Virus record (IMG/VR): IMGVR_UViG_3300043080_000590
Coordinates: 322,386 to 379,029 of that record
Length of the DNA stretch: 56,644 nt
Reading direction: 5' to 3' (one strand)
From: a virus
Lineage: Duplodnaviria; Heunggongvirae; Uroviricota; Caudoviricetes
Positions 1 to 56,644 of the stretch are shown one piece after another. How positions within the stretch are numbered: position 1 is the first letter of the stretch; each line of letters opens with the position of its first letter. The translations under genes were made by a program, and so were the position numbers. The notes under the pieces were generated by a model, which was not told the DNA's origin, did not search any database, and saw only the letters and a list, made by a program, of their open reading frames with translations.

Positions 1-118
1 ATGGGGATTGGTGCAACAGGAGTTGCTTGCAAAAATTTAAATAGAGATTTTATAGGCGTTGAATTAGATGAACATTATTTTAATATTGCCAAAGATAGGA
101 TAAATAAAGGGGAGTAAT

Positions 119-1330
119 ATGAAAAAAATTAAATTAACTGCAAATATTCTTTTTAGTGGTATTGGCTGTCAAGAATATGGATGGAGAAAGAGTAATTTAT
201 TTGATATAGAAGTATTAAATACTTCTGATATATACAAAGAAGCTGTATTATCTTATGCTGCTATACATTGTGATATGACTAATGAAATGGTAGATAGTTA
301 TGATTATCCAACAAAAGAAGAAATGATTGAACATTTAACTAAAATAAATTTAGGATATGATGCAGATAAAAATAAACCATTTAATTGGAATAAGGTAAAA
401 GATAATGATTTAAAGAAATATTACCTTGCTTGTAAATTAACAAATAATTTAGGTGATATTTCAAAAATTGAAGATTTACCTTATGCTGATTTTTGGACTA
501 TTTCTTTTCCTTGTCAATCAATTTCAATATGTGGAAAATTAAAAGGTTTTACAGAGGGTTCTAATACAAGAAGTAGTTTATTATGGGAAAATATAAGATT
601 ATTAAAAATTGCTAAAGAAAAGAATAAAACACCTAAGTATCTTATGTTCGAAAACGTAAAAAATTTACTTAGTAAAAGGTTTGAAAATGATTTTAAAGAT
701 TTAATTGATATATTAGACGATTTAGGTTTTAATATTTATTATAATGTATTAAACTCTAAATGTTGTGGAGTACCACAAAATAGAGAAAGAGTTTTTGTTA
801 TTTGCATTAGAAAAGATATTGATACTAAATTGTTTACATTTCCAAAACCATTTGATAATGGAATGAGATTAAAAGATGTTTTGGAAAATGAAGTTGATGA
901 AAAATATTACATAAGTGAAGCAGCACAGAAAAAATTAAAATTTATAACTACTAATGATAAAAACGATACATTTCAATTAAAACAAATAGCTCAAATGTAT
1001 GGTACAGATAAAGAACCTAATCCACAAGCAGGTAGAGTTTATAATGAGGATTATATTTGTCCTACTTTAGATACTTGCAGTGGAGGAAATAGAATGCCAA
1101 AAGTATATAGAGAACCAAGAGTAAGAAAACTTACGCCAAGAGAATGTTTTGCATTACAGGGGTTTACTTTTGAAGATTGTGATAAGGCAATAAATATAGG
1201 TATTGTTGATTCTCATTTATATAAACAAGCAGGTAATGGTATTACAACTAATTGCTGTGCTTTATTGGCAGAACATTTATATAAATCTCAATATGATAAT
1301 TCTTACATTTGCAGTGATGAAAAATATTAA
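119..1330 (+). CDS. C5-cytosine DNA methyltransferase
   Basis: FSGIG (motif I variant), FPCQ, FENV, PQNRERVF and YKQAGN motifs. Confidence 0.92.
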   Translation: MKKIKLTANILFSGIGCQEYGWRKSNLFDIEVLNTSDIYKEAVLSYAAIHCDMTNEMVDSYDYPTKEEMIEHLTKINLGYDADKNKPFNWNKVKDNDLKKYYLACKLTNNLGDISKIEDLPYADFWTISFPCQSISICGKLKGFTEGSNTRSSLLWENIRLLKIAKEKNKTPKYLMFENVKNLLSKRFENDFKDLIDILDDLGFNIYYNVLNSKCCGVPQNRERVFVICIRKDIDTKLFTFPKPFDNGMRLKDVLENEVDEKYYISEAAQKKLKFITTNDKNDTFQLKQIAQMYGTDKEPNPQAGRVYNEDYICPTLDTCSGGNRMPKVYREPRVRKLTPRECFALQGFTFEDCDKAINIGIVDSHLYKQAGNGITTNCCALLAEHLYKSQYDNSYICSDEKY

Positions 1331-1351
1331 AAATATAAGGAGTAAATAATT

Positions 1352-2190
1352 ATGAATAATTATATAAAGTCACCACTTAAATATACGGGTGGTAAATATA
1401 AGATTTTAAAAGATATAATTCCATTATTACCTCAAAACATAAATACCTTTGTAGATTTATTCGGGGGGGATATAACGTAGGTATTAATGTTAATGCAAAC
1501 AATTATATATACAATGATATAAACACTCCTGTTGTAGAATTGTTAGAGTTTTTAGCAAATAATACAACAGAAGATTCTCTTGATTATATAAACTCTTTAA
1601 TAAAGAAATATAAATTAACAATAGATAATAAAGATGGATATTTAAAATTAAGAGATTATTATAATAAAGAAAATCGTCATCCTATTATTCTTTTTACATT
1701 GATTTCTTTTGCTTTTAATTCACAAATAAGATTCAATAAAAAAGGTGAATATAATATAGCTTTTGGAATGAATAGGAGCTATTTTAATGAAACACAAAAG
1801 GAAAATTTTATTAAGTTTTGCAATGAACTACATAAACAAAATATAGCTTTTGATAACAAATCTTTTGAAGAATTTAATTTTGATGAACTAGAAAATGATA
1901 CATTTATATATTGTGACCCACCATATTTAGGTTCTGTCGCAACATATAATGAACGTGATGGTTGGACTGAACAATCCGAAGAACAATTATTAGATTTATT
2001 GGATGATTTAGATAATAAAGGCTTTCGTTGGGCATTATCAAACAATTTGAAATATGAAAATGAATTATTAAAAGAATGGAAAGATAAATATAATGTTCAC
2101 GATATTAATGTTAATTATAATAATTGTTCATATCATAAGAAAACTACTAATAAAACTAAAGATATGGAAGTATTAATAACTAACTATTAA
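1352..2190 (+). pseudogene. Dam-like (D12 class) adenine methyltransferase, frameshifted at a G7 tract
   Basis: ATG 1352 with RBS gives MNNYIKSPLKYTGGK...VDLFGG, then TAG 1478-1480. Adding one G to G7 (1463-1469) gives FGGGYNVG and joins the 1540..2190 frame containing CDPPY. Confidence 0.88.
1463..1469 (+). repeat. G7 homopolymer (candidate slippage tract)
   Basis: ttcGGGGGGGatat; G8 restores the frame. Confidence 0.8.
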
Positions 2191-2204
2191 AAGGAGTTAA
2201 GTGT

Positions 2205-3029
2205 ATGTATGAACCTGTTATAAAATGGTCGGGTAGTAAAAGAAGTCAAGCAGAAGAAATATTAAAGTATTTTCCTAAAGAAATAGATACATATTATGAA
2301 CCATTCTGCGGTGGAGCTTCTATGTTGAGGAGATTATTAGATGCAGATATAAAAGTAAATAAATATGTTTGTAGTGATTTAAATAAAGATTTAATAGATT
2401 TATTTAATTTAATAAAAACTCAACCATATCAAGTATCTGAACATTATAGAGAGTTATGGAATAAATTAAATATTGACGATGATAAAGAAAGAAAAAAGAA
2501 TTTCTTTAATGAAATAAGAGATAAATTAAATAAAGAACATAATCCATTAGATTTTATGTTTATTATGAGAACTACGACAAATGGTATGCCGAGATATAAT
2601 GCAAAGGGTGAATTTAATAATTCTTTTCATATAACAAGAGATGGAATAAATCCTGATACATTAAAAAATATTATTTATGAATGGAGTCATTTGTTAAATG
2701 ATAATAATGTTGAATTTATAAATTGTTCTTATGAAAAAATAAAGCCTAATAAAAATGATTTTCTTTATTTAGACCCACCATATTATAATACTAAAGGTAT
2801 GTATTATGGAAGAATTGATTATGATGAATTTTTTGATTATTTAAGAAATATACCTTGTAATTATATATTAAGTTTTGATGGTATAAGTGGAGATAAAAAT
2901 AGTACAGTAAGTATTCCTAATGATGTATATTCTAAACAAGAATACATAAAAAATGGTAATTCTTCGTTTAAAAGAGTTATTGGCAATTCAAAAGATAGTA
3001 TTGTTTATGAAAGTATTTATATTAAGTAA
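2205..3029 (+). CDS. Dam-like (D12 class) adenine methyltransferase
   Basis: KWSGSK, YEPFCGGAS, LDPPY. Confidence 0.9.
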   Translation: MYEPVIKWSGSKRSQAEEILKYFPKEIDTYYEPFCGGASMLRRLLDADIKVNKYVCSDLNKDLIDLFNLIKTQPYQVSEHYRELWNKLNIDDDKERKKNFFNEIRDKLNKEHNPLDFMFIMRTTTNGMPRYNAKGEFNNSFHITRDGINPDTLKNIIYEWSHLLNDNNVEFINCSYEKIKPNKNDFLYLDPPYYNTKGMYYGRIDYDEFFDYLRNIPCNYILSFDGISGDKNSTVSIPNDVYSKQEYIKNGNSSFKRVIGNSKDSIVYESIYIK

Positions 3030-3036
3030 GAACATT

Positions 3037-3061
3037 AGCACCTTTTAACAGGTGCTTTTTT
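3037..3061 (+). terminator. Intrinsic terminator
   Basis: AGCACC/GGTGCT stem followed by T run. Confidence 0.75.
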
Positions 3062-3062
3062 A

Positions 3063-3091
3063 TTGACAAAAAATAAAAAATATGGTATAAT
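3063..3091 (+). promoter_or_regulatory. Sigma-A-type promoter
   Basis: TTGACA-17 nt-TATAAT with extended TG. Confidence 0.85.
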
Positions 3092-3126
3092 ACAAATAAA
3101 AAGCACTATAAAGAGGAGGAATAAAA

Positions 3127-3624
3127 TTGGCAAAAAATGATTTTTATTTACCAGTAATTGATTCGTGGTATCACGGTGAATTTGATTATACTAATAATTG
3201 GGAAACTGCTTATGATATTGAATACAATAATTATGTATTAGCTAAATTCCCTAAAAACAATAAAAGACAACCAAAGGATAAATTGAGAAAAGATTTTTTT
3301 ACAAAGTTAGTATGTACTAATGAAAAAAGAGTACGTGATATTGTTGGAGGATTATTCGTTGAACAAGAAGTTGAATTTGAATATGCAAAAAAAGGAATAA
3401 GCTGTTTTGTAAATAGATTGGAATATCGCAAACAAAAAAGAACTATTATTGTTAATAAAAGATTTTTTATAGGTCATATTCCTTTTTCAAAAACTGCTTT
3501 AATAAAAAATAATAAAAACAATATTAAAGAAATAGAGATTTTTGATATAAAAGAAAAATATAAAAATCAAAAAGCAATAATAATTAAAATAGAATTTTTA
3601 GAAGGAGTAAAAATAGATGGCTAA
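3127..3624 (+). CDS. Hypothetical protein
   Basis: TTG start with AGAGGAGG RBS, downstream of consensus promoter, overlaps gyrA start. Confidence 0.7.
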   Translation: MAKNDFYLPVIDSWYHGEFDYTNNWETAYDIEYNNYVLAKFPKNNKRQPKDKLRKDFFTKLVCTNEKRVRDIVGGLFVEQEVEFEYAKKGISCFVNRLEYRKQKRTIIVNKRFFIGHIPFSKTALIKNNKNNIKEIEIFDIKEKYKNQKAIIIKIEFLEGVKIDG

Positions 3625-3973
3625 GAAAAAAGAAAAAAAAGTCGATATTGACAAAATGTTAGCCAATGAGGTAGTTTATGACGTACCTATAGCAAAAACA
3701 ATAAGGAACTCAACATTGAATTATGCTATGTCAGTTATTACAGATAGAGCTTTACCTGATGTAAGAGATGGTTGCAAACCTATACAAAGAAAAGTCTTGT
3801 ATGCAACTTATGTAAAGAAGATATTTCCTAATTCAAAGTTTACAAAAAATGCTGAAATCGTAGGTGAAGTAATAGGTAAGTACAGTCCTCACGGTGATAC
3901 GAGTACTTATGGAGCTTTAGTAAATTTAGCTCAACCTTGGAATACAAAATATCCATTAATAGATTTTCATGGT
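3617..3973 (+). CDS. gyrA: DNA gyrase/topoisomerase IV subunit A, exon 1
   Basis: DRALPDVRDGCKPIQRK, GKYSPHGD, YPLIDFHG. Confidence 0.9.
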
Positions 3974-4350
3974 AGACAATGATTTTTAATAAAAGATGTA
4001 ATTATATCTTGAAAAATTTGACTTAGTTAAAAATTATGCCGTTCTAACTGAAGCTGTCAGGTAGGTTAGAACTATGAGTGCGAAATGAAGCTGGGAGGGT
4101 TTAGTCATCCTAATCAGAAATTTTGAAGGCTATATTTAAAAGTATGGTCAAAGGCAACGCATAGAGAATGAACCTTAAATGCGAGTTTAAGAATATAATT
4201 TCTCCAAGAGGTCGCACTAACGGACAGTACAATAACAGAGCTTATTCGTGTTAAAAAGTTATGCTATACTGAATATGAATTGACATATTGATGAAAATGA
4301 GAGAAATCTCCAGAGATATAGATAAAAAGCTATATGATAAAAACAGATAG
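3974..4350 (+). mobile_element. Group I intron (377 nt, no ORF) in gyrA
   Basis: Exon ends in U and intron ends in G; removal gives HG|NSGNFDGDQYAAYRYTE; P3 GTGCGA/TCGCAC; P7 GCATA/TATGC. Confidence 0.88.
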
Positions 4351-6393
4351 AACTCAGGAAATTTTGATGGAGACCAATATGCTGCTTATAGATATACAGA
4401 AGGCAGATTACATAAAAATGCAATGGAATTATTAAGTGGTCTTGAAGAAAAATGTGTTCCATTTCACCCCAATTTTAGCGAAACAACAGAAGAACCAGAG
4501 GTATTACCTGGTTTATTACCTAATTTGCTTGTAAACGGCTCATACGGCATTGCAGTTGGCTATACAACCAATTTCCCGTCACACAACCTTTCAGAGGTTA
4601 TAGACGGTATTATAAAGGTTATACAGAACCCTGATGCTACATTAAAAGATATAATGAAATATATAAAAGCACCTGATTTTCCTTTAGGTAGTCTTTTAGT
4701 AGATGATGGTAATATTGAAAAATTATATACAGAAGGTAAGGCAAGTTTAACATTCTTATCTAAGTATACTATTGAAGAAAATTCTGAAAACAAGAATCCA
4801 CAAATAATTTTTCACGAAATACCACCTACTGTTAATAAGCCTAAACTTGTTGAAAAAATATATGAAGTCTGTATAGATAAAAAACAAGTACCGAGAGTTG
4901 TTGATATAAGAGATGAATCAAATGGCGAAGCAGGTATTAGAATTGTAGTTGAATTACATAAAACAGCAATAGTAGATATTGTTTTATCTGAATTATTTAA
5001 AAGAACAGACTTAAAGAAATCTAATTCATATATTTTAAGATGTATTGATGATAAAATACCAAAGGTTTTATCTTTAAAAGAAATAATTGAAAAGTACATT
5101 GAATTTCACAAAGAAGTATATATTAGTAAATATACTAATATGTTAGCTAAAGTAAACAAGAAACTTCATATTCAAGAGGGTTATAAAAAGATTTTAACTA
5201 ATATTGATAAAGCAATTGATATTATTAGAAAATCTGATGATGATAAGGTCGCTAAAGTTAAATTAAAAGATGAATTTGATTTAACGGATGAGCAGGCAGA
5301 AGTAATTCTTGATATGAAATTAAGAAATATTACTAAGTTAGCTTCTAAAGATATTGATACGACTATTCAAGAGTATAAAGATAAAATTGCTACTTATACA
5401 GATATTATTTCAAATGATAATTCTTTAAATAATGTTTTAATAAATGATTTAAAAGATTTAAAGAAACGCCTTGGTGATAACAGAAAAACAGAAATAGTCC
5501 ATGATGTTGCTACTCAAATAGTTCAGAGTGTTGAAAAAGATGTAATGTTAGTCTTAACTAATAAGAATAATATCAAACATTATGAAGTAGATACTTATGA
5601 AGAAATGATATTAAAAGGTTATAAGGAGAAATCTGAAATATTCTTACAGTCTGTTAAAATAAATACTAATGATAAAGTATTATTGATTTTAAATAATTGT
5701 AAATATATTTGTTTAGAATTTAACGATTTATTAGGTAATATAAGTTCATTAATAGATAAGCAGACAATTAAAACCATTATTCCTTTAACAGAGAATAATA
5801 TGAAAAAAATTATCTTTGTTATGACGAAGAAAGGCTTAATTAAAAAATGCTTTGTTGAAAAGATTAAATATAAGAAGAAGTCAGCTCCTCTTATGGAAAT
5901 TGACGAAGAAGATAATGTAATAAAGGTTGATTTAATAGATAATAATGAAAATAATGTTATTACTGTTGCTTCACAAGATGGTTTAATACATAGATTCTTT
6001 GTTAATTCATTTAAAGAAACATCAGCAGGCGGTAAAGGATTAAGTAGTATGTCATTACAAGATAGTAATATAGTTGATTTTATTATTTCTGATAAAAGTA
6101 ATGATGAGAATAATCAATTAATTATTTATGCTATAAATGAAAATAATTATATGATTAAGAAAATACCTTTAAAAGAGTTTTTAGTTAAAGGTAGGATAGC
6201 AAAAGGCGTTAAATCTATAAACTTTACTACAAAAAGTCCTGGCGAGATATATAAAATATTTATTACTGATAAAGATTTTTCAATCATAAATAATAAGGGG
6301 ATATTACAAGAAATAAAATTAAATAGTATAAAAGAAAACACTAAAGCAACCAAGGGTGAAAATATAGATTATGATGTTTTATATATAAAATAA
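4351..6393 (+). CDS. gyrA: DNA gyrase/topoisomerase IV subunit A, exon 2 (spliced product about 799 aa)
   Basis: AAYRYTE with catalytic Tyr, PNLLVNGSYGIAVG, APDFP, C-terminal pinwheel-like repeats. Confidence 0.9.
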   Translation, partial: NSGNFDGDQYAAYRYTEGRLHKNAMELLSGLEEKCVPFHPNFSETTEEPEVLPGLLPNLLVNGSYGIAVGYTTNFPSHNLSEVIDGIIKVIQNPDATLKDIMKYIKAPDFPLGSLLVDDGNIEKLYTEGKASLTFLSKYTIEENSENKNPQIIFHEIPPTVNKPKLVEKIYEVCIDKKQVPRVVDIRDESNGEAGIRIVVELHKTAIVDIVLSELFKRTDLKKSNSYILRCIDDKIPKVLSLKEIIEKYIEFHKEVYISKYTNMLAKVNKKLHIQEGYKKILTNIDKAIDIIRKSDDDKVAKVKLKDEFDLTDEQAEVILDMKLRNITKLASKDIDTTIQEYKDKIATYTDIISNDNSLNNVLINDLKDLKKRLGDNRKTEIVHDVATQIVQSVEKDVMLVLTNKNNIKHYEVDTYEEMILKGYKEKSEIFLQSVKINTNDKVLLILNNCKYICLEFNDLLGNISSLIDKQTIKTIIPLTENNMKKIIFVMTKKGLIKKCFVEKIKYKKKSAPLMEIDEEDNVIKVDLIDNNENNVITVASQDGLIHRFFVNSFKETSAGGKGLSSMSLQDSNIVDFIISDKSNDENNQLIIYAINENNYMIKKIPLKEFLVKGRIAKGVKSINFTTKSPGEIYKIFITDKDFSIINNKGILQEIKLNSIKENTKATKGENIDYDVLYIK

Positions 6394-6467
6394 TTATCTA
6401 AGAGAAAAGTTTAACCGCTTTTCTCTTTTTTATTATGTTATAAGAAAAACATAGGAGATGGGTAGTT

Positions 6468-7478
6468 TTGGGATATGTATATCGCTATACAGACTTAGAA
6501 GATAATATAATCAAATACGTGGGGATTGTATGGTCTGAAAATAGAAGCTTATATCAAAGAATAAAAGAACATAACAATGAAAAATGGTGCGTTGGTAAAA
6601 AATGGAAAATAGAGTATCTTGAAGAAGGAATAAAAACAAGAACAGATGCTGAATATATGGAAGCTCATTATATTTCTTTATATAAAACTTATGAATATTT
6701 CAATATTAAAAAAGCAAATTGGGGAATTAGTAGTTTTATCCCAATTAGAGATGACTGGCAGTTATATGATTTTAAGAAACAAGAAGAAATAATAACTTTA
6801 AAACAAACAAATATAATTTTGCAAAAGAAATTAGAACAATTAACAAAAGAGAATAATACATTAAAAAATACATTTGATTTAAATATGAAATTGATGAAAG
6901 AATTAGAGGAATTAAAAAGAGAAAATACTTGTTTGAAATTAAAAGAAAATCAAATAAAAGAAGTTATACAAGAACCAACAACTCAACAGGATTATACGTT
7001 TACAAAGTATAAGGAAAAAGGATATGTTCCTGACTTTATTTTAAATAAAACTTTTTATAAAAATATTTCTAAAAAGAATAAAAGTAATAATAACACAAAG
7101 AAAGATTACAACAATCCTAATGGATATTTTTATAAGAAAAAATCAAAGTTCAACAATAGCGTTTCCATACCATGTAAGTTGCTTTTGTATATAAATGGAA
7201 AAAAGAAAGAATATATGATTTTCGATTCTTTAAAAAAGTGTGCTGAATTTTGTGGACTTCATAGTTATGATGTTGTAAAATCAATGGAGTATCAAGAATA
7301 TAGAACATTTTTTTATTGGAAAGAAAGTGAAAATTATTCTTACTTTGAACCATTATTTCCTAGAGAAGAAAAGTTTTTAGAAAATTATGAAGTATTAATT
7401 AGGGTAAGTGGTATAACTCCATTAACGCAAAGTGGAAAGGAATATTTTGAAAACAAATATTATAAACGATGTTATTAA
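6468..7478 (+). CDS. GIY-YIG-like nuclease domain protein with coiled coil
   Basis: N-terminal GYVYRY...KYVG...QRIKEH and a later conserved E. Confidence 0.6.
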   Translation: MGYVYRYTDLEDNIIKYVGIVWSENRSLYQRIKEHNNEKWCVGKKWKIEYLEEGIKTRTDAEYMEAHYISLYKTYEYFNIKKANWGISSFIPIRDDWQLYDFKKQEEIITLKQTNIILQKKLEQLTKENNTLKNTFDLNMKLMKELEELKRENTCLKLKENQIKEVIQEPTTQQDYTFTKYKEKGYVPDFILNKTFYKNISKKNKSNNNTKKDYNNPNGYFYKKKSKFNNSVSIPCKLLLYINGKKKEYMIFDSLKKCAEFCGLHSYDVVKSMEYQEYRTFFYWKESENYSYFEPLFPREEKFLENYEVLIRVSGITPLTQSGKEYFENKYYKRCY

Positions 7479-7564
7479 TATTTTTTAGACTCACGAATTA
7501 AGATTTTGTGAGCCTTTTTATTATATAAGCAACATTTTATATATATTTTTTCATAAGAAGGAAG

Positions 7565-8575
7565 GTGTTATTTGTTATGATAGAAAAATATAAAACAATT
7601 GATGATATTTTAAATAATTGTCCTAAGAATCAAACCATTTTAGATAATTATATAAGAGCATATTCAATTATAAACAATCCTAATTATAAAAATATTGTTT
7701 GTTCTATATCAGGTGGTAGTGACAGCGATATTGTTTTAGATATTTGTTATAGATGTGATATAGATAATAAAATAACTTATGTGTGGTTTGATACTGGGCT
7801 AGAATATCAAGCGACAAAAGACCATTTTAAATATTTAGAAGATAAATATAATATAGAAATAAAAATTCATAAACCTAAAAAATCTATTCCACTTGCTTGT
7901 AAAAAATACGGACAACCATTTATAAGCAAACAAGTTAGTGAATATATGCAGAGATTGCAAAAACACGGATTTAAATGGGAAGATAAATCATTTGATGAAT
8001 TATATGAAGAATATCCAAATTGTAAAATGGCACTAATGTGGTGGTGCAATATGAAACAATATAAATCATTCAACATTTCTTGGAATAAATATTTAAAAGA
8101 ATTTTTAATAGAAAATCCACCAACATTTCAAATATCAAATCTTTGTTGTACTCACGCTAAGAAAAATGTAATTCATAAATTAATAAAGGATTTAAATTAT
8201 GATTTAAGTATTATAGGTGTAAGAAAAGCAGAAGGTGGAGCGAGAGCTGTTGCATATAAAAATTGTTTTGATGAAAATCCTGATGGTTGTGATAACTACC
8301 GACCTGTATTTTGGTATACCAATAAAGATAAAGAAGAATACAATGATTTTTTTGAAATTACACTTAGTGATTGTTATTTGAAATATGGATTACGAAGAAC
8401 AGGTTGTTGTGGTTGTAGTTATGCAAAAGATTTTGAAGCTGAATTAGAAATAATTCAAAAATATGAACCTAAACTATATAAAGCTGTAAATAATATCTTT
8501 AAAGACGCTTATGATTATACAAGAAAATATAAAGAGTTTGTAAAGAAGAAAAATGAAGAAAATGAGAAAGAATAA
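7565..8575 (+). CDS. PAPS reductase family (PP-loop) protein
   Basis: SISGGSDSD, DTGLE, GVRKAEG, RTGCCGC. Confidence 0.85.
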   Translation: MLFVMIEKYKTIDDILNNCPKNQTILDNYIRAYSIINNPNYKNIVCSISGGSDSDIVLDICYRCDIDNKITYVWFDTGLEYQATKDHFKYLEDKYNIEIKIHKPKKSIPLACKKYGQPFISKQVSEYMQRLQKHGFKWEDKSFDELYEEYPNCKMALMWWCNMKQYKSFNISWNKYLKEFLIENPPTFQISNLCCTHAKKNVIHKLIKDLNYDLSIIGVRKAEGGARAVAYKNCFDENPDGCDNYRPVFWYTNKDKEEYNDFFEITLSDCYLKYGLRRTGCCGCSYAKDFEAELEIIQKYEPKLYKAVNNIFKDAYDYTRKYKEFVKKKNEENEKE

Positions 8576-8624
8576 AATTTTTAAGATATAAAAAATATAA
8601 AAAAGAAAGGTGGTATACATAAAA

Positions 8625-9125
8625 ATGATTATAAATAGAGTTTGGTCAATGCCTAACAGCAAAACTTTTTCAATAAAGCCTATTAAAGAGATTATAGATA
8701 AATACGCATTTGGTAAAATTATAGACCCTTTCGCTAATGATAGTAAAATTGCAACTATTACTAATGATTTAGATATATCTCACGATACTGATTATCATTT
8801 AGATGCTACTGATTTTTTAAAGATATTTGAAGATAATTCTATTGATACAGTATTATATGACACACCTTATTCTCCACGGCAGGTTTCTGAATGTTATAAA
8901 AAATTAGGACAAACAGTAAATATGCAAACAACACAAGCTTCTTACTGGTCACTTCAAAAAGAGCAAATAGGAAGAATAGTAAAACAAAATGGTATAGTGA
9001 TAACTTGTTGTTGGAACTCTGGCGGCATTGGTAAAAAATATGGTTTTGAAATAGAAGAAATTTTGTTAGTACCACATGGCGGTTGGCATAATGATACGAT
9101 TGTAACAGTAGAAAGGAAAAAGTAG
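8625..9125 (+). CDS. Small phage-type adenine methyltransferase
   Basis: IIDPFAN, LYDTPYS (DPPY variant); ATG 8625 preferred over the track's GTG 8610. Confidence 0.75.
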   Translation: MIINRVWSMPNSKTFSIKPIKEIIDKYAFGKIIDPFANDSKIATITNDLDISHDTDYHLDATDFLKIFEDNSIDTVLYDTPYSPRQVSECYKKLGQTVNMQTTQASYWSLQKEQIGRIVKQNGIVITCCWNSGGIGKKYGFEIEEILLVPHGGWHNDTIVTVERKK

Positions 9126-9134
9126 AGGTAATAT

Positions 9135-9926
9135 ATGGCTAAGATAGAGAACGATAAATATTATACACCTGATGATTTAGCAAAATACTGTGTAGAAAAA
9201 GCAAATGAAATAATAGGTGTTGATAATATAATTAGTTATATAGAACCGTCAGCAGGTGCAGGAGCGTTTATTAAATATTTTAATAAAGATTATTTAGCAA
9301 TAGATATTCTTCCTGAACACGAAAGAGTTATTGAACAAGATTTTTTAATTTTAAATTTTTCTTACAAGAAAGGTAGAATGATAATAGGCAATCCTCCGTA
9401 TGGTAGAAATATGTCTTTAGCTCAAAAATTCTATAAGAAATCAATAGAGCTTGCAGATTATATAGCCTTTATATTACCTATTTCACAATTAAACAATACT
9501 AATTCTTTATATGAATTTGATTTGATTTATAGTGAGGATTTGGGAATAAGAACATATTCAAATATTGATTTACATTGTTGCTTTAATGTTTACAAAAGAC
9601 CTGAAAATGGTTTAAATAAAAAGAAAAGTAGTAAATTAAAAGATATAACTATTTATAGACAAGATAAAAAAGGTTATGAAGATTTAGATTTCGATATAAG
9701 AATGTGTTATTGGGGAAATGGTTGTGCAGGTAAGATACTAAAAGATAACGAACATTATTCTGCGGAGTATAAAATAAAAATAAATAATGATAAATTAAAA
9801 AAAGAAATAATAAATACTTTAAGTAATTTTGATTGGAAAAGTTATTTAAATTGTATTGCTGCGAGAAAGATACAGCAGTTTCATATTATAGATGTTTTAA
9901 AAAATAATATACCTGAAATAAAATAA
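9135..9926 (+). CDS. N6-adenine DNA methyltransferase (gamma-type motif order)
   Basis: IEPSAGAGAF followed by GNPPY. Confidence 0.85.
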   Translation: MAKIENDKYYTPDDLAKYCVEKANEIIGVDNIISYIEPSAGAGAFIKYFNKDYLAIDILPEHERVIEQDFLILNFSYKKGRMIIGNPPYGRNMSLAQKFYKKSIELADYIAFILPISQLNNTNSLYEFDLIYSEDLGIRTYSNIDLHCCFNVYKRPENGLNKKKSSKLKDITIYRQDKKGYEDLDFDIRMCYWGNGCAGKILKDNEHYSAEYKIKINNDKLKKEIINTLSNFDWKSYLNCIAARKIQQFHIIDVLKNNIPEIK

Positions 9927-9947
9927 GAGGCTTAAATGCCTCTTTTT
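9925..9947 (+). terminator. Intrinsic terminator
   Basis: AAGAGGC/GCCTCTT stem plus T run. Confidence 0.75.
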
Positions 9948-9984
9948 ATATGTAAGTTTTTAAATGTTAATGCTTAACAATTGT

Positions 9985-10211
9985 TGTTATTTTTTAATAC
10001 AGTAATATTGATACAAAAGTACTGTATGCCTACAATCACAAGTTGTAACCATTTACTTTCAAATATATTAACATCAATACCTTCTTTTATCCAAGTTATG
10101 TATTCTTTTAAAGTATTTACTTTCCAATATGTTAGTATCAATACTATTTTTGAATATCATAAATCGATTTGTAATAAGAATATTTACTTTCCAATATGTT
10201 AGTATCAATAC
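9985..10211 (-). CRISPR. CRISPR mini-array B: 3 clear and 1 degenerate 30-nt repeats, 3 spacers (37, 34, 36 nt)
   Basis: Repeat GTATTGATACTAACATATTGGAAAGTAAAT at 10182-10211 and 10115-10144; variant at 10051-10080; degenerate copy at 9985-10014 (19/30), leader-distal. Confidence 0.88.
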
Positions 10212-10452
10212 CCGTTTAGTATACAGTAGTATATTTTATTGATATTTCAAGTATCAAATCTGTCTACCTCCATTGAAAAGTTATTTTCAAACATTATTTT
10301 TTATTCATCATTTACTTTATTCTCACAAAAACATAAGTAAATAAAGTGTTTTCAAACTTTCTGTCTATCTCTTAGTAATTTTACATTATTATACATCGAC
10401 AGAATTTAAAAAACTAAAAAATAAAAAGTATTTATACTATAATATTGAATTT
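10212..10452 (-). promoter_or_regulatory. CRISPR leader, homologous to 32071-32309
   Basis: Collinear inverted copy of the region upstream of array A. Confidence 0.8.
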
Positions 10453-10586
10453 GGTGAGTGGTGGGCTTCTTAGGTCAAAGCGGTGCAAGTCTTAAAGTTC
10501 TATCGCAAGTATTGAACGATATGTGAAGTGAACTACCCTCACCTTTCGGACGGTAAATCGCCCGAAGTCACCAACTAAAGGTGCTT
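10453..10586 (-). ncRNA. Structured ncRNA copy B (tracrRNA-like)
   Basis: GC-rich multi-stem element with compensatory changes versus copy A; contains anti-repeat-like segments. Confidence 0.75.
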
Positions 10587-10618
10587 ATAAAAAATAGCTC
10601 TTAAAAACTTACAATATT

Positions 10619-10647
10619 ATAATAACATATTATTTTCTGTTTGTCAA
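10619..10647 (-). promoter_or_regulatory. Sigma-A-type promoter driving ncRNA B and array B
   Basis: TTGACA-17-TATTAT(AAT), same architecture as 31855-31883. Confidence 0.8.
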
Positions 10648-10693
10648 GTATTTTTTATTAGAAAAATAAATTTTAAGAAATGAGTGTGATTTA

Positions 10694-11548
10694 ATGAATA
10701 ATTTAATTCCACCTTGTTCTTATCAAGGCGGTAAACAAAGACTTGCAAAACAAATTGTAGATATTATATATAAAGAAAATAATATTGATAAAAATACAAA
10801 GTTTTTTGATATTTGTTGTGGTAGCGGAGCTGTTAGTTTAGAATTAATAAATAATAACTTTAATCCTAATAACATTACAATGATTGATATAAATATTTTT
10901 GGACTTTTCTATGAATATGTTTCTAAAAATAAATTTGATTTAAATATTTTTAAAGAAGAAATAGATAAATTACCTGATAAAGAATACATACAACTTTACT
11001 TAAAACAATTAAGTAATTTACCTATCGATAAAGAAAAATTAGTATATCAATATTTATTATTGCAAGCAGGTAGCTTTGGTAGCAAACAAATTTATATAAA
11101 GGACGATAAATGGAAGAATAACACATTTAGAAATTATTGGCAACCTACTAAAAATAGTAATAGGAAAAGTCCTGTCAACCCTATGATGCCAATGGTTGAT
11201 ACATTATTTGAAAGGGTAGAAAATATTGTAAATAATTTAAGTGGTAAGATTGTTGCATACAATGATGATATTTTTAATATATTAAATATTTTTTCTAATT
11301 TAGATAACAATGCGATTATTTACATTGACCCACCGTACTCAAACACGACAAAATATAAAGATAGTTTTGATATTTATGAATTGATTGATAAGTTAAAAAA
11401 CATAAATGATTTTGCTATTTATATATCAGAAGGTGTTGAGTTAGATAATGCCAAAAATACTTATTTACTTTCGAAAGGTAGGACTAAAGGTAATATTAGT
11501 GGTAATGTAATCAAAAAGCCTGTTGAGGAATGGTTAAATAAATTCTAA
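10694..11548 (+). CDS. Dam-like (D12 class) adenine methyltransferase
   Basis: SYQGGK, FDICCGSG, IDPPY. Confidence 0.85.
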   Translation: MNNLIPPCSYQGGKQRLAKQIVDIIYKENNIDKNTKFFDICCGSGAVSLELINNNFNPNNITMIDINIFGLFYEYVSKNKFDLNIFKEEIDKLPDKEYIQLYLKQLSNLPIDKEKLVYQYLLLQAGSFGSKQIYIKDDKWKNNTFRNYWQPTKNSNRKSPVNPMMPMVDTLFERVENIVNNLSGKIVAYNDDIFNILNIFSNLDNNAIIYIDPPYSNTTKYKDSFDIYELIDKLKNINDFAIYISEGVELDNAKNTYLLSKGRTKGNISGNVIKKPVEEWLNKF

Positions 11549-11575
11549 AAATAAATTTTGAGAGGAATATAAATA

Positions 11576-11908
11576 ATGAAATACAAACTAACAACTAAAG
11601 AATATATAACTTGGATAAAAAAAGATATAAAAAGATTATATTATATAATATGTTATTTTACTAAAGCATTGTTTAATGTAGATAAAAATATTTTACTAAG
11701 TAAAGATTTTAAAGTGGATAGTTATATTATTACTTTTCATTCTGACGATTATAACGGAGCTTGTTATGATGAAAGAAGATTTGATAATTTTAAAGATGCT
11801 TATGAACTTTACGAATTAAGTAAAAATCAAGAATGTAGAGAAGATTTTGTAAGATTGCATATTTCTATTGAATATATTGGAAACATAGAAATAGCAAGAT
11901 ATAAATAA
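11576..11908 (+). CDS. Hypothetical protein; 5' end nearly matches a spacer of array B
   Basis: RBS GAGG; 11591-11624 is 28/34 identical to the spacer at 10081-10114. Confidence 0.75.
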   Translation: MKYKLTTKEYITWIKKDIKRLYYIICYFTKALFNVDKNILLSKDFKVDSYIITFHSDDYNGACYDERRFDNFKDAYELYELSKNQECREDFVRLHISIEYIGNIEIARYK

Positions 11909-11920
11909 GAGGTTTAATAT

Positions 11921-12310
11921 ATGAGAGAAATTATTTTTTTAATAAGTATTTTATTTTTTCACGTAATAGAAGATTTTCATTTACAAGGGTGGTTAGCTTC
12001 TGCCAAACAAAAGACTTGGTGGATAAAAAACAATTCTAATGAAACGTATAAATATGATTATGTTGTAATATTACTTGTACATTCGTTTTCATGGACTGTT
12101 ATGATACATATACCAATTTTAATTTATATGTATTTATTTAATATTTCAGTAGATGTTTCTGATTTTTCGTTTATGTTTATATTAACGATAATTATACATT
12201 GCCTTACTGATAATGCAAAAGCCAATTTATATAAAATAAATCTTATTCAAGACCAGTTAATTCATTTATTACAAATTATTATACTGTGGATTACTTACAT
12301 AAATTTATAA
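11921..12310 (+). CDS. DUF3307-like membrane protein
   Basis: H-x-x-x-DFHLQ, H-x-x-x-D-x-x-K and DQ-x-x-H motifs with hydrophobic helices. Confidence 0.75.
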   Translation: MREIIFLISILFFHVIEDFHLQGWLASAKQKTWWIKNNSNETYKYDYVVILLVHSFSWTVMIHIPILIYMYLFNISVDVSDFSFMFILTIIIHCLTDNAKANLYKINLIQDQLIHLLQIIILWITYINL

Positions 12311-12325
12311 AAAGAAAGGAAATGA

Positions 12326-12763
12326 ATGATGAAAAAATTAAAATTATGGATTTATAATTTTATTGTTAATGCTATTGCTGCTGATGACGATTTAAATTTA
12401 ACAGGTAAGCAAAGAAGTCAATTATTTAGTTTAACAAATAAATTTAAGGTTAGAAATTGTAAAAAGAATTTAATTTATATAAGTCACCCTTATCAAGATA
12501 AAAAAGAAAATATTGAGGATATAGAAAAAATCATCAATAGTTTGGCAAAGAAATATGATGAATATACATTTGTTTCTCCTGTTCATTGTTTCGGATTTAT
12601 GTATACAACCGTTTCTTATGATAGAGGTTTAGACTTCTGTCTTGATTTGTTAGATTGCTGTGAACAAATGTGGGTGTTTGGTGATTATACAAATAGTACA
12701 GGTTGCACTAAAGAAATTGAATATTGTATTGCAAATAATATTAAATATAAAATTTTTAGTTAA
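12326..12763 (+). CDS. DUF4406/nucleoside deoxyribosyltransferase-like protein
   Basis: YISHPY, SPVH, LLDCCEQMWVFG, STGCTKEIEY. Confidence 0.7.
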   Translation: MMKKLKLWIYNFIVNAIAADDDLNLTGKQRSQLFSLTNKFKVRNCKKNLIYISHPYQDKKENIEDIEKIINSLAKKYDEYTFVSPVHCFGFMYTTVSYDRGLDFCLDLLDCCEQMWVFGDYTNSTGCTKEIEYCIANNIKYKIFS

Positions 12764-13019
12764 TAAAAAAAAGAGGGTAGATAAAACTACTCTCTTTTTA
12801 ATTATTATAATATCAAGATTATTAGGGTTATAATACATATACTATCTATCTTATTTTGCGTTTAAATGGCGTTTTTAGACGATATATGTATACGCTTGTA
12901 GAATTTATTGTTTACGTATGTTAAAATCAAAAATAAGGGCATTTATGTGTAAAATACAGCTATACATTTTGAAAATTAATAAGAGCTATTGATTTTATAC
13001 TATATCTGTCCGTCATTCT

Positions 13020-13495
13020 ATAATTTTTATTTTATAAATCTTTGTGTTTTAATTTTTTATATTTAATTATTAATAATTATTTATATATATTATTATAGAT
13101 TAGTATATATATAACCTTTAATATATAATTAATTATTAATATATTAAAGAATAATCATACATGTATATATTAATTATTTTATATATTAATTTAATATATA
13201 TAGATATACTAATATGAATCACTATAGTATAATTTAATATATATATACATGATTATTAATGATTAATATATAGTAGTAGTAGGGGATACCCCAAAATGTT
13301 GATAAGTGCCTCAAATGAGTACTATGTACTCGAATAAGTATGTTAATAACGTGTTGATAAATATGCTAGTTATAAACATTATCAACATTCATTAACATAG
13401 TTTGAAAAATAAAATAATTTCTTATGTTGATAAAAATAGACTTATTAACACCTATTAACATACAATGTTGATAACTATGTTGATAATGTGAATAA
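13020..13495. other. Putative DnaA-dependent replication origin (oriC-like)
   Basis: About 250 bp of extreme AT, then (TAG)4 at 13271-13282, GGGATACCCC, then about 10 DnaA-box-like 9-mers (TGTTGATAA or its reverse complement x6, TGTGAATAA, TTATTAACA variants). Confidence 0.75.
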
Positions 13496-13510
13496 CTTTC
13501 TAAGGGAAAA

Positions 13511-14269
13511 ATGATGAATGAGTATGAATTGTATAATGATGATTGTTTAGAACGAATGAAAAATATTGATGATAAATCTATTGATTTGATATTAACTGAT
13601 TTGCCATACGGTACTACTAATTGTAAGTGGGATTCAATTATACCATTAGATTTATTATGGGAACAATATAATAGAATTATTAAAGATAATGGGGCTATTC
13701 TTTTATTTGCACAAACACCATTTGATAAGATATTGGGTTGTTCTAACTTAAAAATGTTGAGATATGAATGGATATGGGAAAAGACACAAGCAACAGGACA
13801 TTTAAATGCTAAGAAAATGCCTATGAAAGCCCACGAAAATATATTAGTATTTTATAAAAAATTGCCTACATACAATCCTCAAAAAATCCAAGGGTGTAAT
13901 CCTGCACACGGAGCTGTAAGAAAAGCAACAGTTTGTAATAAAACACAAGTATATGGAAAGGTGAAAGAAGATTCTGTTTATGAAGGTGGTAATACAGATA
14001 GATATCCTCGTTCTGTAATAATATTTGCTTCTGATAAACAAACTTGTTGTTTACACCCTACACAAAAGCCTGTTGCTTTATGTGAATATTTAATTAAAAC
14101 ATATTCTAATGAAAATGATATAGTCTTGGATAGCTGTATGGGGAGTGGAACTACAGGAATAGCTTGTTTAAATACTAATAGAAAATTCATAGGAATTGAA
14201 AAAGATATAGAATATTTTAATATAACTAAAAAAAGAATTGATGATTTTTTTAAAGGAGAAAAACATTGA
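13511..14269 (+). CDS. Beta-class N4C/N6A DNA methyltransferase (paralog 1)
   Basis: TDLPY, HPTQKP, DSCMGSGTT. Confidence 0.9.
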   Translation: MMNEYELYNDDCLERMKNIDDKSIDLILTDLPYGTTNCKWDSIIPLDLLWEQYNRIIKDNGAILLFAQTPFDKILGCSNLKMLRYEWIWEKTQATGHLNAKKMPMKAHENILVFYKKLPTYNPQKIQGCNPAHGAVRKATVCNKTQVYGKVKEDSVYEGGNTDRYPRSVIIFASDKQTCCLHPTQKPVALCEYLIKTYSNENDIVLDSCMGSGTTGIACLNTNRKFIGIEKDIEYFNITKKRIDDFFKGEKH

Positions 14270-15018
14270 GTAATTATGAAATTTACAATGATGATTGTTT
14301 AGAAAAAATGAAAGATATTTCTGATGAAAGTATAGATATGATTCTTTGTGATTTGCCTTATGGAACAACAGCTTGTAAATGGGATGTAATTATCCCATTT
14401 GATAAGTTATGGGAACAGTATGAAAGGATAATAACGAATACAGGTGTAATTTGTTTATTCGGACAAGAACCATTTTCAAGTATGTGTAGAATGAGTAATT
14501 TAAATTTATATAGATATGATTATGTATGGCAAAAACAAAAACCAAGTAATTTTCAATTGATGAATTATCAATGTGGTAGAGTTCACGAAAACATAATGAT
14601 TTTTAGCAAAGCAAAGGCTTGTTATACTAAAAATGGTGCTAAAATAAATTATTTTCCAATAATGGAAAAAAGAGAAAAAGTAAGAAAAGCTAATGCTAAA
14701 ATTTATAATAATGGTAAAGCAGACTTATTACATAATTACAAAACAGAAGATAATTTCAAAACCTATGAAGAAAAACACCCTATTTCTGTTTTAAAATTTA
14801 ACGCAGTAGAGCATAGAGTTCATCCAACTCAAAAACCTATTGATTTATTAGAATATCTAATTAAAACATTTACTAAAGAGAATATGACTGTATTAGATAA
14901 TTGTATGGGTAGTGGTAGTACGGGTGTTGCTTGTTTAAATATAAATAGGAATTTCATAGGGATAGAGAAAGAGAAAAAATATTTTGATATTGCAAAGGAC
15001 AGATTAAAAGATGTTTGA
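14266..15018 (+). CDS. Beta-class N4C/N6A DNA methyltransferase (paralog 2)
   Basis: CDLPY, HPTQKP, DNCMGSGST. Confidence 0.9.
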   Translation: MSNYEIYNDDCLEKMKDISDESIDMILCDLPYGTTACKWDVIIPFDKLWEQYERIITNTGVICLFGQEPFSSMCRMSNLNLYRYDYVWQKQKPSNFQLMNYQCGRVHENIMIFSKAKACYTKNGAKINYFPIMEKREKVRKANAKIYNNGKADLLHNYKTEDNFKTYEEKHPISVLKFNAVEHRVHPTQKPIDLLEYLIKTFTKENMTVLDNCMGSGSTGVACLNINRNFIGIEKEKKYFDIAKDRLKDV

Positions 15019-15763
15019 AAATTGTAATTATGAATTATTTCACGGTGATTGTTTAGAGGTAATGAATAATTTAATAAATAATAATATAAAAGTTGATTTA
15101 ATCTTAACAGATTTACCTTATGAAACAACAAAATGTAAATGGGATATTTTAATTCCTTTTGAAGATTTATGGGATAGATATAATAAATTAACAGAAGATA
15201 ATACACCTATTGTTTTATTTGGGCAAGAACCTTTTAGCTCTTTATTAAGAACAAGTAATTTAGAAAATTACAAGTATGATATTTATTGGGAAAAAGAAAG
15301 ATTAACTAATATAAATCAAGTTAAAAAAAGAGTAGGAAAAACTGTTGAAACTATTTCTATCTTTTATAAAAAACAATGTATTTACAATCCTCAAATGATT
15401 AAATATGATGGTAAACCGAGAAGCAATAAAGTAAAGAATGGTAAATTAGGAAAATTAACTGATGATAATGAAAAGAAAGTATTTGAATATAAAGATACAG
15501 GGTGGAGATATCCTACACAAGTTTGGAAATATCAAAGAGATTGTCTAACTTCTAATTTACATCCTACTCAGAAACCAATTAAGTTATTAGAAGATTTAAT
15601 AAAAACTTTCTCTAATGAAAATGCAATTGTATTAGATAGTTGTATGGGTTCAGGTAGCACAGGAGTTGCCTGTTTAAATACTAATAGAAAGTTTATAGGC
15701 ATTGAGAAAAATGATGAATATTTTAATATAGCTAAAAAAAGAATTGAGGAGCTTGTTTTATGA
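15011..15763 (+). CDS. Beta-class N4C/N6A DNA methyltransferase (paralog 3)
   Basis: TDLPY, HPTQKP, DSCMGSGST. Confidence 0.9.
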   Translation: MFENCNYELFHGDCLEVMNNLINNNIKVDLILTDLPYETTKCKWDILIPFEDLWDRYNKLTEDNTPIVLFGQEPFSSLLRTSNLENYKYDIYWEKERLTNINQVKKRVGKTVETISIFYKKQCIYNPQMIKYDGKPRSNKVKNGKLGKLTDDNEKKVFEYKDTGWRYPTQVWKYQRDCLTSNLHPTQKPIKLLEDLIKTFSNENAIVLDSCMGSGSTGVACLNTNRKFIGIEKNDEYFNIAKKRIEELVL

Positions 15764-16509
15764 AATATTTTGGTAGTAAAAGTAGAATAGCAAAACAAAT
15801 AATACCAATTATTCAGGAATATATTGATAAAGGTAATTTTGATACATATATTGAGCCTTTTTGTGGCGGTGCAAATGTAATAGATAAAATAAATTGTAAA
15901 AATAAAATTGGTTATGATTTAAACAAATATTTAATTGCACTATTAAATTATGTAAAAGACGGTGGAGAATTATATTCATCAGTAGATAAAGATTTATATG
16001 ATAAAGCAAGAACAGCTTTTTATAATAATGACAATTCTACATTTACTGATTGGCAAATTGGCAATATTGGTTTTCTTGCTTCTTATAATGGTCGTTTTTA
16101 TGATGGTGGATATGCAAAGTCAGGTTATGAAAAGACTAAAAAAGGTCAAAGGTATAGAGATTATTATAGAGAAAGTAAAGATAATTTACTTAATCAAGCT
16201 CCTGATTTGAAAGATATTAAATTTATAAATAAAGATTATAAAGATATAATTCTTCCTGATGATTGTTTAGTATATTGTGACCCACCGTATAAAAATACTA
16301 AAAAGTTTTACATAGATAAGAATTTTGATTATGATGCTTTTTGGAATAAGATAAGAGAATGGAGTAAAGACCATATTGTTTTAGTTAGCGAACAAGAAGC
16401 ACCTGATGATTTTGTTTCTATATGGGAAAAAGATGTAAATAGAAGTATTAATGTTAATAACAAATTTAGTGTAACTGAAAATATATTCATACATAAAAGT
16501 TTAACGTGA
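15760..16509 (+). CDS. Dam-like (D12 class) adenine methyltransferase
   Basis: KYFGSK, YIEPFCGG, CDPPY. Confidence 0.9.
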   Translation: MKYFGSKSRIAKQIIPIIQEYIDKGNFDTYIEPFCGGANVIDKINCKNKIGYDLNKYLIALLNYVKDGGELYSSVDKDLYDKARTAFYNNDNSTFTDWQIGNIGFLASYNGRFYDGGYAKSGYEKTKKGQRYRDYYRESKDNLLNQAPDLKDIKFINKDYKDIILPDDCLVYCDPPYKNTKKFYIDKNFDYDAFWNKIREWSKDHIVLVSEQEAPDDFVSIWEKDVNRSINVNNKFSVTENIFIHKSLT

Positions 16510-16518
16510 GGAAAAATA

Positions 16519-17283
16519 ATGGAAATAAATAAAGTTTATAATATGGATTGTTTAGAGTTATTAAAAACAATAGATAAAAATTCAATAGATTTAATTCTTA
16601 TAGACCCACCATATTTAATTAGTCGTGATAGTCATTTTACCCAAGGTGCTAAAAATGATGAAATGAAAAATAAATATGGAAAACATAAAATAGATTTTGG
16701 TGATTGGGATAAAGGAGAATTAAATCTTCAAAATATATTATCTGAAAGTTATAGAATATTAAAAGATAATGGCACTTTAATAATGTTTTATGATTTTTGG
16801 AAAATGCAAGAAGTAAAAGAAACTGCTGAACAAATAAAATTTAAGCAACCAAGGTTAGGTATATTTAATAAAACTAATCCTGTACCTGTAAATGCTAAAA
16901 TTAATTATTTATCTAATGCGAAAGAGTTTTTTGTTACTTTCGTAAAGAAGTCAAAACCAACTTTTAATTCTTATTATGATAATGCAGAATATTATTTATC
17001 TGAAAATTCAGAAGTAGCAGATACATATTATTTTCCAATAGTACACGGTAAGGAAAGAACTAAACATCCTACTCAAAAGCCATTATCTTTAATAAAAGAT
17101 TTAATAAAGAAACATAGTAATGAAGATGATATAGTATTAGATTTCTTTGCAGGTAGTGGTACAACAGGAGTAGGTGCTTCTGAATTAAATAGAAATTATA
17201 TATTATGTGAAATAAATAAAGAGTATTGTGAAATAATCGAAGAAAGATTATCTAAAGAAGAATTGTCCAAAGATATAAATTAA
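16519..17283 (+). CDS. Beta-class N4C/N6A DNA methyltransferase
   Basis: IDPPY, HPTQKP, DFFAGSGTT. Confidence 0.9.
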   Translation: MEINKVYNMDCLELLKTIDKNSIDLILIDPPYLISRDSHFTQGAKNDEMKNKYGKHKIDFGDWDKGELNLQNILSESYRILKDNGTLIMFYDFWKMQEVKETAEQIKFKQPRLGIFNKTNPVPVNAKINYLSNAKEFFVTFVKKSKPTFNSYYDNAEYYLSENSEVADTYYFPIVHGKERTKHPTQKPLSLIKDLIKKHSNEDDIVLDFFAGSGTTGVGASELNRNYILCEINKEYCEIIEERLSKEELSKDIN

Positions 17284-17382
17284 GGAGAGTTTAATAAAAC
17301 TCTCTTTTTTGTATATAAAAAGATATAAAAATAAATTTTTTATAGAATTTAGAAAAAATACCGTATTTTTTGTAAAAAAAAG

Positions 17383-17411
17383 TTGATTATTTATAAAAAA
17401 TATGGTATAAT
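17383..17411 (+). promoter_or_regulatory. Sigma-A-type promoter of clpPX
   Basis: TTGATT-17-TATAAT with extended TG. Confidence 0.7.
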
Positions 17412-17445
17412 TAAGCAAAACAAAAAAACAAAGGAGGAACTAATA

Positions 17446-18024
17446 ATGTTAGTACCTATTGTAGTTGAAAAAGAAGGTGCTGGTGAGAGGTCTTATGACA
17501 TTTACAGTAGACTTTTAAAAGATAGAATAATATTGATTACAGAAGAAATTACAGATAATTTGGCTTCTGTTGTAGTTGCTCAATTATTATTCTTACAATC
17601 AGAAGACCCGAAAAAAGATATAAATATATATATTATGTCACCAGGTGGTTCAGTAACTGCTGGATTGGCTATATTTGATACAATGAAAACATTAAGTTGT
17701 GATGTTTCCACTATTTGTATGGGTATGGCTGCAAGTATGGGTGCATTTTTACTTGCAGGTGGTACAAAGGGAAAGAGATATGCTTTATCTAATGCTGAAA
17801 TTATGATACATCAACCATTGGGCGGTGCACAAGGTCAAGCAACTGATATCATGATTAGAGCTGAAAATATAAAGAAGTGTAGAGATAGATTAGAAAAACA
17901 TTTATCTAGTTTTACAGGTCAAACACTTAATAAAATTCATAAAGATTGTGAAAGAGATAACTTTATGACAGCAGAAGAAGCTAAAGAGTATGGTTTGATT
18001 GATGAAATTATTGAACCTAAGTAA
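17446..18024 (+). CDS. clpP: ATP-dependent Clp protease proteolytic subunit
   Basis: [36 protein letters not shown] (catalytic triad intact); RBS AAGGAGG before ATG 17446. Confidence 0.95.
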
Positions 18025-18035
18025 TAAGGGGGTAT

Positions 18036-18531
18036 GTGACGATGGCGAAGAAAACAAAAGATACAGAAGATTTATCAAAATGTGTATTTTGTGGTAAGAC
18101 AGACGAACAGCTTACAGATGGATTTTTAATTCAAAGTCCTCTTGATGAAAATGTATGTATTTGTTCTGGTTGTTTAAACGAAGCACATCAGCTTTTAATA
18201 AATGAAACTCAAATGATTGAAGAAAATGGTGACAATAAAGCTAAGGAAGCTATTAAAATTGCAAAAGCACTTCCAAAGCCTATTGAAATAAAGGCTTTTC
18301 TTGACGATTATATTGTTGGTCAGGATAAAGCTAAGAAAACAATATCTGTTGCTACATACAATCACTACAAGAGAATTACAAGTAGTATAATGGGCGATGA
18401 GATTCAAAAGAGTAATGTATTACTTCTTGGTCCAACGGGCAGTGGCAAGACATTAATTGCTAGAACAATAGCAAAAATGTTAGATTTACCTTTTGCAATT
18501 GCTGATGCAACTTCATTAACAGAAGCAGGGT
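18036..18531 (+). CDS. clpX: ClpX ATPase, exon 1
   Basis: C4 zinc-binding domain, [18 protein letters not shown]. Confidence 0.92.
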
Positions 18532-18963
18532 TGACTGTTCTTGCTTAAAAAAACTAACCTATGTATAAAAAATATACATAAAGCAAGAATTAGCTCGCTA
18601 TTATAGAAATATAATAGGCAAAGTGTGACAAGAATCTGGGAAAATTTGGTTATTTCAATCAGAACGGAAGTATAATTTTAAAAGGTTATACACGTACAAC
18701 GCATAGAATTGAACCATCATTTATAAATTATGAATGATGAATATAATATTCCACGAGGTCGCACCACGAATACATAAAGGGTATTCTCAAATAGAAGTAG
18801 CTTCACTATTTGACCTAACGTAAAAACGAGGGTGAAAAGCTATGCTGAACTGAGTATGAATTGACATACGATAGATACTAATACACAAGCGTTCTCTATT
18901 AGTATTGAAGAATGTAATGTTCCAGAATTAAGGGATAAAAAGCCTTTAAGATAACAAAAATTG
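18532..18963 (+). mobile_element. Group I intron (432 nt, no ORF) in clpX
   Basis: Junction T|AT rebuilds [14 protein letters not shown]; U at 5' site, terminal G; P3 GTGTGAC/GTCGCAC; P7 GCATA/TATGC. Confidence 0.9.
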
Positions 18964-19736
18964 ATGTAGGTGAGGACGTAGAAAATATATTATTAAAACT
19001 CATTCAAGCAGCAGATGGTAACGTACAGCTTGCAGAAAGAGGAATTATCTTTGTTGATGAAATAGATAAACTTGCTAGGAAAACGCAGAATGTATCTATC
19101 ACAAGAGATGTAAGTGGAGAGGGCGTTCAGAACGCTTTACTTAAAATCATAGAAGGTACAGTTGCGAATGTTCCACCTCAGGGTGGCAGAAAACATCCTA
19201 ATCAGGAATTTATAAAGATTGATACAAGTAATATCCTATTTATTTGTGGCGGTGCTTTCCAAGGTATTGAAAAGATTATTAAACAGAGATTGGGTAAGAA
19301 AACTATTGGCTTTAATAAGGAGAGTATTATAACCAATGATGAAGAATATTTGAAGTATTTACAACCAGAAGATTTAATTCAATATGGATTGATTCCTGAG
19401 TTTGTTGGTAGACTTCCTATTGTTAGTACTCTTGATAAGTTGACAGAAGATGCACTTGTTAGAATATTGACAGAACCTAAAGATTCACTTGTATCTCAAT
19501 ATCAGAAGTTATTTGCACTTGATGATATTGAACTTAGCTTTACAGACGAAGCACTTAAACTTATTGCTAACATTGCAATTAAGCGTGATTTAGGTGCAAG
19601 AGGTCTTAGAAGTATTATGGAAGAAATTATGGAAGATGTAATGTTTACATCCCCATCAGAAGAAGTTTATACAATTACCATTACAGAAGATTTTGTGAGA
19701 GAAAATTTAGTTAATGATATTAAAGAAGAAGCTTAA
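18964..19736 (+). CDS. clpX: ClpX ATPase, exon 2 (spliced product about 422 aa)
   Basis: [24 protein letters not shown] loop, GARGLR; most of this exon is missed by the ORF track. Confidence 0.92.
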
Positions 19737-19749
19737 TTAAGAAGAAGGA

Positions 19750-20070
19750 GTGTTTTTTATGCAACCACCTATTAAAGTACCACCAGCACAAAATAAGAAA
19801 ATCAAAAAGGATAAAAGAGTTAAGAAGAATAGAATCTCTCAAATGAGAAGATTTGCAAGGAAACTTGATTTTTTTGAAATTCTTGCAGGTATTTTCTGTA
19901 TTATTGCTTTTTGGGGAACAAAATTCCTAAATTTAGATATAAATGGTCAGGTTCTTTGCTTTGCAATAGCAGCATTAGTTATTTTGCTTATTGTTGTAAT
20001 TTTAGAGTGGATGAAACATATTTTAAATCTACTTATTGATATTAGACAAGCTTTGTATGATAAAGAGTAA
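19750..20070 (+). CDS. Hypothetical membrane protein (2 TM)
   Basis: Basic N-terminus, two hydrophobic helices, RBS AAGGAG. Confidence 0.65.
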   Translation: MFFMQPPIKVPPAQNKKIKKDKRVKKNRISQMRRFARKLDFFEILAGIFCIIAFWGTKFLNLDINGQVLCFAIAALVILLIVVILEWMKHILNLLIDIRQALYDKE

Positions 20071-20242
20071 TTTATAAATAATTATATTTAAATCTCTTAG
20101 CAAAAAGAAGGTATTTTATCTTCTTTTTGCTTTTTTATTGATAGAATTGACGTATAAATTTTATTGACGGCTATATTATTAAAAAGAATAACTAAATAAT
20201 AAGAATAAAATTTTTATTAAATTAGTTCTTATTAATGGGGGA

Positions 20243-20719
20243 GTGGTTGTGGGAGTATATATTTTGGGGTTTTTTATAATTGTAATTATAGTATGTGCTT
20301 TTATGTATAAAGCTGTTCAATATAATAAAAAAAGAACAGAAGAATATGAAACAGTAAGAGAAAGCATAAAACATACATTAAGAAAATATGAAACAATCAA
20401 ACAAGAAATACCAGATTGTACTTATTTAAGAAAGAATTTAACAAGTAATATTTCTATTCTAAATGATGTCATAGAGTATAATATGGCACTTAATCTTATT
20501 ATTGTAGATAAATTTAATGTTCATCAAATGAAACAAATTCAATATGAATTGGCATATACTCAATTTTCAAAAGAATTAGTTGAATTTTTAGATGTAATGG
20601 AGTATTTATTTATATTAATTGATATAACAAATCATCCTTATCGTACTTTATTAAAACAAATATTTAAAAATCATAGAAAAGCAGATATTATTTTTCATTA
20701 TATTTACATTAAAAACTAA
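20243..20719 (+). CDS. Hypothetical protein with N-terminal TM helix
   Basis: Hydrophobic N-terminus; GGGGAG RBS. Confidence 0.55.
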   Translation: MVVGVYILGFFIIVIIVCAFMYKAVQYNKKRTEEYETVRESIKHTLRKYETIKQEIPDCTYLRKNLTSNISILNDVIEYNMALNLIIVDKFNVHQMKQIQYELAYTQFSKELVEFLDVMEYLFILIDITNHPYRTLLKQIFKNHRKADIIFHYIYIKN

Positions 20720-20835
20720 TTGTTTTTTATTGTTAAAATACGGATATATTTATTATCCATATTTTTTAATTATTTTAATTGTTTAAAAATTTATTTATTT
20801 AGTAAATAAATTTAGAAGGAGAAAGTAAAGGATGT

Positions 20836-21831
20836 ATGTGTAGCGAGGGTAATTTTCAAAAAACCAAGGATATGGAAGAAATAATAAATATTATCTTGGA
20901 TAACAATAGTTTTTTATTAATGGCACATAACAGTCCTGATGGAGATGCGTTAGGTTCGTTAATAGCACTAGAAGAAGTATTTAAGAAATTAAATAAAGAT
21001 GTGTTTGTTGTTTTGCAAAATAAAGTACCAAATCATTATGCAAGTATTGTAGGTAAGAAAAGAGTTAATAAAGTAATAGTTCCAAAAAAATATTATGATG
21101 TTTTAATTGTTTTAGATTGTTCAGATATAGATAGAATTTACGAAGAAGCATTAAATTGTGCAGATAGAAAGATTGTAATAGACCATCATATATCCAATTA
21201 CGTTATTAAAAATATTTTTGACATAATATATATTGATGACGTAAGCTCAACAGGTATGATTTTATATGAAATTATAAAAATACTTGAAAATAAAACAGAT
21301 AAAAATTTATTAGATTCATTTATTGCTACTTGTTTATATTTAACTATTAGAAGTGATACTGGTAATTATCAAAATAATAGTACTAATTTTGAATCCCACT
21401 ATATTTCAAGTAAGTTGTTAGAATATAATGCTGATATTACAACAGTAAATCAAATTTATAAAAATAGAGATTTCTCATTATTAAAACTTATGGGAATATG
21501 TTTTCAATCAATTTATGTTGATTATAATTATAAATTATTATATCTTATAGTTCATAAAGAAGATATAAAAAAGGCAGGTTCTACTTATGAAGAAGCAAGC
21601 AATTTAATAGATTATATTAGAAATATTAATGGTGTTGATACATATTTACTTTTTCTTGAAGATAACAATAATGTAAAAATAAAAGCAAGGTCAGATACAA
21701 AAGACGTTGCAAAAGTTATGAATGTATTTAACGGTGGTGGTCATATAGGAGCAGCAGGAGCTGTTATATATGGCAATAATGTTTACAATATTTCTAATAG
21801 AGTTATTAGTGAATTTAAAAAAAATATTTAA
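20836..21831 (+). CDS. DHH/DHHA1 phosphoesterase (NrnA-like)
   Basis: HNSPDGDALGS, DCS, IDHH, SDTG, GGGHIGAAG. Confidence 0.9.
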   Translation: MCSEGNFQKTKDMEEIINIILDNNSFLLMAHNSPDGDALGSLIALEEVFKKLNKDVFVVLQNKVPNHYASIVGKKRVNKVIVPKKYYDVLIVLDCSDIDRIYEEALNCADRKIVIDHHISNYVIKNIFDIIYIDDVSSTGMILYEIIKILENKTDKNLLDSFIATCLYLTIRSDTGNYQNNSTNFESHYISSKLLEYNADITTVNQIYKNRDFSLLKLMGICFQSIYVDYNYKLLYLIVHKEDIKKAGSTYEEASNLIDYIRNINGVDTYLLFLEDNNNVKIKARSDTKDVAKVMNVFNGGGHIGAAGAVIYGNNVYNISNRVISEFKKNI

Positions 21832-21891
21832 ATATTTACAATAATTTTTAGAAAATATTATTTTTTTTGTATATTTTTGTAAAAATAGTAC

Positions 21892-21920
21892 TTGACAACA
21901 GAATTCGTGTGTGCTATACT
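21892..21920 (+). promoter_or_regulatory. Sigma-A-type promoter without an adjacent convincing ORF
   Basis: TTGACA-17-TATACT. Confidence 0.65.
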
Positions 21921-22325
21921 AATTTTAGTTCTGAACAAAAATATACATTAAACTCTATAATTATAAAAATATTATATGAATTTTTATGTATTCTTATGTT
22001 AAGAAAAAATACTTTTAAAATCATTTTTATAAAGAATTACATTGAAGTATTAACTTATTTTATTCCCAAGCCATGGGACGGGAAGTTATATCTAAGTAAA
22101 TTACTATATATGTTTTAATTTTTAATAAAAATGAATTAAGAGTATTTTTTTGTCCCATGAATGGTAAAATTCATATTAATTAAAACATTTTAAATTTGTT
22201 AAAAAATTATCTATAATAAAGTATTTAAAAAAACATAATAACTTATAGAGTTTTCTAAAATATAAAATAATATCTTTTCTTTATATCTTTAGTAAATAAA
22301 CTATAACTAATATAGGGGAATTGGT

Positions 22326-22991
22326 ATGAAAAGATTGATTAAAAAAGTTAAAAAGCAAAAACGATTACAATATAATAAGCAGAAGTTATTTAGAGTGGCA
22401 CATCTTACCAAAACAGCTGATTGGAAAGATGTTGATGTTAGGACTAATGATATTACCATTATATTAACTGATGCTATGATACAAAATTCTGTCGTAAAAA
22501 TAAATTATGAAAATAGTGGTTGGAGAAATATATTACCTTATGGTTGGTATGTTTCTAAAGACAATAATATATTAGTGTATTGTTATAAAGAAAATTCTGC
22601 TATTCGTTCATATAGATTAGATAGAATTATCAATTTATATATTGATGATAAGTTAGATACAGCCATAAATGAAAAGACAGAAGAAACAAATCCAATGGAT
22701 TTTGAAATTTTAGAACTGCCTGAAAATAATGAAGAAATTTTAGAATTATCTGAAAATGAAGAAGGCGATAAAACACCATTTGAATCTCCTGTTGATGAAT
22801 CATTGCAAATGCTTAGTGATGCTATGAATGAAACAGAAACAGTAGATAACAACACACAAGAGGATAATTCTAATACAACTGAGGAAACTCCTCAAATAGA
22901 AGATTTACAACAGAGTATAGATGAATTAGAAAATAATGATGAAGAAAATCAAAATGATGATATCGTTGATGATATTATGAGCATTGAGTAA
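22326..22991 (+). CDS. WYL-like domain protein with acidic tail
   Basis: INY...WRNILPYG...LVYCY...IRSYRLDRI; D/E-rich C-terminal half. Confidence 0.6.
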   Translation: MKRLIKKVKKQKRLQYNKQKLFRVAHLTKTADWKDVDVRTNDITIILTDAMIQNSVVKINYENSGWRNILPYGWYVSKDNNILVYCYKENSAIRSYRLDRIINLYIDDKLDTAINEKTEETNPMDFEILELPENNEEILELSENEEGDKTPFESPVDESLQMLSDAMNETETVDNNTQEDNSNTTEETPQIEDLQQSIDELENNDEENQNDDIVDDIMSIE

Positions 22992-23166
22992 AGTAGGTGG
23001 TTTTATGGATAAAAACTATGGATTAACAAAAGATTATAATGAGGGTGTAAAGGATAAAGCACCTGATTGGATGGATGATTTTTTTAAAAATGCAAATAAA
23101 GATACAGAAAAAAAGGAAAATCCTTTTAAAGGTGTAGACAACTTTTTGAACATAGGTTTAAAGTAA
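22984..23166 (+). CDS. Small hypothetical protein
   Basis: Packed between WYL and sigma genes; ATG 23005 with AGGTGG RBS likely. Confidence 0.55.
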   Translation: MSKVGGFMDKNYGLTKDYNEGVKDKAPDWMDDFFKNANKDTEKKENPFKGVDNFLNIGLK

Positions 23167-23179
23167 AGGAAGGATAAAA

Positions 23180-23899
23180 ATGATTAGCATTGGTTTTAGC
23201 GGATTAAAGATTGTAAATAATAAAAAGAAAAAAGTAAAATTAATTGATATTTTTAAGAAAATTTTTAATAGTAAAGAAAATAAGTCAGAAGAAGAAAAAA
23301 TTAATGGTTTAATTAAAGAATATCAAAAAACAAGAAGTGAAGATACTTTCAATGAAATTTATAAAATTTATGAACCTATTATTATAAATATGTCTAAAGG
23401 CAAGGACGAAGTAAATATAAATTATCAATCGGAATTGAACTTTGCCCTATATAATGCGGTATTAAATTATAATACTGAAAATAAAACTAATGCAACATTT
23501 AAAACTTATTTTATTAAATGTGCGAAAAATCAAGTTAATGTCATTAATTTGAGTTTAAATGCTCAAAAAAGGAAATGTATGAAAGGTTGTATTTCAATGC
23601 AATCTAATAACATTGTTACTGAAAAAGGTGAAGAATTAACATTAGAAAATGTTTTGGAAGATTTAGCTGCTTCTGAAAGTTTTCATAAAATAGAACTTAA
23701 ATCTGTATTACATACAATAATGAAATTATTGAAACCTGATGAAATAAGAGCTATTAAATTAGTTATGCAGGGTTATACATTAAAAGAAATTGGAGAAAAA
23801 TTAGGTAATATTTCAGCTCCTGCGGTACACGCAAAATTGAAACGTCTGGCTAAAAATAATATTATAGCTGCTAATATCGATTCACTAAGATATTGTTGA
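23180..23899 (+). CDS. Sigma-70 family RNA polymerase sigma factor (regions 2 and 4)
   Basis: QSELNFALYNAVLNYN...TFKTYF (region 2) and GYTLKEIGEKLG HTH (region 4). Confidence 0.8.
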   Translation: MISIGFSGLKIVNNKKKKVKLIDIFKKIFNSKENKSEEEKINGLIKEYQKTRSEDTFNEIYKIYEPIIINMSKGKDEVNINYQSELNFALYNAVLNYNTENKTNATFKTYFIKCAKNQVNVINLSLNAQKRKCMKGCISMQSNNIVTEKGEELTLENVLEDLAASESFHKIELKSVLHTIMKLLKPDEIRAIKLVMQGYTLKEIGEKLGNISAPAVHAKLKRLAKNNIIAANIDSLRYC

Positions 23900-23954
23900 T
23901 AAATGATTTTTAATAGATTATTTGGTAAATTATTTAAAAAAATAAGGACTGATA

Positions 23955-24158
23955 TTGATGATGCAAAAGTTTAATCGTAGAGAATACAATAAAATTGTAA
24001 GTCACTCTATGTTTGATGAAGATATACTATCTGAATTAAGATATAAAGATTTATGTATGTCAGATAAAGGTAGAAATGTAAGCTATGATGATTTAAAAAT
24101 AGTTGATATTGAAGTATCAGAAGCAGCAGAAGATAAATATTTGTTTGAGGAAAAATAA
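23955..24158 (+). CDS. Small hypothetical protein
   Basis: ORF with AAGGA RBS, ends before a bidirectional hairpin. Confidence 0.55.
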   Translation: MMMQKFNRREYNKIVSHSMFDEDILSELRYKDLCMSDKGRNVSYDDLKIVDIEVSEAAEDKYLFEEK

Positions 24159-24168
24159 ACATAAATAA

Positions 24169-24198
24169 TGAGCCTATGTATTATTTTACATAGGCTTA
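24169..24198. terminator. Bidirectional terminator
   Basis: AGCCTATGTA/TACATAGGCT stem between convergent genes. Confidence 0.75.
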
Positions 24199-24202
24199 GT
24201 TT

Positions 24203-24457
24203 CTAAATAACAACTCTTTCTTTACTTAATATGTTGTTGATGTATTTATGTTCCTCTTGCAATGCTATTGAACGCTTTTTGAATGGTCCTAAAATAGGTC
24301 CGCCTATTGGTGATAGGTCGGCAGTCCAACCGCCCTCACAAGGTTCTACATGACTTGCACGTTTGATTGTACTAGTTCCTAATTCTTCAAGTTCTAGTTC
24401 TTCATTATAGATGCTTTGTACTTCACCATTATCATTAAATGATAATACTAATTCCAT
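24203..24457 (-). CDS. Conserved small protein associated with DUF1257/DUF2997/AAA clusters
   Basis: RASHVEP...WTADLSPIGGPILGPF..RS.AL motif recalled from such clusters. Confidence 0.65.
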   Translation of the reverse strand: MELVLSFNDNGEVQSIYNEELELEELGTSTIKRASHVEPCEGGWTADLSPIGGPILGPFKKRSIALQEEHKYINNILSKERVVI

Positions 24458-24471
24458 AAACTTTCTCCTTT

Positions 24472-24903
24472 TTACAATTCTTTTAATGTTTTTATAGAAA
24501 TAATAGTTCTTCTTCTTTTTTTCTTTTTAATAAATATATTACTTTCAGTTTTATCATTGTTTATTTTTTTAACTGCTTTTTCTTTTTTTGTTTTTTCTTG
24601 AATTTCCATCGCCTGAATATCATCTATACGTTTTACTTGTATATCTATAATATTTATTGCGTTAAATTTATTTTCCAGATAATATATGTTTTGAAATATA
24701 TCATCGAGCTTATAATTAGGATATTTATTTAAAATCAGTTCTAATGTTAATACCCCATCAAGAGTAGAAGTTGTATTAGCATCTATGATTTCATATATCT
24801 GCAAGCGAGAAATAATTAATTCAATTATATCATTTATACTGAAATTACCACCATTATGTTTTGTTTCAGAACAATAAAAAAATTCAATAATTACTTTTTT
24901 CAT
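24472..24903 (-). CDS. Basic-tail paralog 1
   Basis: C-terminus KKRRRTIISIKTLKEL. Confidence 0.75.
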   Translation of the reverse strand: MKKVIIEFFYCSETKHNGGNFSINDIIELIISRLQIYEIIDANTTSTLDGVLTLELILNKYPNYKLDDIFQNIYYLENKFNAINIIDIQVKRIDDIQAMEIQEKTKKEKAVKKINNDKTESNIFIKKKKRRRTIISIKTLKEL

Positions 24904-24918
24904 TAAAATTCTTCCTTT

Positions 24919-25320
24919 CTATAATTCTTCTAGCGTTTTTATAGAAATAATTTTTCTTCTTCTATGTCTTTTTTCGGTTGTTGTATTTTTAATTATTCCG
25001 TGTTCATTAGTACCAGTAATATAGAATTTATCTTCTCTAGGTGTTAGTGTTACATTTGTAACTACTATAAACATATATTGATTTTCTGAAAAATATTGAA
25101 ACGTATCACATATATCATTAACTGTATAATCAGCATTATTATTTAGAAAAAATTCTATTGTTGTTATTCTATTAATTAAATCTTGATTTACTATATTATA
25201 ATGCACAACATTAAATTTTTTCAATATACGAGAAAATTCTTCTATTATTCCTAATGTACCAAGATTACATTTATTATCTATTCTTAAATCGTAATTAAAT
25301 TCAATAGTTAATATTCTCAC
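24919..25320 (-). CDS. Basic-tail paralog 2
   Basis: C-terminus RRRKIISIKTLEEL; close to paralog 3 over its full length. Confidence 0.75.
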   Translation of the reverse strand: MRILTIEFNYDLRIDNKCNLGTLGIIEEFSRILKKFNVVHYNIVNQDLINRITTIEFFLNNNADYTVNDICDTFQYFSENQYMFIVVTNVTLTPREDKFYITGTNEHGIIKNTTTEKRHRRRKIISIKTLEEL

Positions 25321-25337
25321 AATCTATTTAATCCTTC

Positions 25338-25739
25338 CTATAATTCTTTTAATGTTTTTATAGAAATAATTTTTCTTCTTTTATTTTTCTTTATAATTGA
25401 TATATCTGCTATTTCTTCTTTATTGTTTTCATCATTAGTAAGAACATCATTTTCTTTAGGTGATAATGATACATTTGTAATAATTATTGCCATATATTTA
25501 TTTTGTGAATAATATTGAAGTGCACTACATATATTATCAACGGTATAATCAGAGTTATTATTTAAAATAAATTCTACTGAAATCATTTTATTAAGAAAAT
25601 CTTGATGTGATATGGTATGTTTTGAAATTGCAAATTTTTTTAATATATAAGAAAACTCGTCTATTATTTCTAATAGACAGAAAGTATATCTATTTTCCAT
25701 TTTTAAACAATAGTTAAATTCAATAGTTAATGTCCTCAT
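25338..25739 (-). CDS. Basic-tail paralog 3
   Basis: C-terminus KRRKIISIKTLKEL. Confidence 0.75.
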   Translation of the reverse strand: MRTLTIEFNYCLKMENRYTFCLLEIIDEFSYILKKFAISKHTISHQDFLNKMISVEFILNNNSDYTVDNICSALQYYSQNKYMAIIITNVSLSPKENDVLTNDENNKEEIADISIIKKNKRRKIISIKTLKEL

Positions 25740-25760
25740 AATTTATTTCATCATTCCTTT

Positions 25761-26072
25761 CTACAACTCTTGTAGTGTTTTTACAGAAAAAATTCTTCTT
25801 CTTTTATTAGGAGTTTGTTTATTATCTTCAATTATTTGATAATTTATTACTTCAACATTAGGGATTTCATTTAATATTGTTACAAGTTCTTCTGCATTAC
25901 ATTCGTATTTTAAAATAATATTTAATATAAATGTTTTATCTTTCATATTATGATTTATTTGGGTTATATTTACAACACCAAATCTTTTTATCTTTTGTTC
26001 AACTAAAAGATAAAAACGTCTATCTATTTTTTTATATTTAAATTCAACTTCAATTATCATTTTCTTCACCAT
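25761..26072 (-). CDS. Basic-tail paralog 4 (ACT-like fold suspected)
   Basis: C-terminus KRRRIFSVKTLQEL. Confidence 0.7.
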   Translation of the reverse strand: MVKKMIIEVEFKYKKIDRRFYLLVEQKIKRFGVVNITQINHNMKDKTFILNIILKYECNAEELVTILNEIPNVEVINYQIIEDNKQTPNKRRRIFSVKTLQEL

Positions 26073-26565
26073 CTTTTTTTAAGATAACTATTTTTCTTGA
26101 TTTTTTATTTAGAACCTTTAAAACACGTTCTGAATTACTTTCTACATTAAAAATATCTTTTTCCTCAGAAATATTTCCATTAGGAATGTTTTCTTTATAT
26201 TTTACATATACATCTTTATATTCCATTAAAGTAATTAAGTCTATGTCTTTATCGTTTTCAATAAAATTTTTTGTTTGTTCAACAAAGGATTCAATAAAAT
26301 TATTGTTTATCTTATCAATGTTTATTTCTACGCTTACCCAAAAGCAATAAATAATATCTCCGTAAATAACACTTCCGTCAGATTGAAGATTTAATATTTT
26401 AGGTAATATTTCATCTAAGGTAAATATTACATCAATGTTTATATTTTTAAATTTATTTCTAAGTATTTCTAATGCTTTTTGTATAATACTACGTGTTTGA
26501 TAAAAACTACTTACTTGCATTCTTAATTTCAACGCTACCATTCCTTTCACAAGTTTTATTTGCAT
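26050..26565 (-). CDS. Divergent basic-tail paralog 5
   Basis: C-terminus KKSRKIVILKK; true start probably downstream of 26565. Confidence 0.6.
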   Translation of the reverse strand: MQIKLVKGMVALKLRMQVSSFYQTRSIIQKALEILRNKFKNINIDVIFTLDEILPKILNLQSDGSVIYGDIIYCFWVSVEINIDKINNNFIESFVEQTKNFIENDKDIDLITLMEYKDVYVKYKENIPNGNISEEKDIFNVESNSERVLKVLNKKSRKIVILKKDGEENDN

Positions 26566-26567
26566 AA

Positions 26568-26596
26568 ATTATACCATATTTCTTATGATTTGTCAA
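26568..26596 (-). promoter_or_regulatory. Sigma-A-type promoter
   Basis: TTGACA-17-TATAAT on the minus strand. Confidence 0.8.
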
Positions 26597-26646
26597 TATT
26601 TTTATTAAAAAAAGAGTAGTTTTTAGCTACTCTTTTAAATATATTG

Positions 26647-26832
26647 TTAATGTATTTTTACAGTAGTAACATTATCATTCTTATAAAATTCTGGTGTAAC
26701 TTTTGAACTTGTAACAACACCTAAATTTTTTTCAAATGGTTTTGTTAAGTCTTTACAAGACATACCTGTTACTTCTTTAACTTCCATATTAGTATTACCT
26801 TCTTCATCAAAAGTAAAGACGATTTGGCTCAT
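26647..26832 (-). CDS. DUF2997 domain protein
   Basis: IVFTFDEEGNTNMEVKEVTGMSCKDLTKPFE...TPEFY. Confidence 0.8.
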   Translation of the reverse strand: MSQIVFTFDEEGNTNMEVKEVTGMSCKDLTKPFEKNLGVVTSSKVTPEFYKNDNVTTVKIH

Positions 26833-26996
26833 GCTATATCAATCCTTTCAAACCAATTACCTTGGCTATCTAACATTATTTCTCTCCTACAATATTTACA
26901 AATTGAATGAACATTTACTTCGTCCATATAAATTTGTGTATTATCAGGTTTATGCCAACCCAAAAAACCACATAAAATTTTTGTACTAAGTTTCAT
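26829..26996 (-). CDS. Small Cys/His protein (55 aa, not in ORF track)
   Basis: MKLSTKILCGFLGWHKP...CKYCRR...DSQGNWF; RBS AGGAG; stop overlaps the next ATG. Confidence 0.7.
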   Translation of the reverse strand: MKLSTKILCGFLGWHKPDNTQIYMDEVNVHSICKYCRREIMLDSQGNWFERIDIA

Positions 26997-27011
26997 TGTA
27001 TATTCACTCCT

Positions 27012-27365
27012 TTAGACATTTACAAATAACTTAATATCGTTGCCGACTTTCTTTTCTGTGAATGTATATCCATTCCTCTTGGCAACAAGTTTAGTTTTTT
27101 CAACAGCATATCTTTGTTTAAGGGCGTTAAGTTCCTTTATATCACCCCAATTACCTTCGTAATTATCATAAATGATTTCGCCATTGTTTGTTACACAAAC
27201 TGGATATCTCCAATTTGGTAATATTACTTTAGTTCCATGTACTCTTTTGCCATCGAAAAAATCCACATAAGATTTTTCTAAACAATTAATACCTAAAGTT
27301 TTACAAGCATTTTTAAGTACATCAATATCTTTCATTTTTACGTCAATAGTTGTGCAATGTGACAT
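27012..27365 (-). CDS. DUF1257 (Ycf35-like) protein
   Basis: MSHCTTIDVKMKD...LPNWRYPV...YDNYEGNWG...LKQRYA. Confidence 0.8.
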   Translation of the reverse strand: MSHCTTIDVKMKDIDVLKNACKTLGINCLEKSYVDFFDGKRVHGTKVILPNWRYPVCVTNNGEIIYDNYEGNWGDIKELNALKQRYAVEKTKLVAKRNGYTFTEKKVGNDIKLFVNV

Positions 27366-27378
27366 AATTAACTCACCT

Positions 27379-27615
27379 CTACTTTTCTTTCTTCAAATAG
27401 GTATAAATAACAGTATCTCCATTATCCATGTGAACTTCAATTTCAATAGGATAACCTGTTTTCTCACTCTTTTGTGATAAGTAATTTTTAGCAAAAACTG
27501 TTTTAGGAGTTTTATGATTCTTTTCACAAGAAACAGCTTTATCTCTTTCTTTATATACTGTTTTACAAAACTCACACTGATATTGTTTCATTTCTAACAT
27601 TTTATTAAACCTCAC
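27379..27615 (-). CDS. Small Cys/His phage protein
   Basis: YQCEFC...CEKNH. Confidence 0.65.
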   Translation of the reverse strand: MRFNKMLEMKQYQCEFCKTVYKERDKAVSCEKNHKTPKTVFAKNYLSQKSEKTGYPIEIEVHMDNGDTVIYTYLKKEK

Positions 27616-27634
27616 TTTTAAATATTTTCATTAT

Positions 27635-29071
27635 TTAATGATTAGTTTTTTGTATATAAGTAATGTTTCGTCTATTATTCTGCTGAGTTGTAACAATTTT
27701 ATTTGAAGCATAAATAGTTCTATTTTTTGCCCAATCTCTAAGAGTTTCTATTTTTTCTTTCATTGTCTTATAAATTGGCGTTACATATTCACTTGCTTCA
27801 AATAATGAAGTATTAAGGCAAGAAGCAAGACGATACATTGTTTTTATTTCTGCACCAGTCCAATTTTCAATATTTGGTAATTGCGTATCTTCAATTTTAT
27901 ATTTATTTTTATAGATTTCACAAATACCTTTTCTTTCTTCTTGATTAGGTAAATCAACAAAGAATATGGCATCCCATCTTTCAGCTCTTAAATATTCTGG
28001 TGGAAGCTTTGATATATCATTACTTGTAGCAATAACATATACATCACTTTCGTGGTCTGATAACCATTTAAGAAATTGACCACCTTGTCTTTGAGAAGTA
28101 CCACTATCCCCATTATAACCATTTACTCCTGCAAGCCCTTTTTCTATCTCATCAATAAATAGAATACAAGGACTCATTGCATCAACAGTTTTTAAAGCTT
28201 CTCTTGTTTTACGTTCTGTTTCGCCTACAAACTTACCCATCATGGTGCTAAAATCCATATTAATTGTAATTCTATTGGTTTCAGTACCTAATGTATTTGC
28301 AAAATGTGATTTACCACCACCTGGGACACCAACAAGAAGAATACCCTTTCCTTTCCCAACCATTTTTTTTGCAAAATATTTAAGTTTCTCTAATCCATAC
28401 AAAGTATCAAAATTAAGTTTTTTATTATTAATTGTTAATGAACTTTGTGTTTTAAGTAATTGCTTTTTTTGTTCGCTTATAAATTCAGGTAAAGGCTTCA
28501 TTTCTATACTAAGACTTAAACTTAAAGCGTTTTCAAGTTCAAAAAATGTCAAACCTAACCCTGCTTGAACAAGTGCTTCTTTTTCGTTTTTATTGATGTT
28601 AAATTCATATTCGTTGCAAAAGTTAGTAATAAAATCTTCAACTTCTTTATAAGTAGGCAAATTAAAATCAAGTATTGTAATATATCTTGATAATTCTTCT
28701 GGTAATTCAACAATTGGAGATATAATTGCAAAAATACAACTATTATTTTTGAATTTACAAATATTGTTTAATAATTTTCTCCAAATTGCATTATTTTTAA
28801 TATAGTTATTGTAGTCTAATACAAATATAACCGTATTGTTTTCTTTTTCTAATGTTTCAATAGGTTGAAGTGCATCCATTGTTGCATCAGCATATACTTC
28901 ATCAAGAGTATAAACACCTTTACTTATATCCCAAATACGATATTGTTTACCTAATTCTTGACAATCTTTTATACACTGATTGATACATCTTTCATATTCA
29001 AAAGTATTTAACCATAGTAAAGGATAACTTGCTGCCATATGTTTAAAAAATAGACTATCACGTTTATTCAT
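27635..29071 (-). CDS. Ycf46-like AAA+ ATPase
   Basis: Degenerate N-terminal AAA, GVPGGGKS, FIDEIEK, TSN, PPEYLRAERWD; ATG 29071 has RBS GAAAGGAG. Confidence 0.88.
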   Translation of the reverse strand: MNKRDSLFFKHMAASYPLLWLNTFEYERCINQCIKDCQELGKQYRIWDISKGVYTLDEVYADATMDALQPIETLEKENNTVIFVLDYNNYIKNNAIWRKLLNNICKFKNNSCIFAIISPIVELPEELSRYITILDFNLPTYKEVEDFITNFCNEYEFNINKNEKEALVQAGLGLTFFELENALSLSLSIEMKPLPEFISEQKKQLLKTQSSLTINNKKLNFDTLYGLEKLKYFAKKMVGKGKGILLVGVPGGGKSHFANTLGTETNRITINMDFSTMMGKFVGETERKTREALKTVDAMSPCILFIDEIEKGLAGVNGYNGDSGTSQRQGGQFLKWLSDHESDVYVIATSNDISKLPPEYLRAERWDAIFFVDLPNQEERKGICEIYKNKYKIEDTQLPNIENWTGAEIKTMYRLASCLNTSLFEASEYVTPIYKTMKEKIETLRDWAKNRTIYASNKIVTTQQNNRRNITYIQKTNH

Positions 29072-29106
29072 TTTTATTTCTCCTTTCAAGTATTTTTTCA
29101 ATCGTA

Positions 29107-29135
29107 ATTATACCATATTTTTTACTGTTTGTCAA
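29107..29135 (-). promoter_or_regulatory. Sigma-A-type promoter of the AAA operon
   Basis: TTGACA-17-TATAAT with extended TG. Confidence 0.8.
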
Positions 29136-29194
29136 TATTTTTTTATAAAAAGTATAAACAATTTTATTTTTATAAAAAAGAAAGAGGTAATATA

Positions 29195-30100
29195 ATGTCA
29201 ACATTTTTAATAATAGACGGCAATAGCATGGCTTGTAGGGCTTGTTATGCAGTAAGTGATTATCAAAAAGAATTAAAAAATTCATCAGGTAAAATAACAG
29301 GTGGTACATATAGATTTTTAAATATATTTACAAAATTATTAAAAGAATTTAAGCCAACACACATCGTAGTTGTTTGGGATAGTCATACAAAAACTTTTAG
29401 AAAAGAAATATATACGGATTATAAAGGAAATAGAAATAACGTGGATGATATAAATGATGAAAATACAGCAATAATGTTTCAGGATATAAAAGAAATATTA
29501 AGTTTAATTGGCGTTTTAAATGTAGAATATTTAGGTTATGAGGGCGATGATTTATGTGGTACTTTTGCTAATATATCTACTGCTGACAAAAATTTAATTG
29601 TTTCGGGAGATAGAGATATATTTCAATTAATAGATAATTATACAAATGTTGTTTATCTAAAAACAGGCGATAAGAAATTTAATGTTATTGATGAAGAAAC
29701 ATTAAAAGAAAAATATGATTTAGATAATGTAAGACAATTTATATATTTAAAAGCAATGACAGGTGATGTATCAGACAATATACGAGGCATTGAAGGCTGT
29801 GGTGAAAAAACAGCTTCTAAATTATTAAGAAAATATGGTAATTTACAAAATATATTAAATACTGAAAATATTGAATGTAAGGGCGTAAGTAAAACTGTAA
29901 TAGAAAATATTAAAAAATGGAAAGATAAGGCAAATACAATATTAAAATTAGTAACAATATATAAAAAAGTTCCTATTGAATTGGAATTTGAAGATTGCGA
30001 ATTAAATATTGATTGGTATAACGCAATACCTAAATTTAATGATTTAGAATTTAGTTCTTATATAAATAATATAGATAAACTTTACAATGGTGGTGAGTAA
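29195..30100 (+). CDS. 5'-3' exonuclease (Pol I N-terminal/FEN-like)
   Basis: IDGNS, YKGNR, EGDD, SGDRD, GDVSDNIRGIEGCGEKTA. Confidence 0.92.
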   Translation: MSTFLIIDGNSMACRACYAVSDYQKELKNSSGKITGGTYRFLNIFTKLLKEFKPTHIVVVWDSHTKTFRKEIYTDYKGNRNNVDDINDENTAIMFQDIKEILSLIGVLNVEYLGYEGDDLCGTFANISTADKNLIVSGDRDIFQLIDNYTNVVYLKTGDKKFNVIDEETLKEKYDLDNVRQFIYLKAMTGDVSDNIRGIEGCGEKTASKLLRKYGNLQNILNTENIECKGVSKTVIENIKKWKDKANTILKLVTIYKKVPIELEFEDCELNIDWYNAIPKFNDLEFSSYINNIDKLYNGGE

Positions 30101-30102
30101 GT

Positions 30103-30531
30103 ATGACCGAGGAAGAATATTTTAAATTATTAGGCGGTATAGAAACAGTTGAAGAAAAAAAAGAAGAAGAAAAACCTGAGCCACTGAAAAAGCCCGTATA
30201 TGTATTTGACAGAAACAACACGACAGGTAAAGTAGAAGTAAATACTCCTACTATGTTGGGGATAAAACAAGAGAAAAAAGAAAAATCAATAACAGAACAA
30301 AATAATGAAATAATAAATAATTCAATGAGAAATAAAAAAAACATAGTAAGTGGTATGTTAAGAAATTATAATAATGAATTAGCAAAAATACAAATAGAAA
30401 TAGAGTTAGAAGAAAGATTGTATTCAAAAACTAATGATGAAAAATATAAAACTAATTTAAATGATTTAAATAATCAAAAAATTGAATTGATAGAAAAAAT
30501 AAAAGGTTTAAATTTAATTAACGAAGAATAA
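30103..30531 (+). CDS. Hypothetical coiled-coil protein
   Basis: Operonic with the exonuclease gene; RBS GGTGAG. Confidence 0.65.
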   Translation: MTEEEYFKLLGGIETVEEKKEEEKPEPLKKPVYVFDRNNTTGKVEVNTPTMLGIKQEKKEKSITEQNNEIINNSMRNKKNIVSGMLRNYNNELAKIQIEIELEERLYSKTNDEKYKTNLNDLNNQKIELIEKIKGLNLINEE

Positions 30532-30577
30532 ATTATTTTATATCTTTTAATAAACAACAAAAGAGGGAGATTTTATA

Positions 30578-31159
30578 ATGCAAGGAATTTATAAAATAGT
30601 TAATATGAAAAATAACAAACTATATATAGGACAAAGTATAGATATAGAAAATCGAATAAAGAAACATAAATATTTACTAAGAACAGGAAAAGATTCTCAA
30701 CATTTACAAAATGCTTGGTATAAATATGGAGAAGAATGTTTTTGTTTCTCAATTATAGAAATAGTTAAAGATAGAAAAGAATTAAATAATCGAGAAATAT
30801 ATTGGATAAAAATTTACAATTCAAATAATGAAGAATTTGGTTATAATATAAGTGGTGGTGGCGGTAATATAATTTGTTCTGATAGTACAAGAGAAAAAAT
30901 AAGTAAATCTAAAAAAGGTAAATCATTAGGAAAGACATCTTGGAATAAAGGAATACCGTGTTCGGCAACCACCAAAGAGAAAATAAGAGCAGCAAATAAA
31001 GGTAAAGCGAGTCATTGTAAAATAAATGATGAAGAAGTAACAATTGTTTTACAAAGAATAAAAAACGGTGAAAAAGTAAGAGATTTAGCAAAAGAATATA
31101 AAGTTGCAGAAGTAACGATTCGTAAATTAAAAAATAGAATGAATGTAAAAAATAGGTGA
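30578..31159 (+). CDS. Free-standing GIY-YIG homing endonuclease
   Basis: GIYKIVN...LYIGQS...R...GYN; NUMOD3-like repeats (TREKIS, TKEKIR); C-terminal HTH. Confidence 0.85.
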   Translation: MQGIYKIVNMKNNKLYIGQSIDIENRIKKHKYLLRTGKDSQHLQNAWYKYGEECFCFSIIEIVKDRKELNNREIYWIKIYNSNNEEFGYNISGGGGNIICSDSTREKISKSKKGKSLGKTSWNKGIPCSATTKEKIRAANKGKASHCKINDEEVTIVLQRIKNGEKVRDLAKEYKVAEVTIRKLKNRMNVKNR

Positions 31160-31165
31160 AAAATA

Positions 31166-31858
31166 ATGGCAGAAGGAATAGTACATAAACATTTAAAACA
31201 ACAGGGTATGAAATGGATAAAAACCAAAGTTACTGATATTGTAGCAACAGAAATAAAGTATCGTAATATGTATTCTATTGCTGATGTTGGTGGTATAAAT
31301 TTAAAAAGAAAAGAAGTTAGAATCATTGAATGTAAAGCAAGTAGACAGGATTTTTTAAGAGATAAAAAATTGATGGATATAGATAAATCTTACTATAAGC
31401 ATTGTCATTATTTTTATATATTAAGTCCTGCCAACATAATAACAGTTAATGACATACCTAAAGAATATGGCTTATTGTGGCTTAATAATAAAGATGAAAT
31501 AGAACTAATACAAAAGCCTGTAAAGTATACAGGGAGATTAAAAACAATGTTTAATACTTCTTTAAAAAATATGGTTCGAGCTGAAACAAATACTTTAATA
31601 TATTATTTTGATAACCAAGAAAATAAAGATGAAACGAATGGTAAGTTTAGTAGACAAGCTGATATAATATATGCTGCTATTAGATGCTCAAAATGTAAAC
31701 ACGTAACAAAAGATTTAATACATAAAAATAATACTTCTTTAATTAAATGTAGTAATTGTAAAGAGCAGATAATTATAAAAGATACAAGCGTAAGGGAAAT
31801 AACAGGGTTTAATAAAACATTTATAGAAAAATTAGATAAATTGAAAGAAAATACTTGA
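31166..31858 (+). CDS. PD-(D/E)XK nuclease-like protein (MmcB-like) with C-terminal CxxC/CxxC
   Basis: IADV...IIECKASRQDFLRD...YFY...PKEYGLL; CSKC and CSNC. Confidence 0.6.
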   Translation: MAEGIVHKHLKQQGMKWIKTKVTDIVATEIKYRNMYSIADVGGINLKRKEVRIIECKASRQDFLRDKKLMDIDKSYYKHCHYFYILSPANIITVNDIPKEYGLLWLNNKDEIELIQKPVKYTGRLKTMFNTSLKNMVRAETNTLIYYFDNQENKDETNGKFSRQADIIYAAIRCSKCKHVTKDLIHKNNTSLIKCSNCKEQIIIKDTSVREITGFNKTFIEKLDKLKENT

Positions 31859-31883
31859 CAAATAAAGTCAAATATAGTATTAT
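31855..31883 (+). promoter_or_regulatory. Sigma-A-type promoter driving ncRNA A and array A
   Basis: TTGACA-17-TATTAT(AAT). Confidence 0.8.
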
Positions 31884-31913
31884 AATGTCATAAGATTTTT
31901 AGAAATATATAAC

Positions 31914-32070
31914 AAGCACCCTTGCTTTAGATTTTTCTAAAGTTATGTGTCTGGTGCTTCGGGCGATTTACCGTCCGAAAGGTGAGGGTAACTCATTTCA
32001 CATACAGTTCAACACTGCTGTAGAGTTTTAAGACTTGCACCGCTTTGACCTAAGAAGCCCACCACTCACC
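31914..32070 (+). ncRNA. Structured ncRNA copy A (tracrRNA-like)
   Basis: Stems AAGCACC/GGTGCTT, CGGGCG/CGTCCG (loop ATTTAC), GGTGAG/CTCACC, AACTC/GAGTT, TACAG/CTGTA; covaries with copy B. Confidence 0.78.
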
Positions 32071-32309
32071 AAATTCAATATATGGTATAAATACTTTTTA
32101 TTTTTTTAGTTTCTAATTTCTGTCGATGTGTGGTAATGTAAAATTGCTAAGAGATAGACAGAAGCTTTAAAAACACTTTATTTACTTGTGTTTTTTGTGA
32201 GAATAAAGTAAATGATGAATAAAAAATAATGTTTGAATTTAACTTTTCAATGAGTTCGACAGATTTAGTATTTCAAATACTAATAAAACATACTACTATA
32301 CACCGAACG
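32071..32309 (+). promoter_or_regulatory. CRISPR leader
   Basis: Non-coding, conserved with 10212-10452, abuts the first repeat. Confidence 0.8.
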
Positions 32310-32862
32310 GTATTGATACTGATATGTTGGAAAGTAAATTTTGGGAATGTAACAACAAATGCGTGTTCCTTACGTATTGATACTGATATGTTGGAAAGTA
32401 AATTCTTCCTGAGCTGCAACAATAGTTGCCCAGTTTTCAGTATTAATATTGATATATTGGAAAGTAAATAATGCCACTTTGATAAGTGCTGATGCTTTTT
32501 GTTAGTATTAATATTGATATATTGGAAAGTAAATCAGATAAAACCTTTTTTGTTTTTGATTCAATCTTTGGTATTAATATTGATATATTGGAAAGTAAAT
32601 GTCTGAGAACTAAAGATATTTCTAATCTCTGCATTACGTATTAATATTGATATATTGGAAAGTAAATTACCTCTAATTTGACCAAACTCTAAAGAATCTG
32701 TAGTATTAATATTGATATATTGGAAAGTAAATTCAATGAAATATATAAAATATGTTGGTGAATGTGAGTATTAATATTGATATATTGGAAAGTAAATGTT
32801 GTCAGGTAATGTTAAGAGTACACTCAATGTTAGTATTGATACTGATATGTTGGGAAGTAAAT
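32310..32862 (+). CRISPR. CRISPR array A: 9 x 30-nt repeats, 8 spacers (34-37 nt)
   Basis: GTATTAATATTGATATATTGGAAAGTAAAT x6; variant GTATTGATACTGATATGTTGGAAAGTAAAT at repeats 1, 2 and 9 (repeat 9 has one extra mismatch). Confidence 0.97.
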
Positions 32863-32890
32863 AAGCAATTTGAGTTTGATATTAATACAT

Positions 32891-32932
32891 TAAAATTACA
32901 ATTGTAACTTATTTTACGTTACAAATTTAAAA
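32891..32932. repeat. 42-bp palindromic non-coding site, copy 1
   Basis: 36/42 identical, inverted, to 47360-47401. Confidence 0.6.
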
Positions 32933-32977
32933 TAACTTAAATTCTAAAAATCTTATAATATTAAAAAGGGAGTATTT

Positions 32978-33607
32978 TTATACTCCCTTTAATATTAAAT
33001 ATTTATTTTCTTCTAAGCAGGTTTTGCATAATTCTTTTAATTTTAAAATATTATCATATAAAATATTGTTTATAAAGTTATCTCCTATTTTTCCTTTGAG
33101 CTTACACAGAACAACATCTTTATTCATAAATAAATATTTATTTTCATCATTTATAATACTTGTCCTTTTAAAATAATTATACTTTCTTGGGCTTTCATTT
33201 TCATTATGAATTATTACATTACTATGCTTATTCCATACATTAGTGTCATTGTCAGAATATATTTCAGCCATTATCCAATCATTATTCCAGTTATCTATTA
33301 AATAATTTATTTCTTCTTTTAATTTTTCTATATCTTCTTTATTTAAAATTAAATTATTTTCAAATTGATTTATTATTTTAAATTTGCTGCCTACATCTTT
33401 TAAATTTGTTAATCCTATTCTATCACCTGTATGTTCAATGTTAAACCAAAGCGTGTCTTTTAATAAATAAATAGTAGAATAATCAAATTCAAAATATTTA
33501 AAATATTTATTTTCGATATAATTATAAAGTTTACCCAGTTCTTGCAATACATCTTCTTTATCAACATTTTTAATAAGTAAATTATAAATATCTTCGTATA
33601 ATTGCAT
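32978..33607 (-). CDS. Hypothetical protein
   Basis: 209-aa ORF with RBS and a terminator hairpin at 32963-32990. Confidence 0.65.
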   Translation of the reverse strand: MQLYEDIYNLLIKNVDKEDVLQELGKLYNYIENKYFKYFEFDYSTIYLLKDTLWFNIEHTGDRIGLTNLKDVGSKFKIINQFENNLILNKEDIEKLKEEINYLIDNWNNDWIMAEIYSDNDTNVWNKHSNVIIHNENESPRKYNYFKRTSIINDENKYLFMNKDVVLCKLKGKIGDNFINNILYDNILKLKELCKTCLEENKYLILKGV

Positions 33608-33729
33608 ACATTTTTCACCGCCTTTTAGTTTTTTATATTAAAAAATAATTTTATTATTAACAAACTTAATAATAAGATAAATTTATTGTATAATTAAATA
33701 AATAAATTTAAAGGAGTAAACGTAATTTT

Positions 33730-34020
33730 ATGGAAAAAAATAATAAAAATAAGCTAGTATTAAAGAAAAGCATCGCAGAACTTTCAGATAAAGAAAAAGA
33801 ATTAATGAACTCTTTATTAGAGCTTGAATCAAAGTACAATTCAATTTCTAAAGTATTAAGAGAAATTGAGAAAAACAATGAAGAAACTTATTTAACAGAA
33901 GATAATATTTTTGATATGTCAATTACGATTTATCTCACAGGTGTTATTAAAATAATTTCAGATTATATGGGTGTTGATGTACCTTTGTTCGAAAAGTCTA
34001 TGGATGACTTTGAAGAATAA
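33730..34020 (+). CDS. Hypothetical coiled-coil protein
   Basis: RBS AAGGAG; operonic with the next gene. Confidence 0.65.
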   Translation: MEKNNKNKLVLKKSIAELSDKEKELMNSLLELESKYNSISKVLREIEKNNEETYLTEDNIFDMSITIYLTGVIKIISDYMGVDVPLFEKSMDDFEE

Positions 34021-34038
34021 TACGAAAGGGGAATAAAT

Positions 34039-35025
34039 ATGTTTAAGAGTTTTAAATCTTCCGAAGAAGCTTATTATGGGGTATTAAATCTTTTATCTAA
34101 GCAAAAAGACGAAGATTATAATGATTATGTGAGTATTCCTACAAAGAAAATCTATAATTTAAATTTTGATATTAAGAAACCACGTTTGAATTTAATTAAA
34201 AATTCTACAAGAAATATAAATTATAAAATGTTGTTAGGTGAGTTGTTTTATCACTTACAGGGTAAAGATGATGTTGATAGTATAAGAGCTTATAATTCAA
34301 GCTATGAAAAGTTATCTGATGATACAACAACAATCAATGGTATGCTTGGTGCAAGAATTTTCTATTATGATTCTTTATTTGATTTTTATGAGAAAGAAAA
34401 AGTAAATGAAGATGGAGATACAATAAAAGAATATATTTGTGACCATATCGTAATTAATCAATTTGAAAAGTGTGTAGAAAAGATTAATACTACTAAATCA
34501 TTTAATATATGTATTTATAATCCCACGTTTGATATAAATACAATTCACCCTGCTAACATTTCAAATCTTCTTTTTTATATTGATGATAATAAGTTAAATA
34601 TGAGTGTAAATATACTTAATCTTGATTTTTATACAAGATTCCCATATTTATCATTTATTTTATCAAACTTACTTGCAGTTATGGCAGCTCAGTTAAAAAT
34701 CAAAGTAGGAAAGATAAATTTCAATTGTAATATTTTAACAACTCTTACAAACAAGTGTAAAATAGACGAAGAATTAGTTTACACGAGTGATGAAAAAATT
34801 GAAGATTTTACTTTTTATGATATTGATGAGTTTACTACTATTTTTGATATTGAACTCTTAACAAGAGTACAGGGAAGCCTTATAAATGTAGAAGATTTAA
34901 AGAGTAAGTTAGATAGTATCACAAATAAGTATTGGAAGTCTTTAATTGCTGTTCTTGCCAAGTTAAATGTTGAAAGTAATGATTTTGATGATTATATTTT
35001 AGAAGAACACAAGCAGATGTTGTAA
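34039..35025 (+). CDS. Thymidylate synthase/dNMP hydroxymethylase-fold protein, catalytic residues apparently lost
   Basis: LGELFYHLQG, GMLGARI, NQFEKC, IYNP, HPAN (expected PC), LNLD...FPY (expected RSND). Confidence 0.7.
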   Translation: MFKSFKSSEEAYYGVLNLLSKQKDEDYNDYVSIPTKKIYNLNFDIKKPRLNLIKNSTRNINYKMLLGELFYHLQGKDDVDSIRAYNSSYEKLSDDTTTINGMLGARIFYYDSLFDFYEKEKVNEDGDTIKEYICDHIVINQFEKCVEKINTTKSFNICIYNPTFDINTIHPANISNLLFYIDDNKLNMSVNILNLDFYTRFPYLSFILSNLLAVMAAQLKIKVGKINFNCNILTTLTNKCKIDEELVYTSDEKIEDFTFYDIDEFTTIFDIELLTRVQGSLINVEDLKSKLDSITNKYWKSLIAVLAKLNVESNDFDDYILEEHKQML

Positions 35026-35071
35026 TAAAAAAGAGAGATTAATTCTCTCTTTTTTATTACTTACAAATATG

Positions 35072-35100
35072 TTGACAAATGATAAAAAATATGATACAAT
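35072..35100 (+). promoter_or_regulatory. Sigma-A-type promoter
   Basis: TTGACA-17-TACAAT. Confidence 0.75.
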
Positions 35101-35126
35101 ATAACATATAAAGGAGGGAAGTTGCT

Positions 35127-36134
35127 ATGAAAAGAATTATAGAAAACATAAATAATAATAAATCTTATTCCATTGTTGACATTAATTATTTAATATATAA
35201 TTATTCTTTAGCGAAAATATTTTCAAATTTGAGAGTAGAATTAAGCGAAGAAGCATTACACTTTATTTTAACTAATTATCCTAATACAGAAGAAAACTAT
35301 CCGCAGGATTTGTTGTTTAGAGGAATATATCGTAGAATAAATAATAAAATTTCATTGATTAAAAATCAACAAGTAGAAAATTCAATAGATTACATTTTAA
35401 ATATTTTGGGTATAGAATTGGTTGATTTTGTAAATCTTTATATAAAAGAAAACCTTGCTATATATAAGGCTGCTTATGCTATTGATTTTTTCACGATGTT
35501 TTATTCTATTTTAACAGAAGATAATAAAAACAAACTTTATGATATTATTCTTTTTAAAGACATAAAAAAACTTTTAGAAAACACACCTAAAAAGAATGAT
35601 TTTAATTTAGTTACTTGCTGTAAAGAACGTCCTGAAATAAAAGATTTTATATCTAAAGAACGATATGTTTATTATGATTGTATAAATGATGATATGTTTA
35701 TTCAAAAATACAATATAAATGAAATACTTTATCTTTTAGAAGGATGTATAGATAATCAAGAAGAAATAAATAATTTAGATGCACAATACATAGTAGGAGA
35801 AATAATAGGGAAAGAAGGTTTAAAAGATGTTTCAGAAGAATATAATGATTATTTATCTTTATTATGGAAATCTTTAGATTTAAAAAAAATAACAAGAAGT
35901 TTTTTAGAAAAAGATAAATTCTATGGCAATAGATACGCTAATTTTCTTAATCTATTTAAAAATATTTTTGATGAAAAGATGGAAAAAAGAATGTTAAAGA
36001 AAGTTATAGATAGAGTAATTAACGAAAAAATAACTAGACCAGTTTTAAAACGTATTACAACTGATTATGTATGTAAATATGAAAGTAATCAAAAATATTT
36101 AAATGGTGCATTATTGATGTGCAAACTAAAATAA
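35127..36134 (+). CDS. Helical paralog family member
   Basis: C-terminal FLNLFKNIFDEKMEK...YLNGALLMCKLK. Confidence 0.7.
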   Translation: MKRIIENINNNKSYSIVDINYLIYNYSLAKIFSNLRVELSEEALHFILTNYPNTEENYPQDLLFRGIYRRINNKISLIKNQQVENSIDYILNILGIELVDFVNLYIKENLAIYKAAYAIDFFTMFYSILTEDNKNKLYDIILFKDIKKLLENTPKKNDFNLVTCCKERPEIKDFISKERYVYYDCINDDMFIQKYNINEILYLLEGCIDNQEEINNLDAQYIVGEIIGKEGLKDVSEEYNDYLSLLWKSLDLKKITRSFLEKDKFYGNRYANFLNLFKNIFDEKMEKRMLKKVIDRVINEKITRPVLKRITTDYVCKYESNQKYLNGALLMCKLK

Positions 36135-36158
36135 AGAGGGTGTTTTCCCTCTTTTTTA

Positions 36159-36187
36159 TTGACAAAATATAAAAAATGTGGTATAAT
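36159..36187 (+). promoter_or_regulatory. Sigma-A-type promoter
   Basis: TTGACA-17-TATAAT. Confidence 0.8.
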
Positions 36188-36218
36188 ATACTTAAATAAT
36201 TTAAAGAGGTGATTACAA

Positions 36219-37442
36219 TTGGAAGAATGTTTTGAATATAAATATGATTGTATGAGTGTATTACCTTATAATTTTAGCATTGTAGATAAAATAAATTCAA
36301 ATAAAGAAAAGAGAAAAGAACTTACTTGGCTCTTAAAGAATAATTTTTTTACATATTTACCTTTGATAAAAAGAGAATTTGAAGATAAAGATATAAAGTA
36401 TGTTCTTAGTAATTTGGAATTTAATGATAGTGTCTTTATTTCTAAAAAAGAATATGATGATTCTCTTATTGAGGGTTTTATAAAACAAGAAATATCTTTT
36501 TATAAAAACAATAATATGTATGATACAAAATCTTTTTCAGAGTTGAAAGATACTCACGAAAAAGTACTAACATCTTTATTGAAAGTTTGTAACAAGTGGA
36601 GCGTTGAACAAATAATAAAATATATCATTAAGAATAATGATAATGTAAAATACAAATACAAGCAAATGCTTTTCTTTGTGTTGTTGTTTAGAGAATATAA
36701 AGAAATATTAAAAGATTATCTTGTTAAGAGCTTAGATAAGTATATTAAAAAATTTAACAAAAGATATCCTTGTAAATCTGAAGAAGATATTGTTGATTAT
36801 TGCTTTGCGTTATTGGCGATAGACGAAGAAAATATTTTCTTAGACTCATTAGAAAAAAATATTGATTTTGCAGTTGAGTTTTTTTGTGAATTTAATTATG
36901 TAAGTTATTTTTATCTTTATAATTTGTTCTTCTCTTTTGAAGGATATGTAAAGTTGAGAAGTATTTACAAAAAGATAAAGCCAATTTTTCTTGGCGTTGA
37001 TACAGGGAATAATCCGTTTTTTAATAAGCGGTTAGTATATCACCTTCGTTTTCCATACAATGATATGATTAAGTTTATTATTACTGCTTCTGAAACAGAA
37101 AATGTTCTTACTGAGAAAATCAATAATATGTATTCTAGTAGGTTTTATATAGAGGATTTTGTTTTTGAAGTAAGAAGTATTTATAGAGAATTTGATATTT
37201 CAGATTTTTTACTTGAAATAAGAAAAAGACAAAATGAAAGCTTTGCTCATAAATCTTTTCTTAACTTTTTGAAAATATTTCATATTATCTTTGACGAGAA
37301 AGAAGAAAGTAAAGCTATTGCAAAATTAAAAAATTCTTCTTTTAAGCGAAAAGATGTAGAATATATTATAAATAATTATAAATTCTTATATAAGAAAAAC
37401 CGAGAAAGATGCTTAAAGATTTTAGAATGTAAAAAGAGGTGA
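36219..37442 (+). CDS. Helical paralog family member (type A1)
   Basis: LPYNF.IVDKIN...FF.YLPL shared with 38777. Confidence 0.7.
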   Translation: MEECFEYKYDCMSVLPYNFSIVDKINSNKEKRKELTWLLKNNFFTYLPLIKREFEDKDIKYVLSNLEFNDSVFISKKEYDDSLIEGFIKQEISFYKNNNMYDTKSFSELKDTHEKVLTSLLKVCNKWSVEQIIKYIIKNNDNVKYKYKQMLFFVLLFREYKEILKDYLVKSLDKYIKKFNKRYPCKSEEDIVDYCFALLAIDEENIFLDSLEKNIDFAVEFFCEFNYVSYFYLYNLFFSFEGYVKLRSIYKKIKPIFLGVDTGNNPFFNKRLVYHLRFPYNDMIKFIITASETENVLTEKINNMYSSRFYIEDFVFEVRSIYREFDISDFLLEIRKRQNESFAHKSFLNFLKIFHIIFDEKEESKAIAKLKNSSFKRKDVEYIINNYKFLYKKNRERCLKILECKKR

Positions 37443-37449
37443 GATTAAA

Positions 37450-38763
37450 ATGAAAAAGGCATTATATGATGAGTTCTTGCAAAAATCAAGATATGAAAAT
37501 AATTTTACTAATTTTGCTACTTTAGATGCAACTATCACAGAAGCAGAAACTTTTATTGATATTCCAAATATATATAACGGTATTAACGAAGTGCAAGAAA
37601 TAAATAATTTAGATTATACTAATTTAGATTATTTAATAAATAATTCTTTTATTAGTTATATTTTTATGTTTTCTGAACCGTTTAAGGAAAATAAAAGAAA
37701 ACATATTTTAAAAAAAATTCATTTTAGTTGTTCTTTTTTCTTACCATTAAAATCAGAGTATCTTGGAATAAAAAATGTAAAAGATTATTTTATAGATAAC
37801 AGGGAATATTTGTCAGGAATAAATTCTTTATATTTTGAAGATTCCTCAAGAATGAAGGAATTAGACAAAGACATATATCAAAAAATGTTGTCAGATTTAT
37901 TTGTACAACAGATGGAACAACTTTTTCAAATGCCAATTAATGAAATTGTTGAATATATGTTAAAAAACAATACTAATATAAAAACGATATCAGAAGAACT
38001 TTTTAATTTTGTATATATGTTAGTTCCGTATATTAAAAATTCTAAAGTAAAAACCTGTATATTAAAAATGTTTGAAACTTGTTGTAAAGAAATAAACAAT
38101 GAATTTCCTGCTTGCGTAAAATCTGGATTAGTTCATTTTGTACAGATATTACTTATGTTATCAGAAGAAGATAGAGTTTTAAATAGTTTTAAAAACGATA
38201 AGATTTTGTTTTCTTTTTTAGTAGAGCAACATCGCATTATTGGTAATTATAAAAAATTTTATTCAGCAGATGGATATTTGACATTGTTAGACCTTGTTGA
38301 AAAATTAAAAGAGAATGTAGTTATGTGTAATGATGAAGTTCATAATTATATGAAAACAAAAAAACGTCAAATAGAATTTAAATTTACACCTTTAAATATT
38401 ATTTTAAGTTTTGAAGCTTCAAATAGCAACTATTATTTTGATTTTATAAATAAAATAAGTAATATTACTTCTGAAAAAGAGGTTAAGATATTAAATAAGA
38501 TTTACAATGATTTTGATATTACTGATTTTTTGGAGAAAATTAGAAAAAATATATATGAGAATTGTCCTATTTCTTTTGTAAGTTTTTTAAACTTCTTTAA
38601 ACCTGTTTTTACAGAAAAAATAGAAAACAATTATATGAAAGAAATGAATAAAAAAGCTTATAATGTAAGATTTTTTTCAAATGTAAATAACTACTATACT
38701 TGGAAATTTCAAAGTTCTAAGAAAATTTTCAAATCATACTATATGTACAAAAAATTAGTTTGA
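37450..38763 (+). CDS. Helical paralog family member (type B1)
   Basis: NNSFISYIFMFSEPF...KHILK.IHFS shared with 40023. Confidence 0.7.
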   Translation: MKKALYDEFLQKSRYENNFTNFATLDATITEAETFIDIPNIYNGINEVQEINNLDYTNLDYLINNSFISYIFMFSEPFKENKRKHILKKIHFSCSFFLPLKSEYLGIKNVKDYFIDNREYLSGINSLYFEDSSRMKELDKDIYQKMLSDLFVQQMEQLFQMPINEIVEYMLKNNTNIKTISEELFNFVYMLVPYIKNSKVKTCILKMFETCCKEINNEFPACVKSGLVHFVQILLMLSEEDRVLNSFKNDKILFSFLVEQHRIIGNYKKFYSADGYLTLLDLVEKLKENVVMCNDEVHNYMKTKKRQIEFKFTPLNIILSFEASNSNYYFDFINKISNITSEKEVKILNKIYNDFDITDFLEKIRKNIYENCPISFVSFLNFFKPVFTEKIENNYMKEMNKKAYNVRFFSNVNNYYTWKFQSSKKIFKSYYMYKKLV

Positions 38764-38776
38764 AAAGAGTGATAAA

Positions 38777-40030
38777 ATGATTTTGCAACTAGGATATGAT
38801 ATAAAATATGATGAAAAGGCAAATATGCTACCATACAATTTTTTTATGGTAGATAAAATAAATAAGGATAAAATAATAAATAATGAATTATTACAATTAT
38901 TAAATAAATCATTTTTTCTTTATTTACCTTTAATGAAAACTGTTTTTTCCGAACAGAGAGTAAAATATGTTCTTGAAAATTTAAAATTTGAAGATGGTGT
39001 TTTTTGTTCTGTAAGTGATAATAAAATAAATGAGTATGATGGAGAATATATAAAAGGTTTTAAAAAAAATAAAGTATATTTTCATAGCATCTCTAATATT
39101 TATAATTCATTACCTGAAAATGATATTATCAGAAAACAGACTTTAACTTCTTTAATTAATATTTGTAATAATTGGGAAGTTGAAAAAATAATAGAATATA
39201 TTTTTAAAAATAATAAAAATATACAAAAAGATACAAGACAATTATTTCTTTTTGTAAAGTTGTTTGAAGACTATAATACAATATTAAAGGACTATGTTTT
39301 AGATTACTTTAATAAGTTTTATTCTAATTTTAATAAAAACTTTCCTTACGATAATATGGAGTGTCAAATTATTAGTCTTTTATTATCTTTATTAGTTATT
39401 GATGAAGAACGTGTTTTTTTAAGAGCGTTAAAGAATAGGATGTTTGCATTTAATTTCTTTTGTGAAAACAAAAAATTTGATGGGGTATTCTATAACTACA
39501 ATATGTTTTTTTCAATAGATGGATATTTAACAGTATTAAGTATCTATGCAAATATGTATTTGGTTATGGACACTGAAAGTACACATCATATAATGCAATA
39601 TATGAAAGTTAAGATATATAACATAGCATTTAACTTCAACAATCCTATGCGTATTATAAATTTAGCGGTAGATAAAAGTGCTTTTACAAAATTAATAAAT
39701 GATAGCTATTTTTTAAAGAAATATGATGAACCATCTTTAAAGATGTTAAAAAAACTTTATGAAAATTTCAATGAGTTGGAATTTAATAATTATTTTAGTA
39801 AAAAGTTTTTAACACAAGATGCACAAGAAAAATTAGTTCTAAATGCACTTAAGCTTTTCAAACCTATTTTTACTGACATCGAAATGGAAAAGATGTTTGT
39901 AAAAAAATTAAAAGCAAAGAGTGTTAGTAGTGAACAGTTAGAAAGAGTATTAAATGATTATGTTTTTACTTTTGAAAAGAACTATAAATACTGTTTAAAA
40001 CTTTTAGAAAGGAAGAAGAATAATGCTTGA
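38777..40030 (+). CDS. Helical paralog family member (type A2)
   Basis: Collinear with 36219. Confidence 0.7.
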   Translation: MILQLGYDIKYDEKANMLPYNFFMVDKINKDKIINNELLQLLNKSFFLYLPLMKTVFSEQRVKYVLENLKFEDGVFCSVSDNKINEYDGEYIKGFKKNKVYFHSISNIYNSLPENDIIRKQTLTSLINICNNWEVEKIIEYIFKNNKNIQKDTRQLFLFVKLFEDYNTILKDYVLDYFNKFYSNFNKNFPYDNMECQIISLLLSLLVIDEERVFLRALKNRMFAFNFFCENKKFDGVFYNYNMFFSIDGYLTVLSIYANMYLVMDTESTHHIMQYMKVKIYNIAFNFNNPMRIINLAVDKSAFTKLINDSYFLKKYDEPSLKMLKKLYENFNELEFNNYFSKKFLTQDAQEKLVLNALKLFKPIFTDIEMEKMFVKKLKAKSVSSEQLERVLNDYVFTFEKNYKYCLKLLERKKNNA

Positions 40031-41354
40031 TTTAACTATTCCTATAAGTGATGGTTATAACATTATAACAATAGATTTAAATAATTCTAATTATACTATA
40101 ATATGTTGTGATGATGAAAAAGGTTTCTATTTAAAAGATATGCCACCAATAACTTATATGTTAAATGATATAGAAATGGTAAATAATAATAAATATGCTA
40201 ATATAGATAAGTTGTTAAACAATGATTTCTTTAGCTATATGTTTTTATTTGCAGAACCTTTTAATAAAAAACTTTCTAAACATATTTTAAAGAATATGCA
40301 CTTTTCTCCATATATTTTTTTACCAGTTTGTAGAATGTTCGATTTAAAAGATATACGGAGAGTGTTTTATGATGGTATGATGGATTTTTGTTGTTTGAAA
40401 ATAACAAGATTATGGAATAATGAGTATAATGAGTTGTGTTTTGACAAAAAAACGCAAGAATTATTAACTATTATCATCAATAAAATGCAGTGGCTTTTTC
40501 AAATGTCCGCTGATGAAATTGTTACGTATGTATTAAAAAATAACAATAATATTCAAATAGACGAACTTGAACTTAAAAATTTTGTTTTTATTTTTAATAA
40601 ATACTTTGTGGCTAATGACGAAAACAAGAATTATATAATCAATCTTTTCAATAAATGTTGTAATAATATTAAAAAGGCATTTCCTGCGTGTAAAAGTTCA
40701 GGTATAGAAGATTATATATCTATAATGTTAATGATTTATGAAGAAGATAAATTACTAAAACAATTAGAGAATGATTATGTTTTATTTTCATTTTTAAAAA
40801 ATGAGCAAAGATTGGCTTTTTACAAAGAATATCCTCAATTCTTTTCAGCCAGAGGGTATTTAAAATTAGTAAAAATGGAAAAATCTTTAAGAGAAAAAAT
40901 AGAAGTTGATAAAAAGTATAGCTATATGAAAATGTATCTTGAAGAATATTCGGTTATAAGTCCTTCTAATATTATTAATGAAATTGCTCATAATAATTCT
41001 TTGAAATACTTTAATCAATTTATGTTGCAAATGGAAAGGATAAATTCAAAAGAAGAAGTGGATATTGTGAAAGGATTATTAAAGGATTTTGGAATATTGA
41101 GATTCTTAAAATACAATAAGAAAAAATCTAATGATGGTTGGCGTAAAATTCATATTTCAAATATGCTTATCGCATTATTAAGTTTGTTTAATTGTGCAAT
41201 TGATGAAAAAATGGAAAATAAAATTCTTGATGAATTAAGTGATTCGTATTATGACCTTAAAATCTTTACTCATATCGGTAAAAATTACACTTGGAAAAGT
41301 ATTAAAACGCAAAAATTTTATAAACATATTCTTATGGCTAAGAAAATAACTTAA
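40023..41354 (+). CDS. Helical paralog family member (type B2)
   Basis: Collinear with 37450. Confidence 0.7.
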   Translation: MLDLTIPISDGYNIITIDLNNSNYTIICCDDEKGFYLKDMPPITYMLNDIEMVNNNKYANIDKLLNNDFFSYMFLFAEPFNKKLSKHILKNMHFSPYIFLPVCRMFDLKDIRRVFYDGMMDFCCLKITRLWNNEYNELCFDKKTQELLTIIINKMQWLFQMSADEIVTYVLKNNNNIQIDELELKNFVFIFNKYFVANDENKNYIINLFNKCCNNIKKAFPACKSSGIEDYISIMLMIYEEDKLLKQLENDYVLFSFLKNEQRLAFYKEYPQFFSARGYLKLVKMEKSLREKIEVDKKYSYMKMYLEEYSVISPSNIINEIAHNNSLKYFNQFMLQMERINSKEEVDIVKGLLKDFGILRFLKYNKKKSNDGWRKIHISNMLIALLSLFNCAIDEKMENKILDELSDSYYDLKIFTHIGKNYTWKSIKTQKFYKHILMAKKIT

Positions 41355-41372
41355 TAGAAAAGGGGTTAAAAA

Positions 41373-42458
41373 ATGGATGTACGTAATATTATAAATAAAA
41401 AAATACACTCTTTGGAAGAAATAAAATATTTTACAGCGAATTATGATTTTTTTAATGAATTAAATATTCATATTCCAAAATGTTCTTTTAGTGAAGAAGA
41501 ATTAAAATTTATAGTAAGCAATTTAAATTCAAGACAGTTGGAGTTGAGAATTGTTCATGCTCATTTAGAAGATGATGATAATAATTTTTCGTATGCTATG
41601 CAAACATTTGTGGAGAAATTTAAATATAGATATAATACTAATATTGATTTTAAAGAGCTTGTAGAGTGTATGGTGGATAATAATATAAATCTGTATGACA
41701 AGTACACAGCAATGAATTTTATCATAGACTTCTATGATTTTTTATCTGCTGAGTATTTAAATAAAATTGTCAAAAAAATTTTGATAAACTTTAGCGAATT
41801 TACAGATTATAAATATCTTAAATTTATACTTATTTTAAAAGACGAAGATTTTGATTTTCTATTAAAACATAACGCACGGTTGCAATCGTTTTGTAATGAT
41901 GTAGCATTTTTTGAAATATTAAAATCAATTTCAAAAGGTTTGCATTATGGTGAAACATATAGAGATATAAATGTGAGGACAATATTTAGACTTTTTGAGT
42001 ATTCAAAGAAACATTATTCTGTTTCTTCCAATAAAGATGTATATCTTTATTTGTTAGACAGAGTTATGTATGCACAAGATGCTGAAATTTTGAAGAAGAA
42101 TCATAAAGAAGTATTTAAGAAAATTGGGCAAGTAATATCTTTGTCATTAGAGTATCAAAGAATGGGAGATATAATGTTTTTTAAAAATAATTTTTTCTTG
42201 AATAATGAATGTTATAGTTCCAAAAGAAGAAATGAAAAAAGAACGTGTTTTTATAGATTTTTAAATATTATGAGTGAATTTTTATCAGAAAAAGATGAAC
42301 TTAAAATACTTAAATCTTTAAGATACAAATACTGGGGTTATGACAATTATGAAATAAAAGAATTATATAAAAATTGTAAGTTTAGTCATGCTGCTTCAAC
42401 AAAGTATTTGAGAACACAAGTTTTTTTACTTAAATTAAATGTAGATGCGAATGTTTAA
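41373..42458 (+). CDS. Helical paralog family member
   Basis: C-terminal RFLNIMSEFLSEKDE...YLRTQVFLLKL. Confidence 0.65.
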   Translation: MDVRNIINKKIHSLEEIKYFTANYDFFNELNIHIPKCSFSEEELKFIVSNLNSRQLELRIVHAHLEDDDNNFSYAMQTFVEKFKYRYNTNIDFKELVECMVDNNINLYDKYTAMNFIIDFYDFLSAEYLNKIVKKILINFSEFTDYKYLKFILILKDEDFDFLLKHNARLQSFCNDVAFFEILKSISKGLHYGETYRDINVRTIFRLFEYSKKHYSVSSNKDVYLYLLDRVMYAQDAEILKKNHKEVFKKIGQVISLSLEYQRMGDIMFFKNNFFLNNECYSSKRRNEKRTCFYRFLNIMSEFLSEKDELKILKSLRYKYWGYDNYEIKELYKNCKFSHAASTKYLRTQVFLLKLNVDANV

Positions 42459-42504
42459 AAATCCTTTATTTTTTTGTATAAGAAAAAAGATAGGAGGATT
42501 CATT

Positions 42505-45048
42505 ATGAAGAATTTTGTACATTTGCATACACATTCTGTGTTTTCATTATTAGATGGATTAACAAAAGTAGAAGATATGGTGGATAAAACACTTAAGCTT
42601 GAATTGCCTGCTTCTTGTATAACAGACCACGGAAATATGTATTCTTTTGTAAATCATTTTAAATATGCAGAAGAAAATGGTCAAAAACCAATAGCAGGCT
42701 TTGAAGCTTATGTTGTAAATGATTTAACGGTAAAAAATAAAGACGAAAAAAGAGAGCATTTAGTATTATTAGCTAAGAATAATGATGGCTATAAACAAAT
42801 GTCTAAAATATGTAGCATTGGTGCTACGCAAGGTATGTATTACAGACCACGTATTGATGACAAAATAATGCAAGAAGTTGGCACTGAGAATCTTATTGCC
42901 AGTTCTGCTTGTTTTCTTATGAATACCGATGTAATAACAAAACGTGGTATAAAACCTATACAAAATGTCACAGAAGAAGATTATGTTCTTACGCACTTAG
43001 GAAGATATAAAAAAGTTAATAAATCATTCAGTATGTTGTACAGCGATGATATTTATAATATACGTTCAAATAGTTTTCCTATCAATTGCACCAAAGACCA
43101 TAAATTCTTAGTCGTTAAAGATAATAATGTTGAATGGAAGGAAGCACAAGAATTAACTGAAAATGATTATTTGCTTCAAGTTGTAGAAGATACTGTTGAT
43201 AAGTTTGAAGAATTAGATGTATCTTTTCTTAAAAAACAAGGAAAGTTAAAAAGTTATACAATAAAACTCACTAATGAATTTTTAGAGTTTTTGGCAATAT
43301 ATTGTGTAATGGGAATAGATTCAAGTGCTGCCGTATCTTTTATTGTTGATTGTGAAAATATTTTATTAATAAATAAAATTACAACGGAATTAGAAAATTT
43401 AGTAAATATTCCATTTACAATAGTAAACAACTTAGAAAAAAAACAAGTAGCAATAACTATTTGTAGTGAAGAAGTAAGTAGTTTATTAAGGTATTTGATG
43501 GGAAGTAATGTTATTAGTAATTCTAATTCTAAAATGCTCCCAGATATTATTAAATGGTTATCTTTTGATAAACAATTGTTTTTTTTAAAAGGGTTTATAA
43601 TAAATAATAGTTCTTTTGAAGATGGTAAAGTAAGTGTGGTATTATATTCTAAACAGTTATATTATGATATATCTCATATGCTTGCTAGATGTAACGTATC
43701 ACATACGGTTGAAAGTCAAAATAGATATATTGATGACTTAGAGTTTTTACATAATGCTACTTTTACTGTAACTATTGAGGACGAAGATTTTATAAACTTT
43801 TTATACAATGGTGAAAGTTTTAGATTAAAGCATTTTTTTGAAGTTGATGGAGTAAAATATATAAAGAATAAAATCCAATCAATAACTGCAAATTGGGCAG
43901 AATTAAACGTATATTGTTTGGAAGTAGATGAAGATTCTTCTTTTGTAGCTAATAATGTAGTTACACATAATTGTCTTGCAGGTAGAATACCTAGGTGCTT
44001 GCTAAAAGACGATATAGAAAAGGCTGAATACTGGTGTAAGCATTACGCTCAAATGTTTAAAAATAGCTTTTATTTGGAAATACAACCTACTGAGATACCC
44101 TCACAGGTAAAAGTAAATAAAGGGTTGATTGAACTAAGTAAAAAATTGGGCATACCTTTAATAGCAAGTACGGATGCACATTATTTAAATAAAGAGGATA
44201 AAGAAACTCACGATGTGTTGCTTTGCTTGCAGACTAAAGATTTATTAAGTAATCCTAATAGATGGACTTTTGAAGGTAACAGCTATTATATAATGTCTTA
44301 TGAGGAAATAATAGACGCTTTTAAAAAGAATGGTCATGAAGAATTAGACCAAGATGCTGTATTAGAAGCAATTCATAATACAGTTGATGTAGCTAAACAA
44401 TGTAATGTTCATATTGATTTTGGTAAACATTATTTGCCTAAAATAGAACCACCTAAAGATGATGACAATTATAATAAGCAAGTAGAAAAAAAATTAAAAA
44501 GAGATAAAAATTTTAAAAGTGATGATGCTTCATATTTAAGATATTTATGTTTGCAAGGATTAAAAAGGAAATTGCCAGACCTTGACACAAACCTTGAAAA
44601 AAGAAAAATCTATTTAGATAGATTAAATCACGAATTAGAAGTAATTGAAACAATGGGTTTCCCATCTTACTTCTTAATAGTTGCAGATTATATTAACTAT
44701 GCAGATAAAGTTGCTAAAATGGGCGTAGGTCCTGGTAGAGGTTGCTTTACTCCTGATAATTTAGTTAATACTGAAAATAGAGGGTTAGTAAAAATTGCAG
44801 ATGTAATTGTAAATGATTTGATAAAAGGTCATGATGAAAAAACTCATAAAGTAATAAATACTTTAAATTATGATTGTGATGAAGAAGTCTTGCAAATATT
44901 TTCAGAAGATGGTAAATCACTTACACTAACAAAAGACCATAAATTATTTGCTATCAAAAAAGAGGATTTTGATAAAGGGATAAGAACTCCTCAGTGGTAT
45001 GGAGCTGATGAATTAAACGAAAATGACTATATAGCCGAATTAGAATAA
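42505..45048 (+). CDS. dnaE: DNA polymerase III alpha subunit, N-terminal gene (PHP domain, cis-intein, ends in split intein N-half)
   Basis: FVHLHTHSVFSLLDG, ITDHGN, STDAHY, ELEVIETMGFPSYFLIVADYI, GPGRG; RBS AGGAGG before ATG 42505. Confidence 0.93.
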   Translation: MKNFVHLHTHSVFSLLDGLTKVEDMVDKTLKLELPASCITDHGNMYSFVNHFKYAEENGQKPIAGFEAYVVNDLTVKNKDEKREHLVLLAKNNDGYKQMSKICSIGATQGMYYRPRIDDKIMQEVGTENLIASSACFLMNTDVITKRGIKPIQNVTEEDYVLTHLGRYKKVNKSFSMLYSDDIYNIRSNSFPINCTKDHKFLVVKDNNVEWKEAQELTENDYLLQVVEDTVDKFEELDVSFLKKQGKLKSYTIKLTNEFLEFLAIYCVMGIDSSAAVSFIVDCENILLINKITTELENLVNIPFTIVNNLEKKQVAITICSEEVSSLLRYLMGSNVISNSNSKMLPDIIKWLSFDKQLFFLKGFIINNSSFEDGKVSVVLYSKQLYYDISHMLARCNVSHTVESQNRYIDDLEFLHNATFTVTIEDEDFINFLYNGESFRLKHFFEVDGVKYIKNKIQSITANWAELNVYCLEVDEDSSFVANNVVTHNCLAGRIPRCLLKDDIEKAEYWCKHYAQMFKNSFYLEIQPTEIPSQVKVNKGLIELSKKLGIPLIASTDAHYLNKEDKETHDVLLCLQTKDLLSNPNRWTFEGNSYYIMSYEEIIDAFKKNGHEELDQDAVLEAIHNTVDVAKQCNVHIDFGKHYLPKIEPPKDDDNYNKQVEKKLKRDKNFKSDDASYLRYLCLQGLKRKLPDLDTNLEKRKIYLDRLNHELEVIETMGFPSYFLIVADYINYADKVAKMGVGPGRGCFTPDNLVNTENRGLVKIADVIVNDLIKGHDEKTHKVINTLNYDCDEEVLQIFSEDGKSLTLTKDHKLFAIKKEDFDKGIRTPQWYGADELNENDYIAELE
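42910..43971 (+). mobile_element. Cis-splicing intein (354 aa) with degenerate LAGLIDADG domain
   Basis: SSA|CFLMNTDV...TKDHKF...VYCLEVDEDSSFVANNVVTHN|CLAG. Confidence 0.92.
44743..45045 (+). mobile_element. Split intein N-half (101 aa)
   Basis: GRG|CFTPDNLV...LTKDHKLF...ADELNENDYIAELE then stop; acidic. Confidence 0.9.
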
Positions 45049-45073
45049 GGTACTCCTTGGGGAGTACCTTTTT
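45047..45073. terminator. Strong bidirectional terminator after dnaE-N
   Basis: AAGGTACTCC/GGAGTACCTT perfect stem plus T run. Confidence 0.85.
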
Positions 45074-46061
45074 ATGTTAGTTTTATTAACATAGCAAGAT
45101 TTTTTAATGTCTTATTGTTATTTTTTTTTGCCAATGATAATAATTGTTTTTTTCTATGTGTCCTTATATTTTCAAAACTATTATTTGTTTCATTAAGTAA
45201 TCTATCAATACAAATATTTTTTTGTCGGTCTGTAAGAATATTTTCAAAAAATAAAATCATACTTATATAATAAAAGTAATCATTATGTTTTTCTACAATA
45301 ATATCTTTTACACAATCAGAAAAATCTACATTCTCATATTCCCTTGTATGAAACAAGTATAAATTTATTCTTTTAAAATAAATGTTTAAAATTCTTTTTC
45401 TGAATTTATCAGGAACATTCCAATTAATTAAACATTCTTTTATTTCTGAATTTTTCATACCACAAAATATATTACAAATAAATATTTCATCATTTTTAAA
45501 CTCAGTATATTTTAAAAACATATCATATAAATCATATTCTTTTATAATATGCGGTGTGTTATTATTCTTTTTTATACCATAAGTTGAAAAGAAATTTAAT
45601 ATATTTGTTCTACTTTTTATTTTTTCTTCAAGTGTTAATACTTTTATTTTATTTATAATAAGATAAGCAAGTTTTTGTACAAAATTTTCAAACAGCTCTT
45701 TTTTCATATACCAAGCCGATAATGCAGACATACAAAAATTACACTCATAGATACTTAATTCATTAATCTTATTTAATAAAAAGTCAAAAAAAGAATTTTC
45801 TGAAATAATATGATTTTTTCCAAATAATTCTACATCAAAATAGAGTTGATAATAAACTTCCATTTGTTCAAAGAGTTTAAGTAAATCTTTTCCACTTATA
45901 TATTTGTTTAGTAATTTACAAAATTCTTCTTCTGGCAATTTTTCCACCAATGATAATAAATAGCGTTTTTTATGAAAATTCATATTATCTTGAATAATAT
46001 TATTTAATTCTTCCTTAGTATATATTTTTTTTAAGTTATTTTTATCATCCATTACAAACAC
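45072..46061 (-). CDS. Helical paralog family member
   Basis: C-terminus TLKNLAMLIKLT; same size and composition as the family. Confidence 0.6.
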   Translation of the reverse strand: MFVMDDKNNLKKIYTKEELNNIIQDNMNFHKKRYLLSLVEKLPEEEFCKLLNKYISGKDLLKLFEQMEVYYQLYFDVELFGKNHIISENSFFDFLLNKINELSIYECNFCMSALSAWYMKKELFENFVQKLAYLIINKIKVLTLEEKIKSRTNILNFFSTYGIKKNNNTPHIIKEYDLYDMFLKYTEFKNDEIFICNIFCGMKNSEIKECLINWNVPDKFRKRILNIYFKRINLYLFHTREYENVDFSDCVKDIIVEKHNDYFYYISMILFFENILTDRQKNICIDRLLNETNNSFENIRTHRKKQLLSLAKKNNNKTLKNLAMLIKLT

Positions 46062-46182
46062 CCTTCATAATAACAGTTAAAAGGCTGTATTTTTATCATA
46101 TAAGGGTTTGTTTGATTTGTGGTATAATTCTTTGCCTAAAAATAAAAACGTCTTATAATTGAAAATACAGCCATTATTTAGT

Positions 46183-47253
46183 TTAACCTATTTTTGAAGC
46201 AACAACATTTCTTATATGCTTCATATCAACAAGTGTTATATCACATCTTCTTTTTGTGAAAGATTCAATGTATTGTAATTCTGCAACATTATTACAAAGA
46301 ATAGCTTTATCAAGAATCCTTTTAAGGTAAAGGTTAAAAGCGTATCTAGGAACTCTATCACCTAAGTTTACAATCAAGTTAATGCACATAATGTAATTAC
46401 AGTTATTAAGACAACCACTACGTTCCAATGCCTTATAAATAAGACTTTTTTCTTGTGAAGTAAGATGAGAAGCATCTGCTTTTCTAAAAGGCGTACAAGA
46501 AAGATATCTTATAATTAAATTGATATCAGTAGTTGGAAGTAAAATTGATGTACTTGGCATCTTTGCTAAGAAATTATCATTTACATCAGCAGGGTTTCTT
46601 AAAACCATATTAACAAGTCTTGGCATATTATGAAAAATGTAATTAACATCCTTATCATCAAGAAGTAATATGAAATTCTTTATCTTTGCTTCGCTATTAG
46701 TATCTATACCATTTTGTGTACATTCTGCAAGGAACAAGTCAATAACCTGTATTAATATATTTCTGCTCATATATTCATTGCAGTAAGTAATTGTATCGCA
46801 AAGGTTTTCTACCTGATTTTCTTTTTTGCAATAGAAAACTATGAAACTATATATAGCTTTCCAAACTTGTTCTGTGTCCTGATTTACAATTCTTTCAAGT
46901 GCTTCAATAAAAGCGATACCATTATTCCTTAAAATATTATTAAGTTCTGTATAACTAAGCTTATTTGCAATTAAGTTATAAACCTGAGTGCCAGTAATAA
47001 CTTGAACTTTTTCAAGTGTGTTTGCAATGATATATTCGTTATTTGTGAACAATTCATTCAAAGCACTTGAAAGTTCATTATTAGTTGTTGCTGAATTTAT
47101 TTTATTAAGAATGGTTACATCATATTCACTAATTACTGAATAAGAGTTTTTTGGTTCTACTACATTAGTAGTAGTTTCGTCATAATCATTATAAGCTGTG
47201 TTGTGATTTACAAGGCTCTTAAAATTACTTACTATTTTCTTAAAGTTCAACAT
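46183..47253 (-). CDS. Helical protein, possible distant family member
   Basis: 356-aa ORF with RBS AAGGAGG and promoter at 47305-47333. Confidence 0.6.
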   Translation of the reverse strand: MLNFKKIVSNFKSLVNHNTAYNDYDETTTNVVEPKNSYSVISEYDVTILNKINSATTNNELSSALNELFTNNEYIIANTLEKVQVITGTQVYNLIANKLSYTELNNILRNNGIAFIEALERIVNQDTEQVWKAIYSFIVFYCKKENQVENLCDTITYCNEYMSRNILIQVIDLFLAECTQNGIDTNSEAKIKNFILLLDDKDVNYIFHNMPRLVNMVLRNPADVNDNFLAKMPSTSILLPTTDINLIIRYLSCTPFRKADASHLTSQEKSLIYKALERSGCLNNCNYIMCINLIVNLGDRVPRYAFNLYLKRILDKAILCNNVAELQYIESFTKRRCDITLVDMKHIRNVVASKIG

Positions 47254-47304
47254 ATTTATATCCTCCTTAAAAGTGTGTTTGTGTTTTCTTTATTTTATGT
47301 TTAT

Positions 47305-47456
47305 ATTATACTATGTTTTTTATAATTTGTCAAGCTTTTTTTCTAAAAAAATGAAATATTTTTAAATTTGTAACACAAAAAGAGTTATAATTATAATTTT
47401 ACAGTTACAACTTTTTCAAAAAAAGTATTGACAAAACATAAAAAAAGTAGTATAAT
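47305..47456. promoter_or_regulatory. Divergent sigma-A-type promoter pair flanking the palindromic site at 47360-47401
   Basis: TTGACA-17-TATAAT at 47333-47305 (-) and 47428-47456 (+). Confidence 0.75.
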
Positions 47457-47517
47457 ATAATCACAGAAATAAAAAAGTACACATTACACAATATTAAATA
47501 ATAAAGGAGGATTTTAT

Positions 47518-48003
47518 ATGTATGGTATTTTTTTAAAGAATGAAGATGGCGAAGAACTTAATTATAGGACACTTAAAACATATTTAAACGCAGCTAAACC
47601 TAAAAACCTTTACAATTATGTTATGGAAAAGACAAATGGTTTTGTATTCTATTCTATATCATTTTATGCAGATGTTTTTAAACAAGGTAAGGTTGATAAG
47701 CGTAAAATGAGAAAAGATTTACTGGATATGTTGATAATTGGTAACACTCTTAATATTGACATAAATAATATGAACCTTAGAATAAATGGAGAAGAAGATT
47801 TTGTTAAGCTGTATAAATCTAATTGTTTAACTCTTGAAGATATAACAAGAATTTATGAAGCAGTTGAAAAATACTATCCTGATTATTACTATCGTTTGTG
47901 GGAAAGATTAAGATTTGAAAATAAGGAAGATGCAGAACAGTTTATTTCTATTGTACAAGATTATTGTACTTATCCTTTGTATGCAAAAGGTAATTGTTAT
48001 TAA
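47518..48003 (+). CDS. Hypothetical protein
   Basis: RBS AAGGAGG and consensus promoter. Confidence 0.7.
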   Translation: MYGIFLKNEDGEELNYRTLKTYLNAAKPKNLYNYVMEKTNGFVFYSISFYADVFKQGKVDKRKMRKDLLDMLIIGNTLNIDINNMNLRINGEEDFVKLYKSNCLTLEDITRIYEAVEKYYPDYYYRLWERLRFENKEDAEQFISIVQDYCTYPLYAKGNCY

Positions 48004-48183
48004 GAATAAATCAAGAAAAAGGGATTATAAAAAATCCCTTTTTTTATGAAATATTTTTCTATTTTCTTGACAAATAGCTATGTTTTGTTGTATAATAATA
48101 TCATAATTAAATTAAACTATCAATTTACTTTATTATTAAAAAGGATGATAAAAACTAATTTTATAAAAACAGGAGCGATGAAA

Positions 48184-49047
48184 ATGAATACAATTAACAT
48201 TGATGAAGTTACGGACGGACAAGTAGTTGTTATAGATGCCATTTTAACAAACTTAAATTTAGTAAAAGCAAAAAATAATAGTTTATTTATTTCAGGAACA
48301 GCTTCAAATAGTAATATGAGTATACCTATAAAAATTTGGAATACTGATGAAGCTACCCTCAATATATTAAAAGATATAAAATTCATTTCTTTGTTAGGAA
48401 CAGTAAGTGTTTATTTGGGAGCAAAAAGTCTTATAGTTTCAAAATATAAAAAAATAAAAGATTATCAATTAAGTGATTTTATCCCTACATATAAAATAAC
48501 AGAGGATAAAAAACAATTTGTTTCTGATGTTATTGATAGTATAGAAACAGAAAACTATAAAAAACTTTTATCCGAACTAATAACAAAGGAATATTATAAA
48601 TTATCTTGTTCAATTTTTAAGTATAATAAACATAATGGTAACTTTGAATACATATATGATTTACTTAACACAGCATACGCATTGTTAAATAATAGTTCTG
48701 AATTGTATTCAAATATAAACAAAGAAGCAGTATTAACTGCTTTATTACTTTGTAATATTGGTAGTCTTGAAGCACAAAAATATGATGAATATTTAATTGC
48801 AGAAGATTTAACAAAGACGGGGAAATTATTAACAATACCTATTTTATCTTTAATGAAAATTATAGAAACTTGTAATAAGTTAGATATAGATATAAAATCA
48901 GAAGATATAATTTCATTAATATCTTTAATTGTAAGTAATAATAATGGAAAGCCTGCCAATTTAAAAGATGTACAGTTCTTCAGACAAATAGTCTATCTTG
49001 TAGAAAGTTTTTGTAAAATGGAAACTTCAATTTCAGATGTAAATTAA
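48184..49047 (+). CDS. YhaM-like OB+HD protein with degenerate HD motifs
   Basis: Collinear with 49672; LLCNIG for LHDIG, SNNNG for SHHG; start inferred from AGGAG RBS (track start 48046). Confidence 0.7.
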   Translation: MNTINIDEVTDGQVVVIDAILTNLNLVKAKNNSLFISGTASNSNMSIPIKIWNTDEATLNILKDIKFISLLGTVSVYLGAKSLIVSKYKKIKDYQLSDFIPTYKITEDKKQFVSDVIDSIETENYKKLLSELITKEYYKLSCSIFKYNKHNGNFEYIYDLLNTAYALLNNSSELYSNINKEAVLTALLLCNIGSLEAQKYDEYLIAEDLTKTGKLLTIPILSLMKIIETCNKLDIDIKSEDIISLISLIVSNNNGKPANLKDVQFFRQIVYLVESFCKMETSISDVN

Positions 49048-49070
49048 AAAAGAGAGGGTTAATCCCTCTC

Positions 49071-49352
49071 TTATTCATCATCAATATTATTATGTAATTC
49101 ATCCATCATTTCGAAAAAAGTTGGTATTTTTTCTACCTGCTCTATTTTTTCTTCTTTGTTAGTATAAGCTATTATCTTACAAGCAAAAATAAAACATATA
49201 ACGCTTGCAGCAAATACTATTAAAGACATTGATATTCCTAGTTCTAAAAATCCATAACAACTGGCAATAGCCAAAAACAAAAAAGAACTAAAACTTCCTA
49301 TTGTACCTGCAATAATCATTGTTATTGCATCTCCTGCTTCGTATTTTTTCAT
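49071..49352 (-). CDS. Small membrane protein (2 TM)
   Basis: Two hydrophobic helices. Confidence 0.65.
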   Translation of the reverse strand: MKKYEAGDAITMIIAGTIGSFSSFLFLAIASCYGFLELGISMSLIVFAASVICFIFACKIIAYTNKEEKIEQVEKIPTFFEMMDELHNNIDDE

Positions 49353-49525
49353 GTTTCTACCTCCGTGTTCAAATATAACAGAATCTTATCTAAACAAGTA
49401 GTTGTGTTTATTGTACAGTCTTTTGTTATTATATCATAGCAAGCACAATGTTCACAAATTAACTTGGTTAGTGTTGTTGCCATTTCTGTAACGCTCATAT
49501 TCTGTATGCTTTCGTAATTTGTCAT
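49349..49525 (-). CDS. Small Cys-rich phage protein (58 aa, not in ORF track)
   Basis: MTNYESIQNMSVTEMA...CEHCAC...; promoter at 49572-49544; stop overlaps the next ATG. Confidence 0.65.
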   Translation of the reverse strand: MTNYESIQNMSVTEMATTLTKLICEHCACYDIITKDCTINTTTCLDKILLYLNTEVET

Positions 49526-49671
49526 TTTTTTCTATCCTTTCACATTATACTACATTTTTTAACTTTTGTCAACAAATATATTTTTTATAAATATTATTTA
49601 ATAAAACTTATCCTTTCTTATATAATAGAAAAAATAAAAAAATAAAAAATTTCAGAAAGGAAGTTTAAATT

Positions 49672-50655
49672 ATGGCAAAATTAAATACGTTTGAAATATC
49701 TAAATTACAAAAAGGTGATACAGGAATTGTTGACCTTATTATAGGTAAAGTTGAGTTGAAGGAAAGAAAAAACAATGGTGGTTTATTTATAGATGGTTAT
49801 GGCTCTAATACAAATATTCCACAAGTTAGATTTAAGTGTTGGGATGAAATTACAGAAACTATGTTTAATGAGGTATTTAAAAAGATAGGTGCTATAAGAA
49901 TTAAATATCGCTGTGATGAATTTAATGGAGAAAAATATTTGAATGTTTTTCAATATGAAGATATAACAAATGAAGCTTGTGATATTGATGGTCTTATTCC
50001 ACAGAGTAAAATATCTGCTGAAAACTTAAAGAAGTATTTTCATAGTGTTGTTAGCAAAATGCAGACAGAAAGTTATCAAGCAATAATAAATGAATTATTA
50101 GTAGATGAGTTTTTTGAAATGGGTGCTGCACTTTCTTGTCATCATAACAGAAGGGGTGGTTTAGCGGAACACACTTATCAAGTATTAAGTGCTGCTAAAT
50201 CTATAATTGAAAGAGATAGGTCTGAGGTTTACAATATAATAAACACAGATTTATTATATGCTGGTTGTATATTACACGATATAGGTAAATTAAAAGAACT
50301 TCACGCAAATTGCTTTGGAATAATTGATGAGTATACAACAATAGGAAAAACACAAGGACATATAAACATTGGTGTGACTATGATAAATGAATGTTGTGAT
50401 AAATTAGGCATTGATAAGTATTCAAAAGAAATTATGTTATTAAATCATTTGATGCTTTCACATCACGGTAAAGAAGAATATGGAAGTCCTGTTAAACCTA
50501 AAACATATGAAGCTATGTTGTTAAATATATATGATAATTTAAGTGCTAAAGCAGATGCGGCAAAAAATGTAATAGATAAGACGGCGAATGGTGATTGGAG
50601 TAGTAAAGTTTTTGCATTAGATAATGTACAATTATTTAATCATATATCAGAATAA
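49672..50655 (+). CDS. yhaM: YhaM/CBF-like 3'-5' exonuclease (OB + HD)
   Basis: HHNRRGGLAEHT, LHDIGK, GHI, LSHHG, YDNLSAK. Confidence 0.85.
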   Translation: MAKLNTFEISKLQKGDTGIVDLIIGKVELKERKNNGGLFIDGYGSNTNIPQVRFKCWDEITETMFNEVFKKIGAIRIKYRCDEFNGEKYLNVFQYEDITNEACDIDGLIPQSKISAENLKKYFHSVVSKMQTESYQAIINELLVDEFFEMGAALSCHHNRRGGLAEHTYQVLSAAKSIIERDRSEVYNIINTDLLYAGCILHDIGKLKELHANCFGIIDEYTTIGKTQGHINIGVTMINECCDKLGIDKYSKEIMLLNHLMLSHHGKEEYGSPVKPKTYEAMLLNIYDNLSAKADAAKNVIDKTANGDWSSKVFALDNVQLFNHISE

Positions 50656-50688
50656 AAAGTAGGGTGGATTTAAATATCCACCCTTTTC

Positions 50689-51072
50689 TTAAACTGAATC
50701 ATTTTCTATATTATATGTGTTTTGTAAATAAGTTAGATGTTCTATACATTTAGTTAATGCTTCTAATTCTGTATTTCCATATCCATATATATTTATTTTT
50801 GCATTGTCAACTGTCGTTATAATGTACTCACACTTCCAAATATAATTTTCTATTTCTGTATATGCGTTTTTACAATTAACTGATATTTTGTATTCTTCAT
50901 CTGCCTGCGACCAAGGTGAATTAATAAATAAAGCCCATTGTTGCATATCTTCTTCTGATAATTTTTCTTCGTTTTCATAATAGAAATTTTTAAAATCATC
51001 AGTATAATAGTTTTCTTTTTTCATATAGTCAAAACTACCTGCTAAATACTTTTTCATTATCTCATCTCCCAT
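50689..51072 (-). CDS. Hypothetical protein
   Basis: ORF downstream of the minus-strand promoter at 51105-51077. Confidence 0.6.
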   Translation of the reverse strand: MGDEIMKKYLAGSFDYMKKENYYTDDFKNFYYENEEKLSEEDMQQWALFINSPWSQADEEYKISVNCKNAYTEIENYIWKCEYIITTVDNAKINIYGYGNTELEALTKCIEHLTYLQNTYNIENDSV

Positions 51073-51159
51073 TTTTATTATATCATATATTGCTTATATT
51101 GTCAAATTGTTTATTGACAAATAATAAAAATTATAATATAATATAGTTGAGGTGATTAT

Positions 51160-52257
51160 ATGTATCTTAGAACTTGTTTAGGTTTGGGCAATTTTATGGA
51201 AAGCAATTTAGAAACAAGTAATAATGTTGTTAATAATTTGAGTTATTTTAAAAATAAATGTATAGATATATTTACTCTTATAAATTATTCTCCAATTCCA
51301 TTAGAAGATGTTTATGATTTTTTGATACACTCCTCTTTTAATAATCTGAGTTGGTCACGCAATTGGGGAATTGATTATTATTATGTTAATGATTTCTTTA
51401 ATAGTATTCAAAAAAAGATAACACTTGTTTATATGCACGAAACAGACCATAGCTTTTATCGTAACGTTTTACAAAGAGAAAAGGCTGAGAAATGGTTCAA
51501 AAAATTTGATGAAAAATGTTTGGAAAAAGTAGGTAGAACATTTACACAGATTTTAAATGATTGTATTGCTAATATGCCATTAAACGGCACGACAAATATG
51601 CTAGTATATTATTTACTTGCTAAAATCGGACCTACATACATATCAAAAGAGAACATAATAAGATTGTTTGAAAGAATGATGGTTGTAGATGCAGATAGTA
51701 AGTTTACAAAATATAAAGAAAGTGGCTATACATTGTTTGAAGATTTCTTGGTTATTAATATTATAGAATATTTAAAAAACTATCCTGAATATTTTATCCC
51801 TTATTTAAAAAACAATAATGACAGCTTTGGCAAATACATAAGATATAGCCCAGATAAATTTAATATATTTTCTTTTGCAGAAATAATAAAGGCTAATGAT
51901 GAAATGTATGAGATATTTTCAAATAAACATTGCCAGACAGCAATTTTTTGTAAATTAGTTAAAGAAACAAATGATTTGATTATAAAGTATAAAGAAGATA
52001 TAAATAAGCTTCCTATTGAAGAAAAAGAACTTAAAAAGCATATACGAACAGGAAAAGTTGATTTGCTTGTAAAATATTTATTACTTCAAGACAACATATC
52101 GTTAGAAAGAGAAAAGAAACTTATAGAATTGCTTCTTAAATATAAAAAGACATTTACACTGGAAAAGATTCATTATGTAATTGATAATTATAATTGTGTT
52201 TATGAAGAAAATTCTCATATATTAAAAAAATATTTAATGATTTGCAAGTTAAGGTAG
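51160..52257 (+). CDS. Helical paralog family member
   Basis: C-terminus IDNYNCVYEENSHILKKYLMICKLR; promoter at 51114-51142. Confidence 0.65.
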   Translation: MYLRTCLGLGNFMESNLETSNNVVNNLSYFKNKCIDIFTLINYSPIPLEDVYDFLIHSSFNNLSWSRNWGIDYYYVNDFFNSIQKKITLVYMHETDHSFYRNVLQREKAEKWFKKFDEKCLEKVGRTFTQILNDCIANMPLNGTTNMLVYYLLAKIGPTYISKENIIRLFERMMVVDADSKFTKYKESGYTLFEDFLVINIIEYLKNYPEYFIPYLKNNNDSFGKYIRYSPDKFNIFSFAEIIKANDEMYEIFSNKHCQTAIFCKLVKETNDLIIKYKEDINKLPIEEKELKKHIRTGKVDLLVKYLLLQDNISLEREKKLIELLLKYKKTFTLEKIHYVIDNYNCVYEENSHILKKYLMICKLR

Positions 52258-52353
52258 AGTAAAATCTACCTTTTTTTATTGCAAAAAATTAAAAAAAATA
52301 TTTTTTCTTTATATATAAAGGCAAATATACAAAAAAGGAGTGTGAAAGAACAA

Positions 52354-52548
52354 ATGAAATTTACAAGAATTGTAAGAAAGAAATATCAACAGTATAAAGG
52401 TAAGGTTTATGATTTAACTGTTGAAGATAGTCATTCTTACAATATTGATAATTTAGTGGTTCATAATTCGGGTGCAGGTTCTTTAGTTTGTTATGCAACA
52501 GATATAACTAAAGTGGACCCCATTGAGTATGACCTAATTTTTGAGCGT
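52354..52548 (+). CDS. dnaE: dnaE C-terminal gene exon 1: split intein C-half (38 aa, 52354-52467) plus extein
   Basis: MKFTRIVRKK...VYDLTVEDSHSYNIDNLVVHN|SGAGSLVCY...DPIEYDLIFER. Confidence 0.92.
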
Positions 52549-52886
52549 ATGTCTGCTTAAAATGCGTTCGTTAAACTGGGTGAATTGTCGGGAAACTCCT
52601 TAGAGTTTAAGAATACTAACTTATTACAGCAATGTAGTAAGGGCAAAAAGTAATGTTGGAGATATAGTAAGTAAGTTCTTAAAATTGGACAATCCGCAGC
52701 CAAGCTTCTAAAAGCACATAAAAGTATAGAAGAAGGTTCAACGAATAGAGAGTGATAAGTGCGATAAATAATCTCTCCAAGAGTGCCCAGTGGATAATAT
52801 TCTAAGGAGTATTATCTAATGATATATTCTATACTATATGGAAACATATAGAAGTAAATGATAAACACATTTACGATAATAAAAAG
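52549..52886 (+). mobile_element. Group I intron dnaE-I1 (338 nt)
   Basis: AATCCGCAGC, GTTCAACGAATA, P7 GAATA/TATTC, U 5' site, terminal G. Confidence 0.88.
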
Positions 52887-52916
52887 TTTTTAAATAAAGA
52901 CAGAGGAAAACTGCCT
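52887..52916 (+). CDS. dnaE: dnaE 30-nt micro-exon (FLNKDRGKLP)
   Basis: Rebuilds FER-FLNKDRGKLP-DIDADF, same length as canonical FERFLNPERVSMPDID. Confidence 0.9.
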
Positions 52917-53263
52917 AAACAATATTGGGCATTAAAAGTGAACTTAAAAAGGTGTGCTTAATATTTAAGTGCTAACGGTAAAAGTTAAATAAGACTATCT
53001 ATTGAAGCCTTACAAGGAGATAATAGGTGTATGATTTATAATCATAGGTAGAATATACTTCTACAGACGAAATAACTTTCTAAGAGAGTCTAAGGTGCTT
53101 TTAAAGCATAGCTGATAATACCGTGTCTTTAATAAGATGTAACGACTATCCATTTATTTGGAGTACCATTATAAAATGGGAAGTGCTTTTATGCAAAATT
53201 GTTTATATAAAATTGTTTTGTAAAGATATAGTCTGATGTTATAGGAAACTATAAATAATAATG
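52917..53263 (+). mobile_element. Group I intron dnaE-I2 (347 nt)
   Basis: P1 UGCCU/GGGCA with U.G, P10 AAUAUU/GAUAUU, GTAACGACTA, AAGATATAGTC. Confidence 0.92.
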
Positions 53264-53724
53264 GATATTGATGCAGATTTCTGTATTTATGAAGGTGATA
53301 AAGTATTTGATTATTTAAATAATAAATATGGGAAAAATCACTGTTGTAATATTATTACTTTCCAAAGATTACAAACTAAAGCAATAATAAAAGATTTAGC
53401 AAGGGCTTTGGAAGTAGATTTTAGTGAAGTAAATAAATTTACAGCATCTATACCTGATAAAATTGATGATAAAGATGTACATATAAAAGATTTGGTTGAT
53501 AATCCTCAATTTTCTTGGTTTTTTAATAAATATCCTGTTATTAAGAAACACGCTTTAAAATTAGAGGGATTACCTAAATCAACATCTCAACATCCTGCTG
53601 GTATTGGTGTTGTACCTTGCGAAATAACTGACTTAGTACCTGTTATTCCTGCAAAGGAAACAGCGAGTGGAATGAAAACATATTTATCATCTTTTGAAAA
53701 GGAACAAACTGAACAAATGGGTGT
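53264..53724 (+). CDS. dnaE: dnaE C-terminal gene, internal exon
   Basis: DIDADF (catalytic Asp residues), KDLARAL, GLPKSTSQHPAGI. Confidence 0.9.
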
Positions 53725-55901
53725 AAACATAACTGCACCCGTAAAAGTGGGTTATATGCTGGAAACTGCTTAGAGCCTTTATGCACCTACAATATTTTGT
53801 GTTTATTGTAGTCGAAACAGTTAAAGGATTGCACAATCAGCAGGCACGATAAGGTCCGCCTCAGAGACTATGAGAATATCTCAGGTATATAATGGTGACG
53901 TTATATATCAACCCCACTAAATAGAATTTATTTCTATGAATGATATAGTCCAGACTGAATATGAATTAACATATTGTAATTCTATGTGGTAATGTCGCAC
54001 ATAGGATAATGACTGAGAAGTCCAGAACATAAGCAGAAATGACTTATGATTTATTATTAAAAGGTATATAAATTTTAAATGATATAAAATAAATAAAGAT
54101 AGTCATTCTCCCCAAATGGCTATCTTATATAAAATTAATAAATAATATTATATTCTTTTAATTTGTTTTTTACTAATTCAGGAGTTAAATCTTCATCATA
54201 TCTAACTCTAATTAAAGTTATATTGTGCTCTTTGCATAATTTATCTTTTAATTTATCTTTTTCTTGTAAATTTAAAAGACTGTTTTCTTCTTTGTTATAA
54301 AAAGAAACTTCCTTAAAATGTTGTTCACCATCATATTCTATTGCTAAATTATATTTTTCAAAATAACCGTCTAAATATAAATTGCAACTTGTTTTAGGAT
54401 TTTTTAACCATGTAAATGTTTTTTCAGTTTGAGCAATAATTTTTAACTCTTGTTCAAACAAATATATGCAATATAACCCAATATCAGAAACTGAATTTCC
54501 ATTTGTTGCAACATTTACAATATTTAATTTATCGCATATTCCTTTTATGTTGCCAAATCTATGTAAATATGTAGGTCTTGAATATTTTGTTTCTTTTTCT
54601 AAAATAACCGTATTTATAGTGCCAAACTTATTAGCCAATTCTTGCAACTCTGCTAACAATTCTTCGTCTGATACACTTGAAGCATAGTTGGGTTTTAATC
54701 CCATTTCCATTAACATATTTGAAAACGAACCAAACATATTTTCAACATTAGTTTGTGTTATATATCCATCTTTTCTTTGAATTGTTGTATTTAATTTTTC
54801 ACCATTAGCATAATATAACTTCCACATATGCTCAATAATTTCTTCTTTTGTCTTTTCTATTCTATTTCCCTTAAATAACCCTAACTCCTGTACAGCCTTA
54901 CTAAAACTGCCAAAAAGTTTTGTTACTATATGTTGTGAAATACCTGTTTTTCCATAAAACTCATTAGCTGTAAATTTTTGTTTATTGTTTTTTTCATAAA
55001 AATCAATTATTTTATTAGCAATTTCTTCTTTTGTAATATGAGAAGTTTTAGGATGGTTTACCATTTTTATTTTCATTGTTGTATTATAAAGGTCTATCTT
55101 TTTTAAAAAATTTCTAAAACTACCATATTTTTCTAAAAAAGTTTTTTTATGTATTTTTGTTTTTTGAAAAAATAATTTAGAAGTAACAGTACCTTCTTCT
55201 TTAAGTATTCGTAGTGCTTCGTTTTTACAAAACTCATCATCAAAATCTTTTATTTGTGACGGTCTAATTTTTCCTGCGTTTGATTTTTTCTTGTCATTTA
55301 TTATTTTTTGTTTATCATATAATCCTATTTCTTTTAAAAAACAAATAAAAGAATTATTAAACATTTTCATAAAAGTAGGTTTATGAAAATTTGTATATTT
55401 AAGAAATTTTTCTTTAGTTATTTCGCCTTCTTTGTTAAAAAATTCATAAGCTTTTTCTTTTGTTTCTTCTTTCGTAAAATCATATATTTTATTGCTTTTT
55501 CTTTTTTGACATTCGTATTGCTTTTTTGCTAATTTTGCTTTTGTTTCTTCTGAATGCGAAAAATGTTTATTACCTATTAAAGGGAGTTCTCTTTCGAAAT
55601 TTATATCTATAATATTTTCTTTTGAACATTCCATTAAAGCATACTTAAAGGATTTAAAATGTGTTTTAATTTCTTTTAACTTAAAATTACCCTCACATTC
55701 ATATATTTCCCTGTTAATAAAGCCATTTTTTTGATATATATATAATATATCATTTAAAATTTCTTGTTTGATTTGTGTTTCATCATTATTTTGATTCATA
55801 AATCAAACTCCTTTCTTATTTTTTATATTTGAATAAAGTTGGGGAACTTTATTCTCTTTAATATATAAAAAAAATAAGAAACAATAAATATAATATTTGG
55901 G
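53725..55901 (+). mobile_element. Group I intron dnaE-I3 (2177 nt) carrying an antisense endonuclease ORF
   Basis: P1 GGGUGU/GCACCC and P10 UAACU/GGUUA; AATCAGCAGG, TCAGAGACTA, GATATAGTC; splicing gives EQMGVVKFDIL. Confidence 0.88.
54135..55799 (-). CDS. Putative homing endonuclease: NUMOD3-like motif, about 6 helical repeats, C-terminal DUF559/Vsr-like nuclease
   Basis: HSEETKAKL; repeats ending FGSF...LG/L; LYLDGY...LAIEYDGEQHF...KDKLC...LIRV; own RBS AAGGAG. Confidence 0.8.
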   Translation of the reverse strand: MNQNNDETQIKQEILNDILYIYQKNGFINREIYECEGNFKLKEIKTHFKSFKYALMECSKENIIDINFERELPLIGNKHFSHSEETKAKLAKKQYECQKRKSNKIYDFTKEETKEKAYEFFNKEGEITKEKFLKYTNFHKPTFMKMFNNSFICFLKEIGLYDKQKIINDKKKSNAGKIRPSQIKDFDDEFCKNEALRILKEEGTVTSKLFFQKTKIHKKTFLEKYGSFRNFLKKIDLYNTTMKIKMVNHPKTSHITKEEIANKIIDFYEKNNKQKFTANEFYGKTGISQHIVTKLFGSFSKAVQELGLFKGNRIEKTKEEIIEHMWKLYYANGEKLNTTIQRKDGYITQTNVENMFGSFSNMLMEMGLKPNYASSVSDEELLAELQELANKFGTINTVILEKETKYSRPTYLHRFGNIKGICDKLNIVNVATNGNSVSDIGLYCIYLFEQELKIIAQTEKTFTWLKNPKTSCNLYLDGYFEKYNLAIEYDGEQHFKEVSFYNKEENSLLNLQEKDKLKDKLCKEHNITLIRVRYDEDLTPELVKNKLKEYNIIY

Positions 55902-56262
55902 GGTTAAATTTGACATACTTAAATTAAAAAATTGCTCTACGTTAAGAATTATGGTTAAAGAAATAAATAAGCGTTACAATTTAAATTTAACAGAAGATAA
56001 AATACCATTAGATGACAAAAAAACTTGGGATTTAATTTCAAGTGGTAAAACTTTAGGTGTATTTCAGTTCGCTTCTCCATTAGGAATAAGTACTGTAAGA
56101 AAAATGCACCCTGCAAATATTGAAGAATTAGCAGCAGCAACATCATTCATTAGACCTGGTTCATCAGGACTTGATAGTTATATGAAAGGTAAAGATGATG
56201 CTACAAAAGTTGCTAAAACTGATAAAAGATTAGATAAATGTTTAAAGTCAACATATGGAGCT
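55902..56262 (+). CDS. dnaE: dnaE C-terminal gene, internal exon
   Basis: VKFDILKL, TLGVFQFAS, IEELAAATSFIRPG, STYGA. Confidence 0.9.
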
Positions 56263-56644
56263 AAAATAGCATAATTGGTTCGTAAATGAGTAAACTGACG
56301 GGGAATTCCTTAGAGCTTTATATACCAACTTATTATAGCAATGTAATAAGGGCAATGAGTAACGTCAAAGGTATGGTAAAAAATATAAAGATTGGATAAT
56401 CCGCAGCCAACTACCTTTTTTGAGGTAGGGGTTCAACGACTATGAGAATATCTCAAATATATAATAGTAATGTTATATATTATCCTCATTATTAAATTTG
56501 TAAAAATTTATAAAGATATAGTCTGAACTGTGAATGAATTGACATTCAAAAGTCTTTAATTATAAAAATATGCTAATCCTGAAAATAATTAAAGAAGCGT
56601 TGAAAAACCCAGAGTTAGGCAGAAATGCCCTAACCAATAATTAT
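56263..56644 (+). mobile_element. Group I intron dnaE-I4 (3' end beyond the window)
   Basis: P1 GAGCU/GGUUC with U.G, AATCCGCAGC, GTTCAACGACTA, AAGATATAGTC; interrupts TYG-x-I-x-YQEQ. Confidence 0.85.

Follow-up and report, generated by a model that had tools for sequence, protein, structure and literature searches.

CRISPR array B and its neighbourhood

The window, which is the whole stretch of 56,644 nucleotides that was analysed, belongs to a 224,405-bp IMG/VR record of a jumbo phage carrying three cas-less CRISPR arrays with a common leader. Array B (10051–10211, minus strand) is a genuine CRISPR array made up of three 30-nt repeats and two spacers. The repeats at 10182–10211 and 10115–10144 have one and the same sequence, and the terminal repeat at 10051–10080, at the leader-distal end, is degenerate with four changes but retains the 3′ GAAAGTAAAT. 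Spacer B1 (37 nt, 10145–10181) is leader-proximal. Spacer B2 (34 nt, 10081–10114) adjoins the degenerate repeat; it is leader-distal and therefore the oldest spacer of array B. Three further elements accompany the array on the same strand: a leader at 10212–10446, which arrays A and C and a relative's array B also possess; a GC-rich folded RNA element at 10447–10572, between promoter and leader; and a promoter-like TTGACA-17-TATTAT sequence at 10619–10647 (extended −10 TG, 11 of 12 matches), which points towards the folded RNA, the leader and array B.

A gene for a D12-class adenine DNA methyltransferase (10694–11548, plus strand) lies between array B and ORF110 and is transcribed divergently from the array. 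ORF110 (11576–11908, plus strand) is an orphan gene of this phage lineage. It matched no family in Pfam or PHROG, nothing useful about its function came from the ESM Atlas, and a HMMER search of 1.8 billion cluster representatives returned low-complexity matches only. Viral and metagenome contigs, protein searches, and cluster members with their contigs yielded just two alleles of ORF110, and a synteny search from the methyltransferase gene yielded no contig beyond the one sister contig already known.

A family of type I-B-like arrays without cas genes

Arrays A, B and C share one repeat family and hold 8, 2 and 8 spacers (18 in total) of 34–37 nt. Array A, with nine repeats and eight spacers, occupies 32310–32862 on the plus strand, its folded RNA and leader lying upstream at about 31950–32309; array C lies outside the window. 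Promoter, folded RNA and leader are common to all three arrays. The folded RNA, 126 nt long, occurs in three genome copies, all array-linked by blastn, and matched no Rfam family. The repeat is Clostridial type I-B-like: it is identical to the Clostridioides difficile I-B repeat (quoted in PMC7064742) in 24 of 31 aligned columns, and the two share the 3′ GTAAAT, the 3′ end being the part of the repeat from which the 8-nt handle of the crRNA derives. A search of IMG/VR for further arrays of this repeat family returned 12 loci, all of them chance matches.

Pfam searches, which were positive in control genomes, detected no Cas1, Cas3-HD, Cas4, Cas5, Cas6, Cas7 or Cas8b in the record, which is estimated to be 92% complete, and no cas8b-cas7-cas5-cas3-cas6 operon was found in it. 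By repeat, spacer length and PAM only, the arrays appear to be I-B-like, the cas operon being absent from the phage. No host array with this repeat was found among the 185,579 species genomes scanned; the Cas partner is hypothetical. This huge phage from animal-gut samples is probably virulent. Contigs from two animal-gut metatranscriptomes, in several variants, cover the folded RNA, the leader and the first repeat, DNA carry-over being possible; they did not cover ORF110 and so carry no allele information, and this gap is not evidence that ORF110 was missing.

Spacer B2 resembles the 5′ end of ORF110

A protospacer-like site for B2 lies at 11591–11624 (plus strand), in codons 6–16 of ORF110. 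The sequence-only reading had reported this near-match, and alignment bore out its details: the reverse complement of 10081–10114 is the 34-nt spacer that it quoted, the ungapped identity is 28/34 (26/28 over positions 7–34), and the two translate in the same frame, as TLKEYITWIKE in the spacer and TTKEYITWIKK in ORF110. The mismatches fall at spacer positions 3, 4, 5, 6, 15 and 31, four of the six being at positions 3–6 as claimed. Four or more of six within positions 1–8 would arise with a hypergeometric P of about 0.02, three of these four 5′-end mismatches sharing a single codon (TTA vs ACT). The TAC/TAT mismatch at position 15 is synonymous, as had been stated, but it is not the only one, because ACT/ACA at position 3 is also synonymous. 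The 5′ flank at 11588–11590 (plus strand) was likewise read as CTA; this is the PAM position and forms codon 5, Leu. The orientation of the guide was also as described: the B2 crRNA and the ORF110 mRNA share one sense, and DNA is therefore its sole possible target.

The match withstood a shuffle check. In 1000 mononucleotide shuffles of B2, searched against both strands of the 224,405-bp genome, none reached 28/34 (maximum 27, mean 23.7). Genuine internal repeats give 2.5% of real genomic 34-mers a non-self match of at least 28. In the full set of 18 spacers, only two beat every shuffle: B2, and C8 of array C, which matches the phage's own helicase gene at 34 of 35 positions in codons 3–14. 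For B1, no significant match was found in the phage genome, the relative or viral contigs.

A sister lineage carries an allele closer to B2

The only diverged relative found was a sister lineage (L009 and L130–L135) with about 95% nucleotide identity over the region and 93% amino-acid identity in ORF110. The result of the comparison showed that the orthologous site in the sister matches B2 at 30/34, against 28/34 for the phage's own site. B2 and the sister allele agree against self at positions 5, 15 and 31, and at codon 7 the sister's ATT is intermediate between TTA in the spacer and ACT in self. At the PAM position, codon 5 is CCA (Pro) in the sister and CTA (Leu) in self. At seed positions 3 and 4, B2 differs from the sister allele too, and clean exclusion of the sister lineage is therefore not expected. 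The changes at positions 3, 4 and 6 may reflect a third lineage, spacer drift or escape in a common ancestor; with two alleles only, their origin cannot be placed.

Array contents differ between the lineages despite flanks that are about 95% identical, and the promoter region is 97% conserved. In array B of the sister, a spacer is cut down to 23 nt and the middle repeat is degenerate, with five changes. Spacer 1 of this array matches 21 of 23 positions in our phage's DUF7768/deoxyribosyltransferase-like gene (12326–12763), at a site on the minus strand with a 5′ CCT flank (12677–12702), but only 18 of 23 in the sister's own copy; 21/23 in our genome was reached by none of 1000 shuffles. Judged by these matches, targeting between the two lineages appears to be reciprocal. 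The remaining 17 spacers had no match in the 20-kb sister locus L135.

The 5′ flanks at the three lineage protospacers are CCA (sister ORF110), CCT (DUF7768 site) and CCA (helicase site of C8). CCW accounts for 1.56% of the trinucleotides in the genome, and three out of three would be expected by chance with a probability of 3.8e-6. The type I-B PAM of C. difficile is CCA/CCT, with YCN accepted for interference and CCN for adaptation (PMC4556805, PMC8406132); the self flank CTA is neither YCN nor CCN and so falls outside it.

In a post hoc test, the PAM plus protospacer held more than its share of the differences between the ORF110 alleles: 5 out of 16 at the nucleotide level (P=0.023) and 4 out of 8 among amino acids (P=0.005). 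Ten of the 16 nucleotide differences fall in the first 96 nt, the N-terminal third being more variable generally. Over the 37 nt at the target, self and sister differ by five mismatches; this places the site in the top 9% of the region's coding windows, no better, and the regional divergence test was accordingly not relied on.

Searches for the intended target

The perfect match in an ORF110 homologue that the sequence-only reading had hoped for did not materialize: no perfect B2 protospacer was found in IMG/VR, JGI metagenome contigs or GenBank phages, so the intended target remains unseen. A 28-nt degenerate B2 pattern, run against viral and metagenome contigs, matched the sister contig and L012 only. 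L012, an unrelated cassette gene of Vibrio-like type in a metagenome, agrees with B2 at 28/34 positions, 27 of them among the last 28. It has no CCW flank and surfaced when a pattern built around the B2 site was run over hundreds of millions of records; the resemblance was judged coincidental. Spacers of array A had no match in GenBank phages, and B1 and A1, searched as patterns in which every sixth base was left open, had none in viral contigs. These searches thus yielded no perfect protospacer for any of the spacers.

B2 as a probable kin-directed spacer

We estimate a probability of about 0.7 that B2 is directed at kin, as a spacer of a type I-B-style, cas-less mini-array in a jumbo phage. 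The origin proposed earlier, the homologous gene of a related phage, is supported by the better match of the sister allele (30/34 vs 28/34), by its CCA flank and by reciprocity. The accompanying proposal that 5′ seed mismatches protect self gained comparative support but missed the loss of the PAM (CCA to CTA), whose protective effect is probably no smaller than that of the mismatches.

In the mechanism suggested by these data, array B would be transcribed from its own consensus promoter through the folded RNA and leader, and the pre-crRNA would presumably be processed and loaded by type I-B Cas proteins of the host. The B2 crRNA would pair with the template DNA strand of ORF110 only. Its true target would be the ORF110 allele of a competing relative, with a 5′ CCW PAM and a matching seed, and Cascade-Cas3 would cut a superinfecting genome with that allele. 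The phage's own allele would escape through the CTA at its PAM position and through mismatches at seed positions 3, 4 and 5; these differences may have arisen, or have been kept, as escape changes.

Several other explanations were considered. That B2 resembles AT-rich coding sequence by chance can hardly be credited: although the spacer is 76% A+T and the unrelated L012 gene reaches a similar score, no shuffle equalled the match to ORF110, the match is in frame, and the orthologous sister site both matches better and carries the PAM, whereas L012 has no CCW flank and came out of a very large search with a tailored pattern. B2 might instead regulate its own genome, with partial pairing of a B2 crRNA–Cascade complex near the start of ORF110 repressing the gene without cleavage. 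The site does lie at codons 6–16, the self-match of C8 is similarly early in its gene, and for huge phages a repressive role of arrays lacking an effector has been put forward (PMC7162821). Against this, the CTA flank is not YCN and the PAM-proximal seed is mismatched, the reverse of known regulatory guides; a guide that is sense to the mRNA makes pairing at the RNA level impossible; and B2 is a closer fit to the sister's ORF110 than to that of its own phage. Moreover, the sister keeps ORF110 and the promoter region but holds other spacers, so that guide and target are not co-conserved. Repression of the own gene, which the sequence-only reading had offered as its alternative, was not upheld, as PAM and matching seed are lacking, the guide is sense and the spacer is missing in the sister; we regard it as highly unlikely. 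The same low standing is given to the idea that the arrays are read by a phage TnpB/Cas12-like nuclease, with the folded RNA as a tracr-like partner and B2 directed at kin via a type V-like mechanism. The phage genome does contain three IS605-type tnpB loci, a folded RNA stands upstream of each array, and the folded element is predicted to pair with the repeat (−16.9 kcal/mol) marginally better than with shuffled repeats (P about 0.01–0.02). However, the tnpB genes have an ordinary IS200/IS605 architecture (HTH_OrfB, OrfB_IS605 and TNB domain), one adjoins a Y1 transposase and one has a reading frame interrupted by a stop codon. All of these loci are at least 27 kb from any array, a covariance model found no copy of the folded element at them, its three copies being array-linked only, and repeat, spacer lengths and CCW motif all suit Clostridial type I-B.

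It is less improbable, though still unlikely in our judgement, that B2 is an inactive fossil, derived from the ORF110 family by way of a kin phage or of a host array that the phage captured, and that the self mismatches are ordinary divergence. The four changes in the terminal repeat of array B, the decay of the sister's array B (23-nt spacer, degenerate middle repeat) and the failure to find a perfect B2 target in the collections searched would all fit such a history, and leader-distal spacers of C. difficile have more mismatches and more non-canonical PAMs (PMC4556805). On the other hand, the two repeats nearer the leader have not diverged and the terminal one keeps its 3′ GAAAGTAAAT, the promoter matches the consensus at 11 of 12 positions in a region 97% conserved between lineages, and the self-specific changes fall on PAM and seed, as selection against self-targeting predicts. 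The RNA-library contigs over the folded RNA, leader and first repeat also speak against inactivity, weakly, given possible DNA carry-over.

Comparison with known systems

The use of arrays as weapons of phage against phage is already known, and the kin-directed reading of B2 makes the present case a clear new example. A close parallel is found in SPV1 and SPV2, portogloboviruses of Saccharolobus: closely related viruses bear mini-array spacers against one another, and point mutations in the carrier's own orthologous locus keep it from being targeted (Medvedeva et al., 2019, PMC6858448). As in those viruses, the arrays are cas-less and leader-bearing, with one or two spacers there and two in array B; the phage's own orthologous locus is mutated (here CTA for CCA, and seed positions 3, 4 and 5); and the targets lie near the mini-arrays, for a reason that the authors call unclear (PMC6858448). 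The present carrier differs in being a bacterial jumbo phage (over 200 kb) that has three arrays of 2, 8 and 8 spacers, in its type I-B-like repeat, and in the 126-nt folded RNA between promoter and leader. In addition, no perfect target was found and no repeat identity with a host system was shown for it.

Prophages of C. difficile (phiCD630-1/2 and others) bear arrays that are used by the type I-B system of the host (PMC4173771, PMC4556805, PMC8406132). They share with the arrays described here a 29–30 nt repeat ending in GTAAAT, a 5′ CCA/CCT PAM, a PAM-proximal seed, degenerate repeats at the leader-distal end, phage-borne spacers against other phages, and tolerance of self-matches through a divergent PAM. 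The repeat of the present phage is only about 77% identical, however, and an extra folded RNA accompanies its leader. The C. difficile prophages are temperate in a known host, whereas the present carrier is huge and probably virulent. Compact arrays are also known from huge phages with genomes of more than 200 kb, in which adaptation and interference genes are often missing, and use of host Cas proteins against competing phages has been proposed for them (Al-Shayeb et al., 2020, PMC7162821). Targets were described there at the level of networks, whereas PAM loss, seed mismatches and reciprocity are seen here at the level of alleles; in contrast to the huge phages of that study (PMC7162821), this phage encodes no Cas effector.

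The present comparison gives a single-nucleotide view of a kin-directed guide with self safety, in which self has lost the PAM and has three changed seed bases while the sister keeps the PAM. It would add a bacterial jumbo phage, with an array of the Clostridial I-B type, to the small archaeal viruses in which reciprocal, array-proximal targeting of kin is known. Furthermore, the CCW motif and the repeat predict a host with a type I-B system that uses this repeat.

CreA/CreR in type I systems, and scaRNA and the long tracrRNA in type II, are guides in which PAM and seed are kept, distal pairing is missing and guide and target co-evolve. Like CreA/CreR and scaRNA, B2 is a guide flanked by repeats that matches, imperfectly, the 5′ end of a gene carried on its own genome; unlike them, it has lost PAM and seed at that gene, and it is absent from the sister lineage.

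Linkage of targets and arrays

Free-standing homing endonucleases of T-even phages act on relatives in the same infected cell, where they cut a neighbouring gene if its allele is sensitive, a process known as marker exclusion. In a more speculative extension of the kin-directed reading, which we consider doubtful, array and resistant allele might form a linked poison–antidote cassette, a natural CRISPR ‘drive’ among co-infecting phages. Tight linkage would then stop recombinants from receiving the spacer together with the sensitive allele. Once cut, the sensitive allele could be repaired from the carrier by recombination, and the resistant allele with the adjacent array could in this way be copied into the rival, a spread resembling that of homing endonuclease genes in T-even phages. 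As with the T-even enzymes, specificity would be encoded beside the resistant allele; unlike them, it would consist of an RNA guide and a host nuclease, gene conversion being only postulated.

All three lineage protospacers (B2/ORF110, sister spacer 1/DUF7768 and C8/helicase) lie 1.4–2.6 kb from the matching array. A rough chance estimate for the proximity of all three targets, (5 kb/224 kb) cubed, is about 1e-5. This recurrent proximity of target and array could reflect an effect of linkage or drive. The same proximity is seen in SPV1 and SPV2 (PMC6858448), so an explanation shared by both would be general.

Arrays and direction of transcription

The window corresponds to the reverse strand of bases 72349–128992 in a 224,405-bp IMG/VR virus record with an estimated (CheckV) completeness of ~92% and a G+C content of ~25%. 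The record contains three CRISPR arrays of a single repeat family (30 nt; 5′ GTATT, 3′ GGAAAGTAAAT) with spacers of 34–37 nt: array A (window 32310–32862, plus strand; 8 spacers), array B (window 10051–10211, minus strand; 2 spacers) and array C (genome 172383–172932, outside the window; 7 spacers and an eighth, C8, adjoining a half-decayed repeat). Ahead of each lies a common unit of ~450 nt, in which a GC-rich folded element (126 nt) and a leader are included. The best promoter-like site of the array B region, TTGACA-17-TATTAT with an extended −10 TG (10647 to 10619, minus strand), is aimed into this unit, and the far-end repeat (10051–10080) is degenerate, with four changes. The direction of array B transcription follows from three features: the leader lies at one end, the degenerate repeat at the other, and the repeat has GTAAAT at its 3′ end. 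This shows that the sequence-only reading had derived the correct crRNA sequence for B2, the leader-distal 34-nt spacer.

Self-matching spacers

The reverse complement of B2 (window 10081–10114) aligned without gaps to 11591–11624 with 28/34 identities (26/28 from position 7 on), the mismatches falling at positions 3, 4, 5, 6, 15 and 31. This self site is flanked 5′ by CTA and is in frame with ORF110 (window 11576–11908, plus strand), covering codons 6–16. Across the genome, the best match to any of 1,000 shuffled versions of B2 had 27 identities, short of the observed 28, and among the 18 spacers only B2 and C8 beat every shuffle; 2.5% of real genomic 34-mers attain 28 matches, because of true repeats. 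Because the B2 crRNA and the plus-strand ORF110 have the same sense, the crRNA can target DNA only, as had been proposed from the sequence. ORF110 is an orphan gene that matched no Pfam or PHROG family and had no relatives outside its own cluster among 1.8 billion cluster representatives.

C8 (genome 172868–172902; L117:1069–1103) matched the phage's own ResIII helicase gene (genome 174863–174897; L117:3064–3098) at 34/35 positions, in codons 3–14, ~2 kb from array C, with the canonical flank CCA and a lone mismatch at seed position 3. Either the single seed change or a block of crRNA maturation by the decayed downstream repeat accounts for tolerance of this near-perfect self-target. The helicase also carries a LAGLIDADG (intein-type) domain. 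The terminal spacer of array A, A8 (window 32828–32862 region), gave a borderline match to genome 6878–6912 (26/35 overall, 16/18 over the first 18 bases; flank AAA; shuffle P ~0.005). In each of the three arrays, the best self-matcher is the terminal spacer.

ORF110 alleles and the origin of B2

Only two ORF110 alleles are known, ours and one with 93% amino-acid identity in a diverged sister lineage, whose contigs (L009 and L130–L135) come from one JGI sample series and are collinear with the window at ~95% nucleotide identity. The orthologous sister site matched B2 at 30/34 positions, with CCA in place of our CTA. Three-way comparison showed spacer-only states at positions 3, 4 and 6, a sister-only state at position 16, and states found only in our allele at positions 5, 15 and 31 and at the PAM base. 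At the variable codon the spacer has TTA, the sister allele ATT and our allele ACT, making the sister allele the intermediate. B2 thus appears to represent a third allele of the ORF110 family, from which the lineage carrying it has diverged furthest. On the evidence of two alleles, positions 3, 4 and 6 may have changed in a third lineage outside the sample, in the spacer itself, or by escape in the common ancestor. The 37-nt span of PAM and protospacer holds 5/16 nucleotide (P = 0.023) and 4/8 amino-acid (P = 0.005) differences between the alleles, in a post hoc test and with the entire N-terminal third of ORF110 being more variable.

A 28-nt stretch identical to the sister allele (peptide KEYLTWIKE) was also present in a metagenome contig (L012:317–350; VAPL010634163.1), in an unrelated gene within a Vibrio-like repeat-flanked cassette, and was judged a coincidence. 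In addition, 2.2 kb of the window (6398–8585), with two 336-aa ORFs (6468–7478 and 7565–8575), is missing in the sister, whose 20-kb locus contig L135 joins 7023 to 7062; this is an indel flanked by gyrA and by the genes that lie upstream of array B.

Reciprocal spacer matches and the PAM

An array B occupies the same position in the sister lineage with other contents, namely a 23-nt spacer, a 34-nt spacer and more degenerate repeats. Its 23-nt spacer matched our DUF7768/deoxyribosyltransferase-like gene (window 12677–12699, minus strand) at 21/23 positions with flank CCT (0/1,000 shuffles with 21 matches), but the sister's own copy at just 18/23. By these match counts and those of B2, the array B of either lineage fits the other lineage better than its own.

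All three lineage protospacers carry 5′ CCW in crRNA-sense orientation, a motif that makes up 1.56% of trinucleotides here (3/3 by chance, 3.8e-6). This independently confirms the orientation and marks the spacers as products of a PAM-selecting adaptation machinery. In the Clostridioides difficile type I-B system the PAM is CCA/CCT, interference requires YCN, adaptation requires CCN, and the seed comprises the first 8 nt minus position 6 (PMC4556805, PMC8406132). Our repeat is identical to the C. difficile repeat in 24/31 aligned columns, including the 3′ end (PMC7064742). By C. difficile I-B rules, the self site would not be a target, owing to its CTA flank and the mismatches at positions 3, 4 and 5, and for the sister site (CCA, mismatches 3 and 4) no more than weak targeting or priming would be expected.

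Candidate readers of the arrays

Pfam searches, to which the named control genomes responded, found no Cas7, Cas5, Cas6, Cas1, Cas3-HD, Cas8b or Cas4 in the whole record, and no array with our repeat was found in bacterial genomes of 185,579 species. Three matches to a Cas12f1-like TNB domain were ordinary IS200/IS605 tnpB genes at least 27 kb from any array (genome 53162–53350, 145229–145436 and 224145–224351); one lies beside a Y1 transposase, one has an in-frame TAA stop that interrupts it, and one is at the record end. A covariance-model search for the folded element recovered the three copies at the arrays alone, with no match at the tnpB loci, and the element paired with the repeat only marginally better than it did with shuffled versions. 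These results make a type V-like reader encoded by the phage unlikely, and we infer that the Cas partner belongs to the host.

In two animal-gut metatranscriptomes, contigs span the stretch from the folded RNA through the leader to the first repeat (window 10181–10578) and leave the flanking genes uncovered, a weak hint of expression and of habitat. They comprise several sequence variants, 87–100% identical to ours, and continue into other spacers, in one case into a first spacer that differs from ours; these samples thus contain related arrays. The unit is also more heavily represented there than the genes flanking it.

A probable kin-directed guide and its alternatives

We consider it probable (about 0.7) that B2 is a kin-directed guide. 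Array B would be transcribed from its own promoter and its crRNAs matured and loaded by host type I-B Cas6 and Cascade; B2 would then send Cascade–Cas3 to the ORF110 alleles of superinfecting relatives wherever these combine CCW with a matching seed. PAM loss and seed mismatches would hide the carrier's own allele. The same design, including mutated self loci, has been described in the mini-CRISPR arrays of the archaeal viruses SPV1 and SPV2 (PMC6858448), and the design has likewise been reported for arrays of C. difficile prophages (PMC4173771) and of huge phages (PMC7162821).

A less probable view, compatible with the same origin, takes B2 to be a fossil, the array that holds it being in decay. 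Repression of the phage's own ORF110 by B2 would exploit their partial pairing, but the self site lacks PAM and seed, the orientation is sense and there is no co-conservation, making this very doubtful. Equally hard to credit is that the phage TnpB reads the arrays, given the tnpB loci described, and a chance match between B2 and ORF110 is more improbable still in view of the shuffles.

For all three protospacers, the distance to the array carrying the matching spacer is 1.4–2.6 kb. This is not a search bias, since the searches spanned the whole 224-kb genome, and its chance probability is ~1e-5 (an order-of-magnitude estimate). Medvedeva et al. reported the same proximity in SPV1 and SPV2 without settling on a cause (PMC6858448). 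General hypervariability was rejected as the cause: the array B region is ~95% identical between the lineages and distant parts 77–86%. Speculatively, linkage of guide and resistant allele may have been selected, and cutting with recombinational repair could also spread the cassette, though we give this proposal little credence. Linkage would be favoured because recombinants combining the guide with a sensitive allele would kill themselves; the spread would resemble that of homing endonuclease genes, which also proceeds by cutting and recombinational repair. Phage-borne kin targeting is already known, and our phage would be a further case. It contributes the allele-level anatomy of self-protection, apparent reciprocal targeting by two sister lineages, a PAM call for this array family and, independently of the first, a second example of targets close to their arrays.

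Leader units

In the array B leader (window 10290–10330, minus strand), ATTTACTT is followed ~20 nt on by AAAGTAAAT, in the same place as in the A and C leaders. AAAGTAAAT is a sense copy of the repeat 3′ end and ATTTACTT its complement; the pair could be a small hairpin or a repeat remnant. The folded RNA before array A (window 31957–32081) has the stem variants of the sister array B copy (L135:8875–8999) and differs from our own B (10447–10572) and C copies, which are mutually identical; the variant stems still pair. This pattern suggests that leader units have been exchanged or converted between arrays and lineages. Two JGI contigs with an ORF110 identical to ours (L010:653–1137, L011:29–447) join the methyltransferase gene, ORF110 and the array B leader to array C with its spacers and an endolysin gene, parts that stand 53 kb apart in our genome; the junction reflects either recombination across the common ~400-nt leader, a direct repeat, or an assembly join.

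What the first reader, a model, noticed from the sequence alone, without database searches (positions are those of the whole stretch)
31855..32862. Duplicated promoter + tracrRNA-like structured RNA + leader + CRISPR cassette with no cas gene
Seen: the roughly 450-bp unit upstream of array A recurs inverted at 10212-10647 upstream of array B. It has a conserved TTGACA-17-TATTAT promoter and a GC-rich folded element. Two stems show compensatory changes between copies (AACTC/GAGTT vs AGTTC/GAACT; TACAG/CTGTA vs TATCG/CGATA), stem 1 keeps its arms while its loop changes length, and a G.U pair fixes the orientation as sense with the array. Two segments are complementary to the repeat: the invariant hairpin loop ATTTAC (31966-71) matches the repeat 3' end GTAAAT, and ATTTCACATACAGTTCAACAC (copy A) or ACTTCACATATCGTTCAATAC (copy B) is a gapped anti-repeat of GTATTGATACTGATATGTTGGAAAG. 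Known: type V tracrRNAs (Cas12f, Cas12k) pair with the repeat through two separate segments, one forming a pseudoknot, whereas type I-B needs no tracrRNA. Inference: a portable guide cassette for a compact type V/TnpB-derived effector encoded elsewhere (phage or host), or a new RNA that modulates host Cas6/Cascade use of the array. Caveat: the second anti-repeat is partly sequestered in its own stem.
Basis: partly seen in the sequence, partly recalled or inferred. Interest (0 to 1): 0.92.

Follow-up and report, generated by a model that had tools for sequence, protein, structure and literature searches.

The report
Orphan Cas12f tracrRNA-array cassettes in phage
A huge gut phage carries three copies of a self-contained unit (promoter, helper RNA, CRISPR array) whose folded RNA is the tracrRNA of a miniature Cas12f nuclease, but the nuclease gene is missing from the 224 kb in hand, so the guides probably work with an enzyme encoded elsewhere.

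Summary
A promoter, GC-rich folded RNA, leader and array unit occurs twice in the window and a third time elsewhere in the same 224-kb phage contig. Helices P2, P4 and P5 show compensatory changes. Rfam has no match.

Its internal 'gapped anti-repeat' is no better than chance. The real anti-repeat is the 21-22 nt directly 3' of the scaffold (window 32074-32094). It pairs with repeat nt 1-22 over about 20 bp (p about 0.001-0.01), and a U-tract follows it. The P2 loop (AUUUAC) pairs with the last six repeat bases next to the spacer.

A covariance model of the RNA hits RNAs that flank cas12f genes on two unrelated metagenomic contigs (E 2e-7, 5e-4, 0.04). There, loop AUUUGA faces repeat end UCAAAC, a change on both sides.

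An unrelated 151-kb phage with the same RNA encodes an intact 456-aa Cas12f1 (V-U3 type; closest solved structure CnCas12f1, 8HR5).

This phage contig has only IS-type TnpBs that carry their own omega RNAs.

So these are type V-F1 tracrRNA-array cassettes, portable and unlinked from their effector.

The scan had flagged this RNA before, in this genome and in one other, with its function left unknown.

The parts
31855..31883 (+). Cassette A promoter, TTGACA-17-TATTAT
   Evidence: 11/12 consensus match, the best site in the region. Conserved in copies B and C, in L071 and in G001.
31914..32070 (+). Cassette A tracrRNA scaffold: P1 31915-31958 (with insert hairpin), P2 31959-31978 (loop AUUUAC at 31966-31971), P3 31981-31989/32061-32070, P4 31990-31994/32023-32027, P5 32003-32008/32017-32022
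   Evidence: Fold z = -4.6. Compensatory changes in P2, P4 and P5. Coordinates. Model R1 hits RNAs beside cas12f genes.
32074..32094 (+). Cassette A anti-repeat (UUCAAUAUAUGGUAUAAAUAC), pairs with repeat nt 1-22
   Evidence: About 20 bp. RNAduplex gives -14 to -17 kcal/mol, against -5.9 +/- 2.3 for random genome 30-mers (p 0.001-0.004). RNAcofold keeps the scaffold folded and forms this duplex. Also seen in the leader MFE.
32095..32107 (+). U-tract UUUUUAUUUUUUU after the anti-repeat; possible partial stop that would give a discrete tracrRNA
   Evidence: Read directly from the sequence. Conserved in A, B, C and L071. Function inferred; the simple terminator scan does not call it.
32108..32309 (+). 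Leader, with hairpin H2 (32180-32213, AUUUACUU/AAGUAAAU, holding a copy of the repeat's last 9 nt) and palindrome H3 (32265-32283, changed on both arms in copy B)
   Evidence: The H2 core is the only leader part kept in G001.
32310..32862 (+). Array A: nine 30-nt repeats (two variants), eight spacers of 34-37 nt
   Evidence: The array is identical in two other samples.
32965..32990 (.). Hairpin terminator that closes cassette A
10619..10647 (-). Cassette B promoter, TTGACA-17-TATTAT with TG before the -10 box
10453..10586 (-). Cassette B tracrRNA scaffold (short P1; P2 loop at 10558-10553)
10428..10449 (-). Cassette B anti-repeat (UUCAAUAUUAUAGUAUAAAUAC)
   Evidence: RNAduplex with the B repeat gives -15.5 kcal/mol, p 0.001. 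Cofold ddG is -13.8.
10051..10211 (-). Array B: three repeats and two spacers, followed by a decayed unit. Terminator at 9925-9944.

Best explanation
Each unit is a self-contained type V-F1 (Cas12f1, formerly V-U3) guide-RNA cassette.

A host-type sigma-70 promoter drives a tracrRNA. The tracrRNA has an AU-rich 5' tail, a scaffold of about 135-157 nt (P1-P5) and a 21-22 nt 3' anti-repeat that ends in a U-tract. Read-through continues into a leader of about 200 nt and a short CRISPR array.

The anti-repeat pairs with nt 1-22 of each 30-nt repeat. The P2 hairpin loop pairs with the last 6 nt of the repeat, next to the spacer, to form the pseudoknot typical of Cas12f/TnpB guide RNAs. A Cas12f1 dimer would then bind this RNA and cut DNA that matches the spacer beside a 5' PAM.

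The phage aims the guides at its own kin. The effector gene is not on the 224-kb contig. It is either on the unassembled part of the genome or supplied in trans by the host or a co-resident element.

Shown here: the cassette anatomy, the complementarities, the homology to RNAs next to cas12f genes, and a Cas12f1 gene in the second phage that carries the RNA.
Inferred: the RNA ends, processing, effector binding and cleavage.
For: 1. Anti-repeat. The tail 32074-32094 pairs with repeat nt 1-22 over about 20 bp. For the first repeats of arrays A, B and L071, RNAduplex gives -14 to -17 kcal/mol against -5.5 +/- 2.3 for 3000 random 30-mers of the genome (p 0.0007-0.004); array C gives p 0.012, and some decayed later repeats give p 0.007-0.13. 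RNAcofold leaves the scaffold intact (ddG -10.5 to -13.8).

2. Pseudoknot pairing changes on both sides. G000: loop AUUUAC with repeat end GUAAAU. L071: loop AUUUGC with GUAAAU (a G.U pair). G001: loop AUUUGC with remnant repeat end GCAAAAU (a G-C pair). L113: loop AUUUGA with repeat end UCAAAC.

3. Homology. Model R1, built only from the phage copies, hits L113:1354-1421 (32.8 bits, E 2.4e-7) directly upstream of a mini-array and a cas12f gene. It hits L113:2973-3051 (E 5e-4) just downstream of that gene, before a second array, and L112:4386-4494 (E 0.04) downstream of another cas12f. All share the P2 hairpin, AAAGGUGAG...CUCAC(C)AAAA, and then an anti-repeat.

4. Effector. G001, a phage unrelated at protein level (5 of 109 ORFs match), carries the same promoter and RNA. 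It also encodes an intact 456-aa protein that matches the PADLOC Cas12f/V-U3 models over their full length (3e-116, 2e-112), CnCas12f1 8HR5 (1.7e-96) and RhCas12f1 9NZP (6.5e-85). All three RuvC motifs are present. No GC-rich RNA and no array lies next to the gene.

5. Published V-U3 biology fits. These systems occur in Clostridia and Bacilli and lack adaptation genes; the tracrRNA region lies next to the array; PAMs are 5' C- or T-rich (PMC7229846). SpCas12f1 uses a 156-nt tracrRNA, a 32-nt repeat part, a pseudoknot and a repeat:anti-repeat stem (PMC12255294).

6. PAM. A kin protospacer of an L071 spacer has the 5' flank CCT.

7. RNA library. A metatranscriptome contig bridges the scaffold 3' end, anti-repeat, U-tract and leader (32059-32260, exact). 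This is weak, because DNA can be present in such a library.
Against: - No V-U3-type cas12f was found in the 224-kb contig. Only IS605-type TnpBs with their own omega RNAs and element ends are present.
- The repeat is 30 nt and ends in GTAAAT, like clostridial type I-B repeats (from my own knowledge). The CCT flank equally fits the C. difficile I-B PAM CCW (PMC4556805).
- About 215 nt separate the anti-repeat from the first repeat, more than in L113.
- Homology rests on a model built from five close sequences, with roughly calibrated E-values. The matches cover only the P1-P3 core.
- The G001 copy has only one decayed repeat, so that cassette may be dying.
- No data on RNA ends, binding or cleavage.
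Confidence: 0.8

Rival explanations
1. Cis-acting 5' domain of a type I-B pre-crRNA. The arrays are processed by host Cas6b and used by host Cascade. The folded RNA only stabilises the transcript, prevents termination or helps load it, and the anti-repeat masks the first repeat.
For: The 30-nt repeat ends in GTAAAT and the spacers are 34-37 nt. The CCT flank matches the C. difficile I-B PAM CCW (PMC4556805). The RNA and leader lie on one contig of an RNA library. A weak boxA-like motif is in the leader. No effector is found on the contig.
Against: The RNA is homologous to RNAs that flank cas12f genes. The second phage with this RNA has a Cas12f1 gene and no array. Type I systems need no anti-repeat. 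The loop pairing with the repeat end changes on both sides. Rfam gives no match to put, EAR or any other family.
Confidence: 0.08
2. Counter-defence decoy. The phage RNA is a tracrRNA mimic that soaks up or re-programmes a host Cas12f1, in the way phage-borne sgRNAs subvert Cas9. The arrays are secondary.
For: G001 keeps the promoter and RNA with no working array. Phage sgRNA-like inhibitors of Cas9 and phage crRNA-like RNAs have been reported (10.64898/2026.06.01.729453; 10.1101/2024.10.29.618823). No effector is found on the G000 contig.
Against: G001 encodes its own intact Cas12f1. G000 keeps three arrays with 18 different spacers. One of them, and one spacer of the related L071 array, nearly match genes of the G000 genome, which fits offensive use.
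Confidence: 0.07
3. The phage's own IS605-type TnpB proteins use the cassettes as alternative guides (a TranC-like dual use).
For: Two to three tnpB copies lie on the contig. One 11-mer (GGGUAGUUCAC) is shared between copy B and the 3' end of the TnpB2 omega RNA.
Against: Each TnpB has its own omega RNA and element ends. Two copies are frameshifted. R1 finds no omega-like match. The 11-mer is not significant after eight tests (p 0.02). The V-U3 model scores these proteins at only 2e-17, against 2e-112 for the G001 protein.
Confidence: 0.04

Closest known systems
Type V-F1 (formerly V-U3) CRISPR-Cas12f1 of Clostridia and Bacilli: CnCas12f1 (PDB 8HR5), RhCas12f1 (9NZP), SpCas12f1, AsCas12f1 (PMC7229846, PMC12255294)
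   Same: The tracrRNA is about 150-200 nt and lies next to, and co-oriented with, a small array. It has a 3' anti-repeat stem and a pseudoknot that involves the repeat end next to the guide. There are no adaptation genes. A C-rich 5' flank fits. The core P2-GGUGAG...CUCACC-AAAA-anti-repeat is shared with RNAs beside cas12f genes.
   Different: The cassettes are unlinked from any cas12f gene, triplicated at unrelated sites and shared between unrelated phages. The scaffold carries an extra 70-nt P4-P5 insertion. The repeat is 30 nt and looks like type I-B. A leader of about 215 nt separates the anti-repeat from the array.
Cas-less CRISPR arrays of huge phages and C. difficile prophages (Al-Shayeb et al. 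2020, from memory; PMC4556805)
   Same: Phage-borne arrays without cas genes, aimed at competing phages and thought to borrow an effector.
   Different: Those arrays are read as users of host type I or other systems and carry no tracrRNA. Here the cassette brings its own tracrRNA.
TnpB omega RNA / TranC transposon-CRISPR intermediates (PDB 9JFO LaTranC; 8BF8 TnpB)
   Same: The guide architecture is the same: scaffold, last stem, pseudoknot strand and guide. The core is conserved between Cas12f sgRNAs and TnpB reRNA (PMC12255294).
   Different: The RNA is split into tracrRNA and crRNA and is not at the 3' end of a tnpB gene. It has no sequence or model similarity to the omega RNAs in this genome.
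Phage-encoded sgRNA-like and crRNA-like RNAs (vsgRNA, 10.64898/2026.06.01.729453; viral crlRNA, 10.1101/2024.10.29.618823)
   Same: Phage-borne guide-type RNAs that work with an effector encoded elsewhere.
   Different: Those act on Cas9, or as repeat mimics, to inhibit or re-programme host immunity. Here full arrays with kin-targeting spacers point to offensive use.

Membership tests
Type V-F1 (V-U3) Cas12f1 tracrRNA-crRNA module | Non-coding RNA gene next to the array and co-oriented with it | tested here: met
   Promoter, RNA, leader and array lie on one strand, with no called terminator before the array.
Type V-F1 (V-U3) Cas12f1 tracrRNA-crRNA module | Anti-repeat at the 3' end of the scaffold, complementary to the repeat | tested here: met
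   About 20 bp; p 0.0007-0.004 for the first repeats of arrays A, B and L071, 0.012 for C, against random genome 30-mers. Cofold ddG is -10.5 to -13.8 kcal/mol.
Type V-F1 (V-U3) Cas12f1 tracrRNA-crRNA module | Pseudoknot between a scaffold loop and the repeat bases next to the guide | tested here: met
   Loop and repeat-end pairs: AUUUAC/GUAAAU, AUUUGC/GUAAAU (G.U), AUUUGC/GCAAAAU, AUUUGA/UCAAAC. This is predicted pairing only, from few lineages.
Type V-F1 (V-U3) Cas12f1 tracrRNA-crRNA module | Scaffold homologous to tracrRNAs that sit beside cas12f1 genes | tested here: met
   R1 hits at L113 (E 2.4e-7 and 5e-4) and L112 (E 0.04). Each lies between a cas12f gene and a repeat array. E-values are rough.
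Type V-F1 (V-U3) Cas12f1 tracrRNA-crRNA module | Cognate Cas12f1 gene in the same genome | tested here: inconclusive
   G001: present. G000: absent from 224 kb. However, the contig ends inside an IS copy, and identical proteins sit on a 502,690-bp contig.
Type V-F1 (V-U3) Cas12f1 tracrRNA-crRNA module | 5' C- or T-rich PAM | tested here: inconclusive
   One kin protospacer has CCT. One self near-match has CTA with seed mismatches.
Type V-F1 (V-U3) Cas12f1 tracrRNA-crRNA module | Discrete tracrRNA, processed crRNA and RNP activity | not testable with these tools
   Only assembled contigs of one RNA library were available.
Type I-B array served by host Cas6b/Cascade | No tracrRNA; repeat cut by Cas6 to leave an 8-nt 5' handle; Cas6/Cascade genes in the host | tested here: inconclusive
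   The repeat looks like I-B, and the phage has no Cas6 or Cas1. The host genome could not be reached. The tracrRNA homology argues against this family.
TnpB omega RNA (IS200/IS605) | Scaffold overlaps the 3' end of tnpB and ends at the element's right end, with the guide directly after it | tested here: not met
   The cassettes are far from the tnpB genes. The genome's omega RNAs are different sequences.
Processive antitermination RNAs (put, EAR) | Match to the family model; acts on RNA polymerase in cis | tested here: not met
   No Rfam match even at E <= 10. Function was not tested.

The most novel reading that the evidence does not exclude
The huge phage encodes no Cas12f of its own. It carries only portable 'guide-only' cassettes (tracrRNA plus array) that plug into a Cas12f1 made by its host or by a co-resident phage. 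The cassettes move between unrelated phages as independent modules, so guide RNAs and nuclease would be inherited separately. This would be a new form of CRISPR parasitism and would explain some 'cas-less' arrays of huge phages.
Probability: 0.3. Interest if true: 0.8.

Novelty: new variant of a known kind. Interest (0 to 1): 0.62.

Why it matters
Arrays without cas genes in huge phages are usually assumed to borrow host type I machinery. Here the array brings its own tracrRNA, which identifies the partner as a miniature Cas12f1 and shows that tracrRNA plus array can travel as one module, separate from the nuclease.

This gives a function to an RNA that three earlier reports of this scan left unexplained. 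It also gives a simple rule for reading other cas-less arrays: look for a scaffold followed by an anti-repeat upstream of the leader.

The cassette offers a natural, compact Cas12f guide scaffold with an unusual 30-nt repeat and an extra P4-P5 domain that can be tested directly.

Tried and rejected
- Rfam, at gathering thresholds and at E <= 10: nothing.
- blastn of the unit and of the array against the phage and plasmid collections: no useful match.
- Exact or degenerate pattern scans. The viral collection gave only L015/G001 and L071.
An earlier shuffle test had looked better.
- Similarity to the omega RNAs: one 11-mer, not significant.
- TnpBs as effectors: judged unlikely.
- A boxA-like motif in the scaffold and leader: low information, 12 copies per genome.
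- Translating the array as a spurious ORF to find related arrays: no hits.
- A conserved 517-aa protein used to find kin phages: no loci.
- Neighbours of Dam methylase homologs: no R1 hits.
- Syntenic sites of the 230-aa gene in relatives: no cassette.
- The 1148-aa ORF of unknown function: no family and no Atlas neighbour. A RuvC-III motif scan found no further candidate.
- RNA run X1: only 14% of the words, held as contigs. The flanking genes had no cover, which cannot be used as evidence. No ends or strand can be read.
- No complex-prediction job was run.

Full report
**What is there.** The window is the minus strand of G000:72349-128992, part of a 224,405-bp IMG/VR phage contig with 26% GC that CheckV rates 92% complete.

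From the -35 box to the first repeat, window 31855-32340 (+) and 10647-10190 (-) align at 87% identity. A third copy lies at G000:172009-172900.

Each copy is one transcription unit. It starts with a near-consensus TTGACA-17-TATTAT promoter, continues through a GC-rich RNA, an AT-rich leader and an array of 3-9 repeats, and ends at a hairpin terminator. No terminator is called before the array. Rfam has no match at any threshold.

**Structure.** Five distinct sequences are available. They are copies A, B and C, plus L071/L077 from a strain whose Dam methylase is 95% identical, and L015/G001 from a 151-kb phage.

RNAalifold gives P1 (with a variable insert), P2 (7-9 bp with a 6-nt loop), a 9-bp closing helix P3, and a P4-P5 hairpin. 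Five pairs change on both sides. 97% of cells are paired, against 37-49% when partners are slid. P6 is not supported. Copy A folds with z = -4.6. Conserved G.U pairs put the RNA on the array strand.

Folding the leader showed something else. The 21-22 nt directly 3' of P3 (window 32074-32094; 10449-10428 in copy B) pair with nt 1-22 of the repeat. RNAduplex gives -12 to -17 kcal/mol for the cognate repeats, against -5.5 +/- 2.3 for 3000 random 30-mers. The first repeats of arrays A, B and L071 give p 0.0007-0.004, array C gives 0.012, and some decayed later repeats give up to 0.13. RNAcofold keeps the scaffold folded, forms this 20-bp duplex, and leaves AAAGUAAAU single-stranded next to the spacer. 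The P2 loop AUUUAC is complementary to the last six of those bases. A U-tract (32095-32107) follows the anti-repeat.

A scaffold, a 3' anti-repeat stem and a pseudoknot beside the guide is the published layout of Cas12f1 guide RNAs. For example, SpCas12f1 uses a 156-nt tracrRNA, a 32-nt repeat part, a pseudoknot, and a stem 5 made of repeat and anti-repeat (PMC12255294).

**The effector.** I scanned 66 ORFs of 280-1600 aa and six further long ORFs on the contig. PADLOC and Pfam report only TnpB-type proteins.

These belong to ordinary IS elements. Each has its own GC-rich omega RNA, a left-end hairpin and defined right ends. Two are frameshifted in homopolymers, and one copy is cut by the contig end. 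Model R1 finds nothing like them, and a shared 11-mer is not significant. Cas6 and Cas1 are absent.

G001 shares almost no proteins with G000 (5 of 109 ORFs) and has no array. It does keep the promoter, the RNA, part of the leader and one decayed repeat. It also encodes an intact 456-aa protein. That protein matches the PADLOC Cas12f and V-U3 models end to end (3e-116, 2e-112). Its closest solved structures are CnCas12f1 8HR5 (1.7e-96) and RhCas12f1 9NZP (6.5e-85), far above TnpB at 1e-8. No structured RNA or array lies beside that gene. The RNA 28 kb away is the only candidate partner in G001.

**Homology test.** I took the two closest library representatives of the G001 protein (50% and 48% identity), fetched their contigs and searched them with R1, which was built only from the phage copies.

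- L113 has a hit at 1354-1421 (32.8 bits, E 2.4e-7). It is followed by three 36-nt repeats and then the cas12f gene.
- L113 has a second hit just after the gene (E 5e-4), before a second array.
- L112 has a weaker hit after its cas12f gene (E 0.04), again before repeats.

These shorter RNAs keep the P2 hairpin, AAGGUGAGGG...CCACUCACC, AAAA, and then an anti-repeat (ACCUAUGUA against UACAUAGGU).

In L113 the loop is AUUUGA and the repeat ends UCAAAC. In G000 the pair is AUUUAC/GUAAAU. In L071 it is AUUUGC/GUAAAU, a G.U pair. In G001 it is AUUUGC/GCAAAAU.

**Other points.**
- The L071 strain has a spacer that matches G000 at 21/23 positions, with 5' flank CCT. Spacer 2 of array B nearly matches a gene 1.5 kb away, with flank CTA and seed mismatches. 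CCT fits the C-rich PAMs of V-U3 nucleases (PMC7229846), but it also fits the C. difficile I-B PAM CCW (PMC4556805).
- One gut metatranscriptome holds two small contigs on the RNA. One bridges the scaffold 3' end, anti-repeat, U-tract and leader up to 32260. This is weak, because DNA may be present and contigs show no ends.
- Portability is supported. The three sites are unrelated. The site of cassette A is empty in syntenic relatives and holds an IS607 in another relative. A recombinant that joins the RNA of B to the array of C exists in another sample.

**Verdict.** The element is a Cas12f1 (type V-F1) tracrRNA-array cassette. What is new is the arrangement: three copies, unlinked from any cas12f gene on 224 kb, shared with an unrelated phage, and carrying an enlarged scaffold and a 30-nt repeat. 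The location of the nuclease is still open. Identical proteins occur on a 502,690-bp contig, so the true genome may be much larger than the piece in hand.

Earlier reports of this scan saw the same RNA (e1-1860366, e1-5372846, e1-1843188) and left its function open. Others described per-array tracrRNAs next to phage cas12f genes. I treated those as leads and tested the link myself on L113 and L112.

Noticed in passing
L075:1850-2900 (JGI 3300043081 contig); compare window 10453-10586 and G000:172383-172900: One sample holds a recombinant in which the copy-B RNA (next to the Dam methylase gene) is joined to the complete array C and the endolysin gene. This implies loss or rearrangement of about 54 kb by recombination between cassettes B and C.
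   Followed up: partly
G000:52150-53520, 144900-146500 and 223980-224405 (outside the window): Three IS200/IS605-type elements carry tnpB, omega RNA and end hairpins. Two tnpB genes are frameshifted in T4/A5 runs. The contig ends inside one copy, so the assembly probably broke at this repeat.
   Followed up: partly
window 31858-32978 versus L104, L105, L106: The insertion site of cassette A (between a 230-aa gene and a 209-aa gene) is empty in two syntenic relatives. A 301-kb relative has an IS607 there (serine recombinase plus a 495-aa TnpB). The site looks like a hotspot for mobile DNA.
   Followed up: partly
window 31166-31858: The 230-aa protein upstream of cassette A is 53% identical to gp692 of Bacillus phage G (497 kb). 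Identical copies of this protein and of the Dam methylase lie on a 502,690-bp contig. The 224-kb contig may be a fragment of a G-like megaphage that infects Bacillota.
   Followed up: no
G001:92285-96429 versus G000:140988-141341; G001:82878-82960 versus G000:53441-53521: Two phages with almost no shared proteins share several group I intron-like stretches (77-83% identity) and an omega-RNA fragment (94%), as well as the tracrRNA. They seem to exchange mobile RNA-type elements.
   Followed up: no
window 32180-32213 and 10342-10310: A leader hairpin AUUUACUU/AAGUAAAU holds a copy of the last 9 nt of the repeat. Its 5' arm repeats the P2 loop sequence. It is the only part of the leader kept in G001. 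Its role is unknown; it may be a decoy or a switch for the pseudoknot strand.
   Followed up: no
window 32265-32283 and 10257-10235: A palindrome about 25 nt upstream of the first repeat is changed on both arms between copies A and B (UUAGUAUUU/AAAUACUAA versus UUGAUACUU/AAAUAUCAA).
   Followed up: no
window 10081-10114 versus 11591-11624: Spacer 2 of array B matches a gene 1.5 kb away at 28/34 positions. The mismatches lie at the PAM-proximal end, and the flank is CTA, not CCN. This fits escape from self-targeting.
   Followed up: partly
L015:6139-6167 (+): In G001 a perfect consensus promoter (12/12) fires towards the tracrRNA gene from the opposite side, so the RNA there may be subject to antisense transcription.
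   Followed up: no
L112:2380-2800: Upstream of the cas12f homolog there is a GC-rich stretch of about 400 nt that ends in a tRNA-like T-arm and acceptor (GGGUUCAAGUCCCAC...). It may be a tmRNA or another structured RNA. Not examined.
   Followed up: no

Follow-up and report, generated by a model that had tools for sequence, protein, structure and literature searches.

The locus described here raises the question of how a phage obtains an entire replicative DNA polymerase from two genes that lie 7.3 kb apart. The sole replicative DNA polymerase found in this 224-kb jumbo gut phage is DnaE, and since the 224-kb record yielded no second Pol III alpha and no polymerase of family A or B, the phage appears to need DnaE for replication. 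The record is ~92% complete and another polymerase gene could therefore sit in its missing part. A blastn search of the locus against the cultured phages gave zero matches. The window analysed is a stretch of 56,644 nucleotides, in which a first-pass annotation had seen two dnaE genes joined by a naturally split intein. Since the ends of the two genes carry intact-looking halves of a split intein, DnaE is most likely stitched together after translation, and a probability of about 85% is assigned to the reading that a naturally split class-1 intein is present at the site GPGRG/S (the slash marks the splice junction), that its halves trans-splice the two products into DnaE and that the gap between the genes holds cargo acquired later.

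The division into two genes was borne out, but the count of two understates the fragmentation of dnaE, which contains seven intervening elements, namely four group I introns, two contiguous inteins and one split intein. Every piece is an open frame with a Pfam-significant domain, the pieces are in the correct order and their translations sum to a DnaE of ~1167 aa. The features of the N-terminal part are as follows.

36159..36187, + strand: perfect extended -10 promoter of sigma-70 type (12/12 consensus, with TG), directly after a terminator at 36133-36154
42445-45048, + strand: dnaE-N ORF, N-terminal part of DnaE ending VGPGRG, then IntN
42505..42909, + strand: dnaE-N extein part 1, first half of the PHP domain (Pfam PHP, E=1.9e-41)
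42910..43971, + strand: contiguous intein 1, 354 aa, inside the PHP domain (Pfam Intein_splicing, E=8.8e-23)
43972..44742, + strand: dnaE-N extein part 2, ending VGPGRG (Pfam DNA_pol3_alpha, profile positions 1-66)
44743..45045, + strand: IntN, 101 aa, Cys1 ... T-K-D-H ... DYIAELE
45046..45070, + strand: TAA stop (45046-48) and bidirectional intrinsic terminator (45047-45070; 10-bp stem, 5 GC pairs)

No + strand terminator was found between the promoter at 36159 and position 45047, and this promoter probably drives a unit of ~8.9 kb with dnaE-N as its last gene. The ORF opens at 42445 and its likely true start is the ATG at 42505, behind GGAGG at 42493. Intein 1, with the junctions ...ASSA/C...VTHN/C, is missing from relatives of 488-516 aa, and extein part 2 is the start of the Pol III alpha catalytic domain. 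With 22 acidic residues to 12 basic ones, IntN has a net charge of -10 and a pI of 4.6; its Cys1, which is Cys767 and directly follows GPGRG, and its block B (T829-K-D-H832) are invariant in 10 homologues. Translation and a terminator search thus recovered the GPGRG/C junction, the acidic IntN of 101 aa, the stop and the strong terminator exactly where the first-pass annotation had placed them; the basic IntC of 38 aa ending VVHN/SGAGSLV, with which dnaE-C was said to open, is likewise exact in position by translation. The features of the C-terminal part are given below.

52335..52340, + strand: RBS AAGGAG of the IntC-dnaE-C gene
52354..52467, + strand: IntC, 38 aa, MKF...GKVYDL...HSYN...VVHN
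52468..52548, + strand: first C-extein exon, 27 aa, SGAGS...LIFER (Pfam DNA_pol3_alpha)
52549-52886, 52917-53263, 53723-55902 and 56260 onward, + strand: group I introns in dnaE-C (Rfam RF00028)
52887-52916 (30 nt), 53264-53722 and 55903-56259, + strand: dnaE-C exons (Pfam, translations, comparison with phage G)
54135-55799, - strand: HNH ORF inside the intron 53723-55902
L004 10074-11978, - strand: last dnaE-C exon and third intein, beyond the window

The spacing between the RBS and the ATG is 13 nt, which is on the long side. IntC has a net charge of +3 and a pI of 9.5; its residues G16, V18, Y19, D20, H37 and N38, together with S39, are invariant in 48 sequences, and exactly 38 residues precede HN/S in 54 of the ~80 homologous IntC clusters. 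Both halves score below the curated Pfam cut-offs (IntN alone: Hint, E=1.1e-5, 25.6 bits against 29.7; Intein_splicing half-domain: 25.8 bits against 35.8), a point against the split-intein reading; such scores are expected of half-domains. The dnaE-C ORF ends 27 extein residues in because four group I introns follow. Rfam at gathering thresholds gave no match in the whole window, and the introns were seen in an E-value run over 4.6 kb (RF00028 matches of 60 and 41 bits). Genetic code 4, considered for the short dnaE-C ORF, was ruled out since the introns explain the stops.

The insertion point lies between Gly and Ser of GPGRG/S(G/A)AGS in the Pol III alpha catalytic domain, ~36 residues upstream of the catalytic DxD, and intein-less DnaE homologues read GPGRG-S(A/G)AGS without interruption. 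The features of a class-1 intein (Cys1, T-x-x-H of block B, the block-F Asp, His-Asn and Ser at +1) are present, and the five splicing residues are invariant across 10 IntN and 48 IntC homologues. Identity among relatives is 52-87% for IntN, nearly as high as the 56-93% of the adjoining polymerase, with a mean of 64% for IntC as against 73% for its extein. The lengths of 101 and 38 aa are inside the ranges published for natural split inteins (IntN 88-105 aa, IntC 33-54 aa; PMC2677866), and the signals of separate genes at both halves (TAA with terminator; RBS with ATG) are kept in other assemblies. The rate of splicing is a separate matter, of which the Ser at +1 and the native exteins say nothing.

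Structure prediction of the IntN-IntC complex gave an ipSAE of 0.88 (three runs, 0.87-0.89), the best of three controls being 0.00, with a partner pLDDT of 80 and at least 90% of the contacts shared between runs. In calibration, 58 of 80 solved complexes and 2 of 110 mismatched pairs scored this high, counts that hold only roughly here because the prediction was fed with our own alignments. As split-intein complexes have already been solved, such a score conveys likeness to the docked HINT fold rather than binding; in this sense IntN and IntC are predicted to dock into one HINT fold. Conserved catalytic residues, read-through in intein-less homologues and predicted docking together support the split-intein reading, and the sequences indicate that the trans-splicing intein is real and probably functional.

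Related loci were found by an alignment-based search, a single-protein query having given no relatives. Other assemblies have the same break, in ~9 DnaE-N proteins and in ~80 IntC-first clusters of proteins; the break, the IntN stop and the IntC start recur beyond chance. The alleles at GPGRG/S comprise intein-free forms, contiguous inteins, genes fractured with one endonuclease gene, and long-gap forms. Contiguous inteins with homologous ends occupy the identical site in Bacillus phage G gp329 and ~18 viral contigs. In other contigs a single GIY-YIG or PD-(D/E)XK endonuclease gene lies between the halves in a gap of ~1 kb, this single gene being free-standing and on the strand of the halves in L016, L025, L027 and L029. 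Five other contigs have gaps of 6.4-15.6 kb, and one of these contigs is a complete genome bearing terminal repeats. On the tree, for which architecture labels were taken from manual checks of the splice junctions, the long-gap forms are spread over three separate clades. Different clades carry unrelated cargo, and members of one clade have almost none in common. In L007, a truncated second copy of IntN directly follows an inserted ORF.

The gap itself contains the following.

45072..52257, both strands: cargo of nine ORFs of 58-365 aa, in order 329 aa (-), 356 aa (-), 161 aa (+), 333 aa (+), 93 aa (-), 58 aa (-), 327 aa with HD domain (+), 127 aa (-) and 365 aa (+)
47333 (-), 47428 (+), 48067 (+), 49572 (-), 51105 (-) and 51114 (+): perfect sigma-70 promoters
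52251..52272, + strand: terminator that follows the final cargo gene, 80 nt upstream of the IntC start

The promoters were scored as perfect matches to TTGACA-N17/18-TATAAT; six of the 36 in the genome are found in the gap, within 3.3% of the genome's length, and the gap has 11 terminator-like sites as against 1.3 expected. The nine ORFs on both strands with promoters of their own are thereby confirmed. The earlier proposal of two transcripts fits the terminators and promoters found around and within the gap, and the two dnaE transcripts may be controlled separately; dnaE-C might be transcribed either by read-through from the promoter at 51114 or from one of its own. No homing endonuclease was recognised among the nine ORFs with Pfam, PHROGs, PADLOC and a protein atlas, in agreement with the first-pass annotation, with the caveat of a pair of HD-domain paralogues (48046-49047 and 49672-50655) of weak Cas3-HD likeness. 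The search for defence systems in the gap gave only weak Cas3-HD-like matches, to the HD protein, and two gap ORFs look helical-repeat-like. The possibility that all gap ORFs belong to the paralogue family located upstream of dnaE-N was rejected, only 51160-52257 having the C-terminal module of that family. An excisable element or a programmed rearrangement was ruled out by the absence of direct repeats flanking the gap and of a recombinase among its ORFs.

Other explanations of the two genes were weighed against trans-splicing. Docking is what the complex model supports, and the intein halves might serve only as a non-covalent clasp that docks the DnaE fragments into a two-chain enzyme, splicing having been lost. 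This is improbable, as Cys1, T-x-x-H, His-Asn and the Ser at +1 are invariant across lineages down to 31-56% identity, whereas a docking-only module would not need its catalytic residues kept; moreover, an unspliced HINT domain of 139 residues would interrupt the conserved GRG/S beside the catalytic aspartates. The seven intervening elements and the incompleteness of the record would also suit a decaying gene, of which the two halves are remnants, with replication performed by the host polymerase or by one coded in the missing 8%. Against such decay, for which the chance is very small, all the pieces are open, Pfam-significant, in order and of normal total length, the exteins and the intein halves are conserved among relatives, and phage G has the same gene order.

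An assembly artefact, in which 7.3 kb was misjoined into a normal intein-containing dnaE, has to be considered for a window that comes from a metagenome-derived record, but it is barely credible. Neither the in-frame stop and terminator at precisely the canonical split point of inteins nor the RBS and ATG in front of IntC would come from a misjoin. Many independent assemblies share these ORF boundaries, both exact half-proteins occur on 7-8 contigs (the longest for each being 502,690 bp), the long gaps recur in the five other contigs, including the complete genome, and no direct repeats flank the gap.

[quoted passage not shown] The 'fractured genes' of environmental phages (Dassa et al. 2009, PMC2677866), which include three fractured DnaE loci, have one free-standing endonuclease gene between the halves, all on one strand, with spacers of 27-51 nt. 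The present locus resembles them in being a phage replication enzyme with a split intein, in having its halves at the same locus and in the same orientation, and in the IntN and IntC sizes and five catalytic residues; unlike them, it has a 7.3-kb gap with nine ORFs on both strands, consensus promoters and terminators within the gap, and no recognisable homing endonuclease. The relatives with a single endonuclease gene and a gap of ~1 kb fit the published definition exactly. The split intein is not unique, being one member of a large family, and fractured DnaE genes of phages with split inteins were published in 2009 (PMC2677866); the long-gap arrangement is a variant of the known phage split-intein arrangement. 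The GPGRG/S branch is well populated and undescribed, the comparison with the DnaE loci of PMC2677866 being by described arrangement only. The PolB of Pseudomonas jumbo phage MIJ3 has a putative split intein whose halves are separated by an HNH gene (PMC6892783), and here too the replicative polymerase of a jumbo phage is divided by a putative split intein; however, the MIJ3 polymerase is of family B, its gap is a single endonuclease gene and its intein is unrelated. Literature searches for huge or jumbo phages in which several genes separate the halves of a split intein gave nothing relevant.

Bacillus phage G gp329 (JN638751), annotated only as 'DNA polymerase III; DnaE-like', has an intein at the identical GPGRG/C...HN/S site with homologous N and C ends, and phage G shares a group I intron site further downstream, after FLNP-RGKLP, and the gene order through to the metallophosphoesterase. 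Unlike the split form, the gp329 intein is contiguous (245 aa, 735 nt), and the long interruption of phage G itself lies elsewhere, between gp331 and gp339.

The split DnaE intein of cyanobacteria (Ssp PCC6803, Npu; Wu et al. 1998 and Caspi et al. 2003, via PMC2677866) has in common with the phage intein the Pol III alpha host, a split at the canonical endonuclease-insertion loop, opposite charges of the halves (IntN acidic, IntC basic), and a mechanism presumed to be capture followed by splicing; it also provides the nearest solved structures (E about 1e-3, with a contiguous relative as query). PDB sequence searches gave only chance-level matches for IntN alone (E=0.56) and no solved relative for the phage G intein. 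The phage differs in having Ser rather than Cys at +1 and halves 7.3 kb apart on one strand rather than hundreds of kb apart. The cyanobacterial site adjoins the FNKSH motif far downstream of GPGRG/S, and at that site the phage has a separate contiguous mini-intein. By this difference in site and its marginal sequence similarity, the phage intein falls outside the cyanobacterial DnaE split-intein family. The very low sequence similarity suggests the orthogonality to Npu and gp41-1 that was envisaged earlier.

The following course of events is proposed on the basis of what is shown here, namely how the two genes are built and conserved, their homology with contiguous and fractured alleles, and the docking predicted for the halves; from these we infer the association of the halves, the chemistry and the transcripts. 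An N precursor, with the PHP domain, the start of the palm and IntN, would come from the gene that closes a long operon, and a C precursor, with IntC and the rest of DnaE, from a separate message after loss of four group I introns. The acidic IntN and the basic IntC would form one HINT fold, in which a thioester at Cys1 would be attacked by the Ser at +1, followed by cyclisation of the terminal Asn. An ordinary peptide bond would then link the exteins, and with the two contiguous inteins spliced out as well the product would be a DnaE of ~1167 aa. The intein would already have been split when the 7.3 kb of cargo built up between its halves, and this cargo would form no part of the splicing machinery.

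As the intein is split, the halves of an indispensable polymerase could move apart without cost, and it may tentatively be suggested, as a rather doubtful reading, that the gap is a recurrently created cargo island, the conserved coding ends of the halves serving as homology arms for cassette swaps in huge phages. The long gaps in three clades, the unrelated cargo and the truncated IntN copy of L007 are compatible with such an island. If it is true, cargo between the halves of an essential gene would be hard to lose by simple deletion, and the early host-type promoters of the cargo may tie polymerase assembly to the infection programme. For its only replicative polymerase, a huge phage can be dependent on splicing at three levels, namely four group I introns, two cis-inteins and a trans-intein; gene callers now annotate the dnaE pieces as unrelated small ORFs. 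The ~80 clusters make up a sizeable natural collection of Cys1/Ser+1 split inteins whose IntC is short (38 aa); they are remote in sequence from Npu and other solved inteins and therefore candidates for orthogonal protein ligation. The intein-free, contiguous, fractured and long-gap alleles form a natural series at a single site, which illustrates the previously unobserved last step of the published gene-breaking model, the uncoupling of the halves within one locus.

The window, the reverse strand of 72349-128992 in a 224,405-bp IMG/VR virus record rated ~92% complete, has a G+C content of 25% and carries the gene for DnaE (Pol III alpha) in two parts, dnaE-N and dnaE-C, with the N- and C-terminal halves of an intein (IntN and IntC) at the facing ends. 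The features are as follows, a slash marking intein junctions.

42445-45048, + strand: dnaE-N ORF (PHP domain, start of the Pol III alpha catalytic domain, IntN)
42910-43971: contiguous 354-aa intein inside the PHP domain of dnaE-N (...ASSA/C...VTHN/C)
44743-45045, + strand: IntN, Cys767 and 100 more residues, directly after VGPGRG
45047-45070: bidirectional terminator with a 10-bp stem, overlapping the TAA stop of IntN
48046-49047 and 49672-50655: paralogous gap ORFs, the second with an HD domain (Pfam E=4e-11)
52251-52272: terminator upstream of dnaE-C
52354-52467, + strand: IntC, opened by ATG, with AAGGAG upstream; 38 residues ending VVHN, then SGAGSLV
52549-52886: group I intron 1
52887-52916: 30-nt micro-exon between introns 1 and 2, encoding FLNKDRGKLP
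52917-53263: group I intron 2
53723-55902: group I intron 3, containing a minus-strand 554-aa HNH-type ORF
56260 onward: group I intron 4
10074-11978 of L004 (the locus extending past the window end), minus strand: last dnaE exon, just past the window end, containing a 167-aa mini-intein

None of the five residues for class-1 splicing is missing: the sequence has Cys1, both block B residues (Thr and His of T-K-D-H), a His-Asn pair closing the intein, and Ser at +1. Ten aligned DnaE-N proteins all keep Cys767 and T829-K-D-H832, and 48 aligned ORFs beginning with IntC all keep G16, V18, Y19, D20, H37, N38 and S39. IntN is acidic (22 acidic and 12 basic residues, net -10, pI 4.6) and IntC basic (net +3, pI 9.5); at 101 and 38 aa, both lie inside the ranges published for natural split inteins, 88-105 and 33-54 aa, respectively (PMC2677866). 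Each half alone scores slightly below the curated Pfam cut-off, as is expected because each query is a half-domain. dnaE-N covers positions 1-66 of the catalytic domain profile, up to VGPGRG, and since intein-free DnaE proteins such as P0021 read uninterrupted VGPGRGSAAGSLV at the site, ligation of the halves would restore the conserved segment. The GPGRG/S segment lies ~36 residues upstream of the catalytic DIDADF and is presumably within the portion of the palm touching the incoming nucleotide in Pol III alpha structures. The span of the split intein in the first-pass annotation, 44743 to 52467, runs exactly from the first IntN residue to the last IntC residue; the end it described for dnaE-N is borne out by translation, charge and the 10-bp stem, its basic 38-aa start of dnaE-C was recovered, and the rebuilt GPGRGSxAGS motif it proposed agrees with the intein-free proteins.

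Complex prediction for N-protein residues 759-867 and C-protein residues 1-46, with an alignment supplied for each, gave an ipSAE of 0.88 (runs 0.87-0.89) as against 0.00 for the best of three controls, with a partner pLDDT of 80 and contact agreement between runs of at least 90%. Calibration had 58 of 80 solved complexes and 2 of 110 mismatched pairs attaining the ipSAE mark; with custom alignments these figures are only approximate. Since solved split-intein complexes exist, the pass means that the modelled halves resemble a docked HINT domain, and not that they bind. The closest predicted contacts, IntN tail residues 859-864 against IntC residues 3-7, correspond in the model to the canonical split point.

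The split-intein interpretation is supported, and on sequence and modelling grounds ordinary protein trans-splicing would join the two DnaE halves, with a probability of about 0.85. The intein halves might instead merely hold the DnaE parts together as a non-splicing clasp, which the docked model would also suit in form; with the splicing residues complete and invariant, this is considered unlikely. Decay, with the dnaE halves as remnants, is also unlikely: IntN identities of 52-87%, versus 56-93% for the adjoining polymerase, show nearly equal conservation, IntC averages 64% versus 73% for its extein, and DnaE with all interruptions removed has ~1167 aa, a normal DnaE size. The record yielded neither a second Pol III alpha nor any polymerase of family A or B.

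Both the logic of the sequence and independent assemblies speak strongly for a real split arrangement. An assembly accident behind the 7.3-kb gap is unlikely, as the same DnaE-N end and IntC start recur in independent assemblies: nine other DnaE-N proteins (488-516 aa; identity 49-88% over the region) share the end ...DYIAEL(E) and stop, ~80 short-ORF clusters open with IntC (exactly 38 residues before HN/S in 54), and both exact half-proteins of the source genome are recorded on 7-8 contigs, the longest for both being 502,690 bp. No direct repeats were found flanking the gap. The record is 224 kb at 92% completeness, yet for each exact half the longest recorded contig has 502,690 bp; the record may cover only about half of the true genome, or the contig may be a concatemer.

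The gap contains nine ORFs of 58-365 aa on both strands, with no homing-endonuclease family match among them in Pfam, PHROGs or PADLOC, in agreement with the earlier count of about nine and its lack of a recognisable endonuclease. The promoters of their own ascribed to these genes are also found: 47.3-51.1 kb contains six perfect TTGACA-N16-18-TATAAT sites, out of 36 in the genome. Terminator-like sites are enriched eight-fold, and the density of both signals points to a set of independent units, probably read by the host polymerase. From consensus signals only, dnaE-N would close a ~8.9-kb unit beginning at the perfect promoter 36159, and no + strand terminators were found from there up to 45047; dnaE-C may be transcribed by read-through from the perfect promoter 51114 or from its own weak promoter. 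The two gap ORFs adjoining IntN are predicted, at low model confidence, to be helical-repeat-like, and the HD protein at 49672-50655 weakly resembles Cas3 HD nucleases (E ~1e-7). Its paralogues at 48046-49047 and, in the relative L006, at 17211-18248 are likewise HD-domain proteins weakly similar to the Cas3 HD nuclease domain. Six successive genes upstream of dnaE-N (35127-42458; 335-443 aa) are paralogues, and the last gap gene (51160-52257), directly upstream of IntC, has the same C-terminal module as they do (E=1.2e-6, 15-sequence search).

The 354-aa PHP-domain intein is absent from the closest relatives (DnaE-N proteins of 488-516 aa), and no endonuclease family was found in its middle with Pfam. 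The dnaE-C ORF ends 27 extein residues in because a group I intron comes next (Rfam RF00028, 60 bits), which was missed by Rfam over the whole window at gathering thresholds and detected in a local E-value run; comparison with phage G and the DnaE consensus gives four introns in total. The mini-intein (SFNK/C...VVCN/SHA) occupies a site that is presumably a few residues at most from the cyanobacterial split-DnaE site. A metallophosphoesterase gene follows the last dnaE exon, likewise in phage G.

Gene order in Bacillus phage G is the same, and the intein in its gp329, contiguous and 245 aa long, occupies the identical site and has homologous ends. Four kinds of allele occur at GPGRG/S across 120 loci of viral contigs plus two whole records: no intein, contiguous inteins (387 to 1350 nt), short-gap broken forms (~0.7-1.6 kb) with a single gene, either GIY-YIG (L016) or PD-(D/E)XK, TnsA/endonuclease-I-like (L025, L027, L029), and long-gap forms.

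Long-gap forms at the GPGRG/S site
Window: 7.3 kb
L006 (viral contig): 9.0 kb
L007 (viral contig): 7.9 kb
L014 (viral contig): 6.4 kb
G002 (whole record): 11.3 kb, ~24 ORFs
G001 (complete genome, 390,884 bp, with terminal repeats): 15.6 kb, ~30 ORFs

In a maximum-likelihood tree built from the end of the extein plus the intein halves (33 rows, 235 columns), the long-gap forms occupy three well-supported positions: the window with L006 and L007 (97/91), L014 as sister of the contiguous phage-G type (98/94), and G001 with G002 among fractured forms (100/100). The long-gap label requires three changes, at least two of them forced by starred branches; the count of origins is approximate, since the tree is short and tracks an intein able to move between phages, and the sequences indicate more than one origin. 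Synteny of the insert had been proposed as a check: cargo is held in common only by G001 and G002, which are near-identical, none is common to different clades, and the HD protein is the sole gene that the window shares with L006. At 11486-12878 of L007, a 385-aa ORF starting with CxxC...CxxC directly follows IntN and precedes a truncated second IntN copy (last three-quarters, residues ~25-100, without Cys1), probably a recombination scar of cassette insertion. In the L006 gap, 11513-12682 and 19425-20318 hold genes that resemble those for a beta clamp (DNA_pol3_beta_2, E=2.8e-6) and a DnaD/HTH protein; replication genes can therefore lie between the polymerase halves. In phage G (L005 15413-20860), ~5 kb separates the DnaE exon gp331 from its successor in gp339 (VKFDILGL start), at the position of the window's third intron, with seven genes between (gp332-338, including a NUDIX hydrolase), and the read-through tail ...KVGYML... 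also occurs at the 5' end of that intron. The interval could represent a group I intron, either split or very long, or else a second type of gene break.

In phage-like DNA from metagenomes, Dassa et al. (2009) reported 'fractured genes', among them three DnaE loci whose split inteins occupy integration points that were new, each with a single free-standing endonuclease gene separating the halves; its loss, they proposed, might lead to the genomic uncoupling known from cyanobacteria and Nanoarchaeum (PMC2677866). The short-gap relatives are fractured genes in this sense, whereas the window falls outside the definition because the endonuclease gene is missing and nine other genes are present; its arrangement is intermediate between the fractured and the genomically uncoupled ones. 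Cyanobacterial DnaE inteins are the nearest solved inteins, only at E ~1e-3, and IntN alone matched no solved intein. In open-access papers and preprints, no account was found of huge phages with several genes between the halves of a split intein. The halves belong to a split-intein family at a DnaE site that is both new and populous, in an arrangement whose long, variable, endonuclease-free gap arose more than once; the trans-splicing mechanism itself is already known. The evolutionary series at a single site and the natural library of intein variants are useful, and the idea of a cargo island would, if true, be more valuable.

Follow-up and report, generated by a model that had tools for sequence, protein, structure and literature searches.

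Four group I introns interrupt the active-site region of a dnaE-C cistron in a metagenomic phage

In a 224-kb phage recovered from a gut-type metagenome, the dnaE gene is split at an intein, and its C-terminal cistron, dnaE-C, has very probably acquired four mobile group I introns (I1 to I4) of the phage IA-like type, each independently. A preliminary description of the 56,644-nt stretch of DNA analysed here (the window) had proposed four group I introns in dnaE-C, and this is borne out by their U·G splice sites, terminal G residues, guide sequences, P3-P9 cores and covariation.

The cistron comprises five exons, of which exons 1 and 5 span 52354-52548 and 56670-58568 and the other three are listed in Table 1. 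When joined, they give a 987-aa frame that encodes a colinear Pol III alpha subunit, and no stop codon occurs in any exon under translation table 11. In a protein alignment, residues 7-986 of this frame match the single uninterrupted ORF of a relative, L009, with no gap at the junctions, and the Pfam profile positions are continuous at all four of them. Exon 1 stops at position 92 of PF07733 and exon 3 begins at 103, so the gap of 10 residues equals the length of the micro-exon (exon 2); exon 3 ends at position 252 of 260, and the PF17657 match of exon 4 (positions 3-113) is taken up from position 115 in exon 5. The junctions 52548/52887 (FER/FLN), 52916/53264 (LP/DID) and 53724/55902 (GT/G, read ..MGV/VKFD) lie exactly where they had first been placed, while the fourth, 56262/56670, reads TYGA/IVFQEQ and has its 3' splice site 25 nt past the end of the window. 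The proposed 30-nt micro-exon is also real: it ends immediately before two catalytic aspartates, since residues 1 and 3 of exon 3 align with D401 and D403 of E. coli Pol III alpha. It corresponds to FLNPDRGHLP in L009, and in another relative, L037, a 30-nt exon encoding FLNPDRGHLP lies at the same position with an intron on each side. Five database clusters of stand-alone 170-193-aa ORFs match exon 3, which indicates relatives interrupted on both sides of it.

Pfam analysis revealed three inteins in the polymerase rather than the two first reported: a classical intein in dnaE-N, a split intein whose C-terminal part opens dnaE-C, and a mini-intein that lies in exon 5, shortly beyond the end of the window. 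The C-terminal part of the split intein matches the C-terminal end of Intein_splicing (residues 6-44 of 52336-52548); the N-extein in dnaE-N ends ..GPGRG and the C-extein starts SGAGSLV. The start Met of dnaE-C aligns with the relatives L035 and L036, and dnaE-N and dnaE-C are 7.3 kb apart with approximately eight ORFs between them.

Table 1. Features of the dnaE-C region, with positions numbered along the window
Feature	Position	Strand	Details
Split-intein C-terminal part	52354..52467	+	38 aa, ends ..VVHN; opens dnaE-C; RBS AAGGAG 13 nt upstream
Exon 1, extein part	52468..52548	+	SGAGSLV...DLIFER; last base U; PF07733 to position 92; colinear with L009 ORF
I1 group I intron	52549..52886	+	338 nt, phase 0, no ORF, no P2
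Exon 2, micro-exon	52887..52916	+	30 nt, FLNKDRGKLP; PF07733 positions 93-102
I2 group I intron	52917..53263	+	347 nt, phase 0, no ORF
Exon 3	53264..53724	+	DIDADF...EQMGV; starts with two catalytic aspartates; PF07733 103-252
I3 group I intron	53725..55901	+	2177 nt, phase 2; ribozyme core in first ~325 nt
Homing endonuclease gene (predicted)	54135..55799	-	554 aa, own RBS, antisense to dnaE
Exon 4	55902..56262	+	VKFDILKL...STYGA, finger domain; PF17657 3-113; colinear with L009 and L058
I4 group I intron	56263..56644 in window, end 56669	+	407 nt, phase 0, no ORF; end 25 nt past window

All four 5' splice sites follow a U, which forms a U·G wobble with an internal guide (P1) in every intron, and all four introns end in G. 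P1 consists of 6 bp in I1 (GAGCGU/GCGUUC) and I3 (GGGUGU/GCACCC) and of 5 bp in I2 (UGCCU/GGGCA) and I4 (GAGCU/GGUUC, including two G·U pairs). P10 has 6 bp, offset by 1 nt, in I1 (UUUUAA/UUAAAA), 7 bp in I2 (GAUAUUG/CAAUAUU) and 5 bp in I3 (GGUUA/UAACU), and is weak in I4 (only ~2 bp). A script check of these pairings agreed with the earlier account of P1 and P10 in I2 and I3 and of P1 in I4. The core order P3-P4-P5-P6 and P7-P3'-P8-P7', the P7 bulge and the G-C guanosine-binding pair are present, and the same check found every core helix fully paired (P3, P4, P6a, P7, P7.1, P8, P9 and P9.1 in I1, P3-P9 in I2, P3-P9.2 in I3 and P3-P9.3 in I4). P7 reads A[C]GAAUA/UAUUCU in I1, A[C]GACUA/UAGUCU in both I2 and I4, and G[A]GACUA/UAGUCC in I3. 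Covarying extra helices (P7.1/P7.2) between P7 and P3' occur in all four introns and mark them as similar to subgroup IA (IA2-like) phage introns; I3 and I4, like I1, have no P2. Unconstrained MFE folds recover many of the core helices (z = -3.2, for I1, and -2.4), and most of those in I2, where the register of P3 is ambiguous because of an unusual hairpin between P3 and P4 and was set with the help of two relatives and the MFE fold. This agreement between splice sites and pairings is far above chance expectation.

R1, a model derived solely from the I4 3' domain, finds I3 (87.5 bits) and, at exactly the coordinates predicted by hand, I1 (16.9 bits, 52733-52850) and I2 (16.4 bits, 53134-53254), both weakly (E 0.2-0.25), along with 15 further places in introns of relatives and in other genes of the same genome. 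In an 18-sequence alignment of this 3' domain that had been fitted to R1, 92.6% of cells pair, compared with 59% after shuffling and 32-47% with slid partners, 31 of the 33 pairs have changed on both sides, and the guanosine-binding pair is G-C in 17 of 18 sequences. The guides also covary with their exons, as seen for P1 of I3 (GGGGAU/GUCCCC in L056 and GGGGU/GCCCC in L036), P10 of I2 (against L038) and P10 of I1 (UCUC/GAGA in L035). None of the four introns reaches the RF00028 gathering score of 50 bits: I4 obtains 41.3 bits (E 3e-10), I2 obtains 21.8 bits over its 3' part (53221-53253), I1 and I3 are not reported, and cmscan gave no match for the dnaE introns. Elsewhere in this genome, two introns do exceed that score (52.6 and 51.7 bits). 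The cut-off is a curated threshold and not a defining property of group I introns, and the Rfam model is described as incomplete and liable to miss phage introns (PMC11878797).

Relatives whose DnaE proteins are 47-80% identical carry varying subsets of these introns. L009 carries none, L035 has I1, L038 has I2, L037 has I1 and I2, L036 has I1 and I3, L058 has I2 and I3, and L056 has I2, I3 and I4, so none of the four sites is either always occupied or always empty (the I4 site is empty in L058 and L009, for example). The I1 homologue of L037 carries a LAGLIDADG endonuclease gene in its P8 loop and the I4 homologue of L056 a sense HNH_repeat endonuclease gene. Presence and absence at the same site, together with endonuclease genes in I3 and in homologues of I1, I2 and I4, mark these elements as mobile introns; I1, I2 and I4, which are ORF-less here, may have lost endonuclease genes of their own. 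With its empty and occupied sites, and its introns with and without endonuclease genes, this set of relatives lends itself as a compact natural series to studies of homing at the DnaE active site.

Beyond the exons, folds and mosaic occupancy observed, we infer catalysis and homing. Judging from its anatomy, the cistron would be transcribed as one precursor, in which each guide would form P1 by pairing with the final 5-6 bases of the exon, the U·G pair marking the point of cleavage. The conserved G-C pair of P7 would bind a free guanosine, which would attack the 5' splice site, and P10 and the terminal G would align the 3' exon for ligation. Four such reactions would rebuild the coding sequence of the palm and fingers, with the 30-nt exon in place directly before the catalytic DxD, and three protein splicings, one of them in trans, would then complete the polymerase, which would thus need seven removals of selfish elements. 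The location of the introns may reflect homing endonucleases that recognise the most conserved DNA, namely the active-site coding sequence.

Both the I1/micro-exon/I2 module and I3 with its antisense gene recur in phages with DnaE only ~47% identical. It is unlikely that they are functional arrangements and not accidents; if they were, the 30-nt exon, as P10 partner for I1 and P1 partner for I2, would impose a splicing order, convergent transcription in I3 would link expression of the endonuclease inversely to that of the polymerase, and the phage would gain a means of controlling replication through splicing, or else a weapon against co-infecting relatives that lack introns.

The preliminary description further suggested a timing gate on replication. 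The introns would then be kept as a joint regulatory device, with replication awaiting four GTP-dependent splicings plus protein splicing and with micro-exon skipping giving an inactive polymerase as the off state. All interruptions do lie within the catalytic palm and finger region, skipping of 30 nt would preserve the frame, and the main intron targets in this genome are the replication and recombination genes gyrA, gyrB, recA and dnaE. Exon skipping and the idea of a GTP-sensing 'on-switch' have also been published for other phage introns (PMC11878797), with a Twort precedent as cited in PMC3073962. However, a gate of this kind is distinctly unlikely, since a set that varies between relatives, each site being empty in some and all four in one, is not a conserved functional unit; such mosaic occupancy points instead to selfish, independently mobile and dispensable elements. 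Skipping is itself disfavoured, as the P10 guide of I1 (UUAAAA) cannot pair with exon 3 and the P1 guide of I2 (GGGCA) cannot pair with exon 1, and clustering at conserved sites is predicted by the target choice of homing endonucleases (PMC3984707). A modulatory side effect of the introns is possible.

The endonuclease gene of I3 runs antisense within the loop that caps the last P9 hairpin. At the same site, L056 and L058 have an ORF-less 360-nt homologue and L036 has a 2057-nt homologue with an antisense ORF, in which the endonuclease-bearing loop is closed by a perfect 12-bp helix; the distance from the last P9 stem to the 3' splice site is 12-15 nt in I3, L056 and L036. The predicted protein matches PF18780 HNH_repeat (E 1e-16), phrog_9084 'homing endonuclease' (E 6e-13) and phrog_559 (E 8.5e-9), a family that bears a VSR-fold signature (PMC11878797), and gives a weak DUF2726 match below the Pfam cut-off. 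Its alignment with the product of the antisense ORF in the L036 intron covers 544 aa at 32% identity (E 7e-59) and shows that the motif IEYDGEQH is kept there; the family pattern is E-x-D-G-x-x-H within a C-terminal Vsr-fold nuclease domain of PD-(D/E)xK type. The protein has no sequence match to any solved structure. The gene is intact and conserved in a distant relative, and by these comparisons appears to be Vsr-like. Transcription through I3 must run 1.7 kb against this oppositely oriented gene.

Two metatranscriptome runs yielded no spliced joints; contigs were found only inside I4, plus one that crosses the exon 3/I3 boundary unspliced (53628-53909) and could be precursor RNA or carried-over DNA. 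This contig, the 2.2-kb gap holding an opposite-strand gene, and the I3-type core of Bacillus phage G, which has no finger exon within the next 4.3 kb, would fit an I3 that is not one cis-spliced intron, where insertion of the endonuclease gene broke dnaE-C and left exons 1-3 and exons 4-5 on separate RNAs or polypeptides that are trans-spliced or assembled. This is very improbable, because exons 3 (6 bp) and 4 (5 bp) each pair with the guide at the 5' end of I3, exon 4 has no RBS or start codon, and the compact L056 intron puts the endonuclease insertion in the last P9 hairpin loop, a position also supported by the closing helix of L036 and the similar spacing to the 3' splice site in all three introns. 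That dnaE-C is a decaying pseudogene with dead, non-splicing intron relics, the phage using another polymerase, is scarcely credible: endonuclease genes are missing from three of the four introns, the RF00028 scores are under threshold and spliced reads were not found in the two runs, but all five exons are open with the catalytic DxD kept, all core helices are intact with compensatory changes, and the guides fit their own exons even where relatives differ.

Colonisation by four mobile introns has close parallels in the Herelleviridae, where introns are known from Twort orf142 (three), Bastillevirinae DNA polymerase and terminase genes, and Staphylococcus K-like lysin and polymerase genes. These are similar to two of the present introns over their 5' halves, with ~70% identity between I1 and introns of Staphylococcus phage DNA-polymerase genes and 76% between I4 and a Twortvirinae lysin-gene intron. 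They share the IA-like core with P7.1/P7.2, and likewise occur several per gene in DNA-metabolism genes; there are also accounts of exon skipping and of a small exon flanked by introns on either side (PMC11878797). They differ from the present introns in that the polymerase host gene is of family A there and Pol III alpha (DnaE) here, and in the lack of P2 from I1, I3 and I4. With four introns, the dnaE-C cistron stands one above the maximum of three per gene reported for cultured phages (PMC11878797), so the original view of an intron density extreme for a prokaryotic gene holds in that comparison. It does not hold against recA of the same genome, which has five intervening sequences (gyrB, gyrA and clpX also bear introns), or against the MCP gene of a crAss-like Zeta phage, which is in five fragments (PMC7886860).

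In their GenBank records, the dnaE genes of Bacillus phage G (gp329/gp330 HEG/gp331), Enterococcus EF1 and a Staphylococcus SPbeta-like phage have an intron exactly at the I2 site (..GKLP/DIDxD), annotated as 'Phage intron' in the EF1 record, and the first 16 nt of I2 are those of the phage G intron. Phage G additionally has an I3-type core right after its exon-3 equivalent, as here, and an intein ending ..VHN/SAAGSLV at the site of our split intein. These phages have one or two such interruptions and no I1, hence no micro-exon, and in phage G (gp330) and EF1 the I2-type intron carries a sense endonuclease gene, whereas I2 here is ORF-less. We found no open-access paper describing these interruptions. 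As the same introns occupy the same sites in relatives, including cultured phages, dnaE-C is a dense example of a known habit and reveals no new mechanism. Gene callers break such genes up into 'hypothetical' pieces, as the records of phage G, EF1 and the SPbeta-like phage show. Replicases of metagenome phages are likely to be under-annotated, given that gene callers fragment them and a standard Rfam scan misses the introns.

Fragmented core genes are also found in crAss-like Zeta phages, again from gut metagenomes, where as many as 14 introns and 3 inteins occur in a single genome (Yutin et al. 2021, PMC7886860). The present phage is of an unrelated lineage with a 224-kb genome, a DnaE replicase and dnaE exons free of table 11 stops, and its introns were recognised by their ribozyme folds, whereas those of the Zeta phages were recognised mainly via endonuclease domains. 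For the antisense gene of I3, a literature search found no phage example. A similar placement in a peripheral ribozyme loop, on the opposite strand to the host gene, is known from nuclear rDNA group I introns (L2066 introns, Didymium; PMC9548176); those genes encode His-Cys box proteins in eukaryotic rDNA, in contrast to the apparently Vsr-like gene of I3 (phrog_559), which has a bacterial RBS and lies in a protein-coding phage gene. The 'fractured genes' with split inteins and the Vsr-like/EDxHD family (Dassa et al. 2009, PMC2677866) are likewise reported to combine a replication gene split at an intein with a locus endonuclease; the C-terminal domain of the I3 protein appears to be of the same kind, with IEYDGxxH legible in its sequence. 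Here, the halves are 7.3 kb apart and separated by ~8 ORFs rather than by a single endonuclease gene, and the apparently Vsr-like gene lies inside an intron and not between the intein halves.

The window, taken from a 224-kb IMG/VR virus record, is the minus strand of positions 72349-128992. In this record, the coding sequence for DnaE, the Pol III alpha of this phage, is divided over two cistrons, dnaE-N and dnaE-C. The dnaE-N extein ends with ..GPGRG, followed by an intein N-fragment. The split-intein halves (44800-45048 and 52354-52467) lie 7.3 kb apart, with approximately eight ORFs on both strands in between, and these include a paralogous pair of OB-fold/HD-like genes (48031-49047 and 49669-50655); an HD-domain gene is also found directly 5' of dnaE-C in the related locus L056. 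The preliminary description had counted two inteins. For protein-splicing events in the polymerase this count is low, as a third intein, a mini-intein, is present in exon 5 (CLAGSE..VVCN/S; Pfam Intein_splicing E 8e-8, slightly under cut-off) and is common to the relatives L009, L056 and L058. It spans 56970-57480 in extended coordinates (L051, the same genome past the window; minus strand) with borders GYSFNK/C...VVCN/SHAVCY, and its penultimate residue is Cys, where His is usual.

The exon borders of dnaE-C were determined from stop-to-stop frames and the raw sequence, with E5 taken from the genome. The match to PF07733 stops at position 92 in E1 and restarts at 103 in E3, leaving exactly ten positions for the micro-exon E2, and reaches position 252 of 260 in E3, while PF17657 covers positions 3-113 in E4 and 115-164 in E5. 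When joined, E1-E5 form a frame without a stop, and residues 7-986 of its product align with one uninterrupted ORF of L009 at 57% identity with no junction gapped. E3 residues 1 and 3 also align with E. coli D401 and D403, which places I2 at a codon boundary directly before the catalytic DxD. With Pfam positions continuous across the junctions and a colinear L009 ORF, the exon anatomy first proposed was right and, at the level of sequence, the predicted dnaE-C exons are real.

Coordinates of the polymerase cistrons, the dnaE-C exons (E1-E5) and introns (I1-I4), and the intron-encoded gene
Feature	Coordinates	Strand	Length	Content
dnaE-N	42505-45048			PHP domain, full-size intein, start of PF07733, Hint N-part
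dnaE-C	start 52354			7.3 kb downstream of dnaE-N; first 38 aa intein C-fragment (..VVHN), then SGAGSLV
E1	52354/52468-52548			ends ..FER
I1	52549-52886		338 nt	
E2	52887-52916		30 nt	FLNKDRGKLP
I2	52917-53263		347 nt	
E3	53264-53724			DIDADF..EQMGV
I3	53725-55901		2177 nt	
Endonuclease ORF in I3	54135-55799	minus	554 aa	own RBS; PF18780, phrog_9084 ('homing endonuclease'), phrog_559
E4	55902-56262			VKFD..TYGA
I4	56263-56669		407 nt	
E5	56670-58568			IVFQEQ..; beyond window

Each of the four introns is preceded by U and has G as its last base. A script check found all proposed helices to be fully paired in I1-I4 (P1, P3, P4, P5, P6/6a, P7, P7.1/7.2, P8, P9 and extensions). P7 features a bulged nucleotide and a G-C pair in every intron, and GNRA loops cap several of the helices. 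The guide pairings with the flanking exons (P1 and P10), which had been described as textbook for I2 and I3, and for P1 of I4, held in this check; I1 has a good 6-bp P1 and a P10 of 6 bp that is shifted by one nucleotide, and the P10 of I4 is weak. Unconstrained minimum free energy (MFE) folds recovered many of the proposed helices (z = -3.2 for I1 and -2.4 for I2). For P3 of I2, the pairing AAGUGCU/AGUGCUU with a preceding P2 hairpin was dropped, as it has no complement in the relatives L037 and L038. An alternative register, UAAAAGUG/UGCUUUUA, covaries in these loci (UGAAUAU/AUAUUCA) and is concordant with the MFE fold.

Rfam cmscan reported no group I match in the whole window at the gathering score, or in 42000-56644 plus loci L003 and L007 at E up to 10. 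A profile search of the genome contigs with RF00028, the Rfam group I intron family, matched I4 at 41.3 bits (E 3e-10) and, at 21.8 bits, the stretch of I2 from P7 to P9, both below the 50-bit cut-off, so the blank cmscan result reflects a filter effect rather than absence. Megablast of the region against the phage collection gave no match. MAFFT alignments of whole intron cores misaligned the 3' halves and were left out of the pair counts. A two-sequence alignment of I3 and I4 placed P8 out of register, and the 3' domain of I4 was therefore the sole source for a covariance model, R1. R1 matched I3 with 87.5 bits, and matched I1 (52733-52850) and I2 (53134-53254) within one base of the hand prediction, at E about 0.2, as well as introns in relatives, recA, clpX and Bacillus phage G. 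In an 18-sequence R1 alignment, 92.6% of cells pair, whereas shuffles reach 59% and sliding the partners gives 32-47%, and 31 of the 33 pairs show double-sided changes; as the model was used to fit the alignment, these counts lean toward structure. The control with slid partners, like the hand checks, speaks against the pairing signal being an artefact.

The endonuclease ORF of I3 is antisense and shares 32% identity over its whole length with an antisense ORF in L036, which indicates that this orientation is conserved between phages whose DnaE proteins are only about 47% identical. The phrog_559 family is reported with a VSR-fold signature in terminase introns (PMC11878797). Searching solved structures with the sequence of the endonuclease C-terminal domain returned noise only, and a sigma-70 and terminator pattern scan, which performed no better than on shuffles, revealed no promoter that could be assigned to the antisense gene. 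Comparison with a 360-nt ORF-less homologue in L056 locates the endonuclease insertion within the loop capping the last P9 hairpin. A perfect 12-bp helix closes this loop in L036, whereas a duplex search of I3 found only a weak 7-bp A/U helix (ATTTATT/AATAAAT), so the placement rests on comparison with L056 and L036. The P9 stem lies 12-15 nt from the 3' splice site in all three introns. Together with the P10 match, this placement and spacing support the prediction that I3 is one cis-spliced intron.

Intron occupancy among relatives in viral and metagenome collections was determined by tblastn with the joined E1-E5 product. All four sites are both occupied and empty across this set, and each intron type occurs with and without an endonuclease gene.

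Introns at the dnaE-C sites of related loci
Locus	DnaE identity	Introns
L009	57%	none
L035	about 49%	I1 only, ORF-less
L038	about 47%	I2 only
L037	about 47%	I1 (LAGLIDADG gene in P8 loop), same 30-nt micro-exon, I2
L036	about 48%	I1 with ORF; I3 with antisense 537-aa ORF
L058	74-80% over E1-E3	I2; ORF-less I3
L056/L057	74-80% over E1-E3	I2; ORF-less I3; I4 with sense HNH_repeat gene

In these loci each guide tracks its own exon. P1 of I3 is GGGUGU/GCACCC in this genome, as against GGGGAU/GUCCCC (L056) and GGGGU/GCCCC (L036); position +6 of the I2 P10 changes from U-A in this genome to A-U in L038; and UUUUAA/UUAAAA, the I1 P10 of this genome, has its counterpart in UCUC/GAGA of L035. Paired helices, R1 matches and covariation thus bear out the initial proposal of four group I introns in dnaE-C; I1-I4 are group I introns as judged from sequence, and their splicing is predicted from this anatomy. 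In L036 (7490-7510), protein colinearity together with a P10 of 5 bp sets the I3-type 3' splice site past ..GACUAAA, which would make A the terminal intron base; ending at the nearest G instead would add two residues (TK). The I4-type intron of L056, a 301-kb relative, contains an HNH_repeat gene of 373 aa that runs in the sense direction (7583-8704), so this repeat-bearing kind of endonuclease is not tied to one intron or one orientation, being antisense in I3 here.

Introns of Staphylococcus Twortvirinae lysin and polymerase genes, SPO1-like Bacillus phages, Vibrio phages and PhiPA3 share 70-76% identity with the 5' halves of I1 and I4. I2 matches introns within dnaE itself in cultured phages (Bacillus phage G, Enterococcus EF1 and Staphylococcus SPbeta-like). 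The EF1 dnaE includes an endonuclease gene annotated 'Phage intron'. In phage G, gp329 ends with ..GKLP and is followed by an intron whose first 16 nt are those of I2 and which bears the endonuclease gene gp330; gp331 starts with DIDIDF, with an I3-type core immediately past it. The three phage G genes (L053, NC_023719, 241492-243540) represent a single dnaE with interruptions at the I2 and I3 sites. No finger-domain exon was found within 4.3 kb past the I3-type core, and the remaining phage G dnaE is accordingly elsewhere or very diverged. Twort and Bastillevirinae phages have three introns per gene, and phage precedents exist for exon skipping as well as for a small exon with an intron on either side (PMC11878797), while crAss-like Zeta phages feature genes in five fragments and up to 14 introns per genome (PMC7886860). 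dnaE-C is an unusually dense, new case of this known phage intron habit.

The suggestion that such density acts as a timing gate on replication is a poor fit with the occupancy mosaic and is unneeded to explain the introns. Instead, four mobile introns were most likely acquired independently, at highly conserved target sequences that endonucleases would prefer. Skipping of the micro-exon looks disfavoured, because the predicted guides of I1 and I2 are unrelated. Two gut metatranscriptomes searched with 42000-56644 (four contigs each, 6-10% of sampled words present) yielded no spliced joints; the contigs comprised the I4 interior, a single E3/I3 stretch that was unspliced and some short off-target sequences, a result that bears on splicing neither way. 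The only exact contigs from this stretch are of intron sequence and cover 56311-56612 (I4 interior, both runs) and 53628-53909 (unspliced E3/I3, one run), a pattern that could stem from stable excised intron RNA or DNA carry-over.

Intron density characterises this genome rather than dnaE: recA is split into at least five or six pieces with RF00028 matches in each gap, and gyrA has one interruption. The recA fragments (extended window approximately 78936-82593; C1:46400-50057, L052, also past the window) cover PF00154 positions 1-49, 49-92, 88-192 and 206-245 in separate frames, with RF00028 or R1 in every gap. With about five group I introns over 3.6 kb, recA exceeds dnaE-C, and the absence of PF00154 positions 193-205 suggests another micro-exon. 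The gyrA/parC-like ORF (window 3617-4400) stops at ..PLIDFHG (3982) and another frame resumes near 4351 (..GNFDGDQYAAYRYTE). R1 matches at 4230-4289, between these pieces (18.5 bits, E 0.085), and the gap is probably one further group I intron. Independent support for an intron in clpX comes from R1, which also matches at 18691-18870 (30.4 bits, E 2e-4).
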